Shown: positions 1 to 64,000 of the stretch, piece by piece
Layout of the letters: the number at the start of each line of letters is the position of its first letter
Numbering within the stretch: position 1 is the stretch's first letter
NCBI GenBank assembly: GCA_964270895.1
Contig: OZ185437.1
DNA length: 64,000 bases
Origin: Podarcis filfolensis
Taxonomy: Eukaryota
Strand: one strand, 5' to 3'
Made by a program: the position numbers and the translations under genes
Notes under the pieces: generated by a model
The model's database searches: none
What the model was told of the DNA's origin: nothing
What the model saw: the letters and a program-made list of their open reading frames with translations, nothing else

Positions 1-974
1 CTGGATGCTCAGACAGCATGAAGCATTTTTCACCAGCTTAGGCTGGTGCACCAACTGCAGAACGTGAAGTTAGTTAAAAAATATGAGGGCTAGACTACTA
101 ACTGGTACTGGGCGTATGAAACACTTCTTTCCAGTCTTAAAACGGACTCCTAGTCCATTTCCAAGCACATTTCAAAGTGTTGGTGTTTAAACCTTAAAGT
201 CCCAAGGGCTTTGGATCTAGGTATCATGCAGATCACATTGTTCTGCATGAAGCTGCCTCAGAGACTTTCCTTTAGAATTTTTGTTTTTTTTTAAAAAATG
301 CATGTATAGCCCACCAGCATGGATTTAAAAGTAATGCATACTTGCTTTGACTGGGGTCACCTTCGTACTGGGAGGAATTCAAGTGCAAATTGTGCAACTG
401 AAGTGAATTAAACCACTCTGTCACACTAGAACAACAAATCCACTAAAAAGGGGGGAGGGTTATTAAGAAAAGTGTTGGGGAAATACACGGAAAAGTCTGG
501 GATGAACTGGTGAGCAGGAAGATACCTGAAAACCACACAAACAACTTAGGATAAATGTTCGTTGTTGGAAAATGTCCCTACAAACAACTCAGAATGAATG
601 TTCAATAAAGAACAGACATAGTTTAACTTGCACATATGCTTTCTTCAAGCAGAGCAGAATGATCAATCAAGAAACAGGTTATCTGGAGGAGCCCTGGAAA
701 TCATATAGTGCTCATCAATTTTAATTTAATTTACTGATCCATTTAAAAACATTTCTAGCCATTTCATGAAAAGTGGATAAACTCTTTTATAAATTCTGAA
801 GCAATTCACAACAATAGGTTACACAAATAAGAAAACCTTCATGATAAAATACAGCAGTACATTAAAACATCAGTAGTTCTAGTTAGCATAGCATTAAGTA
901 TGACTATCCTTAAAAGGAAAATAGAAGACTGATATTTCTAATTAATCTGCTTATTTGCAATTGGTCACAATTAC

Positions 975-1157
975 CTCCAAAGAAGTTTCCTTCTGGTGCA
1001 GGGTGGAGATAAATTTTTTCCAGACTTCCTTAGCTGTAGCAACTTTAGCTTGGATAGATTTAGCTTTTTCTTTTGGCAAAATAGAACTTAATAATTCTCC
1101 TTTGGACACTACCATGTTTAATTTATGTTGGCCTTTTTCAGTTTCAGATAAGAATTC
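975..1157 (-). CDS. SYNE1: SYNE1 exon (~human ex59), 183 nt
   Basis: ttag|EFLSETEKGQHKLNMVVSKGELL...LHQKETSLE|gtaatt. Confidence 0.95.
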
Positions 1158-1912
1158 CTAAATCAAGAGATGGTCTTATATAACTATACAGCTTGCAGTA
1201 AATAAATACAAATATAGCCTTATTCAAACAAATTTAAAAGGCAAGAGACTGATTGCTTGTTCAATCATTTGTCCCTAAAATTCTACTCAAGTGAAGACTC
1301 TGCCTCAGCTCACCCCCAGATCTGTTTTTATTTAGCACAACTGAAATGAGGAGATTCTACAACAAACCTGATGTATATAACCCATGTTCTAATTAATTAA
1401 TAATGAAGGATTCCCATCCCCCCTTTTTTTTGCTAAACAGGCAATCTACTCTTCACTAACTTATCACTTTATCTTCAATTTGCTTCAGCTGTCTGTCATG
1501 AAGTTCCCTTTGGTCTTGATTTCCCTAATCTGCAATTGTCCTCTGGAAATCAACAGGAAAAATATCTTCCATTTCAGATGCCTGGGGTTGCATTTTGTTT
1601 TTGACAAACAAATGACCTTTTATTTAGATATATACTAATGAAACTTGAGCCTCATATTATCCCAAGAGTTCTGGCAGACAATACTAAGTAGGAACCAAGT
1701 GTAATTTCAGGTTCCACTACATTCTCCCCTTTATCAGGTGTATGTGAGTTTTATAAACATACTGCAAACCCCAAAGGACATATAATACTGTTCTTCTATT
1801 ACTGTGTTTTTAATTATGCAGGATTATTAGCAAAATCTGCAACTGGAGTATAGTTATAGATTGCTTAAACAGACACAAACCATTTAGTATTCTTCATTGT
1901 ATTCATGAATAC

Positions 1913-1969
<57 letters not shown>

Positions 1970-4900
1970 ACAGCGCGTTACCCAAATCTTATAAATTAAC
2001 CTAAAAAACCAAAATGTTTCCTGCGGGGTAGTACATTTCTTTTCCAACTGTGTTTAAGCACTGTTAAAAATTAACTTTATGCTAAGACCCTCAGAGCAGG
2101 TTATGGTTTCAGTTCCACATTCCTTTGATACAAATGCAACAGGCAACGTTATTCAGGCATAAAATGTTGTTTAAGTGGATTTTGGAAATGCTGGAACAGT
2201 TTATTAGAATAGCTTATTAGAATTTACCTGTATTTTCTGGATATTGGCCGCAGCTTCACTGACATTTTGAGGCACATCAAAACATTTGGCAGTAGTGATT
2301 TTTGAATTGACCAGCCATTGTTGGAAGTCTCTGAATGCTGTCCTGAATCTCTGCTGCAAGGCTTGCTCTTTACTTTGGCAACCCTTTGAAGCTTGTAGAC
2401 AAAGACTTCAGAGTCCCATGTTAGTCAAATGAAAATGTAGATTGGGATTATGTTAGACAAAATGAGGGAGATATTTAATCCAGTACAATGCAATACACCA
2501 AATTAACATAAAAATGTGTTACAACAAAATACTATAGTACTGCTGTGAGAAACATAAATAACATCTGCATTGAATCTGCTTTCTCTAAGTGAGGAATGAT
2601 CTAATTCTTAATGCTTTTGCAAGATTTTAATTAAAAAGCTAACATTCAAAGAACATCATGGTTAAGTCACACAACACAGACATGCACAGATTTTTGGTTG
2701 TTTGTGCTATAAAGTGAAACTCACCTGTTATATTCCTTAATTAACTGTGATACCTTTGCAGAATAGGTACTCAAATCTTTGGAAAACCGACAAAGATCAT
2801 TCAGCTGCAATTTTATATCATCGTTCATATGTTCTGCCTTGGTTAGGGCACTCAATGTTTCCTAGTTGAAACAAAACAATACTAGTAAAAAAATGCATTT
2901 GCATACATGGAATTATCCCTTCTTCGTGAAATGTATACATTGGCCTGATCAAAAGTCAAAATGGGATATGTATGGATTTCATGCACCCACAAACAGCCGC
3001 TGTGCTCTCCATTTGCTCCTCCCTTTACAATAGATAGGGAAACAAACCAGGAAGCTGTACCTAACTAGAGCTTCCTGTTACATGCACCCAGGAACTATGG
3101 TTAGATCTGCAAATCAGCAAGATTCCAAAGCCAACAACCATGGCTTGGATCCAGACTTCGGGAGTGATCATCAAACAACTTATAAAACTGAGTAACTTTT
3201 TTGTTCCTACTATGAGAGGGCTTAGTGCAAGATCTGAAATGCTGCCGTGGAGTTTGATGTATATAAGCAACAGCTCTGACTTTACAAATACTGGAGGGAA
3301 AAACCATGCTTGTGGCTGGTAGGTGGGTGAGTGCAGGACCCATGCATGTGTGTGTGTGTGTGTGTATAAAAAATTTGATTTGGATCATTCAAGAGGAGAG
3401 GCAAATTTTGTAAACTGCTTTGAGAGCATTTGGGGGCTATAAAGTGGGATGTAAGTATTCTAAACTAATTTACTTTTGACACTTTCTTGAATACACACTC
3501 CAAAAGTCTGTTCCAGATGGTTGGGAAAATCTCTAGAGCAGGGTGTTGCATTCAGAGGGAAAGGGGGAATTAGCCAAAATTGCCTTCTTTTCCTTCCCAC
3601 CATGCACTGATGAAAAAACCTTCAATGGACAGAAGGAGCCCTGCCATTCACGGATGGTTAAGTTTGGATTCAAGTTCAAATTAAAATATGGATTTCTCCT
3701 ATCATGATGGTCCATGATTATTATTCTTGGTCCAAAATTATAGAAAACCATCAAGGCAGCTGGTTGTAAAGACCAGCAGGAAATTTGGTGAAAAACACTT
3801 AACGCAAGGCCAGCAGGACTACTGGTTACCTAAACCCCTTGAAACAGCCCATGGCGATTGCTGCGATGAAAGCTGAGAGAGTTAAACAGAAAACAGTACT
3901 CAAAGCTTCTGCGTCCTCTTTCTGCCTCTGCTCAGAGCCCCCAGTTTCAGTGCCACAAGGACTGAGTAATGAAATGCAACACGTGTGCATGCAGAAAGCC
4001 ATGAAATCACTACACATAGTTTCCACACACACAAAAAACCCTTCTACAGTTTGCCGTGTAGCTGGTTTTAGTGCTTTCGAAGTTAACTTACACGATTTAG
4101 TTCTAAAAGTGCATTCCAAAGTTTCCAGTTTAGCAACAATTGCATATTACACTCTCTTTGTACAAGCGGTTTCCCCCCTCCTCCCAGGCTTTTGCAGCAG
4201 AAAAAGAAAAGAGCAGAAAGAGCTAAAATGGAAACAAAATGGTTTTACCTTTTCTCGGTGCCAGCATTCCACCAGCTCTTTGTCTGTCTGCTTACTATCC
4301 AGAGGGGTCAGCGTTTCAGACCAGGTTGCGAGGAGTGTGCTGAAGCGCTGCAGGGCCTCTTCCAGATGAGAAGCTTGCATGGTGAATTCCTGCTCTGACA
4401 GGGCCATCTGAGTGTCCAGCTCCTGCAAGCTGTTTCGGGTTTGGAATGCACTCTCTTCCCACTGCTTCCAGTCGGAGTGAAGGGCCTGCATTTCGGTCTC
4501 TATGTGCTTGCACCCCTGAACAGTTGTGTTCTTTTTCACCGCTGGAGCCAGCGTCTGAACTCTGTTTAGGCGGCCCTCACCAGTCTGTCTGGAATCTATC
4601 AGCTCCTGCAATGGAATATCGCCATGGCAACTGAAATGGCTGTGATCCACTTCAGCTGGATAACGGCATGCTTACTACAAAACGACACACAGCATTCTGC
4701 AGAAGAGCTACACTGACTGCTCCATGTTCACAAACAGTTTCACCAAAAATATATATTTTCTGAACAGTGCCGAGCCTGTGCTAAAATGTAAGTGAAAGGT
4801 TAAAATAACAAAGCAGGAAAAAGAAAAGGGAAAGCTGTGACCAAGTCGCAACATTAGCAGCAAGTTACAGAGTTTCAGAATCTAAAGCCCTTATATTTTC

Positions 4901-7900
4901 CTAGAAAACAAAGTTCAGATTGATTAAAATTAACATGGCATGCGGTCTATTTTATATGATACAGATTGTTGTATATTCTGGACAGTCTTGAACTGAGCTG
5001 TAAGGTCAGACGCAGCAATTGGAAATACAGAAACATTCAAGGAGAAAAAGCACCCACAACTAGTGTTTTATTTTGGGTACGATAACTTAAGGATGGTGTT
5101 ATCCTCAAATTACCAAGTGGCCAGTTGCCATGTGGTATATGCACTTGTTCCATTATTTCACGATTTCTGATTCTTCATCTTCTTGTTATTACAGTCGTAC
5201 CTCGGAAGTCGAACAGAATCCGTTCCGGAAGTCTGTTTGACTTCTGAAACATTCAACTTCCAAAGCGCAGCTTCTGATTGGCTGCAGGAAGCTCTTGCAG
5301 CCAATTGGAAGCCACTGAAGCCCTGTCGAACGTTCAGCTTCCAAAAGAACATTAAAAAACCGGAACACTCACTTCTGGTTTTCGATCGTTCGGGAGCGGG
5401 AACGTTTGACTCCCAAGGTGTTTGGGAGCCGAGGTATGATTGTATTAACTAATCTTATATAGCCAGTCATCAGCATAAAATCCCTGACTGACTTACTGGG
5501 CAAAGAATAAAATACATTATTACAAATACAAAGTGACAGTTTAAAATACCAACAAAAATAAAACACAGCATAAAATGTTAATGTTTTAGCATATAGAAAT
5601 ACAGTCAGCTAGCAGCTCAATAAATAAAACACAGCTTACACAATGAGAAGCCAAGTTTTGTTTGTTTAAAATGCTACCTGTTTAAAAAAACTGGATATAT
5701 ATATATAGAAAAGCCTTCAACTACTTATGCTGTGTATAATTTTGATTAATTTTAAATAGCTGCAGTTCAGCAGTAGAGCTCTTAACATAATTTGAAGTAG
5801 CAGCTAAGCTCTCAGCTGAATTTGTAATATATAATAGTGTTTTCTTTTCTTAATGCTTATTTTACCATGTCTTGACTGATATTTGCTAAAGTTAATAGGT
5901 TAATAAGCTACTGCAGTAGTTTCTCACATTAATTTTGGCCAGTTTTTTCTGTATGGCTGATGAATCCCCTGATGCATCTGACCAGCGGTGAAGCTCTTCT
6001 TTTGCGGAATTAAGCCAGTCGGTGAATTCATGAACTGCATCGAGGTATAGTAGATGGTCCTTAACAATATCTTCCACTCTCTTCATTTTTTCCTATAAGT
6101 GAAAAGGAGGTTGTGTTCAATGCGGTGTTTACAGAATAACAATGCAATGAGATAGTTCTGCCAGAGGACCTATATTTGTCTAGTTTGTCTAGTTTCTCTA
6201 GTTTCTACCCACGAAAACAGACCTCACCAACATTTCACCCCTGGAAAGCCTCAGTGACACTGGGGATGGGAAGTCAGGTAAGTGCCCCTGCCCTGCCAAA
6301 CTACCAGTCTGAACCCAGAAAAGCTGTGGTTGATCTTAACCATGATTTAGACAAACAAGTCATCTTCAAACCATGGTTTATGATCCTATTTGTTTTCTTA
6401 ATTACCTATCAGAATTAACCACAGTGCTGGGTGTGGGCGTACTACTAAACCATGCGTGACTGAAAATGAATGTGAAAGCTTCCAATCTTCCCCTTGCAGT
6501 TGTGCCAGAAGAAGAGAGGAGAGGAGGACACACAAGCATGGACTTGTGTATATAACAATAAACCACAGTTTAGCTTTATACTAACTGAATCAGATCACTG
6601 TGAGTATAAATTATGTGAACGCTGGCAATGTATATTGTTTCAATAATATGGTTCTCTGTAGTGGTAGAGTTTGACTAGCCTTCAAGATGTTGTTGTACTC
6701 TAATTCTCAGCAGCCCCAGTCAATATGGCTAATAGGGATGATGGGAGTTGTAGTCCACTGAATTTTAGAAGGCACCACACTGGCTACCCCAATACAGGGC
6801 CTCTTTGCTCTAGCTACACACATGATGAAATATTCTTATAACTGCAGCAATATGTTTTAGTCCAAAGGAATATACATGATGAGTCACACATATCTTATGA
6901 CTGAATCGTTCCCTTGCATCCCAAGATAGCAGAGCTGTTTGATTCTTTCAGGATTTGCTTATCCAATAAGCAATGTCAGATAATGAACCATATTTCCTCC
7001 TGGAACTCACTGCACTGAACTCTTGCTTGAAGCCACTGAGCAGACAAGATAAACATCTACTTAATTTTTTGTTTGCTTTCTTGAGTATTGTATTGCATAG
7101 ACTCTACGTTTTCCCAGTTGCAAAATATTTATTCTCTACTATATTTCCAATAACTTTCTGTCAATATTTGCCTGTCCTTTCATGATAAATAGAACCAATT
7201 GTATTGGAATGATCCAGACTCAAATCTTAGTTCTCCGACAGGTTTTAAGCATCTCATGGTCAGCATAGTGCAAACGATGCCTGTCCCTCTTGCTCTCCTT
7301 CTCAGTGTGTTGCAGTGACTCAGTTGGATGGAAGTTAGATGAGTGGCCCAGCTGCAACATGGTGTCCGCTACTGATGCTGCTCAGCTACTCCAAAGAAGT
7401 TTAAAGCATTTAAGCACAGCATCTTGGATTAATATACTTCCATCTATATGGGATAGCATACATCATATTTACCTTGACTACTGTTGCAATGTCGCTGAAC
7501 TGGATTTTCAGTTCCTCTTGAGCAGCTTCTCTGAAAGAATCATCCTCTGTTTTCTCATACAGTTCTCTGGCTTTACCCATGAGCTGGTGCAAGTCTTTAG
7601 AATGGTTTTCCACTTCTGCAACAATAGTCTGGAAATGGTCCAGCAGGGAGAATTTCTCTTTCAAGCCATTCTGAGGCTCCAAAGGCTGCTCCAATTTGTG
7701 GTCTACTGACTCCAGCCACTGGTCTAGCTGACTTTTCCTCTCCAGATATTCATCCCACTGATGAATCACAGACTCAAGCAAGCTTGTGGTAAAGAAATAC
7801 ACAGTGCATTTTAAATCATACACCATTTAAGAGAATGAACTAGATTTAGGGCTGCTGTAAAACATCTGCCAATTCAGCCCCCACCCCAAATCACAGGTGG

Positions 7901-10900
7901 CAACTGGGAAAGAAAATTTTGTTATTATTGAGGAGTGAGGGGGAAATAATCGAAATGATTTGGGGGCGGAGAAGGTTACATTTCTCTTACTTAACCTATT
8001 TCATGAACAGTTGTTTGTTTCCTTCTCATACCACCCCCTCCTTATTCTTGAAAAGGACATGTTTTACACAGAAGACTGGCGAGTAGCCATCACTGCCATG
8101 CCCCTAAGGCACTCTGCTCAGAACTGGCTAGTTGGTTTTGGCTGGCCCTACTCTCCCACAGCAGCCTGTCAGGCTCCCATTCCTCAGTGTTCTGGAGGGC
8201 CTCATTGACCTTCCAGAGATACTTTGTCAGGGTGCAGGCAGATGCAAGATCAAGGAGGGGACCAGAAATTTTTCTTTCATGAACTTCCTTCCTTTCACTT
8301 ATCTTAGAATCTAAATCAGTGCAAATCAGTCCTAAGCGAATTAATCAATCACCAAGTAAGATGAACTCTCAGTGAAGAAAATTACCAAACAATGATCACA
8401 AGTATATGTAGAAAGCGAAATCACTTACCTTTGACAGCTCAGTGAGGTATTGATAATGCTGCTCCAGAGATTTTTTAATGTTTTCAATTGGGTCTGTATT
8501 GCTTTCTGCCCTTCCTCATTGCTACTTTTAAGGGCTTGTTCACCTTTGCCAATGGCCATATTTAACTTGACTTCTCCCTCACCTTTCATTAAAAGGATCT
8601 CCTAGGAAGCAAAAGGACTGTAAAGCTTCAATAATTTACCCACAAGAAGAATGCTACCCATCAAGTTTTGAAACAAAGGCTGTATCATATGTGACATTAG
8701 AAAAACCTGTGTAGTTTTTTCTATAGACAATACTGAATTCTAGATTCCTCTTAGCAACCCCTTTCAGGATTATTATAGAATTACAATAATAGTTCAGCCT
8801 GATCTAGCTTTTAAAGTGTTGTCACAACTAGCACTAAAGATGAAAGAATATATTGGGTACCCTTGGCCAGTAAGCCACAGAAATAAATGGATAGGTTCAG
8901 CTTTTGAAAGCAAGGGGAATTTTGTCTCTTAGAGTGGAGGAGTAATTCTGATTACCATTTGGCCTGCTTGAGGGATGGTGATGATAATGATGCTTTAAAA
9001 GGTAAAGGGACCCCTGACCATTAGGTCCAGTTGTGACCGACTCTGGGGTTGCGGCGCTCATCTCGCTTTATTGGCCGAGGGAGCCGGCGTACAGCTTCCG
9101 GGTGATGTGGCCAGCATGACTAAGCCACTTCTGGTGAACCAGAACAGCGCACGGAAACGCTGTTTGCCTTCCTGCTGGAGCGGTACCTATTTATCTTTGC
9201 ACTTTGACGTGCTTTCAAACTGCTAGGTTGGCAGGAGCAGGGACCGAGCAACAGGCACTCACCCCGTCTCAGGGATTCAAACTGCCAACCTTCTGATTGG
9301 CAAGTCCTAGGCACTGTGGTTTAACCCACAGCGCCACCCGCATCCCAATGATGCTTTAGTTGCCTGTTATTACTCATGGTGGGTCCTTTTTTAAAAAAAC
9401 TGTGGCTGTTATTTTAGTTTTTAATCTTAGTGTTCACTTCATGGTCACTTGTGTTTTGGTTTAACAGCTGAATATTTTTCTTTTCAAAAGTGACACATAA
9501 GGTTACAAGTGAGGAAATAAAGACAATTTATTTTCAGTACTGTATTTTCAGTAACCCATTTTTGTCTTTGATCTCTGTTAACTAAAGATTGAGTTTTATC
9601 TGGATTTAGGAAGCATATAAGGATAAGCATTTGAAACCTTTGCCACCTGGGTGCCTCACATGCTTTGGACTACAACTCCCATCAGCCCCCACCAACACAA
9701 GTGCTGGTAATTGTCAAAAAAACTTCTGGAGGGCACCCAGCAAACAGTTCTGATGCAAACAGTTCCATGATTTTGTTACTTCACCTGTATTTGCATGAGG
9801 CGTTTCTCCAACACGACTTTGCTCCCAATGGTGCCCTCTGCAGAGGCCAGCTTTTCTTGCACATCTTTCACCCAGGTCCACATACCCTGCAGAGCTTCTT
9901 CTAATGCTTGGTGTTCCTGGAGAGCCACCTGAGAGGTCTTCAGCTTTTCCTTCACTACTTTGATTAGGTTATGGTAAGCAGAGAAATGCTGAGAAGCCAG
10001 ACGGACTTCCTTCCCAGTACTATATCCTTTCTCATTTAAAACCTGTGACTTCTGGGTCAGTTTATCAAAGGATTCTCTAAACAAAAACGGAGAAGAAAGC
10101 TTACGGAGTTACACATATCTCTGTGTGATATGAAAAACTATAGACAGTGTTCATTATTGCAATATAGTTCCAATATGAATGGTAAAAGATTCACATAAGG
10201 GTACATGAACAAAACTGTAATCATAATATAATAGTGGGCCCCATAGTAACATCCCACACTGAATCCTTAGTCCTTAATAAGAATGTGGTTGTTAAGGGGA
10301 CTGAGACTTGCTAGATTGTTGATGTATTTATGTGCCATGACTCACTTATGGCAACGGAACAAAACCTGTATGGTGGATATGAGAAACGGTTCCCTGAACC
10401 GATTGCATACTGCAGTGTATGCAAACTTCCCTTAACTACTAAGCTATCTTGAATAAAAAAGTTCAGCACTAGACCCATATGCATATCTCACTTGTTTCTT
10501 GATTTCAGTACATTTTTTATTTGTCACTGTGCTGGTAAAAATACACATTAAGCAAACTATTTAGGATCGTGTAGGCATTATTATATAATAGAGCAGGCAA
10601 GAAGATAGGCTATTTAGGTAAAGTTTGTTTTTTACCTGGCCACCAGCAGCTCTTCTAGGAATGCTTCCACTTTCTGCACCTCATTTTTCTTATCAGAAAT
10701 ATTCTGTTTGCTCTCACCCAAAGCTTCTGTGCTTATCCTTTCCTCCATTTCATGGAGCCACAAACTCCAGCTCTTGCACAGATCCTCAAAACTGTGAACA
10801 AAACAAAAGCAGAAGTATGCAACTGTCGCTAGATAAACAGAGAATTTACCTGCTATTACACAAACTGAGAAAGAAATTTGCCTAGATACCAGTTTTACTT

Positions 10901-13900
10901 TAATGCCTATTGCATGAGAGCTGCACACAAACTATTTTTGTTCAGTGACGAGTAACCTAAAAATACTCAACAAGGATCTAAATATGTCAAGCAAAACCGT
11001 GGGAATTACAGAGAGAATGGAGCTTTCAAAATTGTAAAAGTGGCACAGCTTAATTTTTTATCACAGTCTACGTGGAAACTGAAGGCAATGGAAGGATAGC
11101 CTGGCTCATACATTCACCCCTCATGTGACTACAATATATGCTGTATGCATGTGGAGCATACATACAATAAAGCCTAGAGCAGGTTCCCACTTTCAGAGAC
11201 CACCCCTTGCAACGTGTGGATGGGGAGGGGGGAGTTAGGGCTGATGAGGAAGCAATAGGCCAGCAGGGGTAGAGCTAGTGAAAATTGTCCCACTCTCCAT
11301 CTTACACAAATGTAATTGTATGAGGGGTGCATGCCCTAATATGGTTATACAGGAAATATAAATGTCAAATAAGCCTATTTTGGTTGTTCTATTTCCCCTC
11401 CCCCTTCACTCTCTCTCTCTCACATATTGAGGACAGGATTCACCTAATGAGTCCCGTCAACAGAAGGTTTCCTTTTGCACAACAGGGCTTCTCCCTGCTC
11501 CCTTAGTGCCCATAAAGCTGGCTCTGGGGTCAAGGAGAACTCTTGGGACAGCACACAGGGGCAGGAAAAGGGGGGATCATTCTGTCTGGTGAACCAAAAT
11601 GCTTGCCCTGATGAAATGATCACCTTAGCACGATGCTGAATTCCTCCTTTAGGGTTGTAAGCTCTTTCCACAGATACTAGGCATCTCCATTTACACATCT
11701 AGTTGAAGCAGGAGAAAATGCAGACATACATTGTTTGGTCCATTCTCTCCCCAGTTGTGCTGTTTATTGCCCCCATAATCTGCTGGCTTGTGTGACATCC
11801 TAGAGGCGTGCTTGCCACCAAAGATGAAGGGAGTCAGGCAAATAACGAAGGAGTAGGCAAATCCACAGCCCCTTTTCTCCTGCTTCAACTGGAGATTTGA
11901 AGGGCCGCACACAGTGCCCAATGGTCAGCAATCCTACCCATATCTCCATTTTAACTGTACAAACTAGAAAGAAGGACTGTTTGCTATGAGCACATGAATA
12001 AAAGTATTCAAAACTGGACTTGTTGCTAATGTTATGTAAGCAAGAGGACTGAGACCACAAACATTCCTCCCTGTAAAGGAAATGTTTTGACATGGTTACC
12101 AACAATTTCACAATGTTAAGCTATATGCCACTGTTTTCTTTTTGTCAAGCAAATCCACTTTTAGGAGAGGCCAAAGTCCAGTGGTCAAGCACATGCTTTG
12201 TGTGCATAAGCTGCCAGGCCCAATCCAGTTAAAAAGCTCTGGGGCTGCATGGCTGGGAGAGTCACTGTTGGTCAGAATAGGTAGACCAAGACCACAAGGC
12301 AGATTTATATGGATATTTTATACACTGTATCACATGCACAAATGAATAAAATAACCAACCTTCCCAGCTCCGCAATGCATTCTTCCAGAGCTTGTTTATC
12401 TTTCAAGCACTGTTTAAAGAATCCCTCAAAGTCCTGATGAGCTTTATTTATCTGTTCCTGGATGCTATTCACAGATGATTTAGGTAGGAAAGCACAAAGA
12501 TGTTCTCCTTCCTGGGAAGCTGCCCCCAGCTTGCTCCTTCCTTCCTCAACGGAATCCAACACTTTCTGAGTGGAACAAACACAGAATTTTACTTGGGAAA
12601 GTGGGTAGAGGAAGGAAAAAGAAAATGGAAATGAAGAAGATTGGTTAAAGCATGAATGTTAAGAGTAATTGTTTAGAAAGCCAAGACTATCTATACATAA
12701 AGATTAGTTGGCACAGACTTCCTTTGAATGTACCACTTCAGATGGTAGACAGAAGCTTTGAATGTTACTCCTTGTTTAGAAAACAAATACAAAGTTATTG
12801 TGTATAGAAGACCAACTAGCAAAAAAATTCTAATCTGCAAGTTTTGTATGGAAAGAGAAAGTTTGGTATGAACCAACATTCTGCAATCCACCTTACACTT
12901 GCATAGTAGCATCCAGGTATGCAGACAACCATGGTAAATGCTGTTTTGAGGAACCATCTTTATCACCCTTGGCAAGTAAAGGGAGGGAGGGAGGGTGGTG
13001 GGGATGGATCTTGGTGGGAGTAGGTTGCAAGGTGCTCTCTAACATTCACAGTAATCCAAAAGACATCACTGGACACACAAAGGGCCTGGTAGCATCATCA
13101 GTTAAAACTGGGCAAAATTTAAAGTCAGATGAATGTTGGTACCTTCAGTGAGCATTTCCCATGGGCTTCTCCATAGCTGCAATTGATGGTATGCGTATTA
13201 TTTCATGCCATAGATACATACAACATGTCACCCTGCCTACAATGTTTTTGGGAAAGATGCTATTTGTGACCATTAACATGCTAGCAGTATCCTGTCTTCA
13301 GTGAGTTCTTCTGTACCTGTTATCTTTGCGCCTTCACCAAGGTATTTTTATCAGAGTTTTTGCCGGTGGTAATGGGGATGAGCATGCATGTTGACCGCTC
13401 ACAAAACCCACAAGGCTTTGTGAGTGCTTAAAGGGTACACCTGCATGACCCAGTAGACTTGAAAACCAAACAATGTGTTGTTTGGTCATCCATGGTAACG
13501 GTACCTGCAGTTCATGGAGTTTTGCTTCGATGGCTTTACTATCTCCAGATGTAATACTTAAGTCTTTTACAGCAGTCTTCAGGTTAGAATACCAGCTTTG
13601 AAATCCACACATAGATTCTGAAAAAAACAAGAAGGGATAGATATAAAACATTACTATATTATACAAAGATGCTGATATTCTGTGCTCAGAATTCATCAAG
13701 AATACTCTGTTTTAATTATTATTTTCCACTACTGACTTGTATACTGTAATCACCACTAGAACAATGGCATAGATTTCAGTTCAGTAATGGAACACTGAAT
13801 ATTCTTCTCTATGACAGACCACTTTGGTGTCAGCAAAAACAAGGAAGCCTGCAAAACAGCAGTGGCAGTTTAATAGAATTAGAAAACAGAAATAACAGCT

Positions 13901-16900
13901 GAGTTATTCTGGTGAATACTGACTAGGACTCTCTGTTTTGAATAGTGAATATATTAAGACAGTTTATGCAAAAACCCAGCTACTTGGAAAGGTAAGTAAA
14001 ACAAGTTTTTGGCAACTTGAGTTTTAGGAAAGGCTATGCATAAAAATGAGTTAGTGATGTTAATGGAAACGTTTCACCAACCAAAGCTGGCATGATTCAT
14101 CTCAAGCAATTTCATACATTCCTGTGGCTCACATATTAACAACCATGACGACTCACGGAAGAAGTGTTTTTCCAGGGACTCTTGCATGGAAGTCTGTGTT
14201 TTCAAACATAACTGGTTCACAGCCTCATACTTCTTTATCAATGATGTGACAGTGCCCCCAAGAGTCTCCAGCTCCACAGATGGATATTTGCGACACAGGC
14301 TGTTAAGTGTTTCCTGAGTGGAATCAAAGTTGCTCTGCTGCTGCTGCAGGTCCTTTTGTATTTTCTGAGCAAAAATTTGTAACATCAAGTAGAGAACATT
14401 ATGTTTATTTAAATCTATCATGAACACATACACACCATCTTACTTATTTATATCTATTCCCTACTTGGAATTGGAAGGGACCCCTGAGGGTCATCTAGTC
14501 CAACCCCCGGCAATGCAAGAATATGCAGCACTCTCTTAAAGGGGTTGAACCTGCAACCTTAGAGAGGGAAATATCAGCCATCAAAATAGAAAATAAATCA
14601 ATTTTAAATTATTCTACTAACTGTTTTACCTCTGTATGAAGTACACTGAAACTATACACCATTGTCCCTAATTCTGGGACACTTCCTCATGTATCAGTTG
14701 AACTGAGGTTTCTTGAAATGTATGTGCAGCCCTGCTTACATTTTTTCTAGACTTAGAATCTAAGCCTTAGACCCTGGAAATACCTTTGATTCACTGCCAT
14801 TATAGCTTCCAACATCTTTGCTACAAGTTTCTATCATGCCTAACAAAGCAGGAAATTTCTCCACTCTGGACCATATGAAAACTACTGTATAGTGATAACT
14901 TTTCACATTTTGACTTGGAAATAGATGGCTGATTTCTAGGGGGAAAGCGAGGGGGCAGGGGGAAGGAACAGTTTGCTTGTTTTCCTCAGTGCTTTTTTTC
15001 TAAAAAAATGTTTAGGGGTACTCTCATTTTGACTCAAGAAAATCACTATTTTATAGTTCAAATCGGGAAAAATAAATACAGTAACTGGACAAAAGTACAA
15101 AGATTCACAAAATGTTTAGGGGTATGCGTACCACTGAGTCCCCCCAGAAAAAAAGCACTGGTTTTCCTGATAATTCTAAACCAACACATGATAAATGCAC
15201 TATATTAAGTTAGTTTAAAATCTCATCCATTTCCTGTAATTGGCATTAAACAGTGAGATATCTGGGATGAAGTCTTTTTTGTGTGTCTCTGAGCTAAAGG
15301 TGCCATGAAACCAGGGCCGGCCCACACATGAGACAAGGTAAGGCAGCTGCCTCAAGCATCAGGATCTAGACAGGTGGCAGATCCGGCCTTCAAGGAGCAT
15401 GCTGGCAGCGGCTGTGAAGGTGGTGGTGGTGGGCAGCTGCTGCAACATGCTCCTTGGAACCCTGATGTGCTGCCTCCCACCACTGCCACCTCATCTGTGG
15501 TGAGAGTGTGACCAATGACAGGATGCCTATGTAGTGACAAGAAGGGTTATGGGGACAGGAGGAGGGCTGGCACAGGCATGCTGAGGCTCTGGTCACTACT
15601 GGAATGTAAACAAAACACTGCTAAGAGGGATCAGGAGGTGGCCAGAGCCGAGCAGAGCCAGGAGCCACCAAATCTGATACACTGTCCTCTCTCTCCTGCT
15701 GGTTGGGGGGGGCATCCCTGCCCCACCTCACAAGGCAACATCATGAACTTGGTTGTTAGAGTGGTGAGGCTGATGCTGGCCAACTGCTAACTTCACTAAC
15801 TTCAACTTCAATATGCTTCCCTCGCCTTGCATGCTGTCCTAGTTGGTGAAGAGAAGCAAAAACAGAACAAATGTCTGAAGGAGATGGAAGCTGGCAGGGG
15901 GGGGGATATGAACATTTTTATGAAAGGCAAGAAAGCAAACTGGTTCTGGGGAGCTCTCTACTTCCCACAAGTTCGATTTTCTGCCTTCTATAAAAGGTAA
16001 AGGTAAAAATCTGCCTTCTACCACAAGGTGATGCCAAAGCCTCACTAATGCCCTTCTACGGTGACGTAAGAATGGATATGGAATTCTGATGAACCATAAA
16101 GCTCTAAATACTATATTGTTTTTGTAATACTCACCTTGACTGTGCTTAGACCTGACAGATCCTGGCTATGAGCACAGCTTAGGAGTGATTCTTCCATTTT
16201 GGTGAGCCACTTTTCCATCTGATTAACAAAGTTATGCAACTGCATCTTCTGAGAACTGAAATCTTTTAGTGTTTCTTTTGCTATCTCAGACATTTCTTTA
16301 GTGTGCACCAGTTTTTTCCTTAAATCTGCTTCTAAAAACTAAAACAAAAACAAGCAGATTCATTAATGCAAATTCTCCCTGTCATAAAACAACTGAAAAT
16401 AATTATTATCCCACTTCTGTGGTACCATTTGTTAAATAAGAAAACATAAGGTCCTTTAATGAATCAACAATATAAACATTAAACCCCACAAGTGGCAGCT
16501 ACAAAAATAATAATGTTGCAGTATTGCCTTTCACCCTAAGAGGAGTCCTCTTGATCAGGGCTCCAGCTAGCCTTAAACAGAAGCTTACAGAGGTGTTCAA
16601 TGGGGGGGGGGGGCAGAGCTGATACCTTCCCTCCAGCTGCCAGTACCAAACTTTAGCATTTTAGTCTTACAAAGGTGGTCCCATTTTGCTTTCAAGCTGG
16701 CCCTTGACCACCTGCCTTCATTATTAAAAGGAATAATCTTATTGTGGCTGTTCTTTCATACAATCTTCAGCCTAACAACAGAAATTTCACAATAAGGCCA
16801 TCTGATCTTTCTTCTATGAAAGAATCAGGACCAGTCACTAAGTTACATGATGGATTTTTAAACACCAAGAGCCAAATATAGACTCCCTCTCGTCTATGTA

Positions 16901-19900
16901 TATAGTCTTGTAACAGGAACATTTAACAAAGATTGGAGCTATTAATTCAAATCAAACTTCATAGAAGCCTGAGACTGAAGGAGTGTGAAAGTCTGTTTGG
17001 GCTCCTAAAGGACCTTAAAGAACTAGCTGCAATGGGCTACAATATCTTACCTGAAGATTTGGGGGAACTTCTTCTGCATTTACTAATTCTTTAAGCTCAG
17101 ATATTTTTGAACTGATCTGTTCCACATTCTGTTCTTTATTTATAATTTGAGACTGTAAAAGAGCACATGAGGAAAAATGGCTTTAGTTTAATATCTCCAT
17201 CCCAACGACACTCTAAGTCAGAGGTTTTCAACCTTTTTGAGTCCACGGCTCCGTTAACCAACTATATTCTTTCTGTGGATCCCCTGTGGGACTCAGGAGC
17301 CCAGTTGTGTCACCCCTTGCCTGTAGAGCTAGCAAGAGCCGGGAAGGTATATAAGGGATATAAGGTCAGCATTTCCCTTTGGCTCTTCGCCACAGCAACA
17401 CGATTCCTGCCTTGCTGCGTTTGGCTTCTTGCTTCCTGATCCTCGGACCTCGGCTTCCTGATTCCCTGCTTCTCGACCCTCGGACCCTCGACTTTGTGAC
17501 TCCTTGCTTCCTGACCCTCGGACCCCTGGTTTCTGGACTCTTGTTCCTGCTCCCACCCCGCCATCTTGCCCCCGTTCCCAATGTCCTCAGCCGGGACTTA
17601 GATCGCCCGTAGACTGGACCATGACACACGGTGAAGCTAAAACTTCACTTCTGACCCCCACTGAAAGATAAATACTGTGGGAATTTGCCATGTGTCCTTT
17701 TTCCATAGTGCCAAAGAGTCCTCAGTTTACAGAATCTCCCTCAACAGAATCTCCTTGTAGCTCAAGATACAGGAAGTAGTGGTCAGTGCAACAGCATTGC
17801 TCACCTAGCTTTCCAATGCCAACCATTACTGAGAAGAAAAGGGAAACCAGCAAGGCAACAAGGAGTTCAGTGCAAGCATGGTGGGAGCCTCTGATGGAAT
17901 TTGTGACTGCAACCACATTTTGTTGATCTCCCTGCTGCCTTGTCTCTACCCCTCTGTCTCTGGATAACTGGCAGTGACCCTTGGCATTGGAAGCCTGATG
18001 AGCCAACCACTATTGGATATAGGCACAGGATCTAGATAAAGGTAGATGCATCGTTCTTAGTACTCCTGACTTTTTCAATTCTGCTGGGAATTCTTCCAAA
18101 AGCATTTAACACCTGTAAATTGTGTGTATTCATTGGATGTGTATTTGTTGCCTGTTAACAATTTAACGGTACCTGGCACTCTTCCAGGAAAGCCTCGGTT
18201 CCCTGGCAGCTGGCCAGGTTGCTGACAATGCCATTCATCTGTGAGATGGAGTTGTTGCACCACCCATCCACATCATCACCAACTGCCAGGACATCTTCCC
18301 ACAGTGACACACTGACACTCAGCCTATCTATGCTATCTTCAAGCTTCTCTGAAACCTGTTATGCAATGAAGAAAGCAATTAGGGATATTGCCCGATTAAA
18401 TAAATCTTTATTGATTATTCTAGTAAGTTTAAGTCAATTAATTGCTTAACTAATTGCTTAGTTCTGCTGACCCACCTGTCATTCTAGCACAGCTCACATT
18501 GATTGCTAAGACAGACTGAGAACATCCTCCTGACTATGCCATCTGTATACTGAGTGACAAAGGTGCCAGATTCTTCGTTGTTCTTACAAGATCCAAGTGT
18601 GTTTTCAAGGACCCCTGCTTAGTCACTGGGGAAAGGGAAGACCTTCCTCAAGGGTTCAAATTTATCCTCATGCCAGAAACAGGAATTTATTTTAAAGAAC
18701 TTGCAGCCTTGCTCAGGAACCTTTGTCCAGTTGCATTATCTTCACTCTGTAGTTGCATCAAATTATAGTGAATTTCTACCCAACCCTCTTCCTTCTCTAG
18801 TCATCACCACTAACCAGAAGCACACAGAGGAGCAGCAACCCTAACAAAAGGTAACCTTTATGCTTCTTATTCCTCCTTGATCTGCACAGAGTGAGAGTAA
18901 AAAGCCAAGCTGCCTCTGTGGCACTGGATCTGGGGGCTTGGTGTTAACTAGTGCTATAATCAATGCCTCATTCTCCTCCTGAATTTCAAGGCTGACTGCA
19001 TTACATAATGCACTGTGTGTGAATATATTGGTGTGCTTTTCTCCTTAAGAATAAGAGCTGTGTGGGGCACAATCAGGATTGGAACCATTACATGTAGGGA
19101 GGGGGCTTAACACTTTCCCTGATGAAAACTTTCCCTTCTGAAGTAGTTATTTCCTGCCAGGAGAAAAGACACACTTTGAGAAATCAAATTCACATTTCCT
19201 TCCATTTTATATAAATATAGTGTACTTAATAAACTGTTCGGCTGAGACTGCAGAGATCTGGGTTCAGACCCCAACTAGGCCAAGAAATTTACTGGGTGAC
19301 AAGGAGCCAGTTCCTGTTTCTCAAGTCAAACTACACACACACAGGATTGTTGAGAACTGTATGGGAAAACTCTGCATATGCTGCACTGTGCTCCTTGGAG
19401 AAATGATGCAATGCAATTCTGATAATTAATAAAAAAAATCTTTCAAGGTACCATGAATTCTTCATGGTTATGTATAATACACGCCAAGTTCTGATTATAT
19501 ATAACCCTTCATTCCCATGATTGGACTCACACTTCAGTTATTCACATTTTGAGCATCTGCGCATGCGCGAGCGGCGAAACCCGAAAGTAACCCTTTCCGG
19601 TACTTCCGGGTCACAACCTGAAAACGCTCAACCTGAAGCAAACGCAACACGAGGTATGACTGTATACTGCTTACATCCAGCCATTTGTCCACAGTGCTGT
19701 CCATGTCAACTTTTACTAGCATGGGATCACAGTTGGGAATCTTTTTCAGTTCTGCTAGCAAGTGTTTTCCTTTGTTAGTGAAGGCATCCAATTCCCTCTG
19801 TCTGTCATTCAACTCATTTCTGGCTGCTTCATGCTGTGAACAGAAACATTCGCTTGTTACAAAAATCTGTAAACAGATTCACCATCCATTCTGCCTAATC

Positions 19901-22900
19901 ACCTTTACACGTTACATTTTAAACTTTCCATCATGACCAACTTAGGCACCATTGATTTCAAGCAACTACTTTTATTTTGAAAAGGCCAATCTAGAGTTTT
20001 GCAATAAAGTTACTTACGCATTGTAGGTAAAGCAATGCACATATGTTTTACATTGCAGATACAGATCACAGTCAAGCAACTGCAACCAAACCCTACTGTT
20101 TCACTTGCAAATGTCTGCTATGCATTACATTACGTGACATAGGATTACCTTCTCATGTAGCAGCTCATTGCATAAAAGAATCTATCCTCAAAAGTGAAGA
20201 ATTGGCAGATGACTATAATCCTGCTAAAATGATTCACTAAATAATTACTACTTTTTTTAGGACGAAAGTATTTTAATTTACCTTTGATAAAGCCCATCTA
20301 ACATCTTCCTGGTCCTTCAACATGCCTTTTGTCATTGTAACATTGCTAGCAACCTCTATGGCTTTGCTTACTGTGGATTTCAGGCTCTGATATTCTCTTA
20401 TCAGGTCAACAAGGACACAACACTGCTCCTGCCTATGATGTGAGGAAAAAAATGTGATGACACGTATGCTTTGTCTACTGTGCGCCCAGAGTATGATTGA
20501 TCATGCAGAATTTCCTGTTGCCTTGTAGTTCCCTTCCCATGATATGCAGCAGCAGATATGAGGACATGCACTTTGATACAAAGGTCCAAGTAGAAAATGG
20601 AGGTACGTACATAAAGCAGCCGATAAAGCTGTTTTGCTCCTTTGAGCAGCCCTGTTCAAATGCTTGTGAACAGAACTAAATAGCCTGCAATTTTGCTTGC
20701 AGCAGTATGCTCACCTTGACAACGTAAAGTGGAACTGCCACTCTTGCCCTTCTCCTTGGTCTAGAAACCCGCATTTGGGTTTCTAGGGGAAGGTAGCAAT
20801 AGTGACCTCTGGCACAGAAACTTACAATGCAATAGTGACCTCTTCCAGAACCTTGGTAGTGTGTATGTTCCTGATTGGAACTATCAATACCAGAATCTAA
20901 TAGGGGTGGAATAAAAACCTCCACGACTTTCTCCTGCTCCAAAGGTAAATTTTTGAACTAAGGGGAAGGGAGAGATAGGAGGTGCTTTGTGAGTGACTTT
21001 AAGCCTCTATGGGCATTCAAATGCTAGTAGAGCATTTGCCACCATTCAGCTGGAGTTTTTGCAAAGGCTTGACCCTCTTCAGAACACCTGCAACTCTAGC
21101 AGCGTGTATTAAGTCAATACAACATATTTATAAAAACCTTCAATGTTTAAATATTGCAATTAATTAAATACCTACTTTTCTTGAATAAGTTTCTTAGTAT
21201 CCTCCCAGGTGACTTCCAAACAATTAATCTCCTTGTCAACTGCTTGAGCACGGTTTATATCTTTTTGGGCAATTTGCTTTGCTCTGCTCATCAGCCATTT
21301 TAGTTCATGCTGGTGAGAATTCAGTTCATCATCCAACTGATTAAAAATCCTTAATCTGTAATCAACATATTTATTACGTATTGTTAATTTGTTTTTAGGT
21401 TTCTTCATTAATAAATAAATATAACATCACCAAACAAAACAACAGACAAACAAAGCTACACCTCTGCAAACAGACAAAAATATAATATAATATTTGGTTA
21501 AGCATCACAATAACATTCTATAGCAACTGTGATTATATGAATCAAATTGTAGTACAATATATATTCTAAGAGAGAGAGCCAAAGGGGTGTTTTTGTCTTC
21601 ATTAAATTTTTGTATTTATCCCATACTCTATACAATTTTTCCCCTAATTATGTGATTTGTAAATCCTTTGTGTACTTTCACATTTTCATACCACAAATAT
21701 TATCTTGAACTTGTAAATCTAAGATACGTGAATTCTCCAATGTCATCCATTCCTTCAACCAACAAAGACATGATGCTTCATAATATAATCTCATATCTGG
21801 CAGGGAGAAACCTCCTCTCTCTTTTGCCTCTATCAATATTTTATTCTTGGTTTTTCCCCTTACCAGATATATTTAGAAATATCTTTTTGCCATACATTGA
21901 AACAATCTGTCTTGCCAATCACTGGAATTGATTGAAACAAAAATAACATTATTGGTAATACATTCATTTTTATAGTCGACACTCTACCTAACAGTGAAAG
22001 TTTCATTCTGTCCCAAAATTGCAAATTTCTTTTAATATCTTCCCAGGTTTTAAAATAATTATCTTTATACAGATTTATATTATTTGCTGTTAACCACATA
22101 CCTAGCTACCTAGGAAGGTTAACACCAACCCCATTTCTGATAGACAGTGTACTTGCAAATATTTTCTGAAATTTAGTCTATTTTTGTCCAATGTACGGTA
22201 AGTTCTATTATTGTAACTGTTTTCCATACAAATGCCTTCACATCTTAAATTTTATATCCCGTTCCATACAAGTATGTATGTCTTAAGCATTTGGCATATA
22301 AAGTATCTATTGTTTTGACAATTAACCTTATTACTTTCATCAAGAAAAAGGATGAAGGGCTAAAACTGACAACTCCACCCCACCATCAACCTCAACCTAG
22401 ACCAGCACCATCATATAATGGAAACCTACTGACGGCTACACATACCTACATGCTTTGAGCTTCCACTCAGAATATAGCACAAGATCCATTGCCTTAAAAC
22501 CAAGCCCTATTGATACAACCATGTCTGTTCCAATTCTTTTGACTAAGACCCACAACTTACAGATTTATAAATCAGGTCAACGAGACCAGACAGCAAAAAA
22601 TAAAAAATAAAAATGCTTTTTTGACTCAATACACAATCTTAGTAAGTGAAATGAGTTAAGAACCAGTTGCGAAAGTTATCCTCACATGATGCATGCATTC
22701 CTTTTTGTTTTACCTTTGCTGAACTTCTTGAAGGCTTGGTTCATTTAGTCCTTCCTTGTCAGCCCTTTCTTCGATATCTTCAATGCTTTTTAAGAGCTGT
22801 TCTTTGCGTTCCATGACAGACCTGTGCAGAGCTCCCAGGGCTTCTGCTTCACTCTGTTTCATTCCCAGCAAAGACTGGATGGACTCTAATTCTATGCAGA

Positions 22901-25900
22901 TATTGTCGGCGATACTCCTGCAGGAGATTCTTTGCTCAGAGCTTCCATGTTTTAAATGATATTGTGCTTTAGTAAGGGATGTATCTAAACTGGCTGCTGT
23001 AGATTCCAGTTTGCTGACATCTTGAATAACCTCACTCAATTCCTTCTCCAGCACTTCGGATTTAGACTTGTCCATGTTTCCAGTAGTTTCTACCATCTGC
23101 CTCAAATGGTGAAGAACTTGTGATGCAGTAGTATGAAGCTCTAAGAAGGCCTTCAGGTGGGGCAAAGCATCTTGCCTGCGGCTAATTACCTGACTGGCCT
23201 CCTGATAGAGCTGGAGACAGTCTTCAGCCTTATTCTGGAACACACTGTGATCTTCTGGCCGACTGAAAGAGCACAGCTTTTCAACATGACTCTTCAGACT
23301 CTGTAGTTCTTTGAACTTTCCTTCCACTTCCATTCTGTGTTCCTGTTAAGATGAAGGGTAGGGAATAAAAAGTGTTAAAAAGCAAAAGGAAAACACCTCT
23401 TCTTGGCATATGCCTTGCTTAGCACTGCCAGCAAATTTGATGTTAAAGTCATTTGTTGTTACTAAATTTCTGCTCGTTTCCTCCCCCCCCAAAAAATTCT
23501 GTACAACTTATTTTATTACAGGCAGCCTGCCATTTACGAGCATTCAATATGTGCACAACCATGTATACACACATCATACTAGACCCAGAAGTGACCCAGA
23601 AATGCGATAAAGATGTCACTGAATTTACCTTATTGTGACATACAGCAGGCTGTTGATCAGCTGTATTTATTTCAGATGTAGCATGTAGTTTACCAAGAAA
23701 TTGCTTAATCCAGTCAGAAAAACTGAGGAGTAGCTCATCGTACTGTCTATGCTCAGCAACAACAGACTGGAGGAAATTTATCCTGGAAGATGTTGAAATT
23801 AACATTTTCATTTGTATCTTGACTTGGTCAGAATTTTTTTTTTTTTTAGTTAAGGATGCAATAAAAAAAGTTACATATTCAATTATGTAAGTAATGTACA
23901 GCACAATCCTCTATGTGGGAATAAAAAACACAGCTGTGGGAAATAATAATGATAAACAGGTACAGCTAATCAAACACAAATTTTGCATGGCTCATCCCTG
24001 CAGGGGCACAGACAAATAGGAGAGCTGACACAGTGAATAGAGAGATGTATCACTCGAAAGGAAAACAATCTCATAACATCTTCTCTTTCAGAGTGCATTC
24101 TCAAATAAACTTTTGTTGGGGAGCTGACCAAGTGAATGATCCCCACATTGAGGCTGTATAAAGCAGTTCCTATAACCTACTCTGTTGCTCAAAGTAGACA
24201 TTGTCTTGAACTTCAGAACTGAATGTCTTCCATGCAGAAAACAGAAAAATGCCAGTGATTGTACATATGGGTTTCTTGGATTGTTGTACTCTCCACTTTA
24301 GTCCCCATCAAACAACATAGCCCAGTGTGTGATTTCCATTACATTCGCCACATTAACTTGTGGCATTCTGCATTCTGTCAGTGATCAGCATCTGTTTGCG
24401 AGTTAAGTGCTGCTATTTAAACAGAAACACAAACCTTTTGTTAATTATCTGAGGTAGAGTTTTCCATCTTCTATCTAAGTCCTCCAAGTCTTTTTTTAGT
24501 GTTTTCACACTTTCGCTGGAACTTGTTTTAAATAGTGATTCATTTAACTGCAGTAGGCTGGTATACAATGAAGCATAGGATGCAATATCAGATTGCAAAT
24601 CCTGAGAAACAAATATATATATATCTTAGTGTCAACCCTTTAATATGTAAATATTATAATTATAACTTTGAACCAAACACATCTAGAGAAAGTTAAATTG
24701 TAAGTGACTTAATTTTGCAGTATTTAACGAGGTATTGCAATTGACTGAATTTATTATGCAAGTCTCAGTGCTCATTGCTGAATGTTGTCCTGAATTAGTT
24801 TCCTTAAAACAATACTAGAAATGTATAAAGAAAACTCTAACAACAAAATTCAAATTAAAATATAGGTAATTATTTTAGATTTAGAAAAAGTAAAAACAAA
24901 ACAAAACACCAAAAATATCTAGAAATCAATTATAGCAAATAGAAACAACAAACATTAGTTTGAGAGCAATGTGAAACCATGCTTACTGAAATCCTCAGGG
25001 TGGCTCGAAACAAAGGGTGCCATTGCTAAGATTGATTCTTAACTGCTGTGAGGCCTCCTACACGTTTGGCAACTGTAACAAATCTGGTTTGCCAAAAGCA
25101 TGACAACAGAGAGCTGATCTCACACTGAAATATATTACAGAATTTGGTTCCATGTTGGTTTCACCAACATGAAAGTATATGTCACTGCAATTTGGGTGAA
25201 AAGTAATCAGAAAAGATTGCTGAGTTTTGAATGGTGGTGACATTTGATATAAAATGTTGCATTTGATATTTTATGTGTGTAGATTATCTGTTGAATTCAT
25301 TTACCATGCACAGGATCACCAATGTTTTTGAATCCATGAACAAACCAGAGAAACTGTTGTAGGCATCATATATGTTACTGAGGCAAGGTGCACACAACAT
25401 GTGGCTACTAACCCAAACACTTCTTTTGGCGGTCCCACATAGGCAGTCAAACAAGAGCTTTGCTGAGACCCCGGTGGGTTGCATTCAGCTTGATGGACCA
25501 GCAATTGTGTTCGCTTCAGGAATTCCAGAAACTGGGAAAATCAGTACTTAATCTTTGTCAGCACAAAGATTCCTGCTAGTGCATTGGGACTTCCACCCCT
25601 CTGCTCCCTCTGAATTCACCCCATGTCCTCCTCAAATCTACTCTGGATGGTTGGGGGACCCCATAACAGATATAGTATGTGTGTGTATTCTGTTGCAGAA
25701 GCAGAAATCCTTGCATTATGGAATTGCTTGCTTAGCACTATGTTGAATACAACCCTATGTCTTGAGCTCGTTTCAGTGAGCAGATTTTAAAATTATGCCT
25801 TAAGCTTAGCTCCTTTCAAGCATTCAGTGGAAAGCTGCCATGAGTTGCAGGTCTACACATTGTTTTGTAAAACAATAATAGCATGTAATTATTTCCCAGT

Positions 25901-28900
25901 ATAACCTACAAGAACAATGCAAGCAACCTATGCCAACCCACAAAACTTACTTGGACTAACTGCAGCTCACTTTCCACTTTGACTCTGTCGGCAGAAACAT
26001 GTTGCTCTGAAGGTCTGGCTGCAGCTTCACACCTTTCTAGCCAAATCGTGAAGGCGGAGAGCTCCTTCTCCTGTCTACCAGAACACAGCCCAAAAAAAGC
26101 TCATCAGTTTAAGTCCCATGAAACCAAAAGCTAGGAGACAGCTGCAGATATTTTTTCTGCCTGCATATCACACAGTGCTTTTCTCACCTCTGCCACTGTG
26201 CCAGGTGAACCTCTAGCGAGGCCTGTCTATCTTTAGCTTGTCTCAAAACCATTTCATGTCTTTGCTGAAGCATCAAAACATCCTGGGCGGCTTTTTCTTT
26301 ATTCATGATCTTGCGAGAACCAGATGACAGAGAGGCCAATGTTTGGTTCATTTTTTCCAGAACTTGACAAAGATCCTTATTTAATTCAACACAACAAAAG
26401 AGAAGACAATTACCAACCCTGTGGCCCTCACATAGTCTTACACATAGCTAAAAAGAAGTAGAACTAATTATGCCATGGCTTTATTTAAGTCATACTCAAG
26501 GGCAGTAGAAGAAGAATTGATGCTTTTGAATTATGGTGCTGGAAGAGACTCTTGAGAGTCCCGTGGACTGCAAGAAGATCAAACCTATCCATTCTGACGG
26601 AAATCAGCCCTGAGTGCTCACTGGAAGGACAGATCGTGAAGCTGAGGCTCCAATACTTTGGCCACCTCATGAGAAGAGAAGATCTCCCTGGAAAAGACCC
26701 TGATGTTGGGAAAGATGGAGGGCACAAGGAAAAGGGGACGACAGAGGACAAGATGGTTGGACAGTGTTCTCGAAGCTACCAGCCATGAGTTTGACTAAAC
26801 TGCGGGAGGCAGTGGAAGACAGAAGTGCCTGGCGTGCTCTGGTCCATGGGGTCACGAAGAGTCGGACACGACTAAACGACTAAACAACAACAAGTGCAGT
26901 AATTCCAGAAGGTGTTCAGGCTTGGCTGGTTGTATAACTGCTCAACCCAGGCTGATACTTAGAGGTTACAAGGCTTTATTGATAGTGGCACCACAACATG
27001 CAAAACTATCTGTAGATACACCACTATGCTGTGGACAAAAGGCAACTGCTGTCATATTTTATTTTTTCTGGAAGGCTGAATTGGGGGAATGCTTCCCTGC
27101 AACACTTATAGCTTTCTGATTAGCCTTCTTAAGACTGTCTTAGGGCAGTAGTGTTACTGGGTGGAACTGAAATAATATCTTTTTTAGCTAACTTTCCCCC
27201 ACCTGTTCTGTTAGTCCTGTTGACCACCCCTGCTCACGCTTGTTTAAAACAAATGGGGCTTCTCTCTTGCCCCCACAACACCAAGATTGCTGATTGCAGA
27301 AGTAATGTTCAACCAAGATTTCTTCAGTTGGGTGAATGTTGGCTACAGCCAGTACAAATACCTCTTCCATGCTAAACATAAAACTAGGTAACACATTTTA
27401 TATATATTTACCGTAACATTATGAAGGGCCTTGTAAGTCTCTGCTGAGGAACAGCATGAAGTATCAGTCTCTGCCAGTTTTCCTTCATATCTGGACAGCT
27501 CCTCTTGGGCCTAAACCAGAGAAATTAAGAAAAAGTACTAAATATTTACAAAGTTACAAATATCTACACATCTATGCATGCTTATTTGGTAGGAAATCCC
27601 ACCGGTACTCACACTCCAGTTAATTGTGCTCAAGGTAGAAAGCTCTGGGCTGCAGCCAACTATGTTCTACTCAGAGTAGACACAGTGAAATTAATGGACC
27701 TATGTTAGTCATGTCAGTTAATTCCAACAGATGTACTCTGTTGAGTAGGCCTAGCATTGCATCCAACTCTTTGGAAGAAAACCTTACATCTGTAACTGGA
27801 CTAGGTCCAGCTGAAGTTGGTGGGGCTTACTTCTGAGTAGACATAGACAGTGTTACACTCCACATCCCCAACAAGAATGGATAATTTAAAAAATATGGTG
27901 ACACTTTCTGTTCTGCAGGCAGATCAGTCTAGTTCGTCTTGGTTTTAGTTTAGTTTTAGCATTACCCACAGAGGATTGCAACTCATGCGTACAAAATACC
28001 CCATTAATTCAAGTGTGTACAACAGAAAGTATTTCTTTTAAGTGCACTTTTTGAGGTCTTCCCTGACAGTACATTTAATGGCCACTCTCTTCTGAATGAC
28101 AGAACAAGTTTATGTTGTCTACCTTTGCAAAGTTTTCTTCAAATTTTTGCTGTACTGATGCCTTTCCAGTTACTGATCCTTCCAGATGCTGTGTACGGTC
28201 CCGGAGTTCTTCCCAATACCTTCTGATCTGTGTCAACTTGGCTTTGATATGTGCTGATTCTCCAGACGTAAGATACTGAGAAAATGACTGAGCATCCTTT
28301 TCTAAGCTTGGGATTTCATTTTCCTTGTCGTCTATTTCTTTAATAATGACCTAAAATGCAAATAAATTTGTACGTAAAGAATCTATAGCATGTGTTTATT
28401 GCTTTCCTGCGAGCCATGCACATATATAGGAGTTAGTTACATTTGTTCTTGGGCGACTTCACACATTGCAGCCACCACATAAAACCAATTTAAATAGTTC
28501 CAGATAGCAGCTGCAGATGGATGGTGAATGATTCACAAATGCACAGGACTCTCTCTATGTAGAGCAAGCAGCACTCCATTGCAAATAGTTATATTGCTTT
28601 GTAGCAGGAAAAACAGTGAAAGACAATTAAAGTTTTAACATGATCGGCATATTACAAACTCAGTAGTTAAATTGTTAATGGCAATATTGTGCTGTGGTAA
28701 ATGTATGGAATATACAGTGCTTTTTTTCTATAAAAATATGTTTAGGAGTACTCTCATTTTCCTACTCATATTGAAAAACTGCTCCTCAATGAGGCCAAAC
28801 TTAGATTCTCAAAATATTTAGGGGTATGTGTACCCCTGCGTCCCCCCAGAAAAAAAGCACTGGGCATATATCACAGCACTGCATTATTAGTAACTATTTA

Positions 28901-29451
28901 ACCATTTGATTTTTAATATGCAGATCACGTTAAACAATAATTGACTTCTACTAGTTTTTCTGCTAGAAAACATTGTGCCTCCCCCATAGTAAGTCAGAAA
29001 AATTATGAAGTCAATCTTTAAGATGATTCCATGACAGTTCACCAGATTTAAGTTTCCAGGGTATGCATTTGGAATTAATCAAATTATAACAGGCTATCGT
29101 TTGTCAGTATTTTCACATGTCCTGTGGGAAACACTCTGACTGCTATTGTAGCCAAAATATTTCATCTTTCTGTAAAGCAGGTACCTGTTATATAATCTTA
29201 CTCCCACACTCATCTTCTAACATGCAGCAATAAATGGAGAGTGTAGGTGGCTTTTGGACTCCTGCCTACCAACCATTATTGTGACAATAACTATTGGCGT
29301 TTCTCCTGGTTTATGCGCCCAGCCAGGCTAACATGAAATTATCCATTTATCCTCTTTCACCTAGTGATTCTGTTAAGCATCTGAGAAGCAGAAGGGATTG
29401 TGGGCATTTTGCTATGGGCTCATTTTGTTCCACAGAAAAACAATCCAGGTA

Positions 29452-29489
<38 letters not shown>

Positions 29490-32400
29490 ATCATAGAGTT
29501 GGAAGGGACCCTGAGGACCATATAGTCTAACCCCCTGGAATGCAGGGATATGCAGCTGTCCCTTATGGGGATTGAACCAGCAACCTTTTCATTATTAGCA
29601 CTACACTCTAACCAACTGAGCTAACCTCATGGCAGGCTTAAAAAGATCTAACTTTAGTTCTCTAACCACAGGGTGCTATACTTTTGTGAGGGGAATACTA
29701 ACTCTCACAGTGCCTCCAAATTACAGTTCTTGGGATTTTCTGGAGGAAGCCATGACAGTTAAAATGGTATAAAACCAATATAAAACAAAAGGCAATGACA
29801 ATAGGTGCACAAGAGATGTATATATAACATGTCTTTCTCTTCTAGGAGTTCACAATGCAATTAAATATAGTGTTCTTTAAAAAGGCTTCTTTGAATTACT
29901 GTTAATGCCCAAAACCCTTTGAGGGAAAACTCACTTCATCAGAGGAATTTTGAAAATATAACAAACAGTGTGGTTTGGATGCTAACTTCTACTCAAGGAA
30001 GAGTGGAAGGAGAGTTTCTCACACTATTCCCTTTTCAGCCCCCTAAACTCTCCAAAATCTGGTCATCGGTAACCCTTAAGAAATGATGTGGGTGGCTCGC
30101 TCCCTTACATGAACAAAGAAGCATTTTATGCTCCAAACCTTTATATTTAAAAGCACGTTTTATTGTATTAAAATGCAATAAAACAGAACTTTGATGTGAT
30201 AATAGTGTGCTGTTTATATATTACTGTATTGTTTAATATGAACCACATTATATTATGCAAAGCAGAATAAATCTTCCCATACATACATTTCTTGTGTACT
30301 TATTGTACTTGCTTTTTATTTTTCTTGCTTTGATTCTGTCTTTTGGCTTTTCCTAGAAAAAACTATATTGCCTTATAGAGTGCATATGTCCACAGTTGTC
30401 AGGTTATGGTGATAATTGCTGTTGTCCCCTCCAAAGCAGAAAAGGTGAAATCCAGTTCTATAGTAGAACTGAGCACAGATGCACATATCCTATGTGTGCT
30501 ACCTTTTCATATATACTGAATGGAAGAGGCCAATCCTTTCTCATTTACATTTTTTGTGTATTATAAAGAGGAAGGTTACATTTGAGACATGCATATGCCC
30601 TTCACAATTGACACAAAGTGCAAATATGTTATATTTCGGCATTTGTAATCCAGAACAAGAGCAGGATGTCAGGTAAAATCACTGTCTGGATCTCCAGTTG
30701 GCCCTCCTTATGCTGCTAACCAATATTTGTCTCAGATTCTTGCAGTTCGAATGGTGTAAATGACGATCAAACAGAACCACCTTACTAGAGGAGAATTATT
30801 TACATATCTGTCTCCCCAAATGCATTATCAATACCACAGTTTGGCACATGCAACAAGAAGCAACAAACAAGCTTCAAATGACTAAACCAAGTGAACGAAG
30901 TCACATGTTTATAGACACCCTTATTCTAGGAATGTGACCTAGAAGAACAGCAGTAAGTTTGAACGTGAAGTTTAGACATCCACTTAACTAGTTTCATTAT
31001 TTCTGTATATATTTCCTTGTTCAATTTTGTGTATTTATATTTCTCTTTTAATGCATTTTTCTCAAAGTATCTCAAAATTTAGTAATATTTATTTATCTTC
31101 TGTAATTCAGTTGAAAATATATAAAGGATACACCAGTTCATATAGGCACACCGACAAGAACAAACATATATATACTAGCACACAGTCACTGTGTTCACTT
31201 ATTATGTTACACACACCTTTGCTAACTCAATGTCATCCAGATGTTTTAGACTCCCATCAACCCCAGCCAACATGGCAATGAACATTGCATGAAAGCATAA
31301 ATGGCCCCAAAGTCCCCACTTCACTAGGCTACATTGTACTGGCAACAACAAAGCATAATCCCTACCTTGTCATATCAGCTGACCCTGAGCTTGTGGTTGT
31401 TTTTCCCCAGCCATGAGCAGTAAGCCATTAATAAATCTTGGTTACCACACATAGTTTGTTCAGAGAGAAACAAGCCCAGACTTGTGGTTTGCTGCTTCTG
31501 GTACAGCCAAGGAGAAGAGCGCAGGAGAAGTGAAGCAGGGACTTTGGAAAAGTGTGCCTTGACATGCTGCTCATATGCACTATACAATAATTAAACTAAC
31601 TATGGTTTAACATGACATGCAAGCTGGGCCATTAACACACACCAACACGAACCAAAACATCGCCACCACAAAACAGTATTTGCAAAAGACATAATATGGG
31701 ATTTGTAATTTAAATTGTAATATTGTATATTATCCAGATATTTTGGTTTGGAAAAAAATATTCCACATGAAATCTATTCCTTAACAAATAAAAACAGATA
31801 ACATAAAACTGCAGTACATACATTTTTATAGTAATTGGGATAATTTGCCACTGTAAGTTTTAAAGAGTATCCCTCCCCATTGTTTTAAGACATGGCGGAT
31901 GTACTCATTTTCATATTTAAGTATAGAAATTAAATGACACTTTTCTACAGCTTATGTTCTGATTTCAGAAAGTTTTATCAAATATGTATTTCAGAATACA
32001 GAAAAAAGAGAGTAATGGACTACTTTTAAAATGCCTTCTGATAGAATGAAATGGAGCTACAGTACAAACTAAGAAACTTGCCTAAGATTTATTTATTTAT
32101 TTGGCTCAGATCTTCTGCTATTCATGAATCAGGAGCACTTAAGCACCACTGATTTTCAAGAAACTTAAAAGGACTTGAGTAGAGTAGACCTCAAGCTGTA
32201 AGCTTGAAACTCTAAGCAAAAATACTCAGTGGAAGAAAAATAAAAATAAAAATGATATTTTCATTTCTGGGACACATTAACCCTAGAATCCATCGAGAAT
32301 GGTGAACTTCACCGGACCTGACACCACATATAAGACATTGTGGAGGGAGTAGCTTGCACTTGTATTCCCCCATGGTGCAAAAGTGGTCATCAAGCACTGC

Positions 32401-35400
32401 CATGCTTCACTGTTTACTCTTATGATGCTAGTAAATCCTTGGTTGCAAGTGTTGTTGTTTTAAAATCTAGGAACCACCATCCTACAAAAGATTATCAGTT
32501 CTAGCCATCTGTTTGGTGGGGGGATTCCAATCACATAGTAAAGGCATAGCTTTCAGCTGAATTATTTGCTACTGAGATAAAGAAAGAGTTGAAAATATGT
32601 TTGTGTGTTTGTGCATTTGCAACAAAATGGGATAGAAATAAAAACAATCCTCTGAAATGGGCAACTTTTTCTTGTTCACAATCAAGGAGCACTTGAAGAT
32701 ACTATGTGCATCTGATATTTTATTAATGCACCTGGAAAAAGAAAACAGAACCTAGCATATGACAAAAAGAATTCAGAGTATGTAGCAAAGGTTTGAGTAT
32801 AGAAGCTGTTGGGCCCAGTAGTTGCTTTATTATTTCAGCATTATTTGAGAAACAAGATACACAAAAATCATAAATTATCTACTATACTGGAATAAATTAC
32901 TGTAGCCACTGGCTGCAATACATAGCACGATATAAAACATTATACACTCTGTGAAAATATACCATGAGGATATTTTGCAGGAAAAGAATATTAATGGAAA
33001 ATATATCTATCTATTCACACCATTATATGTTTTCCTATTACATAAACTAAAAGGTCTGAGTGTAAATTCAACTCTATGGGGGGCACACCTCCTGCAAAAC
33101 CTTCCTCCTTGGTATCTTTGTCTCAAAGTGTGATACATTCTTTTTTACATCTTTGCAGCTGTGAAATCAGATAAAAGCATTTCCCTCTCTTTTGAAGCTT
33201 TCTAGAGGAGAAGAGAGAAAGCAGTATTTTAATGCTAAATATAATGCGAACCAATCACCTTAACTTGGCTGATTTGCATATCCAAGGACGATGTTGTTTC
33301 CAAGGTATCCAGCGCTTTTTCTTTTTCAGTGATCCAGATGGACAAAGCTTCAAATTTTTTGCCAAAATGATCCCACTTGTTTTTCACCATTTCCATGGTT
33401 TTAATACTAAAATCAACCATATTTAGTAGAAAAAATTAACAGTTTGTTACTGTTGAACTATGCCCATTTTCTTACATCTCCAGTTTGCTGAAAATGCTTA
33501 CATAATAGCATGCCTTTTTTATTAATTTTTTAAAAGCATATTTCAAATGTCGGTTTACAGGTTTTATAAAAGTTATAGCACCTCAGGAGTCTGCCCTTAT
33601 ATTACCTCAGGAGTGTGGGAGTTAAGGGACGTGGGTGGCACTGTGGGTTAAACCACAGAGCCTAGGACTTGCCGATCAGAAGGTCGGCGGTTTGAATCCC
33701 CGTGACGGGGTGAGCTCCCATTGCTCAGTCCCTGCTCCTGCCAACCTAGCAGTTCGAAATCACGTCAAAGTGCAAGTAGATAAATAGGTACCGCTCCGGC
33801 GGGAAGGTAAACAGCGTTTCCATGTGCTGCTCTGGTTCGCCAGAAGCGGCTTAGTCATGCTGGCCACATGACCTGGAAGCTTTACGCTGGCTCCCTCGGC
33901 CAGTAAAGCGAGATGAGCGCCGCAACCCCAGAGTTGGTCACGACTGGACCTAATGGTCAGGGGTCCTTTAGTGTGGGAGTTGCTTGGCTACTTCCCTCTC
34001 CTGAAAAGTTCTGTGAATTAGCAAAACTTCTCATGTGTGATTTTAAGACGTATAGCAAGAGCAGTCTGGCAAGAAGCTACCCTGTAGCACCTACAACATT
34101 GCCAAGAGAACCTAAGAATGATTTTTTTTAATAGGTTTATTATAATTAGGGACTGTTAGCCATTTAAAAATTTGGAACCTATGAACGCCACTCAGAGCCA
34201 TTCAAATTAACTGAAGTTCTGAGGAGATGTGACTTACCATGAAACCAAGACAAAATGTAGAGAAGAGGTTTTTGAACATGTGCATATTCCTACCTACCTA
34301 CTCTGCACCTTGGTATTCAATGCAGCATTGCAGCTATTTAGTGCATGTACCTATTTGATGCTCACACAGTTGCAACAGATCTGCTTTGGCACCCTTAGGA
34401 TATTAGCTTTCCATTCTTCCCCTCCCTTTAAAAACATTTATGGATTAAGGCTTTGGAGTAAATCTTGGAGAGCATGTGTACAATATCTGATGAAATCTCA
34501 GACTACTCAGAGCTACTGAGCAAGGCCTTGAAATGGCTCCTGTTCACTGTTCAAGAGTTCATGGTCATTCTTACTACATTACTTTTCCATAGTAATGTAG
34601 TTCCCTCAATCTCCATTGTGCATTTCCTTTGTTCCACTTCTGTTCATTCATAGCTACCATTTTACCACTCCCTCCCACCACCAGGTGTGTAACATGCTTC
34701 ATTAAGAGCATCCCTGTGTGATTGCGCTCATGCCACAACTGTTCTAGAAGAGAGGGAGAATGCTTCTCAACAAATAATGCTTGATGTGTAGTAGCCTAAA
34801 ACCCACTCTACTAACTTTTGTTGTTGTTGTTGTTGTGCTGGATGTCCTTTCTGGGCAAATTTCAAACTTGCAAAACCCATCAATTCCAAAGGAATATGAC
34901 TGGCTTTCTTTACAACTGATGGCGTACATTTTCTATCTTATTTAGGAAGACAAGTCTATTGTTAGCTGAACTGAGGCAAATTGGGCACAAGGAGCAGGGC
35001 AATCTGTGAGGCTGCAAAGAATGAATGTGCATTATGAATCATATAGCTATATACATAAACCATACATTAGGGTAAGTACATATCTGAGGAAGTCAAACAG
35101 TCAGTTGAAGATGCATGCATATTTTTCAACTTAATTATGATTGTCTTGCACCTGGATCAATTACATTACATCTGTTAAAACAGCACTGAAAACATGCACT
35201 GAAAAACAGCATCTCACTGGAAGCAATAAAAAGGCACTAGAAGTCTTCTGAAGGAAACTTTTCTACTTGTGGGAAAGAAAGAATAAAGACCACTAAAAAA
35301 TTACATAACTGGTGTTAGGAGAAAGAGAAAAGAGCAATATGGAAAGAAAGAAGCCACTCACAACAAAACAAATAGCATATGAAATTGCATTCTCCATGAT

Positions 35401-38400
35401 TACTTCTGGGGCAATATTGTCTTACTAAAATGCAGCTCCTCTCTAAAGGTAGTGAAAAGTAACCATGAAGTAGGTAAACAAATTTACATAGATTTATCCA
35501 GCAGAAAAAAAGGGAAGGTATAATGAGAGGCCAAATGCAAAAAAATGACATTTATTTCGTTGTACCTGCATCACTGAACACTGTTCATTCTGAAAAGTAA
35601 TGTTCCAGAGAACAGAACACTGGACTTAGATCAGAAGTAATGTGGTTTAAATCTCTGTGCAGGCATGGAATCAATGGTTGCCTTGAACAACTCACTAACT
35701 TTCAGCCTCAGGTTCTTGCCTATGAAATGGGAATATTAGTGAACTCTCCCACAAAGGTGTTGTGAGGATGAATCAATCTTTAAAACTCTTTTGGGACTAT
35801 ATGATGCCATGGATGCATTGATTTGTAGAATTTTCCAAATGAACTAGGATCTCAACAGAACTGGGCAGCACTTCTTGGGAGCAGCTCCTTGGGCTGTGGC
35901 ACTGCAAATATATGTATCAGCCCTGAAAGGCAGCAACAGCAATATATTTAAGTTTTTGGTTCATTTGTATGAATAAATCTTTGGAGCAATGTGTGGACAT
36001 CAAAGTGAATGTGTGAATTGGCACGTGTCCACTGATATTTTGATTTTTGTTAACAATAATGTGAGTTGTAACATGGTTGCACCTTTAGGCCTTTTAAGAA
36101 TGTTGATGGCTTATTCAAAAGCCCTGCTGGAATTAATAGGTGGTTTACATATTACGGCTGCAAATCATTTTAATTGTCTCGTGCAGTAGTGTAAAAGTTG
36201 CTATATGCGTAACAGCCATAACATGTTAACTGGTCCTAATATTTTCAAAACTGGACCATTAGGCCAGATCCAACTTAAGGCAGGAAATAGAACTTTGAGC
36301 TGAAAGTCCACTGTAATGAAGCATCATTTTTAGCAACAAGAAAAAGAACTGGGTTTTAACTTCAGTGAGGAAAAAGGCACATTTTTATATTCTCGTGCAC
36401 ACAGATTGGGAAAATATGAAGAAAAATACTTTAAAAACTAGGCATACGTTTCTTCTAAAGGCTTCAGGCACTTTAGGATATGGCACTATTCATTTATCCT
36501 TGCCTGAGTCAAATATGTGTGTTACTGAAGTGTATTATATTACTTCAGTTCTGTGCTCAATTAACTGCGCTTAGTTACATTAAAATTAATTGGCTTGAAC
36601 ATGCATAATTGGATTTATAATTGCAGCTTAGCATGGCAGTTCTAAGGTCACTTGCATAAATAAATGCAAATGAGTATCTGATAAATGAGTATCTGCTTCT
36701 TAGTACAATGCATCGAGGGACAAGTTACTATTTTCTGTATTGGTTAGTCATAATAGTTGTTTATACTCTTTCAGTACTACATGGTAATTTCTGCTGTATG
36801 ACAAACTGAGGTTTACAAAGCCAGTTGTGAATAAACACCGCATTTTGATAAGACAACAAAATGTACAATTCTTGTGTCAGGAGGGAATTAATACTATGAC
36901 TGTTTAAGAACATACTCTTCTTCAAGTGAAGCTTCCATTTTTTTAACTTGTTCCCGGACCGACTTTGCTTGCTGTTGAAGGGTTTGCTTCTTCTTCTCAC
37001 CAAGCTGTATTGCAAAAGACTTCTTGACAAGAGTCTCAGCCTCCATGGCCATGGCTACTGTCTGCTTAGAAAGTGCCTGTAAAGAGGTGTGGAGTTATGA
37101 ACAGAATATATTTGTGGGGAAAGTCTAGAAATACGTTATTAGCAACTGGTCAAGCAGTGATCATTATTCATCTTGAGTGGATACCTTTGTAAAAAAAAGA
37201 ACTCCCAGTAGCTTCATAAAATTACTACTACAGTGGTACCTGGGGTTACTACACTTCGGGTTACATACGCTTCAGGTTACAGACTCCGCTAAACCAGAGA
37301 TAGTACCTTGGGTTAAGAACTTTGCTTCAGGATGAGAACAGAAATCGTGCGGCGGTGGCACAGCGGCAGCGGGAGGCCCCATTAGCTAAAGTGGTGCTTC
37401 AGGTTAAGAACAGTTTCAGGTTAAGAACGGACCTCCGGAACGAATTAAGTACTTAACCCGAGGTACCACTGTACAAGTATCTCTGGTTTAGATGAGGAAT
37501 ACCCCCAAAGAACAGATTACAAAATAGTATAGTATATAAATAGGTTTTTGAAAGGAACTAATAATAATGGATTGTTATTATTTATTTCCTTTATGAATCA
37601 CTTCCTATGAAGTAATTCAAAATGATTTCATAATACAGGGTGGCCCAAGAGTAGGTATACTTTTAAAAACAAACAAACAAACAACAAACATTTCTCTTTC
37701 CCGATACTGTGAATGATGAGAACTTGAGTCAAGAACAAAGAAAATGGATTCTAAAGCAGTATACCTACTTTTTAGCCACCCTGTACAATGAAACATATCT
37801 AAAGCAATGGCATATATAAAAATGGTTCTTGGCTGATATGTAATGGGAGGCAATTCCAAAGGGCAGGTGCTGCCACACTAAAGACTCGATTCCAACATCA
37901 TGCAGAATATATCTTTGGATAAGAGGGTATCTATAGGATGCCCTCTCCTGCAGAGCACCGTGATCAGTTGGGTATGTAAGTGATGAGGTAAGATGCTCTT
38001 TTAGGTATCTTGGTCCTAAGTTGTGTAGGGATTTATACATCAGCACCAGAACTGGAGGTGGTAGCCTCTCTTGTTCCAATATTCTTAACTACTAAGTCCA
38101 CAATTCAGTCCCACTGCCAATGCAGCAGCCACCATGCCAAAGATTGCCAAAAGTGCACAGGGCCTGTTTTCCACTACCTGAAATCCTGCCCAACTGATAG
38201 ATTACTAACTTGAACGGATAAGCAGGGAGAAGGGAATATAGGAATTGGCACAGTCTGTTCTGCTGCATTCTGTGCCCCACTGTAGAAAGAGAGTGAAACC
38301 AGGACTCTACTGAACCTATGGGAATTGTTTATAATGGATGCTATGCCCAGGTTGACCAATATTGTGATGTGTGTGTTTTTTTCTTGGAAAATATACTATA

Positions 38401-41400
38401 GCACATTTTCAAGGATGTTTCCCAAGGCAAAAACAAGGAAATAAAATAAGATATATATCCTCAGTATAATAGCAAAAGAACCAATTATGATTGTAAAATT
38501 CCAAGTACAGCAACATACATACCTTTGTCTTTTCTAGTTCTGATGACAAACTCTCTAAGCTGCTAAAGCTTAAGATGCGTTCAAGGGCAGAGCTTGCATG
38601 ACTAAGGTACTTTACAACCGTTTCTTTGTCCCTTTCAAACTGTTCCCATGTGCTTACAGTGAGCTACAAGAAAGAAAAAGAAGTAAAAGAAAAAGTTTGC
38701 CTGCAATTTACTAGCGATATTGTCAAAGTTGATAATGACCTGGTTTGAAATATTAATTTTGTCTAGCTCAAATGATAATGAGTCAAACACCATTTCCCCT
38801 GATAGGTTCTTCTCCAATTCAGAATACAAAACAAGATTCTGAACATGCAAAATCAGTCTATTTTAGCACTTCATCTATTTTTTTGCTCATACTCCACAGA
38901 CACTAATCACAGCTCAGACACAGCTATGCAAAAGCCCTGTAAAAGCTTGCTTTTAGGGCTCTAGAAAACCCTGCAGCATCTGAGCCACTGGCACAAGAAA
39001 GTTCCCAAGCCTTGAGAACAAGGGAGCTGTGTAATCACTGAGTTTGTCTCAGCAAGAATCATCATCTGCATGAATCGATGCTTAGGCAAAATCTCTTTAT
39101 ACACACTCTGTAAGCCACCCCCCCAACCCATGAAACTGTTAGGAGCTCCACCTTAGCACAGTTTTAATGTAAGTCCCATGGCCCAGAAGAATGTATATAG
39201 AGTATATAAAAGGAATATGCTTAATCTTCAGCTCATGCCAACAAGGAACTTTCCTAGTGCTTTGTCAGAGAAGCTCAAGGTTTGCATAACTGCCTTGCTC
39301 TGACACTTGGGAGCTTCCCTGAGTTATGCCCTGAGCCAACAGCTAACAGACTGTACAGCTCCCTGGAGCTGGAATGCCTGTATGTCTGCAGACAAGTGCA
39401 AAGTGGAGATGCTGGTGTTTCACAAGCAGAAAAAATGGCCAATTTTAACAAGAAAATGTATTACATTGTTCAAACTCAAAACCAAACAACTAAATATAGA
39501 GCAATTAAATCATAAACAAGGGGACTGTTTTTGTTTCTCTGTGGAGTTACATGAATAACACACTGACCTGCAATTGATCTTCACGTTTATCCATAGATTG
39601 CTGCATGTTTTCTAACATACTCTCCAACTTCCATAGGTCTTCTTGCACAGTGGGTGACAGACCACCTTCAATCTGTAGCTGCTTACCTCGGGCCATTTGC
39701 TGTTGCACATCTTGCCTCTTTTCATGGAGCCTCTTTGTCTTTTGCTGGGAGAAAACATCGGTAAGGGCTGAAGCAGATGTAGACATACTGATTCCCTCAC
39801 TACAGAAATAGCCACATAGCTATGTATATATACAAGTGGCAGTGAAAGAGGTGACTATAAAAGTGCTTACTAACGAAACAAGTGAAGGTTCACATATGGG
39901 CTATTGTCCTACCTGGTGATACCGAAGGAGTTGCTGAGCCTGTAATAAGCTTTCAACCTCTAAGATTTTATCAGCTTCTGCCTGAGCTTCTTTTGAATTT
40001 GTGATCAGTTCTTCCAGATTGACTTTCACCTCTTCTGTGTGCTGGACGCAATCACCTACAGCACTCAACATTTTCTCAATCTATTGTTAGGAGAAATATT
40101 AAAACTCCGTGAAGCAGTTCAGTGTCAAGAATCAATACTTTCAATCAGGGGTGAGGATCCTTTGGCCCTCCAGATGTTGCTGAACTACTTTTACCATTAC
40201 TGGCCAGTGAACATTTCTGCTGGGCCTGATGGGAGTTGTAGTTCAGCAACGTCTGCAGGGCCAAAGGTTATCCACTCCTGCTTTTAATGATTAAAAAAAC
40301 AACAACCCTGAATTTTGCCAACTATTAAATTTATTATTTCTAAGTTTTTACTTTTGTGACCACAGCGCACTGCAAAGTAGGTATGAGTAGATTCCCTCCA
40401 TTCCATTTGGTTAATGCTTTCTGAATTTGCTCTGTCTCACTTTTCCTGTTTCCAGTTCAGCTTCAGAGATTTTTTAAATGAATTGCAGAAGTGTCATTAT
40501 TCAATGACTTTCTCCTCCATACTAGTACATATTTTATATAGGAAGTAGCAAACCCATCTTCCAACTGGGATCCTTATGTAATCATAATGGTATCATTAAT
40601 GAACACGAGGAAGGGATTAGCAGGCTCAGGGGAAACCCCAAGGATATTTAGGGAGAATAAAAAATAAACATGTGTCTAAACCCCTCCCCCCAAAGCCCAT
40701 TGAGGGCTAAGCCTTCTCAAGCTGCATACACAAAATACATTTAAAGCACCCATTTCAAAGAACCCTGGGAACTACAGTTTAGCCTTCACAAAGTTACAGT
40801 TCCCATGATTTGGGTGTGTGTGTGCTTCAAGTGTATGATAGTTCATATGCAACCTCAGAGGCCGCATCTTGGGATCTCATGCACCAGTTCAGTCCATATG
40901 AGTAACGGCATTCTTTCAGATAGCCAGGTCTCAAGCTGTTTTGGAATTTATAAGTCAGCCGACAAAAACACCCCAACAACAACAACTTACACTTGGCTCA
41001 GTATCAACTTGGCAGCCAATGCTGCTCTTTGAGCAATGATATCACATATTCACAGAAGATGCTAAACTAGCATTGGGAAAGGACAGACCTCTGTGGTCAA
41101 GATAGTCAGCCAATACAACACGTGGAAACTGACCCTGTATAAAGGAGCCAAACTACTCTAACACAGTGCCCCTTACTCCCAATTCACAGAGTTGGTCCCG
41201 TACAATACCATGTTATCAAGAGCTGCAGAGGGCCACACTCCCCAATTTCTCTCCTGATAAAGGTCATACACAAGGGCAACCAAGGCTGATTCATTCCTGA
41301 ATCCACAGTGGTATGAGTCCAAATAATCCATTTCCTCCAATAGTGTCTGAAGCTGTACAGCTATCACCTTCTCTAGCACCTTTCCCCAAAAGAGTGGAAT

Positions 41401-44400
41401 TTACAAGGAATAGTTCCCACAAGCCTCCAGGACCAGCACACTTTATTTTGAAAGCAGCCACACTACCACCTCTTTCAGAGCATCACCACTTCAAGCAATG
41501 AAGTGTTCATCACACCCTAAATCCAACCAACCTCTCACCTCAGACTCACTCAAATCAATCACGATGGGCAAGGGTAGAGAGGGCATATAAGTACAATGAA
41601 GTGATACTATACCTCTATTAACAAGGCTAAGAGGCTCTTAAAGTCACTTGAAAGTCTGGAAAGCTCATCCTCTTGCTTTTTGGCTTCATTCTCTGAAGAA
41701 ACTTCAGACAGGGCAGCGAGCCTAGATTTCAACCAGCTGATAGCTTCTCCTTGCTTGCAAGTTTCTTGCTGAATTTCCTGAAATATAATTAATACAGAAA
41801 TTAGAAACACAAACAAACAGTTTAGTCAAGAGTTGTGGGTTGCCCAACTACTTGATTCTGTTTACCCAGGAAGTGCCAGTTCTCTTACATTCTACTGTTT
41901 ATATCTCTTACATTCTACTGTTTATATAACCTTGTTTACATTTGCTATAAAGGTAAATATAAAGGACCCCTGGATGATTAAGTCCAGTCAAAGGCGACTA
42001 TGGGTTTGTGGCACTCATTTCACTTTCAGGCAGAGGGAGCCGACGTTTGTCCACAGACAGCTTTCCGGGTCATGTGGCCAGCATGACTAAACCACTTCTG
42101 GTGCAGCGGAACACCATGACAGAAACCAGAGCGCATGGAAATGCCATTCACCTTCCCGCTGCAGCGGTATCTATTTATCTACTTGCACTGACATGCTTTT
42201 GAACTACTAGGTTGTCAGGAGCTGTGACAGAGCAACAGGAGCTCACCCCGTCGTGGGGATTCGAACTGCTGACCTTCCGATCAGCAAGCCCAAGAGGCTC
42301 AGTGGTTTATACCACAATTCAGTGCTCTAAAATGCCAAAAGCAGAAAAGAGCTTATTTGCACTTTCAGTTTCTACCATCTGAACTCATCTTGCTAGTATT
42401 ACAAGCAAAAACATCTATCTTATTTTCAATAATTCTAAATATACCTCTATTGATGTTTTAAAGTGATTATATTTAGTGGTATCACTGGCACCATGCTTAA
42501 TCTTCTTGAGCTGGGCTTCCCTTGACGAAATCCAGTTTTCCAATTTAGAAAATCTGAAACATAACCACATAAACAACCAACAGCCAATAAGGAAACAGCA
42601 ATAGTCATTTATATAAATCTTAATGGAACTAAAAGAATAGAGTTTTGAACTTACTATACCTCAAAAGGCTGTTTAGAAGGGAAATTGTCTCTGTTAAATG
42701 TTTTCAATGATGGAACATTTAAAGCTGGTGAATATACTTTGGAAACATCCTGATCCTTCTTCTTTAATGCAGAGCCTGTACTTCTCTTAGGTATACTTTT
42801 ATATTCTGTGTTACTGTATATATGTAAGATTGGAAAAATTTCCTCTACTCCAGAGGAGTGTTGTTGTATATTAGGGCTTATCATCTGGGGCCCTAGGACT
42901 CTAAAAGCCCTATGTAAAAGTTCAGCTTAGGACCTCTAAGGAAGGGAGGGAGAGGGAAAGGGAGAGAAGGAAGAAGGCAGGCAAAAGAGAGAAATAGAAG
43001 GGAAGCCTATGAAGTTTTGGCTCCAGCCCTGCCTACTGTTGGACCACAGCTGCCCACATATTACTCCTACAGGAGTGAAGCTCTAGAAAAAAAAAAAAAA
43101 AGGTTGGCCTCTCAATAGTTATATATTTATTTGGGCATAACAAAACGATGAGCAGGAGTGCTTTTCTAATTATCTCCACCAAGGTTTTATTACGTCTTTA
43201 CCATTTTCAGACAAATAGTACCTGTCCTTGTAGTCTTTCCATTTATCTGGGTGATCCATTAGCTTCATGTAGGTGCTGGCAACCAGGGATTTAAGTTCAC
43301 TGAGGGCTTTCTGGCTACTTTGTGATGTTGTCCTAAGTGGATCCGATTCAGGCAGTTTCAAGCACAATTCATTAATCAGATGCAATCTTTTCTCACATAG
43401 CTGTAAGGAGCCTTTCTCGCCAAAGAACAACTGAAGGCAGAAAAGGAAAATGATTGCCAACTCCACTGACATATTTGATGTAATATACCTTCCATTACGG
43501 GTATTTGTACGTCTATGGAAGACAAAACTGACACATGAAGTTATAAAACCTAAAGGTCAGGTCACAGTCAATAATAATTTAAAGTCTGAGAAGTTAAGAC
43601 TGAAATTCTAAGCACACTAACTCTGTGTTTCTGGCAGTATTTTGAGCCCAGTTCACATGACAAACTTACATGCTGTTGATTCTGAACGACTGCTTTTTCA
43701 CATAAATAAGCTCACACATAACCTCATAGTTTCTCACATATGTATTTAAAATCTTGCAAGTACATTTCAATTTAAAAAAAGATATGACAGTGCATTTGTG
43801 AGAAGACACACACCTTCTCTCCAGCTTGTGCCACCATTGCAAGGAATCCAGCCCTCAAACTGCCACATGGTAGTGTTTTTTATACTTTATTTTTCTCTCC
43901 CCTCATGAGTATTACAATTACTATTGAGATTCTATATATCAAATGTGACTGTTTAAAGTACCTAATGGGCAGCCCTCCCCATGTGATCACTGTTGACCAG
44001 GCACTAGTAATTTTGATTAATTTTTTTATAATCACTGAGCTATACAAGTACCCTTGGATCACAATCCAAGTTGGAGAATCCTATCCATTTGACTGTGGAA
44101 GTTGAAATCATATAGGGTTTATTTCAACACAAGCGTATCTTGAACAGGAATGTAAGGATCATATTGCTTGTCTTCTGAAGCACATTGTGTACTTCACAAT
44201 TCTCATGGAATTGTACAAGCACATATGTACAATTTCTACATGTACCCATATAACTGCTTTTCAGGCTTACCTTGTGCTCTCTAATTATCTTCTCACTGCT
44301 CTCCTTGGACACCAGCTCTTGCTCTCGAGCTAGTTCAGCATGGCATTCTTGCACTGTTGCTAGGAATTTGCTCTTTTCCACTTGTATCTTCAAGCGAAGT

Positions 44401-47400
44401 AAATGGTATGGGGCTTCTGACTGGGCATCCTACACTCCATAAACGGTGGGAGAGGAAAGAGGAAGTTAACATGATACTCATTTCCATTATTTTATAATAT
44501 GATGTTAATAATTTTTTTAATATTGTTTGAGCTGCACAATGTAAGTAAATATAAACACATGGGGATTTCTAATTTTGCCTGTTCAAGAAAAGCTGAGAAG
44601 AAAATTTGTACAAAGAGACCACCCACAGAGACCAAGTGGAACCATGCTTACTTAAATCTGGAAATACTAACCTTCCATTGCTTATGTAACTTCCTAACAG
44701 CTTCCTGAAGAGAGCGTTGTTCTTGCTCAGGAAGGATATCAGTAAGCTCATCACAAGCTTTCAGGAAAGCATTTAGCACCCTCTGGTCCAACTGACTGAA
44801 AAAATCCTGATGTTGAAAAATAATAGTACATAGTGAGAACGTTACTGCTTTGCTAGGGAAAACACACAACTGGTGACAAAATCTCAGACTAAAGGAGGAA
44901 GGTGGTATTGCTGTTGGGCCTGCTTTTATGAATGGCATCTGAGCCTATATTGTCCAAACTACCAGAAAAGCATGGCCAATACAAATACTTCATATCACTA
45001 GGAACTTAGGACATGTGGGTATTTTGGTGTTGTAGTGGTAATATTGGTAATGATAATGATAATGATAAATTATTACAATGATGAAGTAGTAGCCACATCA
45101 AGCAACAAGGTTCCATATCACCACTTTCCTCTAAATCTTTATTGGCAGGAAACAGAGCTACACTTAGTACATAATTTATATTACTAAGTTCCATATAAAA
45201 TGTCCCTTGTGCTGCTCACTCCCCGTCCAGCTACATAAACCCCAAACATTACTCAGAATGGGAGGCCAGTTTTTATTTCTCACATAGCTACTCATGGGAA
45301 TTCTCTTTCAAGCTATGGGGGAAAGGTGTGGGTGGGCAGCTATATGCAAGTACACACCGACTTTCTGTTCTGAGTAACAGATGGTACACTGTGATTTGTG
45401 CACATCCACAAAGGTGTGAGGTTATTTTCGTCCTCTCCCCACAAGCAGAAATTTGCCTGCAGCAGGAAAAGGTCAATCATATCCTAACTTATGGGTCTGG
45501 AGTAGGTTAATTCTCAATTTCACTAAAATCAGCTTTTTCAGAAATTATATCCTGTCACATACAAATATGTAAATGCTTGCTTTATTGTGATTCCTAAATA
45601 TACATGGCTATCAGCTGAATAGGATCATGTTGAAAATAAGAGTTTATACTCACGGTATGTTTTCTGAGAAGTTCTTCAGGTCTGCCTTTTTCCTTTAGGC
45701 AACGATGTGCTATCTGTAGAACATTTTCTAATTCTGTTCTGGATTCCTCAAACTGCTTCATCAAATGACTGTTTGCCTCCACATTTTTCTTCCAGTCACT
45801 TGTCTTCTTGGCCATATTCTTTGTAAATGAAAACAGAAAAAGATAACAATAGCTTTAGGCGTGGTATGCAACAAAGTTTTACTCAGAATAGACCCACTGA
45901 AAAAAAAAATGAACTGAAATGAATGAAGTTATCTCCATTGATTTAAGTAGGTCTACTTTAAGTAAAACTTAGTCGCCTATCACCCTAGTTTTCATGATTA
46001 TGTTACTCTACTCCAAATGGAACAAAACAAAATGATGAACATTTCCGTGTTTCCTTTTAAGCATTTCTTTAATAAGAAGCTTTGAAAGAGTCTGACTTCT
46101 GTGAGGGTAGGTTAGATTTAGTCTGCTTTAATATGCACATGGCCTGAAAACTGGATATTTTGAGAGCTATAGTGCTTAAATCATCAATGGGAAATCAAAC
46201 AGGGCAAAATCAGATACGACCCACAATTTGTCTGAAATCTGATACAGTATATTGCTAACACGCCAATATCTAAAAAGTAATAGTTCTGAAAACCTAGTTT
46301 AAACTGGCCTTAGCTCCTAAGTCCCCCAGACCTTCTCTTTCTTTCCATCACAATCACCTGCAATACCTGAAACCGCCTCCATTTCACACTGCAGTTACTG
46401 GGACCAGCACAGTGGTGAAAGGTGGAACCAGAAGAATTGAGAGAGGAGGAGGAATATTTCTCCCTGTCCTCTCAAGCCAGTGGTGTACTGCTTAGTGGCC
46501 CTTGTGGAAAAAATGCTTCCCCAAAGGCCACTGGACCTGCACAGCATGTCTCCCTTTCTCTCATCATGAAGGAGCCACTGCCATTTGCTCCAGTAAGAAA
46601 GTTCAAGGAGGAAAGGGTTTTGGTGGCCAGGGGCTAAAGCAAAGGTTAGGCACCTCTCCTCCAGTGGACCACCATTCCAAATTTTCATCTCCTGAAGCAG
46701 CTTGCCTTTGGAAAAAAAAATGTATGTCACATGCTGCTGGGTTCTCTGGCTGCTTCCTTCTCTACTCTTGTCATCTAACCTGCATTTTTATTTCTACAGC
46801 ATAATTTGGCAAGGGTTTTCCCAAAATTTATCAGACTCAGGAAAATCTTCTTTGTGTAATCATAGAACTGAAAAGTAACCCGGAGGCTGCCTAGTTCAAC
46901 CTCTCAACTAAATGCAGAATCTGTGATGCAGGATGCAGCTAAAGCATCTCGTAACAGAGAGATGCCCAGCCTCTTCTTTCACACCTCAAGCTGCCTTATT
47001 TGACGTTATCTGGGTGGCTCTGGCTTTCTTCTCAGACATTTGAGATGAAGGCTCAGCTCTTTCATGCTGGGAGTGCTGCAGAATGGACCAACCTCCTTTC
47101 ACAACAAATTACCTGAAAAGCAGCTTGTATTTCTACTACTTTCTTTTGAAGCACCGAAAGATTGAAGTGGTGTAACACCTTACTTGAAGTCACAAACTTC
47201 ACAATGGTCTGACTGTTTCTCTCAATTAGTGATATGTCTTTCTTGCAATTTTCTTGATAAGCTACTAGATCCTAAAAGAAAATGAAAAATGAAAGCAAAA
47301 TTAAAAGTGTTTTTACAGTAAGGAAAACTAAATAGTCAAAATAACACCAGTCTCAAACTAATACATCCATGTGGTATGTCCACATTTTTTCTTTTTTAAC

Positions 47401-50400
47401 ATAATAATAATGAGTGAATTTATCCTTAAAATACAGAAGTTGCAGTAGTATCATTTCACAAAAGTTAGGTGTTATTTATTATTTTGCAAACGTTTTTTAA
47501 AGGTCGTAGTCCTGTGTGAGGTTTATGTGTACTGAAGCCCCAATGTTTTCAAATAGCTCTTGAGCATTTGAAATGAAACAGGATTGATCATGTAAAATTT
47601 TAATGTAAATTTTAGTTTTTAAAATATTATTACAGAAGATTCATTGATACTCATTAAATGCTTCAAGGCTATTTTCCTATGTAAATATGTTACATTTATG
47701 ACAAACCCGTATTGTGGGCTTATTAGCATTCAGAAAGCAATTTCTGTGTCATATGGAAAATTCACCTGTAACATTAGTTATGTATGTCTCAGCAGGTGAC
47801 TAAGGCTGCAGTTTTAAAAACATCTTGTATATAATTCAGCCCCAGTAAAATCTAGTGGGGGGCTACCTTTGAGTGAATATACTTGGGATCAGGATTTAAG
47901 TTACTCATACGCATGTTCCTTCGTCTCTATCACTGCATTCCCCAGAAGATAAAGAGGCACATCAAAGCAAAAAAATAAAAGGCACTCAGCAAGTAGAATC
48001 CATTAAAATTTAATGATTATTGTTTAAAACATCACAAAAAGTAAGGTGGTGCCTTAAGTGTTTTAGAAAGTACCATTATTGTAATTTTTAAAAGCAAAGA
48101 TCAGCAGCCTGGAATAATATGGCAGGTATGGTTTAATTATGATTTCTCCAAAGCAGGATTATCTCCTGAAGCAGAGCCTATGGTAGAGGGAACTTGCTTA
48201 CCAGACAATTTTAATGTCATATTCCTTTGATTCCTTACAAAGATTTACTAAAGTATTCCTTCTAATGATAGCAGATGAGATTCCTGGGTTCTAATAGAAG
48301 TGCGTGATAGCTGCATAGGTCAAAGAGCTGCATATTGCTTTAATAAGGATAGATTCACAACGCTGTATGAGGCCTTTTTTCCTGTTCACTCAGAAGAATA
48401 ACATTTTTTCATTGGTGCACAGGGTTGCTGCCTAAGCTTGCAAAGGTGACTTCTGCTTTCAACACTCTGCACTCAACACACTATTTATGATAACGTGTAG
48501 AAGCGAAAGGAAAGTCCAATGCTGTAAAGAAAAATATTGCATAGGAACCTGGAATGTAAGAACCATGAACCTGGGTAAGTTGGATGTGGTCAAAAATGAG
48601 ATGGCAAGAATAAATATTGACATCCTGGGCATCAGTGAACTAAAATGGATGGGAATAGGCGAATTCAGTTCGGATGACCATCATATCTACTACTGTGGGC
48701 AAGAAACCCACAAAAGAAATGGAGTGGCCCTCATAATCAACAAAAGAGTGGCGTAAGCAGTACTGGGATGCAATCTCAAAAATGATAGAATGATCTCGAT
48801 ACGAATCCAAGGCAGACCTTTTAACATCACAGCAATCCAAGTTTATGCACCAACTACTGGTGCTGAAGAAACTGAAATTGACCAATTCTATGAAGACTTA
48901 CAACACCTTATAGAACTGACACCAAAGAAGGATATTCTTCTCATTATAGGGGATTGGAATGCTAAAGTAGGGAGTCAAGAGATAAAAGGAACAACTGGCA
49001 AGTTTGGCCTTGGAGAGCAAAATGAAGCAGGGCAAAGGCTAATAGAGTTCAACTGTTCAACTGAATCTCCCCTTTGAGCATTCATGGAAGAAATACCTGA
49101 TGTTGCTGTTTAAAAACATCGGCAGGTTGGACTTCGGGGTCTAGGACAGAAATAATTTCATTGACTTTCTCAAGAGATTCATAAAAATTTGTAATTTGCT
49201 TCTCCAATTCTTCCAGGTGAGGCAGCAGCTGCTGAGATTCATAGAGCACAACCGGACAGGTACCATCTACCTGAGAAATATATATATATTCACATTATTG
49301 TATATTGTGCATTTTTAAAGTAAAATGGGCCTTATAATGCATCATTATTCCCTTAGCCCCAACATAAAAGGTTTAAAATAGTAACAGGTTCCTATAATAT
49401 TATTCACTTTATGTTGACTATATGTAGTTATTAAATTATCATTAGAACATTTGTGTGGGTGAGATGTCATTCTACTGTCTTATACTCCACATCAGCTTCT
49501 CTCTCCCACACATTTCTCTGCCTACCCTTTTAGCCTCATCTTACCTGCCATCCTTGCCTGATTTCCTCTTTGATAGGGCAAGTAATACTGCAATCCTACA
49601 GGCACTCATCTGGGAGAAAGTCCCACTGAATTCTCCGAGACTTACTTCCAAGTAGGCATGCACATCAGTCCTAGCCTTACATCTAAGCTTTAGAACATCT
49701 TCAACAATTGCTTGAATACCTTGCCAAGCTGTCCTTTGATTCCTGACATAGTTGCAAGCATTTCATTGACTTCTTCTGGTGGGAGTTCCTTGGTAACCAG
49801 TTGTGCTGTCCTTGTAACCATCTTGTACTGAGATTCCATCACAGGCACTTTCTGTTTAATATCCTGCAACAAATAGTTCAGCAGTAACTATGTATGTAGG
49901 TATGCACTTTCTTTTTATACAGTGACTGTCCGGCTAGTTGTAGGTGCAAGATCTACTCTGGGTAAAACTTAATACTACCTCTGGTCCACCATTATAATGA
50001 CTACACTACACCAGCTCTTCCTGGTTCTCATGTAAGCAAGGGAGAAATACAACGGAAAGTGTAATATTTGCAAGGAAAGAAAGTACCTGAAAACCAGAAC
50101 ATATAAACTGATGCACCAGCTAAATAAGGCTCTGCCCTAGAGGATGCACTCTCCCATAAGCCCTGGGTACAACAGGCAGGACAGGATAGAAGACAAGGGA
50201 ATAATAGTTGGGTAAACTAAACCTAGTCCCCCAACACTCTGGACCAGTGTGGGAGGTGCTGTTGGGAGCTGAAAGGGTAGCAAAACATCACCTTGCTCTC
50301 TCCATTGGACTCAACCCTGAATGTTTAAAGAATGGTCTCTGCTGGAAGAAAAAGAAACTTGCCTCTATTTCTTGAACAAACATTTTCATATTTAGAAAGG

Positions 50401-53400
50401 ACACTTCTAAAGGAGCACGGAATTTCCTCTTTGCTTGATCAGTGAAAGCAGACAAGGCAGCTACACCATCCAAATATTCTTTTCTCATTCTTTCTAATTC
50501 ATCAGCCCGAGCGTACTATGAAAGCAGATAAAACAGAGGGTCAATAGAACACTGACTGGTTCAGGAGCAAATGCTTGCATTTCATTCAGTATTATTTTTA
50601 GAACTCCGTGAAGTGATATTTTCGCATTGAAAATAGCATTAAGTAACATGCACATCTTTACAGTGGCACAGGAAGGGGGTGCGGTGGGAGCGGCCCACCC
50701 CAGGTGTCATCACTGAGGGGGGTGTTCAGTCAACAAACGCGACAAAATGTGGCTGAACTCGACGCTGTGTAGTGGAGAGTGTATGGATAAGGAGTCAGAA
50801 TAGTATGTTCTGCATCTGAGGTCAGAGGAAGTATGCCAGAATTGCACTGGCGGTGCCACGGGGCTTTCCGCCCTCCCTCCCCATTGGTGGGGGAGCCTGT
50901 GCCTGTGCCGCTGCCCCCTGAACTTACTCAGGCTCGGGCATCGCTCTTAAAGGCAGAGGCAGGCAAGAGGGGAAAGCAAGCCGTCCCACCAGCACTTGGG
51001 AGTTGTGTGAAGCCACTTCTTTCTTTGCTGCCACGCACTCTGTATCTCTGTTACACTCAGGTATTCATGGGTTTCTTTTCCTGAGTAATGAGCTGTGTTT
51101 TTGAAGTTGCGAACAAATTTACATGGTGACCCTTTTCTCCTCCTCCTCTCTCTCTCTCTCTCTCTGTGCCCCCTTCCACCTTTCCACATATCCCCGCTTA
51201 ACTGTTTCCTGCCTCGCTTTAAATCCTTTCTCACATGGAAAGACACCTTGGGGAAGTGATTTTGCCCTTTCGGCTCCTTTTTGTGTTAATGGGTAACAAC
51301 TATGGAACAAAAACCACCAAGGACATACTTGTTTGACTTGCATAAATAACTCTCTCCATCGTCCATTCAGCAACAGCAGCTGTTGTTTTAAATCTCTGGA
51401 AATGGTCTCATCACACGTTTCGATCAGAAAATTGCCAGCATCATTCATAGCAGTGTGCTGCTGAATCCACTGTGGTAAATGCCGGAAGAAATCCTAAGAA
51501 GAACACAACTAGCAATGAATTCTGAAAATGCAAACATAAAAACCTCACACCACTTATTAAAGCATCATTTGGTTTCCTCCTTACTTCCCTTTACAACTAG
51601 ACTGACAATGTCTGTTTTCTGCATGTTGTAAAAAATGAAAACCTTTGGTACCTATTTGTTATGGGGGCAGGTAGCCATCATTAAGACTTCCCAAATGAAG
51701 ATTTGAGACACTGAAGTGCAACCTTGCTTTATTTACAGTTCATGCTTCAACAAATGCACTTGCCTTGATAAGAATAAATAGGTAACCCTCTTTCAAACTT
51801 TGAAGCTACAAATGTGAACAAGAGCAGCTGTGAGATGATCCCAACCTCTTCAACTTCATACTGGGGAGAAAGGCTGAGGACTGTGTGGCCAAAGCACTCA
51901 AAGAACCTCGGAGACTGTGTAGGACTAAACTGGCAAAAAAAGCCACCAAAATATTTACTGGCCCTGCCTTCTAAAGGGAAGCATGGGGGCACCTATGCAG
52001 AAACTGTACATATCAGAGATTCTATGTGTGTAAGGAGATCCTGGACCAGGCTGATCTTTGAAGACACAATGCATGATAGCCTTCAGCAAACTATGATGAT
52101 AAATTATTTCTACTACCTATTTCTTTCCATATTCTGAGCCTTGGCTTCTTTCAAAGCTAATCCTCTGATCACTCTTGTCGGAGGACCTGAGCATATAGTG
52201 GCTTCACTACTGTTGGTGCTACATCTAGGTGTATGTGTCTCCTCTTTCCATTTCCTTCTCTCCGGGAGACAATGCCAGACCTGTCTCTACCTCTGAATCC
52301 TCCTGCCCTGCAGGGCTGCCAACTTGAATAATTTTTTTGCGGGGAGGGGCAGGTAAGCAATTACATGACATGGCACATTTGAATGGCAATACTTATCAAC
52401 TTTGGGGGGCACTGGCCCCCTCAAATATTTTATTGGGGGGGGGCTGAAGGGACCTTGGCCCCTAGGAGTTGTCTCCTATGTTGCCCTGTAACATCTAGCC
52501 TGCCCCCTTTCCAATAGTTGACCGAATCTATTGTAACTAATTATTTGTTTTGTTAGCAAATGATGCTGGTCCACATGTATGTCCAGTGCTGCTGTGCTTA
52601 ACGTTCTTTGGATCAGGGTCCCTGTTAAACAATGGCAAAGAGCACACACAGCCACTATAGCATTTATCAAAGAATGTTCCTTACCTTTTTGGCATGTTCA
52701 GATTGATTCAGCATTTTTTCGGCATCTTCTAGCCAGGCTTGCAGACTGGCCACTGTGCTGCTATATCGGTCCCAATTAGCAATGACTTCTTCTAACATGC
52801 TTCTCACACTTCTCACCTCTACTGACAAGTGCCTCCACTGTGTTGTTGTCTCATTCATGAATCTCATAACACTCTCTATCTCTTCGGCTGAAATACAGTA
52901 CTGGAGTTTAACATAAATCTTGACCCAACTGAAATGAGTATTCCCAGAGCTGCAACTTTTAATCCATTAATTGGTTAGATTAACCACTTCTAAAACTTTT
53001 GATTGGCCCCAAACTGTGCCCTGGTTAACTGGGCAGTAGCGTTTTGCTTTTGTTTTCAATGTTTAACCTGGTACGGATGAAAACGGCATATGGTGAGCAG
53101 CATCTTTAAAGAAGTATCCCTCCTTCTCCCTAATGCAGGGGGGAATAGAATGTTACTTCAAATATTACGTCTGCTACAACCAGTGCTTTTTTCTAGAAAA
53201 AGAGGTGCCGGAACTCACCATGAACGCCTCCCTTGTTCTCTTATAATGGCAATGGGGCCCCACCTGAGAGGTGTTGGAACTAGGTTCCAGTGAGTCCCAG
53301 CTGAAAAAAAACCCTGGCTACAACACACATGCACTCACAGTCTCAACACAGAGTGTGTTTTTTCACTTCAGAGCTATTGCCTTAGGTCATATGTAAATTT

Positions 53401-56400
53401 AATTAATATTGCCACCCCAATGGCTTAAAAATATGAGCTGGCATGGTTAATTCACCCCACCCCCATGACGCTAAAGGGAGGAATTTTTTAAAAAAATGGA
53501 AAATGGGGGGGGGGAGGCAGGAGAGAATAATCCACTTCTCCACCCATCTCCATAGGGAATTCTCTTGTTTGTATTTATAGAACATTCCCTAGTGCTTGGT
53601 AATTGCTACAATAACTGTACAGCGTCAGTAGTATTATTACCCCCAGCCTTACTGCAGGTGTGCGACTGGGCTATATGGTTCTTATTTATCCTAAAGCCTA
53701 GTTCTTATACCACTGGAAATACATGACCAAGAAAAGGGAAATGGTCTTTGCTATATCAATGCAATCTTAAGGCTAAGAAGCACTTTGTACAAACAATAAA
53801 ATATGTAAGGAATATCACAGTGTATCTGTTCATTTCTTATACAATGCTGGCCTATAGATTAATAGAAATCTGTTTATCAAACAAGGAAGCACAAAGCCAC
53901 ATCAATTTCTCTGTACTAAGGGTAGAACATGTGGATGATACAGGTGCCTGAAATCAACAATGATACACCCATTAAATTACTAGCTGTTACCGATAATGCT
54001 GTCAAGGGACTCCTATGTTTTGCTTAGGGACTGCTTGCTTCCATATGCTTCAGTGCAAAACTAGAGAATGCCTACTGCGTTATTGCCAAGAATATTGCTT
54101 TGAATTTTCTTCATCTAGTTGATCTTCTAGTTGTTAATTTGTACACTGAACTCTAATTTTGTCATGTTCCAAATTGCTTAGCAACAGTTCAGCTTGATCA
54201 TACAGCAAAAATGGAATCTAGAAGCACTTTAATCTAATGCCAAACAAATATATTGTTACTTACATGAGCCATTAGCTCTGGCGTACATCTCAGCTGCCTT
54301 TTTCAAGATTTGGTAAGTAACTTCATACTGCTCAAAAAATTTGTTATTTTCTATAACAGACTGAAAAGAAAAAAAAAGAGAGAGAGAATGCAAATGATAT
54401 TGATACAATTTATGGGGAAATAAACATTACCTACATTTTCACATATGTTAAGAATTTTGTCTGATTTCATCTTTCTCTATTGGCTTATAAAATGAAATAT
54501 GGAAATGCTTCTGAACATTTATAAACTTTACACCATCATCAAAAAGTGCATTACTTTGTAAAATATTAACAGAGGATTTCAATAATCATTGAGCACAAAT
54601 TATTAGTTATTAAAAGGTGTCACAATTAGGGATTGGGATGTCATTCAGATTAAATGAATGACTGTCTTATAATGCATCAGAGCACTGATCCGTCTAATTC
54701 AGAATTTAATTTTTTAATTAAATTTCCATTTTACATTTTAGAATATTCACTTAAACAACCTTAAAATATCAATGACTTCCCTTCCTCTCTTTTCATTTTG
54801 AACAACATAAATCCCTTCACATTTTATATAAACTAATTCAATACTGTCTATAGTAACGTGCAGAGCAGATTTGGGGATGGGACGAGAGTAGGAGAGGGAG
54901 GCTAACCACTTGTGCTAGTGCTAATCGTTGCATTGGCACAAAAATGTTTGTTGAATACTGCCCCATATCTATTCAAATGTCCTATTGAATTTGATGGATC
55001 TTACTTCAAAGTTAAGTGGGATTTGACTTGCACAGAAATGAATGGAGAAAGGAGAATACTGGGGAGATGAATGGCCTGTCTGCAACTACAAAATGCAACT
55101 TGACTTTACTAGTAAGCTCTTCTAGTGTCAACTTTACATGTTGACACTTTACATGTTACTAGTATTAACTTTACATGTTAGCAACTGTAAATGATATGTT
55201 GCACTGAAGAACAGACTAGGGACTCAGCTACACAGCTGCAAATAAAACGTTTTAAATGTGTTGTAAAGTGTAACATACAAATGCGACACTAGATGCAAAG
55301 TTCAACGTATTTTTCAAAACATTTTAAAATAATGCATTTTCACAGCGTTTTTTATATGTGTATAGATTCCACCTAGGTCATTCTCCTCCCACCTCAAAAA
55401 TCCATAGATAATTAAAACAAGGGGGACCCTTCAGCAAGATATTGCAGTGTTTGTAACTGCTCCAGTCTAGCACCTTGCACCCCAACCTGGCTGACAGCTC
55501 CACCCAACAGTCTCGTGCTCCAACAGAAGGTCAGCATTCTGAAAGGGTTGTGGGGGTTATGGGTATATTGTGCCCAATCCAAGCTGTATTAAATTATTTT
55601 ATTTCTCCATTAATTTCTATGGATGGCTCTCTCTCCCATTCATGGGGTCATTTAAAAATAGCTTCTAATAAAACAGAAAGTGACCTTTTCTGACAATGAG
55701 ATGGTTCTTCCTACCACATATATATACCGGTATACATTTCTCCACACTCCTGTTCCAATTACTCCATTCTATTCCAACCTCTCACTCAACTGTCAGTTCC
55801 CCCCACCTCCTTCCAGTCTTTTAATGTACTGTGACATCATGTTATTATTGGACTATTTTAGGGTACCCCCCTTAAGTTTCCACCCCCAGAAGTTTTTTTC
55901 TTAAAAATTGTGCATATCTTTCCCACCTCTTTTAAAAATGGAAGCTATGATGATCAGATTCGGTAAAAGCAACCAAACAACAAAATTTGCACCACTGCTA
56001 TCTCAACCACAGAGACTTGTTGGTCTTGCAATCTTTAGGAAGACTTAGGATGCAGTGATCAATACACCACCCTAGTCTACACCATGGTTGTCAGCTGGGA
56101 CTTGGGGCTGCTCTATTAGTTATACTTAGATTCCATTGAAACCAGTGGAACTCAAGTCATAAATAGATCGTTCCAATGAATTCAGTGGAACCTAAGTAAC
56201 TTAGTCCAGATCCAACACTATGTGTGGAACATCTTTATAGTGGTATACTATATCAATATATTATATTGATTATATTATATTGATATAATCTGTGCATCAA
56301 AAATACAAACTTGTCTCATACTGGCCAGAACCTTGGTCCATCTAGCTCAGTATTACCTACTGACTGGCTTTCCAGGATTTCAGCCAGTAGCCTTTACCAA

Positions 56401-57638
56401 GTTCACCTGGCAATGACAGGGTTTGAACCCGGCACATTCTGCAGGCAAAATGCAAATTCTGTAACTGAGTCAGTTACAGTGTAACACAAAACTGTAGGTT
56501 CTTAAGTAAAATGCTAAGAAAGCTGAACATGAATGCTTTGTGACTGCTTAGGAGGGAACAGTTCATTTCCAGAGGATTGACAGTTGCCTAGTAAAAAGAG
56601 CATATATTAAGAACATGGGCGATGTGGCACAGTGTGTGCCTTGACTCATCACAATGTGGGAGGCTTCACCTCCACTCATTCTGTGACTCCTTTCTGTGGA
56701 AAATATGTTAGCCTAGAAGAAGAAGGAAGCTTTTTCTTTCCAAAAAGGAAGAAAGATTGCCATCATACAGACCATGCAGCTGTGGGTGTTATCCAGCTGG
56801 TGTTATCCATCAGCAGGAAAGGGAGTGAGGCAATTTTATTTGCCCTGAATGTTCCCCAAAAATCTGTTCTGGAGGATTGGGTAGGCCCCCAGAGCAGCTT
56901 TCAGGGGGCATGGGGATTGCATGGGAGAAGAGGAATTGCCAAAGGTTGCTTCTCTGCTCATTCCGCTGAAGGATGTGCTCCGCCAATGGAGGGGCACCAT
57001 TTTGACACCACCCTGTAAGATCTATTTATTTTTGCATTCTTGGTTTATATATTTCATTTACGTTTCAAAGTTGCATTCAAAAATGAATCAAGATAAGCTT
57101 ACAATATAGTTTTGAAGAAGCAGTTCAACAGATTCCCTTCTTCCATATTTGATAATCCATGATTTTAATTTTGACTCTGCAAGGACCAAGAGTGATAGCA
57201 GACGGTATTTCAGTTCCAAGAATTCCATTTTCAGCAGATGGAGCTCAGATGTAGAGGCAACAAATTCAAACCTAGACATGAATCACACTATAGTTAACAT
57301 TCAATTTGCAGAAAATTATGTTTTCAGGCTGCAAATGCAAAGCCTAAAGGCACATTTAATTTTACATTGTCGTTATTTTGTATATTGCTAATTAGTAGCA
57401 AACTAATGATTATGTTTATTAAGTGAAGAAAATGTGACTTACTGCTCTGTACTAAACATGCTTACATCAAAGTACATTTCATTTAATTCAACAGAGCTTG
57501 CTTTTTAGTAAATATATTTAAGACTGTAGTCTAAATGCTTTTCATTGTCAAGTATCATTTTCCTACTTCTCCCATAAATATGTTCAACATGTTGTTACAT
57601 AACATATTTCCTAACGTTCATTGACAACAAACAACCAC

Positions 57639-57675
<37 letters not shown>

Positions 57676-60600
57676 CAAAATCCACAGCTTATTTAATTTT
57701 AAGCTTTTATCAGTAATAGCCAGAAAAGGCTTTGCAAGATGTTTACAACAACAACTTGTTGTTTCCATAGACAGTAAAAGCCCACTGGAAACCTAAGAGG
57801 CACCGACTTTAACTGAAAATAATGTAAATCAAACAGATCCTTTTATCATTGCAGCATTTAAGAATGAAATATGACTTACCTCTCTGCCATATCATCTAGC
57901 TGTTCTGGTGGAACAGGGACTCCATTGACAAATCGAGCTCTGTGGATCTCCTGGAATGTCTTTTTGTAACCATCCACATTTTTAAGCACATCCTAAATTG
58001 GATATTTTTTAAAGGGAAAGAGAAGGCGAAAAAAGGTTCACCGTAGGCAATTTTAATAAGTACAATTTTTAAAATCTGCACTGATGACTCAGTGTATGAG
58101 AGCATTTGATCACGCTGCTACATTTATATGCGAGGTAAAGCATTTACAGCAGCAAAAGCTTCTACAGAAGGAAAGTGCCTTGTGAGATACTGAGCCAAAG
58201 CTGTGTCTAATAATTCTGGCACATTTGAAAACAGGCAATAGAGGCACTGCCTAAAGCACTTGCAGCTTGAAGGGAACATGTTGCATAAGGTATCTATCTA
58301 CCAATCTCTCATTTGTTGAGATAAAAATCAACAGTTGGCAGCTGTTAACATTTCATGTCTATAATTTTCCACCTCTACCCCAGCACTGCACATTTACTGC
58401 ACTGCTCAAAGCACCTGAACAAATTCTTTCCCCTCTTAAAACCTACAGATTTAGATCCATCAAGTATGTTATGTATTCAATGCACAGTGAACTTTGGCAC
58501 ATGAAATAAGACTGATCAATAAGTATTGTCTGTGTTAGAAGCAGGGGAAGCCGCTAACCCATGCTGATAAATACAAATCAGTATAAGCCTAATAATAACT
58601 CTTCTCTGTAGTATCTAAGCAACAGTACTTCAAAGGTTTAAGGGAGATTACATATTAAAATGAATTACTAGTAATCATCACTTAAGAAATAACCAGAATG
58701 AAAAGATGCTACATGTATCTGTCCTTGGGCTGCCTGAGTGTGGAGGATTTAGTGACGCATAGCCCTTATGTAAACTGACTAGCATAAGGTTGATATAGGT
58801 AAATAAGTAAGCCAACTTCAATTTTTTCACTTGTCATTCTTGTGACAAAATTACTTCAAAATGCTGCTTTTCACAGCCCTTAACTTGAAAGACAACAACA
58901 CATCCAAGTAGATTTACAACAGTAAGGAATCAGAATGGGCTGCTGCCCACAACCACCTGACAGGTGCTGCTGCTACTGCCAACAGCTCTGCCACGTCTGC
59001 CTATTGTGGCACAATGGCTATTGAACTGATGCTTCATAGATGCTTTTTAGTTTACATACTCACTGTGTATAAACATTTAACACAGCTACAGTGGTACCTC
59101 GGGTTAAGAACTTAATTCGTTCTGGAGGTCCGTTCTTAACCTGAAACTGTTCTTAACCTGAGATACCACTTTAGCTAATGGGCCTCCCACTGCGGCTGCG
59201 CCACTGCTGCACGATTTCTGTTCTCATCCTGAAGGAAAGTTCTTAACCCGAGGTACTATTTCTGGGTTAGCGGAGTCTGTAATCTGAAGCGTCTGTAACC
59301 TGAGGTACCACTGTACTTGTACAACTGTACAATGCGTTGGGCTGTGTACAGTGTACTCACGATTAGCTCTCTCACACCCATGCCAACAAATACACAACAA
59401 AGTACTAATAAAGACAGGAACAAGAAACAGAACACAGCTGCAAATTAAACGCAAACCTAATACAAAAAACTAGAGCCTAAATCGGTATAAGGGCAGTGGT
59501 ACTGCCCAAGTAACTAGTAAAACTTTAAAAAAAAGGTAAGGGACTCCTGACAGTTAAGTCCAGTCGCGAACGACTCTGGGGTTGCGGCGCTCATCTCGCT
59601 TTACTGGCCAAGGGAGCCGACGTTTGTCCACAAACAGTTTTTCCGGGTCATGTGGCCAGCATGACTATGCAGCTTCTGGCGAAACCAGAGCAGCACACAG
59701 ACACGCTATTTACCTTCCCGCTGGAGTGGTACCTATTTATCTCCTTGCACTTTGATGTGCTTTCGAACTGCTAGGTTGGCAGGAGCTGGGACCGAGCAAC
59801 AGGAGCTTCCGATCGGCAAGCCCTAGGCTCAGTGGTTTATACCACAGCGCCACCCACGTCCCTTAGTAAGACTTAGATGCAGACAAAACACAAATTAATT
59901 TTATATTATCTTATCCTATTGTCTTATTTTATTTTATTGAATAAGTACGGGCCTGGAATTGAGATATCAGGATGGATTTCAATGTCACGCTATGGTGACT
60001 GTCCCATCAGCACAAGCAGTGCAGCTTGTCAGGTAGAATGATCCCCCCTCTCCTCCCCCTGTTCTGGGGCTTCTCCAACTCCCCGTGGGCCAATTTCAGG
60101 GATGTCAGTGACACAGTGGAAGAGACGGGTGAAAGGAGCTTGCTGACGGCACTCATTAGGTGAATCCAACCCTGAGCGTCTGTTGCGCGCTAGGCAAACT
60201 GACATGACGTGACAATGAAACTGAACATTGGCTTGTGCAACATAGAAACAATTGCAACAGAACAAAAAATGCCAGATGAATGTGCAAATGAATATTGGAA
60301 AGGATTGAGGCATGTTCGTACATCCCTAGGTAGAGAGCAATTCTTGAAACATGCAACATTTGAAGACAACAAAAACAACAAAATGTAATGCATTACAAGT
60401 GCCTGAATGACATTTTCAAGGAGCTGCAGCTGTTGATAAAGAAGCATTCTAAACACTATAAAGTTGGAGATATAATAATTTTAGGAAGTATTTATAATTG
60501 TAAAACATTTCTTTAAAAACATGATCTATCAACTGAAAGTTATGAAATTTAAATGAAACACTGAGGAGGTGGATAGCTCAGTTGGTTAGTGCTGACAATG

Positions 60601-63385
60601 CCAAGGTTGCAGGCTTGATCCTCGTATGGGACAGCTGCATATTCTTGCATTGCAGGGGGTTGGACTAGATGATCCTTAGGGTCCCTACCAACCCTATGAT
60701 TCTATGAGGTAAAGCTTGCAATCAGGAGCATTAAAAATAATTTGAGAATTATACATTCCCTCCTGGCTTGCCCTAAACTGCATGCGGGCAGCATACATGC
60801 AAAGTACCAGTCATTATTTGCAACTGGAGGGCTATGGATATTTCCTATATAGGCATCAAGTCATTCCTCTCCTTCCCAGATGCTCCTATCTACAAGCTGC
60901 TCATGGTCACAGCCTGGCAGGCATCATTAAGCCCTATGCTGATGGCCTCCTAACACATGCAATGATGTACATTTAAATAAATTTAAGGCAGGAATCCTCC
61001 AAGTCCCACTGAACTCAACTGGGCATTCTTCTGAGTAGACATGTATAGGATTTCATTGTTAGTCACATTAGTACAGTTAAAGTAGTCTCTTAAAAGCATT
61101 GGGCAGACATCCGCCAATCTTTAATTTGGAATGGGACCTATTAAGCTAGATTGATTTAGAGGGCATCCACCAGATGCCCCAAATTAATCTGATTTTAAGA
61201 AGGACGCATTTAATCCCATGTCTAAATTCTCCATTTCAGATCTTCCCATCGCAATTCAGCATGAGAAAACCAATTAACTAAATATTGCCTTATGTCATAA
61301 CAAAGAAGAAATTTTTCTTACAACTTTGCAAAGAGATGCCGCACATTTTAATAACAAAAAGAATAAGAAAATAAATCATTAAGATCAAACAATTAGAAGA
61401 CCTTTGTAGAAAGCCCACTTAAAATTGCATAGGAGTAAATAATGGCATTTATTTAATATCACTAATATTGTTTCAATACCAAAGAGAAAATGGGGTGCGC
61501 TTTTTTAAATTAAAACATATTTCATCGGGTTGAATGGAACCAGCCTTCACCTCCCACAAATGGAAGGGATTCTTCTGTCAACAGATCCAGCAAAGGAATC
61601 CCAGTGGCAGAACAGGGGAGGAGGCAATTTTCACTGAATATTCCCTCCCCCTGGAGCCTGCCATAGCCCCGCAAAATATGCAATTTGCTTCTGAGACTCT
61701 GCAGGCCTCCCTTTCTGTTTTGACTGGTGCCCCATTCTGCACTTTGGCTTTTTCATCAAGGCCAGGAAAGATCTCTGCTCTCACAGAAACCATATTCCAG
61801 CCGCTGCCCTTTCTTCTTAAATGCTCTTGACATGGCACCATTCTGGGGTGAAATGACAGTGGTCAAAGCTCCACTGTCAAGCCCCTCCCCTCTACCAAAA
61901 AGGCAGAATGAAGTTAAGAAACTACCACTTGGTTGGCAGGTGGTTTCCAAAACGTTTGGAAACTTATTCCTCCTTGAAATTGCCCTATTTTTTGTCCACT
62001 TATGCTTGTGTTCCTTAGTTTGTGCTTAAGCACTTAAGATATACATTTATTAATAGGGATATAAACAAAGCAAGTGAATGGGTGAAGTTAGAGGGAACAG
62101 AGAAAGCTGGCCAAGTGTTCATTTATCCTAGGCTGCTAACATATTGCTCATGAAAGCAATGTTTCATTCAGGATTCTCTTTTTATTTCAAAGAATGTAGC
62201 AAAACTAGCATAACATATTTGGGCCTCCATTCAGAAAACATGATAGCAAAAGCTGAAAACAGTAAAGGAAATGCACACCCTTCTTTTTTAAAAGTAGGAT
62301 CTTTTTTCTCTTATCGTGAAGATTCCAATCTATTTCAGCCTCCTTCTTTTTACTTAGTTTTTGACAAAAGAACCTAACGCTGCTCATGTTATCAAAATAT
62401 CATCCTACACTGTGTTTTAGCAAAATGTGATAGTTTTAATATAACCGTTATGAAGAATCACACTACAAACCTTTTGATGTTCAAGCTTTCTGTTTATGAT
62501 GTTTGCTGTTTCCTCATGAGCTTGTTGACTGATGATTTCTTCCGTAAGAGAAGCCTCTGCACGATGAAGCCAGGCTCCAATAGTACCCAGAGGAGCAGGG
62601 AGAGATTTATCAAGGTGCAGGTGCCATTCAAATATCTGAAAAATGCAAACATTAAGACTGTTAGTAGCATCAGCATGTATAGTCTGGGGGTATTATTTAG
62701 AGATGTGGGGGGATGTAACGTATTTGATTCAAAAACCCCAGATACACATGAAAATATTGATAAATAATGATGTTGTGAACACAATGCTAACCATATGGTT
62801 TGGCTCCTCCACAACAAGCAGAGGTGTAAGTACATTAAAACATTCTTTATGGATAAGCTGACAGTTGCATTAAACTGAGATTTCAGACAAGTGGCTAGTG
62901 TTGCCATACAATAACAAAATTTTCAGGAAAAATATATATAAAGCAATCTAGTAAGAAACTTGAAGTACCCATACTGTGATACACACCACTCTGCTCCTGT
63001 CAGCATTTCCAGTTCCTGAAATGTACCATCTTTCCTTCTGCACGAAAACTTCTATACCTGTTATGTACTAAGCTTGGATCCTAGAACAATAGGCAGGTAG
63101 GATCCTAGAATGCAGCAACCTGATTGGCCTGCAGGAGCAGCCCAATCAGGCCCCAGGAGGAAGTCAATCAGCCTACTAGGCAGGTAGGATCCTAGAAAGC
63201 AACACTTTGGTATATGGCCAGTGACTGTGCCTTTTTGTGTATGGGCTGTATAACTAGAAGAAGCAGTGAGCAATGGACATGAACATTGCTATGTCTTCTA
63301 ACCAGTATAGTTGCATAGCTGCCTAGTAACTACCTGTGGGGAACATAGAGTAGATTTTAGGGCCACAGAAGGGAGGGTGGGTGGG

Positions 63386-63480
<95 letters not shown>

Positions 63481-63991
63481 CCACTTACCTGGTTGATTGC
63501 CACTCAACTTAGGATGGGGAACATCAGGCCAAGGGAGACTGTGCGTGAGAGAGAATTTTGGCTCATGCTGGAAGCTTGGAACACAGAGACTTGTCTTGCT
63601 CTGCACTAAACCCAGTGCTATGGCTTGGGAACCTTATTGGGAGGCAAGACTTGTGGAGTGTTGATGCTATGAGCCTCTTCATTCTATGCGCAGATTGTAT
63701 AGGTGTGCAAATAAAACTATATATCCTAAAGAGACCACAGCCTCCATTTACCTTCATTCTAAGAAAGCAAACCCAGTGTAAGTGGTGGTACCCCTGGAGT
63801 ATCTCACTGCTCAGAGACTGGGATGTGTGCAACAATATTTTTTGAAAACTTACCCGGGAAGTAACTCTGTCCCATGCTTGCTTCACCAAAGCTTGATCAA
63901 GAGACAGCTTGCCGTCTTTCCTTAGAGACTGTATTGCAGATTCAATCTGTTTCCTCTTTATTTCATACTGTACTCTGAAATGTTTAAAGGA
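975..63991 (-). CDS. SYNE1: Nesprin-1 (SYNE1), partial gene model: 47 spliced coding exons of the spectrin-repeat rod; gene continues beyond both window ends
   Basis: Manually spliced exons give one open frame of 8463 nt. Peptides match human nesprin-1 as recalled (SFKHFRVQYE..., MEFLELKYRLLSLLVLAESKLKSWIIKYGRRESVE, EFLSE...KGELLS). Splice phases are consistent at every junction. Confidence 0.98.
1915..1972. repeat. Compound (CT)n(CA)n microsatellite
   Basis: Directly visible. Confidence 0.95.
2228..2405 (-). CDS. SYNE1: SYNE1 exon (~ex58), 178 nt
   Basis: gaag|t LCLQASKGCQSKEQ...SLQKIQ-type peptide |gtaaat. Confidence 0.94.
2725..2861 (-). CDS. SYNE1: SYNE1 exon (~ex57), 137 nt
   Basis: ctag|ETLSALTKAEHMNDDIKLQLNDLCRFSKDLSTYSAKVSQLIKEYN ag|gtgagt. 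Confidence 0.95.
4249..4605 (-). CDS. SYNE1: SYNE1 exon (~ex56), 357 nt
   Basis: gcag|ELIDSRQTGEGRLNRV...VECWHREK|gtaaaa. Confidence 0.95.
5192..5442. mobile_element. Tc1/mariner (pogo/Tigger-like) MITE
   Basis: TIRs CAGTCGTACCTCGG / CCGAGGTATGATTG, flanked by TA on both sides. Confidence 0.85.
5928..6092 (-). CDS. SYNE1: SYNE1 exon (~ex55), 165 nt
   Basis: atag|EKMKRVEDIVKDHLLYLDAVHEFTDWL...KLAKIN|gtgaga. Confidence 0.96.
6655..6792. mobile_element. Degraded squamate palindromic (hAT-like) MITE
   Basis: Core GATGATGGGAGTTGTAGTCC motif, related to the copies at ~9660 and 40146. Confidence 0.55.
7473..7782 (-). CDS. SYNE1: SYNE1 exon (~ex54), 310 nt
   Basis: caag|c LLESVIHQWDEYLERKSQLDQW...IATVVK|gtaaat. 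Confidence 0.95.
8429..8601 (-). CDS. SYNE1: SYNE1 exon (~ex53), 173 nt
   Basis: ctag|EILLMKGEGEVKLNMAIGKGEQAL...SLSCQ ag|gtaagt. Confidence 0.96.
8998..9346 (-). mobile_element. Sauria SINE (Squam1), full length
   Basis: tRNA-like head GGGATGCGGGTGGCGCTGTGGGTTAAACC on minus, Bov-B-related tail; 12-bp TSD AATGATGCTTTA (8986-8997, 9347-9358). Confidence 0.93.
9785..10076 (-). CDS. SYNE1: SYNE1 exon (~ex52), 292 nt
   Basis: ttag|a ESFDKLTQKSQVL...EKRLMQIQ|gtgaag. Confidence 0.95.
10636..10791 (-). CDS. SYNE1: SYNE1 exon (~ex51), 156 nt
   Basis: acag|t FEDLCKSWSLWLHEMEER...EELLVA ag|gtaaaa. Confidence 0.95.
12360..12565 (-). CDS. SYNE1: SYNE1 exon (~ex50), 206 nt
   Basis: tcag|KVLDSVEEGRSKL...CLKDKQALEECIAELG ag|gttggt. 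Confidence 0.95.
13505..13617 (-). CDS. SYNE1: SYNE1 exon (~ex49), 113 nt
   Basis: tcag|aa SMCGFQSWYSNLK...SGDSKAIEAKLHELQ|gtaccg. Confidence 0.93.
14157..14364 (-). CDS. SYNE1: SYNE1 exon (~ex48), 208 nt
   Basis: tcag|KIQKDLQQQQSNF...QESLEKHFF c|gtgagt. Confidence 0.95.
14468..14561 (-). mobile_element. Partial tRNA-headed SINE with CR1-like tail (Squam2-like)
   Basis: Matches copies at 29491 and 60566 (TTGGAAGGGACCC...CTAGTCCAACCCCC...GCAATGCAAGAATATGCAGC). Confidence 0.7.
14987..15160. mobile_element. hAT MITE
   Basis: TIR CAGTGCTTTTTTTCT; perfect 8-bp TSD GTTTTCCT. Confidence 0.92.
15312..15840. mobile_element. Degraded GC-rich hAT-like non-autonomous element
   Basis: Left end CAGGGCCGGCCC...AAGGTAAGGCAGCTGCCTC; right end not resolved. 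Confidence 0.4.
16135..16338 (-). CDS. SYNE1: SYNE1 exon (~ex47), 204 nt
   Basis: ttag|FLEADLRKKLVHTKEMSE...LSGLSTVK|gtgagt. Confidence 0.95.
17051..17152 (-). CDS. SYNE1: SYNE1 exon (~ex46), 102 nt
   Basis: acag|SQIINKEQNVEQISSKISELKELVNAEEVPPNLQ|gtaaga. Confidence 0.92.
17219..17305. mobile_element. Left arm of a hAT/Charlie-like MITE interrupted by the solo LTR
   Basis: CAGAGGTTTTCAACCTTTTTGAGTCCACGGCTCC terminus; right end unresolved. Confidence 0.6.
17306..17628 (+). mobile_element. Solo LTR (Gypsy-like), 323 bp
   Basis: Termini TGTGTCA...TGACACA; 4-bp flanks CAGT/CGGT; TATATAA at 17348; internal degenerate tandem CTTCCTGACCCTCGGACC units. Confidence 0.75.
18173..18355 (-). CDS. SYNE1: SYNE1 exon (~ex45), 183 nt
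   Basis: acag|VSEKLEDSIDRLSVSVSLWEDVL...FLEECQ|gtaccg. Confidence 0.94.
19235..19440 (+). mobile_element. Old CORE/MIR-like SINE
   Basis: GAGATCTGGGTTCAGACCCC...CTGGGTGAC...CCAGT...ACAGGATTGTTGAGA, A-rich tail. Confidence 0.55.
19545..19662. mobile_element. Truncated Tc1/mariner MITE (one TIR) 12 nt from a 5' splice site
   Basis: CACGAGGTATGACTG|TA terminus related to the 5192 MITE; CpG-rich interior. Confidence 0.8.
19675..19833 (-). CDS. SYNE1: SYNE1 exon (~ex44), 159 nt
   Basis: acag|HEAARNELNDRQRELDAFTNKGKHLL...STVDKWLD|gtaagc. Confidence 0.95.
20282..20432 (-). CDS. SYNE1: SYNE1 exon (~ex43), 151 nt
   Basis: atag|g QEQCCVLVDLIREYQSLKS...DQEDVRWALSK|gtaaat. Confidence 0.95.
21176..21355 (-). 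CDS. SYNE1: SYNE1 exon (~ex42), 180 nt
   Basis: acag|a LRIFNQLDDELNSHQHEL...TKKLIQE aa|gtaggt. Confidence 0.95.
21573..22120 (-). mobile_element. L1-clade LINE ORF2 internal fragment (decayed)
   Basis: Translates to WLTANNINLYKDNY...KLSLLGRVSTIKMNVLP...YIWQGKKPRIK...GFSLPDMRLYYEAS...WLS (post-RT region of L1 ORF2), with frameshifts. Confidence 0.85.
22714..23342 (-). CDS. SYNE1: SYNE1 exon (~ex41), 629 nt
   Basis: acag|EHRMEVEGKFKELQSL...PSLQEVQQ ag|gtaaaa. Confidence 0.96.
23629..23782 (-). CDS. SYNE1: SYNE1 exon (~ex40), 154 nt
   Basis: ccag|g INFLQSVVAEHRQYDELLLSFSDW...VCHNK|gtaaat. Confidence 0.96.
24435..24601 (-). CDS. SYNE1: SYNE1 exon (~ex39), 167 nt
   Basis: tcag|DLQSDIASYASLY...WKTLPQIINK ag|gtttgt. 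Confidence 0.95.
25951..26074 (-). CDS. SYNE1: SYNE1 exon (~ex38), 124 nt
   Basis: gtag|a QEKELSAFTIWLERCE...SADRVKVESELQLVQ|gtaagt. Confidence 0.94.
26188..26375 (-). CDS. SYNE1: SYNE1 exon (~ex37), 188 nt
   Basis: taag|DLCQVLEKMNQTL...SLEVHLAQWQ ag|gtgaga. Confidence 0.93.
26508..26890 (+). mobile_element. Bov-B (RTE) LINE, 5'-truncated 3' end
   Basis: GAAGAATTGATGCTTTTGAATTATGGTGCTGG...GTCCATGGGGTCACGAAGAGTCGGACACGACT, (CAA)n tail; near-perfect 11-bp TSD CAAGGGCAGTA/CAAGTGCAGTA. Confidence 0.93.
27412..27510 (-). CDS. SYNE1: SYNE1 exon (~ex36), 99 nt
   Basis: ttag|AQEELSRYEGKLAETDTSCCSSAETYKALHNVT|gtaaat. Confidence 0.9.
28123..28350 (-). CDS. SYNE1: SYNE1 exon (~ex35), 228 nt
   Basis: ttag|VIIKEIDDK...GESAHIKAKLTQIRRYWEEL...QQKFEENFAK|gtagac. 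Confidence 0.95.
28715..28862. mobile_element. hAT MITE (same family as 14987)
   Basis: TIR CAGTGCTTTTTTTCT; 8-bp TSD GGAATATA/GGCATATA. Confidence 0.9.
29454..29489. repeat. (GT)n microsatellite at SINE tail
   Basis: Directly visible. Confidence 0.95.
29491..29627 (-). mobile_element. tRNA-headed SINE with CR1-like tail (Squam2-like)
   Basis: Minus strand TAGCTCAGTTGGTTAGAG (A box)...GGTTCAATCCCC (B box)...GGGTCCCTTCCAACTCTATGA. Confidence 0.85.
30159..30938 (-). other. Candidate alternative terminal exon in SYNE1 intron 34 (VTFLE* plus about 0.76-kb 3'UTR)
   Basis: ttactgctgttcttctag|GTCACATTCCTAGAATAA; AATAAA (minus) at 30159-30164. Confidence 0.4.
33259..33406 (-). CDS. SYNE1: SYNE1 exon (~ex34), 148 nt
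   Basis: ttag|t IKTMEMVKNKWDHFG...DMQISQVK|gtgatt. Confidence 0.96.
33624..33969 (+). mobile_element. Sauria SINE, full length
   Basis: Head GGGACGTGGGTGGCACTGTGGGTTAAACC; 12-bp TSD AGTGTGGGAGTT. Confidence 0.93.
34818..34836. repeat. (TTG)n microsatellite
   Basis: Directly visible. Confidence 0.8.
35605..35772 (+). mobile_element. MIR/CORE-SINE, old
   Basis: AGAACACTGGACTTAGA...TTTCAGCCTCAGG...TATGAAATGGGAATA...GGTGTTGTGAGGATGAA resembles the MIR core. Confidence 0.7.
36894..36915 (-). other. SYNE1: In-frame intron-33 read-through tail (E)YVLKQS*, CPG2/nesprin-1-165-type C-terminus
   Basis: GA|G TAT GTT CTT AAA CAG TCA TAG; resembles the mammalian EYVIDKS* end as I recall it. Confidence 0.7.
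36916..37076 (-). CDS. SYNE1: SYNE1 exon (~ex33), 161 nt
   Basis: acag|ALSKQTVAMAMEAETLVK...QQQAKSVREQVKKMEASLEE ga|gtatgt. Confidence 0.95.
37231..37471. mobile_element. Tc1/mariner MITE
   Basis: TIR CAGTGGTACCT..GGGTT / AACCCGAGGTACCACTG, TA TSD. Confidence 0.92.
37790..38060 (-). mobile_element. L2 LINE 3' fragment
   Basis: LMYKSLHNLGPRYLKEHL...; AGTGTGGCAGCACCTGCCCTTTGGAATTGCCTCC motif. Confidence 0.75.
38523..38663 (-). CDS. SYNE1: SYNE1 exon (~ex32), 141 nt
   Basis: gtag|LTVSTWEQFERDKETVVKYL...SFSSLESLSSELEKTK|gtatgt. Confidence 0.96.
39568..39744 (-). CDS. SYNE1: SYNE1 exon (~ex31), 177 nt
   Basis: ccag|QKTKRLHEKRQDVQQQ...DKREDQLQ|gtcagt. Confidence 0.94.
39913..40080 (-). CDS. SYNE1: SYNE1 exon (~ex30), 168 nt
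   Basis: atag|IEKMLSAVGDCVQH...QAQQLLRYHQ|gtagga. Confidence 0.95.
40146..40280. mobile_element. Palindromic hAT MITE
   Basis: About 43-bp imperfect TIRs CAGGGGTGAGGATCCTTTGGCCCTCCAGATGTTGCTGAACTAC; 8-bp TSD CTTTCAAT/CTTTTAAT. Confidence 0.9.
40830..41500 (-). mobile_element. Decayed L2 LINE fragments (RT and 3' part)
   Basis: LEKVIAVQLQTLLEEMDYLDSYHCGFR..ESALVALVYDL (L2 RT motif) at 41173-41379; 40830-40960 resembles the 38000 L2 3' piece. Confidence 0.7.
41613..41777 (-). CDS. SYNE1: SYNE1 exon (~ex29), 165 nt
   Basis: tcag|EIQQETCKQGEAISWLKSRL...LLALLIE|gtatag. Confidence 0.95.
41949..42315 (-). mobile_element. Sauria SINE (diverged subfamily, head slightly truncated)
   Basis: AAAGGTAAA...GGACCCCTGG...GAGGGAGCCG...GGGATTCGAAC...AGTGGTTTATACCAC. 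Confidence 0.88.
42445..42553 (-). CDS. SYNE1: SYNE1 exon (~ex28), 109 nt
   Basis: tcag|a FSKLENWISSREAQLKKIK...FKTSIE|gtatat. Confidence 0.92.
43222..43430 (-). CDS. SYNE1: SYNE1 exon (~ex27), 209 nt
   Basis: tcag|LFFGEKGSLQLCEKRL...HPDKWKDYKD ag|gtacta. Confidence 0.95.
44271..44429 (-). CDS. SYNE1: SYNE1 exon (~ex26), 159 nt
   Basis: gtag|DAQSEAPYHLLRLKIQVEK...EKIIREHK|gtaagc. Confidence 0.95.
44672..44806 (-). CDS. SYNE1: SYNE1 exon (~ex25), 135 nt
   Basis: tcag|DFFSQLDQRVLNAFLKACDELTDILPEQE...LHKQWK|gttagt. Confidence 0.97.
45654..45818 (-). CDS. SYNE1: SYNE1 exon (~ex24), 165 nt
   Basis: aaag|NMAKKTSDWKKNVE...PEELLRKHT|gtgagt. Confidence 0.95.
46858..46985 (-). mobile_element. CR1 LINE 3'-end fragment
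   Basis: ATCATAGAACTG...CTAGTTCAACC...GCAGCTAAAGCATC... CR1 tail pattern. Confidence 0.55.
47113..47271 (-). CDS. SYNE1: SYNE1 exon (~ex23), 159 nt
   Basis: ttag|DLVAYQENCKKDISLIE...VEIQAAFQ|gtaatt. Confidence 0.94.
48501..49049 (+). mobile_element. Bov-B (RTE) LINE fragment, AP-endonuclease region only
   Basis: IGTWNVRTMNLGKLDVVKNEMARINIDILGISELKW...QVYAPT...GDWNAKVG; one in-frame TAA after ...NKRVA. Confidence 0.93.
49097..49270 (-). CDS. SYNE1: SYNE1 exon (~ex22), 174 nt
   Basis: tcag|VDGTCPVVLYESQQLL...VFKQQHQ|gtattt. Confidence 0.94.
49720..49863 (-). CDS. SYNE1: SYNE1 exon (~ex21), 144 nt
   Basis: gcag|DIKQKVPVMESQYK...IKGQLGK|gtattc. Confidence 0.95.
50363..50515 (-). CDS. SYNE1: SYNE1 exon (~ex20), 153 nt, GC donor
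   Basis: atag|YARADELERMRKEY...PLEVSFLNMKMFVQEIE|gcaagt. Confidence 0.92.
51329..51493 (-). CDS. SYNE1: SYNE1 exon (~ex19), 165 nt
   Basis: ttag|DFFRHLPQWIQQHTAMNDAGNFLIETCD...LFMQVKQ|gtatgt. Confidence 0.97.
52311..52480. mobile_element. hAT MITE
   Basis: Ends CAGGGCTGCCAACT / AGTTGTCTCCTATG; 8-bp TSD CTGCCCTG/TTGCCCTG. Confidence 0.75.
52685..52887 (-). CDS. SYNE1: SYNE1 exon (~ex18), 203 nt
   Basis: tcag|cc EEIESVMRFMNETT...SVEVRSVRSMLEEV...QSEHAKK|gtaagg. Confidence 0.97.
53181..53316. mobile_element. hAT MITE (CAGTGCTTTTTTCT family)
   Basis: Perfect 8-bp TSD GCTACAAC. Confidence 0.9.
54264..54360 (-). CDS. SYNE1: SYNE1 exon (~ex17), 97 nt
   Basis: tcag|SVIENNKFFEQYEVTYQILKKAAEMYARANGS t|gtaagt. 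Confidence 0.97.
56305..56480 (-). mobile_element. Degraded tRNA-SINE with L2-like tail (Squam3-like)
   Basis: Minus strand: GGGTTCAAACCCTG (B box)...AATACTGAGCTAGATGGACCAAGG...CAGTATGAG. Confidence 0.65.
57103..57271 (-). CDS. SYNE1: SYNE1 exon (~ex16), 169 nt; contains a CPG2-type start ATG at 57228
   Basis: ctag|g FEFVASTSELHLLKMEFLELKYRLLSLLVLAESKLKSWIIKYGRRESVELLLQNYI|gtaagc. Confidence 0.98.
57640..57674. repeat. (TA)n(GA)n microsatellite
   Basis: Directly visible. Confidence 0.9.
57880..57992 (-). CDS. SYNE1: SYNE1 exon (~ex15), 113 nt
   Basis: ttag|DVLKNVDGYKKTFQEIHRARFVNGVPVPPEQLDDMAE ag|gtaagt. Confidence 0.96.
58085..58128 (-). promoter_or_regulatory. Candidate internal promoter: TATAAAT (58122-58128, minus) and AP-1 TGAGTCA (58085-58091)
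   Basis: Motifs seen directly, 93-136 nt upstream of the exon-15 acceptor; function inferred. Confidence 0.35.
59089..59313. mobile_element. Tc1/mariner MITE (same family as 37231, opposite orientation)
   Basis: TIR CAGTGGTACCTC, TA TSD. Confidence 0.92.
59532..59862 (-). mobile_element. Sauria SINE with an internal deletion of about 30 nt removing the B-box region
   Basis: GCAACAGGAGCT joined directly to TCCGATCGGCAAG; TSD TAGTAAAACTT/TAGTAAGACTT. Confidence 0.9.
60566..60707 (+). mobile_element. tRNA-headed SINE with CR1-like tail (Squam2-like)
   Basis: GATAGCTCAGTTGGTTAG...GGGGGTTGGACTAGATGATCC...CTATGATTCTATGA. Confidence 0.85.
62471..62635 (-). CDS. SYNE1: SYNE1 exon (~ex14), 165 nt
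   Basis: tcag|IFEWHLHLDKSLPAPLGTIGAWLHRAE...RKLEHQK|gtttgt. Confidence 0.97.
63059..63834 (+). mobile_element. Solo LTR, 776 bp, antisense to SYNE1
   Basis: TGTT...AACA termini, CCAAT boxes, 21-bp direct repeats (63090, 63177), AATAAA at 63710, internal (GA)n; TSD not clean (ATACC/ATATT). Confidence 0.72.
63390..63474. repeat. (GA)n microsatellite, about 42 units, inside the LTR
   Basis: Directly visible. Confidence 0.97.
63854..63991 (-). CDS. SYNE1: SYNE1 exon (~ex13), 138 nt
   Basis: gcag|SFKHFRVQYEIKRKQ...DGKLSLDQALVKQAWDRVTSR|gtaagt. Confidence 0.98.
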
Positions 63992-64000
63992 CTGCAAGGA

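Follow-up and report, generated by a model that had tools for sequence, protein, structure and literature searches.

A probable lizard orthologue of the composite terminal exon 33 of SYNE1 that closes CPG2-type proteins in mammals

Does the SYNE1 gene of a lizard contain, nested within the frame of giant nesprin-1, the short unit that is known as CPG2 in mammals? In humans, the part of SYNE1 that encodes CPG2 is associated with risk of bipolar disorder and, to our knowledge, CPG2 has been studied in rodents and humans only. We addressed this question in a 64-kb window (the whole stretch of Podarcis filfolensis DNA that was analysed, from contig OZ185437.1), which begins at approximately exon 13 of SYNE1. 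Exon numbers 16-33 follow the scheme of an initial annotation of this DNA, which had proposed a gene within the gene. CPG2 is linked to F-actin and regulates the endocytosis of postsynaptic glutamate receptors; this role and its brain-specific, activity-induced expression are known for rodents only (PMC11545860, PMC4091099). According to Duong 2014, Simpson & Roberts 2008 found 'good support' for CPG2.

We fitted a splice model on the minus strand to Varanus and Podarcis proteins. The resulting unit runs from the ATG at 57228 to the TAG at 36896-36894 in 18 exons, with a coding sequence of 2832 nt, 943 codons for amino acids and a single terminal stop, which is exactly the 943-aa KASH-less spectrin protein that had been predicted. 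Its exons are exon 16 (57103-57271), 17 (54360-54264), 18 (52887-52685), 19 (51493-51329), 20 (50515-50363), 21 (49863-49720), 22 (49270-49097), 23 (47271-47113), 24 (45818-45654), 25 (44806-44672), 26 (44429-44271), 27 (43430-43222), 28 (42553-42445), 29 (41777-41613), 30 (40080-39913), 31 (39744-39568), 32 (38663-38523) and 33, whose constitutive part (36916-37076, from the sequence and the splice model) is followed by an intronic extension (36894-36915) containing the donor, the tail codons and the stop. All acceptors are AG and all donors are GT with the exception of the GC donor of exon 20. The product is composed of spectrin repeats only, and its relatives fall in the Pfam family PF25034 (Spectrin_SYNE1).

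The 3' end of this unit lies at the boundary of exon 33 and intron 33, where the minus strand reads GAAGAAGA on the exon side and GTATGTTCTTAAACAGTCATAG on the intron side. The last base of the exon is at 36916 and the donor GTATGT occupies 36915-36910. When exon 33 is spliced to exon 34 (at about 33406), the junction reads EE/DIKTMEMV, which is the giant nesprin-1 frame. When the donor is left unspliced, the last two exon bases form a Glu codon with the first base of the intron, and this codon is followed by YVLKQS and the stop, yielding the C-terminus EEEYVLKQS; the letters agree to the base with the read-through of GA/GTATGT described previously. A stop within seven codons of a donor is expected by chance in roughly 30% of cases and is not rare. 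The comparison of sequences indicates instead that the conserved position of the stop, together with the first 22 bases of intron 33, is beyond chance across amniotes: the stop is found at +20 to +22 and the donor GTATGT is invariant in all seven DNAs compared, each from a different species.

The same segment of SYNE1 (exons 16-33) encodes rat CPG2 (CAA64740.1), an entry of 941 aa, the length given in the initial annotation. The rat and lizard proteins are colinear and identical at 609 of 939 aligned residues (65%), with one 4-aa indel. The C-terminus of rat CPG2 likewise stems from read-through of the exon-33 donor and consists of EEEYV, four more residues and a stop, these four residues being LKQS in the lizard and LHNF in the rat. 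Mammalian CPG2 does end in an EYV-type peptide (EEEYVLHNF), and the ending EYVIDKS, also given in that annotation for short SYNE1 isoforms, is present in a Saimiri entry. At the N-terminus, rat CPG2 begins MKMEFLELKY and the lizard ATG at 57228 aligns with its residue 3: the Met of MEFLELKY is kept whereas Met1 is a Leu in the lizard, whose open reading frame begins two residues later. The 2-aa difference in length had been attributed to a longer exon 31. This exon is indeed longer in the lizard, by the four residues LQIE that are also found in birds, turtles and snakes, but the gain is partly offset by the two additional N-terminal residues (MK) of the rat. The lizard retains only one of the two PKA switch serines of the rat, which are numbered according to rat CPG2b (Q6PLD8_RAT, 965 aa). 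The Ser of S890, a PKA site named in PMC4091099, is kept as lizard S868 (ERILS-FSSLE) and is Asn in birds. At the position of S913, lizard, snakes and birds carry Ala and Myotis carries Gly; on these alignments, this serine looks like a feature of the rodent lineage rather than a defining trait of CPG2.

We consider it likely that this locus is the lizard orthologue of the composite terminal exon 33 of SYNE1, which in mammals closes both CPG2/CPG2b and nesprin-1-165 (Enaptin-165), and that it comes with a nested start near exons 15-16. Nesprin-1-165/Enaptin-165 shares the exon-33 extension as its 3' end with the CPG2 type, and its CH exons lie outside the window. The EYVLKQS end is not new for lizards. 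A Podarcis muralis protein of the nesprin-1-165/Enaptin-165 type (UniProt A0A670IV44, 1393 aa) has the identical tail EEEYVLKQS, so this 3' end is already publicly annotated in a sister species and the P. filfolensis element is an expected orthologue, partly annotated before. Across the 943 aa the two proteins share 94% identity, and in an exon-by-exon comparison most exons reach 95-100%. The P. muralis model enters the intron after the GC donor of exon 20 and does not include exon 21, apparently through an error in the model.

The tail is widespread among amniotes. Of 49 database entries, 46 have a seven-residue EYV tail, and these span placental mammals, one marsupial, birds, turtles and a lacertid. 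Entries of 1431-1433 aa from mammals and birds carry the exon-33-extension tail as their C-terminus, as does the P. muralis entry. Two spliced RNA contigs read through the exon-33 donor, one from a mammal (L011) and one from a bird (L010), the latter ending in EYVLNKS and a stop. These entries, with the seven DNAs, bear out the earlier expectation that frame and stop are kept in other reptiles, including turtles, and in birds. Snakes present tails of five or nine residues: in Crotalus and Laticauda the tail is two residues shorter following a change of CAG to TAG, with the old stop persisting downstream, and that of Naja reads EYVLKYIDK (nine residues). One sequence that clustered with the tail fragment (P0010) was an unrelated bacterial ABC transporter and was set aside.

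It had also been claimed that the start of intron 33 is constrained by its coding function. The bases are conserved, but over 16 bases a coding constraint and a constraint from splicing or polyadenylation are inseparable. Across the seven DNAs, the mean pairwise identity is 0.81 for the tail bases and 0.82 for the exon. An explanation to which we give somewhat less than an even chance is that positions +1 to +22 are conserved for RNA processing (donor strength, U1, or the balance between splicing and intronic polyadenylation), in which case the tail peptide would be neutral and the stop frozen within the block. Several observations agree with this explanation: the donor itself (+1 to +6) dictates E-Y-V, rodents show many variants at residues 4-7 (LHNF, LHHF, PHNL, PHTS, PQKP), tail length has changed in snakes, sequence conservation extends about 15-25 nt beyond the stop, and lizard and turtle tails differ by two non-synonymous changes and one synonymous change. 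It fits less well with the 46 of 49 entries that have experienced neither indels nor loss of the stop, even where residues change, or with the pattern L-[NDK]-K-S, which birds, turtles and most mammals have maintained. Conservation for RNA processing is compatible with a composite terminal exon, as it concerns why the tail is conserved and not the identity of the element.

Sequence similarity continues downstream of the stop. The alignment of exon 33 extends beyond the donor for 111 nt in the snake and for 48 nt in the turtle, the top value of 21 exons in the latter, and the conserved sequence just after the stop (36805-36893, minus strand) is the putative start of a 3'UTR. The motif AATACA at 36736-36741 aligns with AATAAA of the turtle and of contig L007 and is a weak candidate for a proximal poly(A) signal. 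Further candidates are an ATTAAA at 36174 and, 1340 nt after the stop, an AATAAA followed by a T-rich stretch (35551-35556, minus strand), the latter as a distal signal. A proximal AATAAA-type signal would not be an obligatory end because in the bird contig L010 the sequence continues for about 95 nt beyond the AATAAA of that contig. Assemblies of 73-97 Mb, from runs whose RNA type was only guessed, contained 0.56 of the words of 34000-37100, a stretch of which exon 33 represents only 5%. The distal AATAAA would roughly fit this share, which could also stem from pre-mRNA, or from sequence of a related species that spans the stretch completely. A search for spliced RNA contigs of lacertids with protein queries P0013:1230-1393 and 440-640 yielded none, the matches being other species or unspliced single-exon open reading frames, and exact look-up of a 66-aa open reading frame within the putative 3'UTR gave no match. 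An AP-1 motif of the 3' block, at 36505, was dropped since its conservation does not extend to the snake.

A contribution of pre-mRNA to this word share would agree with another possibility, that the read-through is a non-productive retention of the intron in the lizard, retained in the nucleus or degraded, with an open reading frame that is never translated. We regard this as very improbable. With its stop 20 nt into the intron, a transcript ending in intron 33 would have no splice junction downstream and would not be a target of NMD. Moreover, the position of the stop has been conserved since the split of mammals and sauropsids, and the same exon-33-extension end yields a stable protein in the rat, CPG2 (PMC11545860).

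The start of the unit is ambiguous. On the minus strand (gaaaATGGAATTC), the ATG at 57228-57226 has the context aaaATGG and reads MEFLELKY in exon 16, and this in-frame codon is present as had been reported. No ATG occurs in any frame in the 43 bases of exon 16 that precede it. An in-frame Met within a coding exon is by itself unremarkable, and two other in-frame ATGs would precede this one depending on where transcription starts. The first is located in exon 15 (57880-57992) at 57890-57888, with the context gatATGG, and would provide a CPG2b-like start (MAERF) for a protein of 961 aa. Snake, turtle and mammals share this Met, and a Myotis model of 959 aa begins with it. The second is found in intron 15 at 57279-57277, just after a TGA, and would give 960 aa beginning with MSRF; it is not present in the turtle. 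Depending on the start site, the predicted protein would thus have 943, 960 or 961 aa. Short models of Gopherus (965 aa) and Zonotrichia (955 aa) in Ensembl/UniProt begin at the residue aligned with Met1 of rat CPG2b and are likely projections of that protein rather than independent transcript evidence.

At this locus, non-coding conservation is highest upstream of exon 15 and within intron 15. A block directly 5' of exon 15 (57993-58262, minus strand) is alignable over 270 nt with Crotalus and 242 nt with Chelydra, whereas the upstream flanks of the other exons, 21 being compared in all, are alignable over at most 53 nt in the snake and 24 nt in the turtle. This comparison covered lizard, snake and turtle; the rodent contig (L008) stops short of exon 15. 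Intron 15 (57272-57879, 608 nt) aligns with the snake from end to end. The two strongest outliers in flank conservation lie 5' of exon 15 and 3' of exon 33, exactly at the ends of the unit. From its conservation, the block 5' of exon 15 is a candidate internal promoter of the CPG2b type, or an enhancer. It contains an AP-1 (TGASTCA) site at 58085-58091 that falls in identical columns of the lizard-snake-turtle alignment. Only conservation counts for this site because the number of AP-1 motifs in the window (11 observed against 11.6 expected) equals chance. A second AP-1 site lies within a 35-nt conserved block of intron 16 (56634-56668, minus strand), which is 94% identical to Crotalus and also occurs in contig L009, ~180 nt 3' of exon 16; this block was not found in a search of intron 16 of the turtle. 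Hits to TATA, CRE, MEF2 and CArG motifs near exon 15 were dropped, as they were unconserved or coincided with the splice acceptor.

Alternatively, the lizard might produce only the nesprin-1-165/Enaptin-165 type, from transcripts of the CH promoter, with no internal promoter, no CPG2-like product and Met 57228 as an internal residue. The only lacertid entry with the tail, that of P. muralis, begins at the CH domains instead of exons 15-16, a CH start is also seen in the bird RNA contig L010, and no CpG island was found near exons 15-16. We nevertheless find this possibility unlikely: CPG2 is established in mammals, and the exceptional non-coding conservation 5' of exon 15 and through intron 15 would be left unexplained. 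In addition, two snake annotations, both 78-80% identical to the lizard protein, place a gene boundary in this region. A Crotalus horridus entry (KAL7987672.1, 965 aa, partial) splits the gene exactly at exon 15 and forms a separate gene from the first codon of that exon to the stop after EYVLK, and an Ensembl model of Laticauda laticaudata (A0A8C5RH87, 908 aa) starts in intron 15 with MSRFNFV and stops in the exon-33 extension.

Splicing at GA/GTATGT carries the giant nesprin-1 frame on into exon 34, and leaving this donor unspliced adds YVLKQS and ends translation at 36896-36894, giving a protein of spectrin repeats only. Under the preferred reading, a composite terminal exon 33 with a nested start, the mRNA would be cleaved and polyadenylated inside intron 33, with candidate signals at 36741, 36174 and 35556, and a nested transcription unit would start near exons 15-16 from the candidate promoter region. 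The conserved AP-1 site near exon 15 would be in keeping with the known activity dependence of CPG2 expression in mammals, and homology suggests that the product likely has the role of CPG2 in postsynaptic glutamate-receptor endocytosis.

Lizards, snakes, turtles and birds have all retained the coding frame, the stop encoded in the intron and the non-coding sequence flanking the unit on either side, which indicates that the short isoform is old and constrained. Whether the whole CPG2 module, comprising an activity-responsive, AP-1-bearing internal promoter 5' of exon 15, the Met of exon 16 and the stop 20 nt into intron 33, was present in the ancestor of mammals and reptiles appears to us evenly balanced. 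If it was, nested, activity-regulated control of glutamate-receptor endocytosis by SYNE1 would be an ancient trait of amniotes and not a mammalian one. The 3' end itself is perhaps older than this ancestor, because a cichlid model with a CH start stops two residues past the same exon-33 boundary. The block at 58262-57993 with its AP-1 site constitutes a small conserved regulatory candidate that can be compared with the human CPG2 promoter.

The structure of the unit also explains why annotation pipelines split or truncate SYNE1 at exon 33 and mis-model the squamate exon-20 GC donor. The same principle is known for other nesprin 3' ends that arise by intron retention: in N1-3'E90, for example, which involves a different exon, translation runs past an unspliced donor for a few codons to a stop in the intron, the protein ends in AGAGYPHQ, and the 3'UTR is an alternative one (Rajgor et al. 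2012, PMC3388047).

The minus strand of the window, which is free of N, carries part of SYNE1 (nesprin-1). The initial annotation proposed that exons 16-33 of this gene form a nested unit at 36894-57228 encoding a KASH-less protein of 943 aa, of the CPG2 or nesprin-1-165 type, and the two sites that delimit this unit read letter for letter as described. The sequence gaaaATGGAATTC places an ATG at 57228-57226 (translation MEFLELKY). Exon 33 closes with GAAGAAGA|GTATGT TCT TAA... (last exon base 36916), and when this donor is left unspliced the frame continues as GAG TAT GTT CTT AAA CAG TCA TAG, with the stop at 36896-36894. Exon 33 is normally spliced to exon 34 (~33406), and the giant frame then goes on as ...EE|DIKTMEMV. 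Fitting splice sites to proteins of Varanus komodoensis and Podarcis muralis yielded a model of 18 exons, in which all acceptors are AG and all donors GT except for one GC at exon 20. Their joined sequence between 57228 and 36894 amounts to 2832 nt, i.e., exactly the proposed 943 aa with a single terminal stop. The exon-20 donor (GAG|GCAAGT, 50363-50357) defines a GC-AG intron and is common to Crotalus, and the turtle presents GTGAGT at that position. Gene models stumble at this squamate donor: P. muralis UniProt entry A0A670IV44 continues past the donor into intronic sequence and is missing exon 21, the Lerista edwardsae protein KAJ6660200.1 ends by reading through the donor, and exon 21 is skipped in the Crotalus model. 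A long (CT)n/(GA)n microsatellite lies at 63340-63500, in an intron near exon 13.

Related proteins were searched using phmmer with 60 residues of exon 33 and the tail (the intron-33 bases 36915-36894 read when the donor is left unspliced), followed by a word-index search. The rat 'CPG2 protein' (CAA64740.1; 941 aa) begins with MKMEFLELKY and ends with EEEYVLHNF, and a Saimiri protein ends with EYVIDKS. Mammalian isoforms do therefore present the EYV-type end whose absence had been named as a refutation of the proposal. Rat CPG2 and the lizard protein are colinear and share 609 of 939 aligned residues. Their difference of two residues had been attributed to a longer exon 31, which is half right: exon 31 adds four residues (LQIE, also found in birds, turtles, and snakes), but the first two residues of the rat protein, which must be subtracted, had been missed. 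The position of rat Met1 is occupied by Leu in the lizard. Two PKA serines have been named for rat CPG2 (CPG2b numbering; PMC4091099): S890 is retained as lizard S868, whereas S913 is Ala in the lizard and is also missing in a bat and in birds.

An E-YV... end was present in 49 of the retrieved proteins, and 46 of them ended exactly seven residues from the split Glu codon. The residues following E-Y-V were LNKS in birds and turtles, LDKS in most placentals and a marsupial, IDKS in the primate Saimiri, LKQS in P. muralis and the window, and LHNF, LHHF, PHNL, PHTS, PQKP, or LHKS in rodents. Snake tails comprise five residues in all, due to an earlier TAG, or nine in Naja. We compared seven DNAs: the window, those of Crotalus horridus and Chelydra serpentina, a bird-like contig, one further contig, and two RNA contigs, from a bird and a mammal. 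All seven share an identical donor, GA|GTATGT, and each presented TAG or TAA at intron positions +20 to +22. Mean pairwise identity was 0.81 across the tail bases, 0.82 across the last 60 exon bases, and ~0.6 farther on. In BLAST alignments, exon 33 extended 48 nt beyond the donor against the turtle, the longest extension among 21 exons, and 111 nt against the snake. The conservation of the tail and stop is in excess of chance and shows that this early-end element dates back at least to the ancestor of amniotes. The initial annotation had further inferred that a coding-constrained intron start predates the mammal-reptile split. The seven DNAs and 46 of 49 tails uphold the age, but the conservation falls short of proving constraint on the peptide because bases +1 to +6 constitute the donor, residues 4-7 have drifted among rodents, the tail length has changed in snakes, and conservation runs on beyond the stop. 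In a cichlid CH-start model (P0060, Oreochromis aureus, 1366 aa), the protein ends with ...NKKYV, two residues beyond the homologous exon boundary, and in two other protein entries (P0008 and P0011) the frame goes on for ~40 residues past KKEYV instead of stopping. The residues YV derive from the GTATGT donor, so early termination at this exon may be older than the amniotes. Python and mammal proteins (P0012, P0039, and P0094) end soon after a later exon with short read-through-like tails, and SYNE1 seems to possess several early ends near one another.

Transcripts provide direct evidence of exon-33 read-through in a bird and a mammal. The bird contig from Logan (L010) is a CH-start mRNA, fully spliced and comprising 1427 codons, that passes the donor unspliced, yielding EYVLNKS* followed by a 3'UTR of at least 240 nt; in the mammalian contig (L011), exons 30-33 are joined and the donor is read through to EYVLDQS*. 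Exon 33 is demonstrably able to serve as a composite terminal exon whose stop is locked in position. No lacertid spliced contig was found by word-index searches and exact look-ups. Of the 31-mers sampled from 34000-37100, a stretch in which exon 33 represents only 5%, a share of 0.56 was present in four small assemblies of one organism (73-97 million letters, presumed to be of RNA type), and shares of 0.14-0.28 in RNA-type runs of seven more organisms. The 0.56 share fits a putative 3'UTR of ~1.3-1.6 kb, ending for instance at AATAAA 35556, although it could also reflect pre-mRNA or a slightly diverged relative covering the whole stretch.

The length of 943 aa presupposes 57228 as the first AUG. 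There are two in-frame ATGs farther upstream: one in exon 15 (57890-57888, gatATGG, MAERF; 961 aa), which is the start of the 959-aa Myotis model, and one in the last bases of intron 15 (57279-57277, MSRF; 960 aa), which is the start of the Laticauda model and is kept in Crotalus but absent from the turtle. The choice among these three candidates depends on the position of the transcription start site. Rat 'candidate plasticity protein 2b' (Q6PLD8, 965 aa) starts 24 residues earlier than CPG2, in exon 15 (MPPDQLEDMAERF...), and the Crotalus annotation independently contains a separate gene that begins with the first exon-15 codon and ends at the EYVLK stop. In this public annotation (Crotalus horridus JBNQXW010000009.1), SYNE1 is cut into at least three genes (the CH part, a CPG2-like part of 965 aa, and the remainder), and the cuts coincide precisely with exon 15 and the exon-33 extension. 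Models from Gopherus and Zonotrichia, whose start aligns with rat CPG2b Met1, were discounted as support for an internal start because they appear to be projections of the rat protein.

Upstream of exon 15, 270 nt are alignable with the snake and 242 nt with the turtle, compared to at most 53 and 24 nt, respectively, for any other exon; intron 15 is wholly alignable with the snake. This pattern offers a lead on a possible 5' end of the unit. The upstream block contains an AP-1 site (58085-58091) in the same columns in lizard, snake, and turtle, and another such site occurs within a 35-nt block of intron 16 (56668-56634) common to Crotalus and another species' contig (L009). AP-1 motifs occur at chance frequency in the window (11 observed vs 11.6 expected), so weight rests only on their conservation. 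No CpG island was found near exons 15-16. We propose that splicing at the invariant GA|GTATGT donor competes with cleavage/polyadenylation in intron 33, and that the outcome would determine whether giant nesprin-1 or a KASH-less product is made. An internal promoter near exon 15, possibly driven by AP-1, would yield the CPG2/CPG2b-type product, and the CH-domain promoter would yield the nesprin-1-165 type. CPG2 connects F-actin to postsynaptic glutamate-receptor endocytosis (PMC11545860, PMC4091099); a like function is suggested for the lizard product by homology only.

The novelty of the lizard CPG2-type end is low because the isoform family is well known, P. muralis A0A670IV44 already ends with EEEYVLKQS, 3' ends by intron retention are a described nesprin habit (PMC3388047), and a 2008 conservation study, as cited in PMC3981789, reportedly backed CPG2. 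The correct 18-exon lizard model, the ambiguous start, and the conserved candidate regulatory block are modestly new.

Further non-coding features were observed in neighboring introns. In intron 14, a second conserved element (58565-58711; core AAGTACTGTTGCTTAGATACTACAGA), situated ~600 nt upstream of exon 15, is present in the snake and shows 79% identity with the turtle across 110 nt; it may act as an enhancer or belong to an alternative first exon. Intron 15 contains a (CT)n(AT)n run (57640-57670) that is absent from snake and turtle. Finally, a block downstream of exon 34 (32742-32987, intron 34), with 74% identity to the snake and 67% to the turtle, may represent an alternative exon or a regulatory element.
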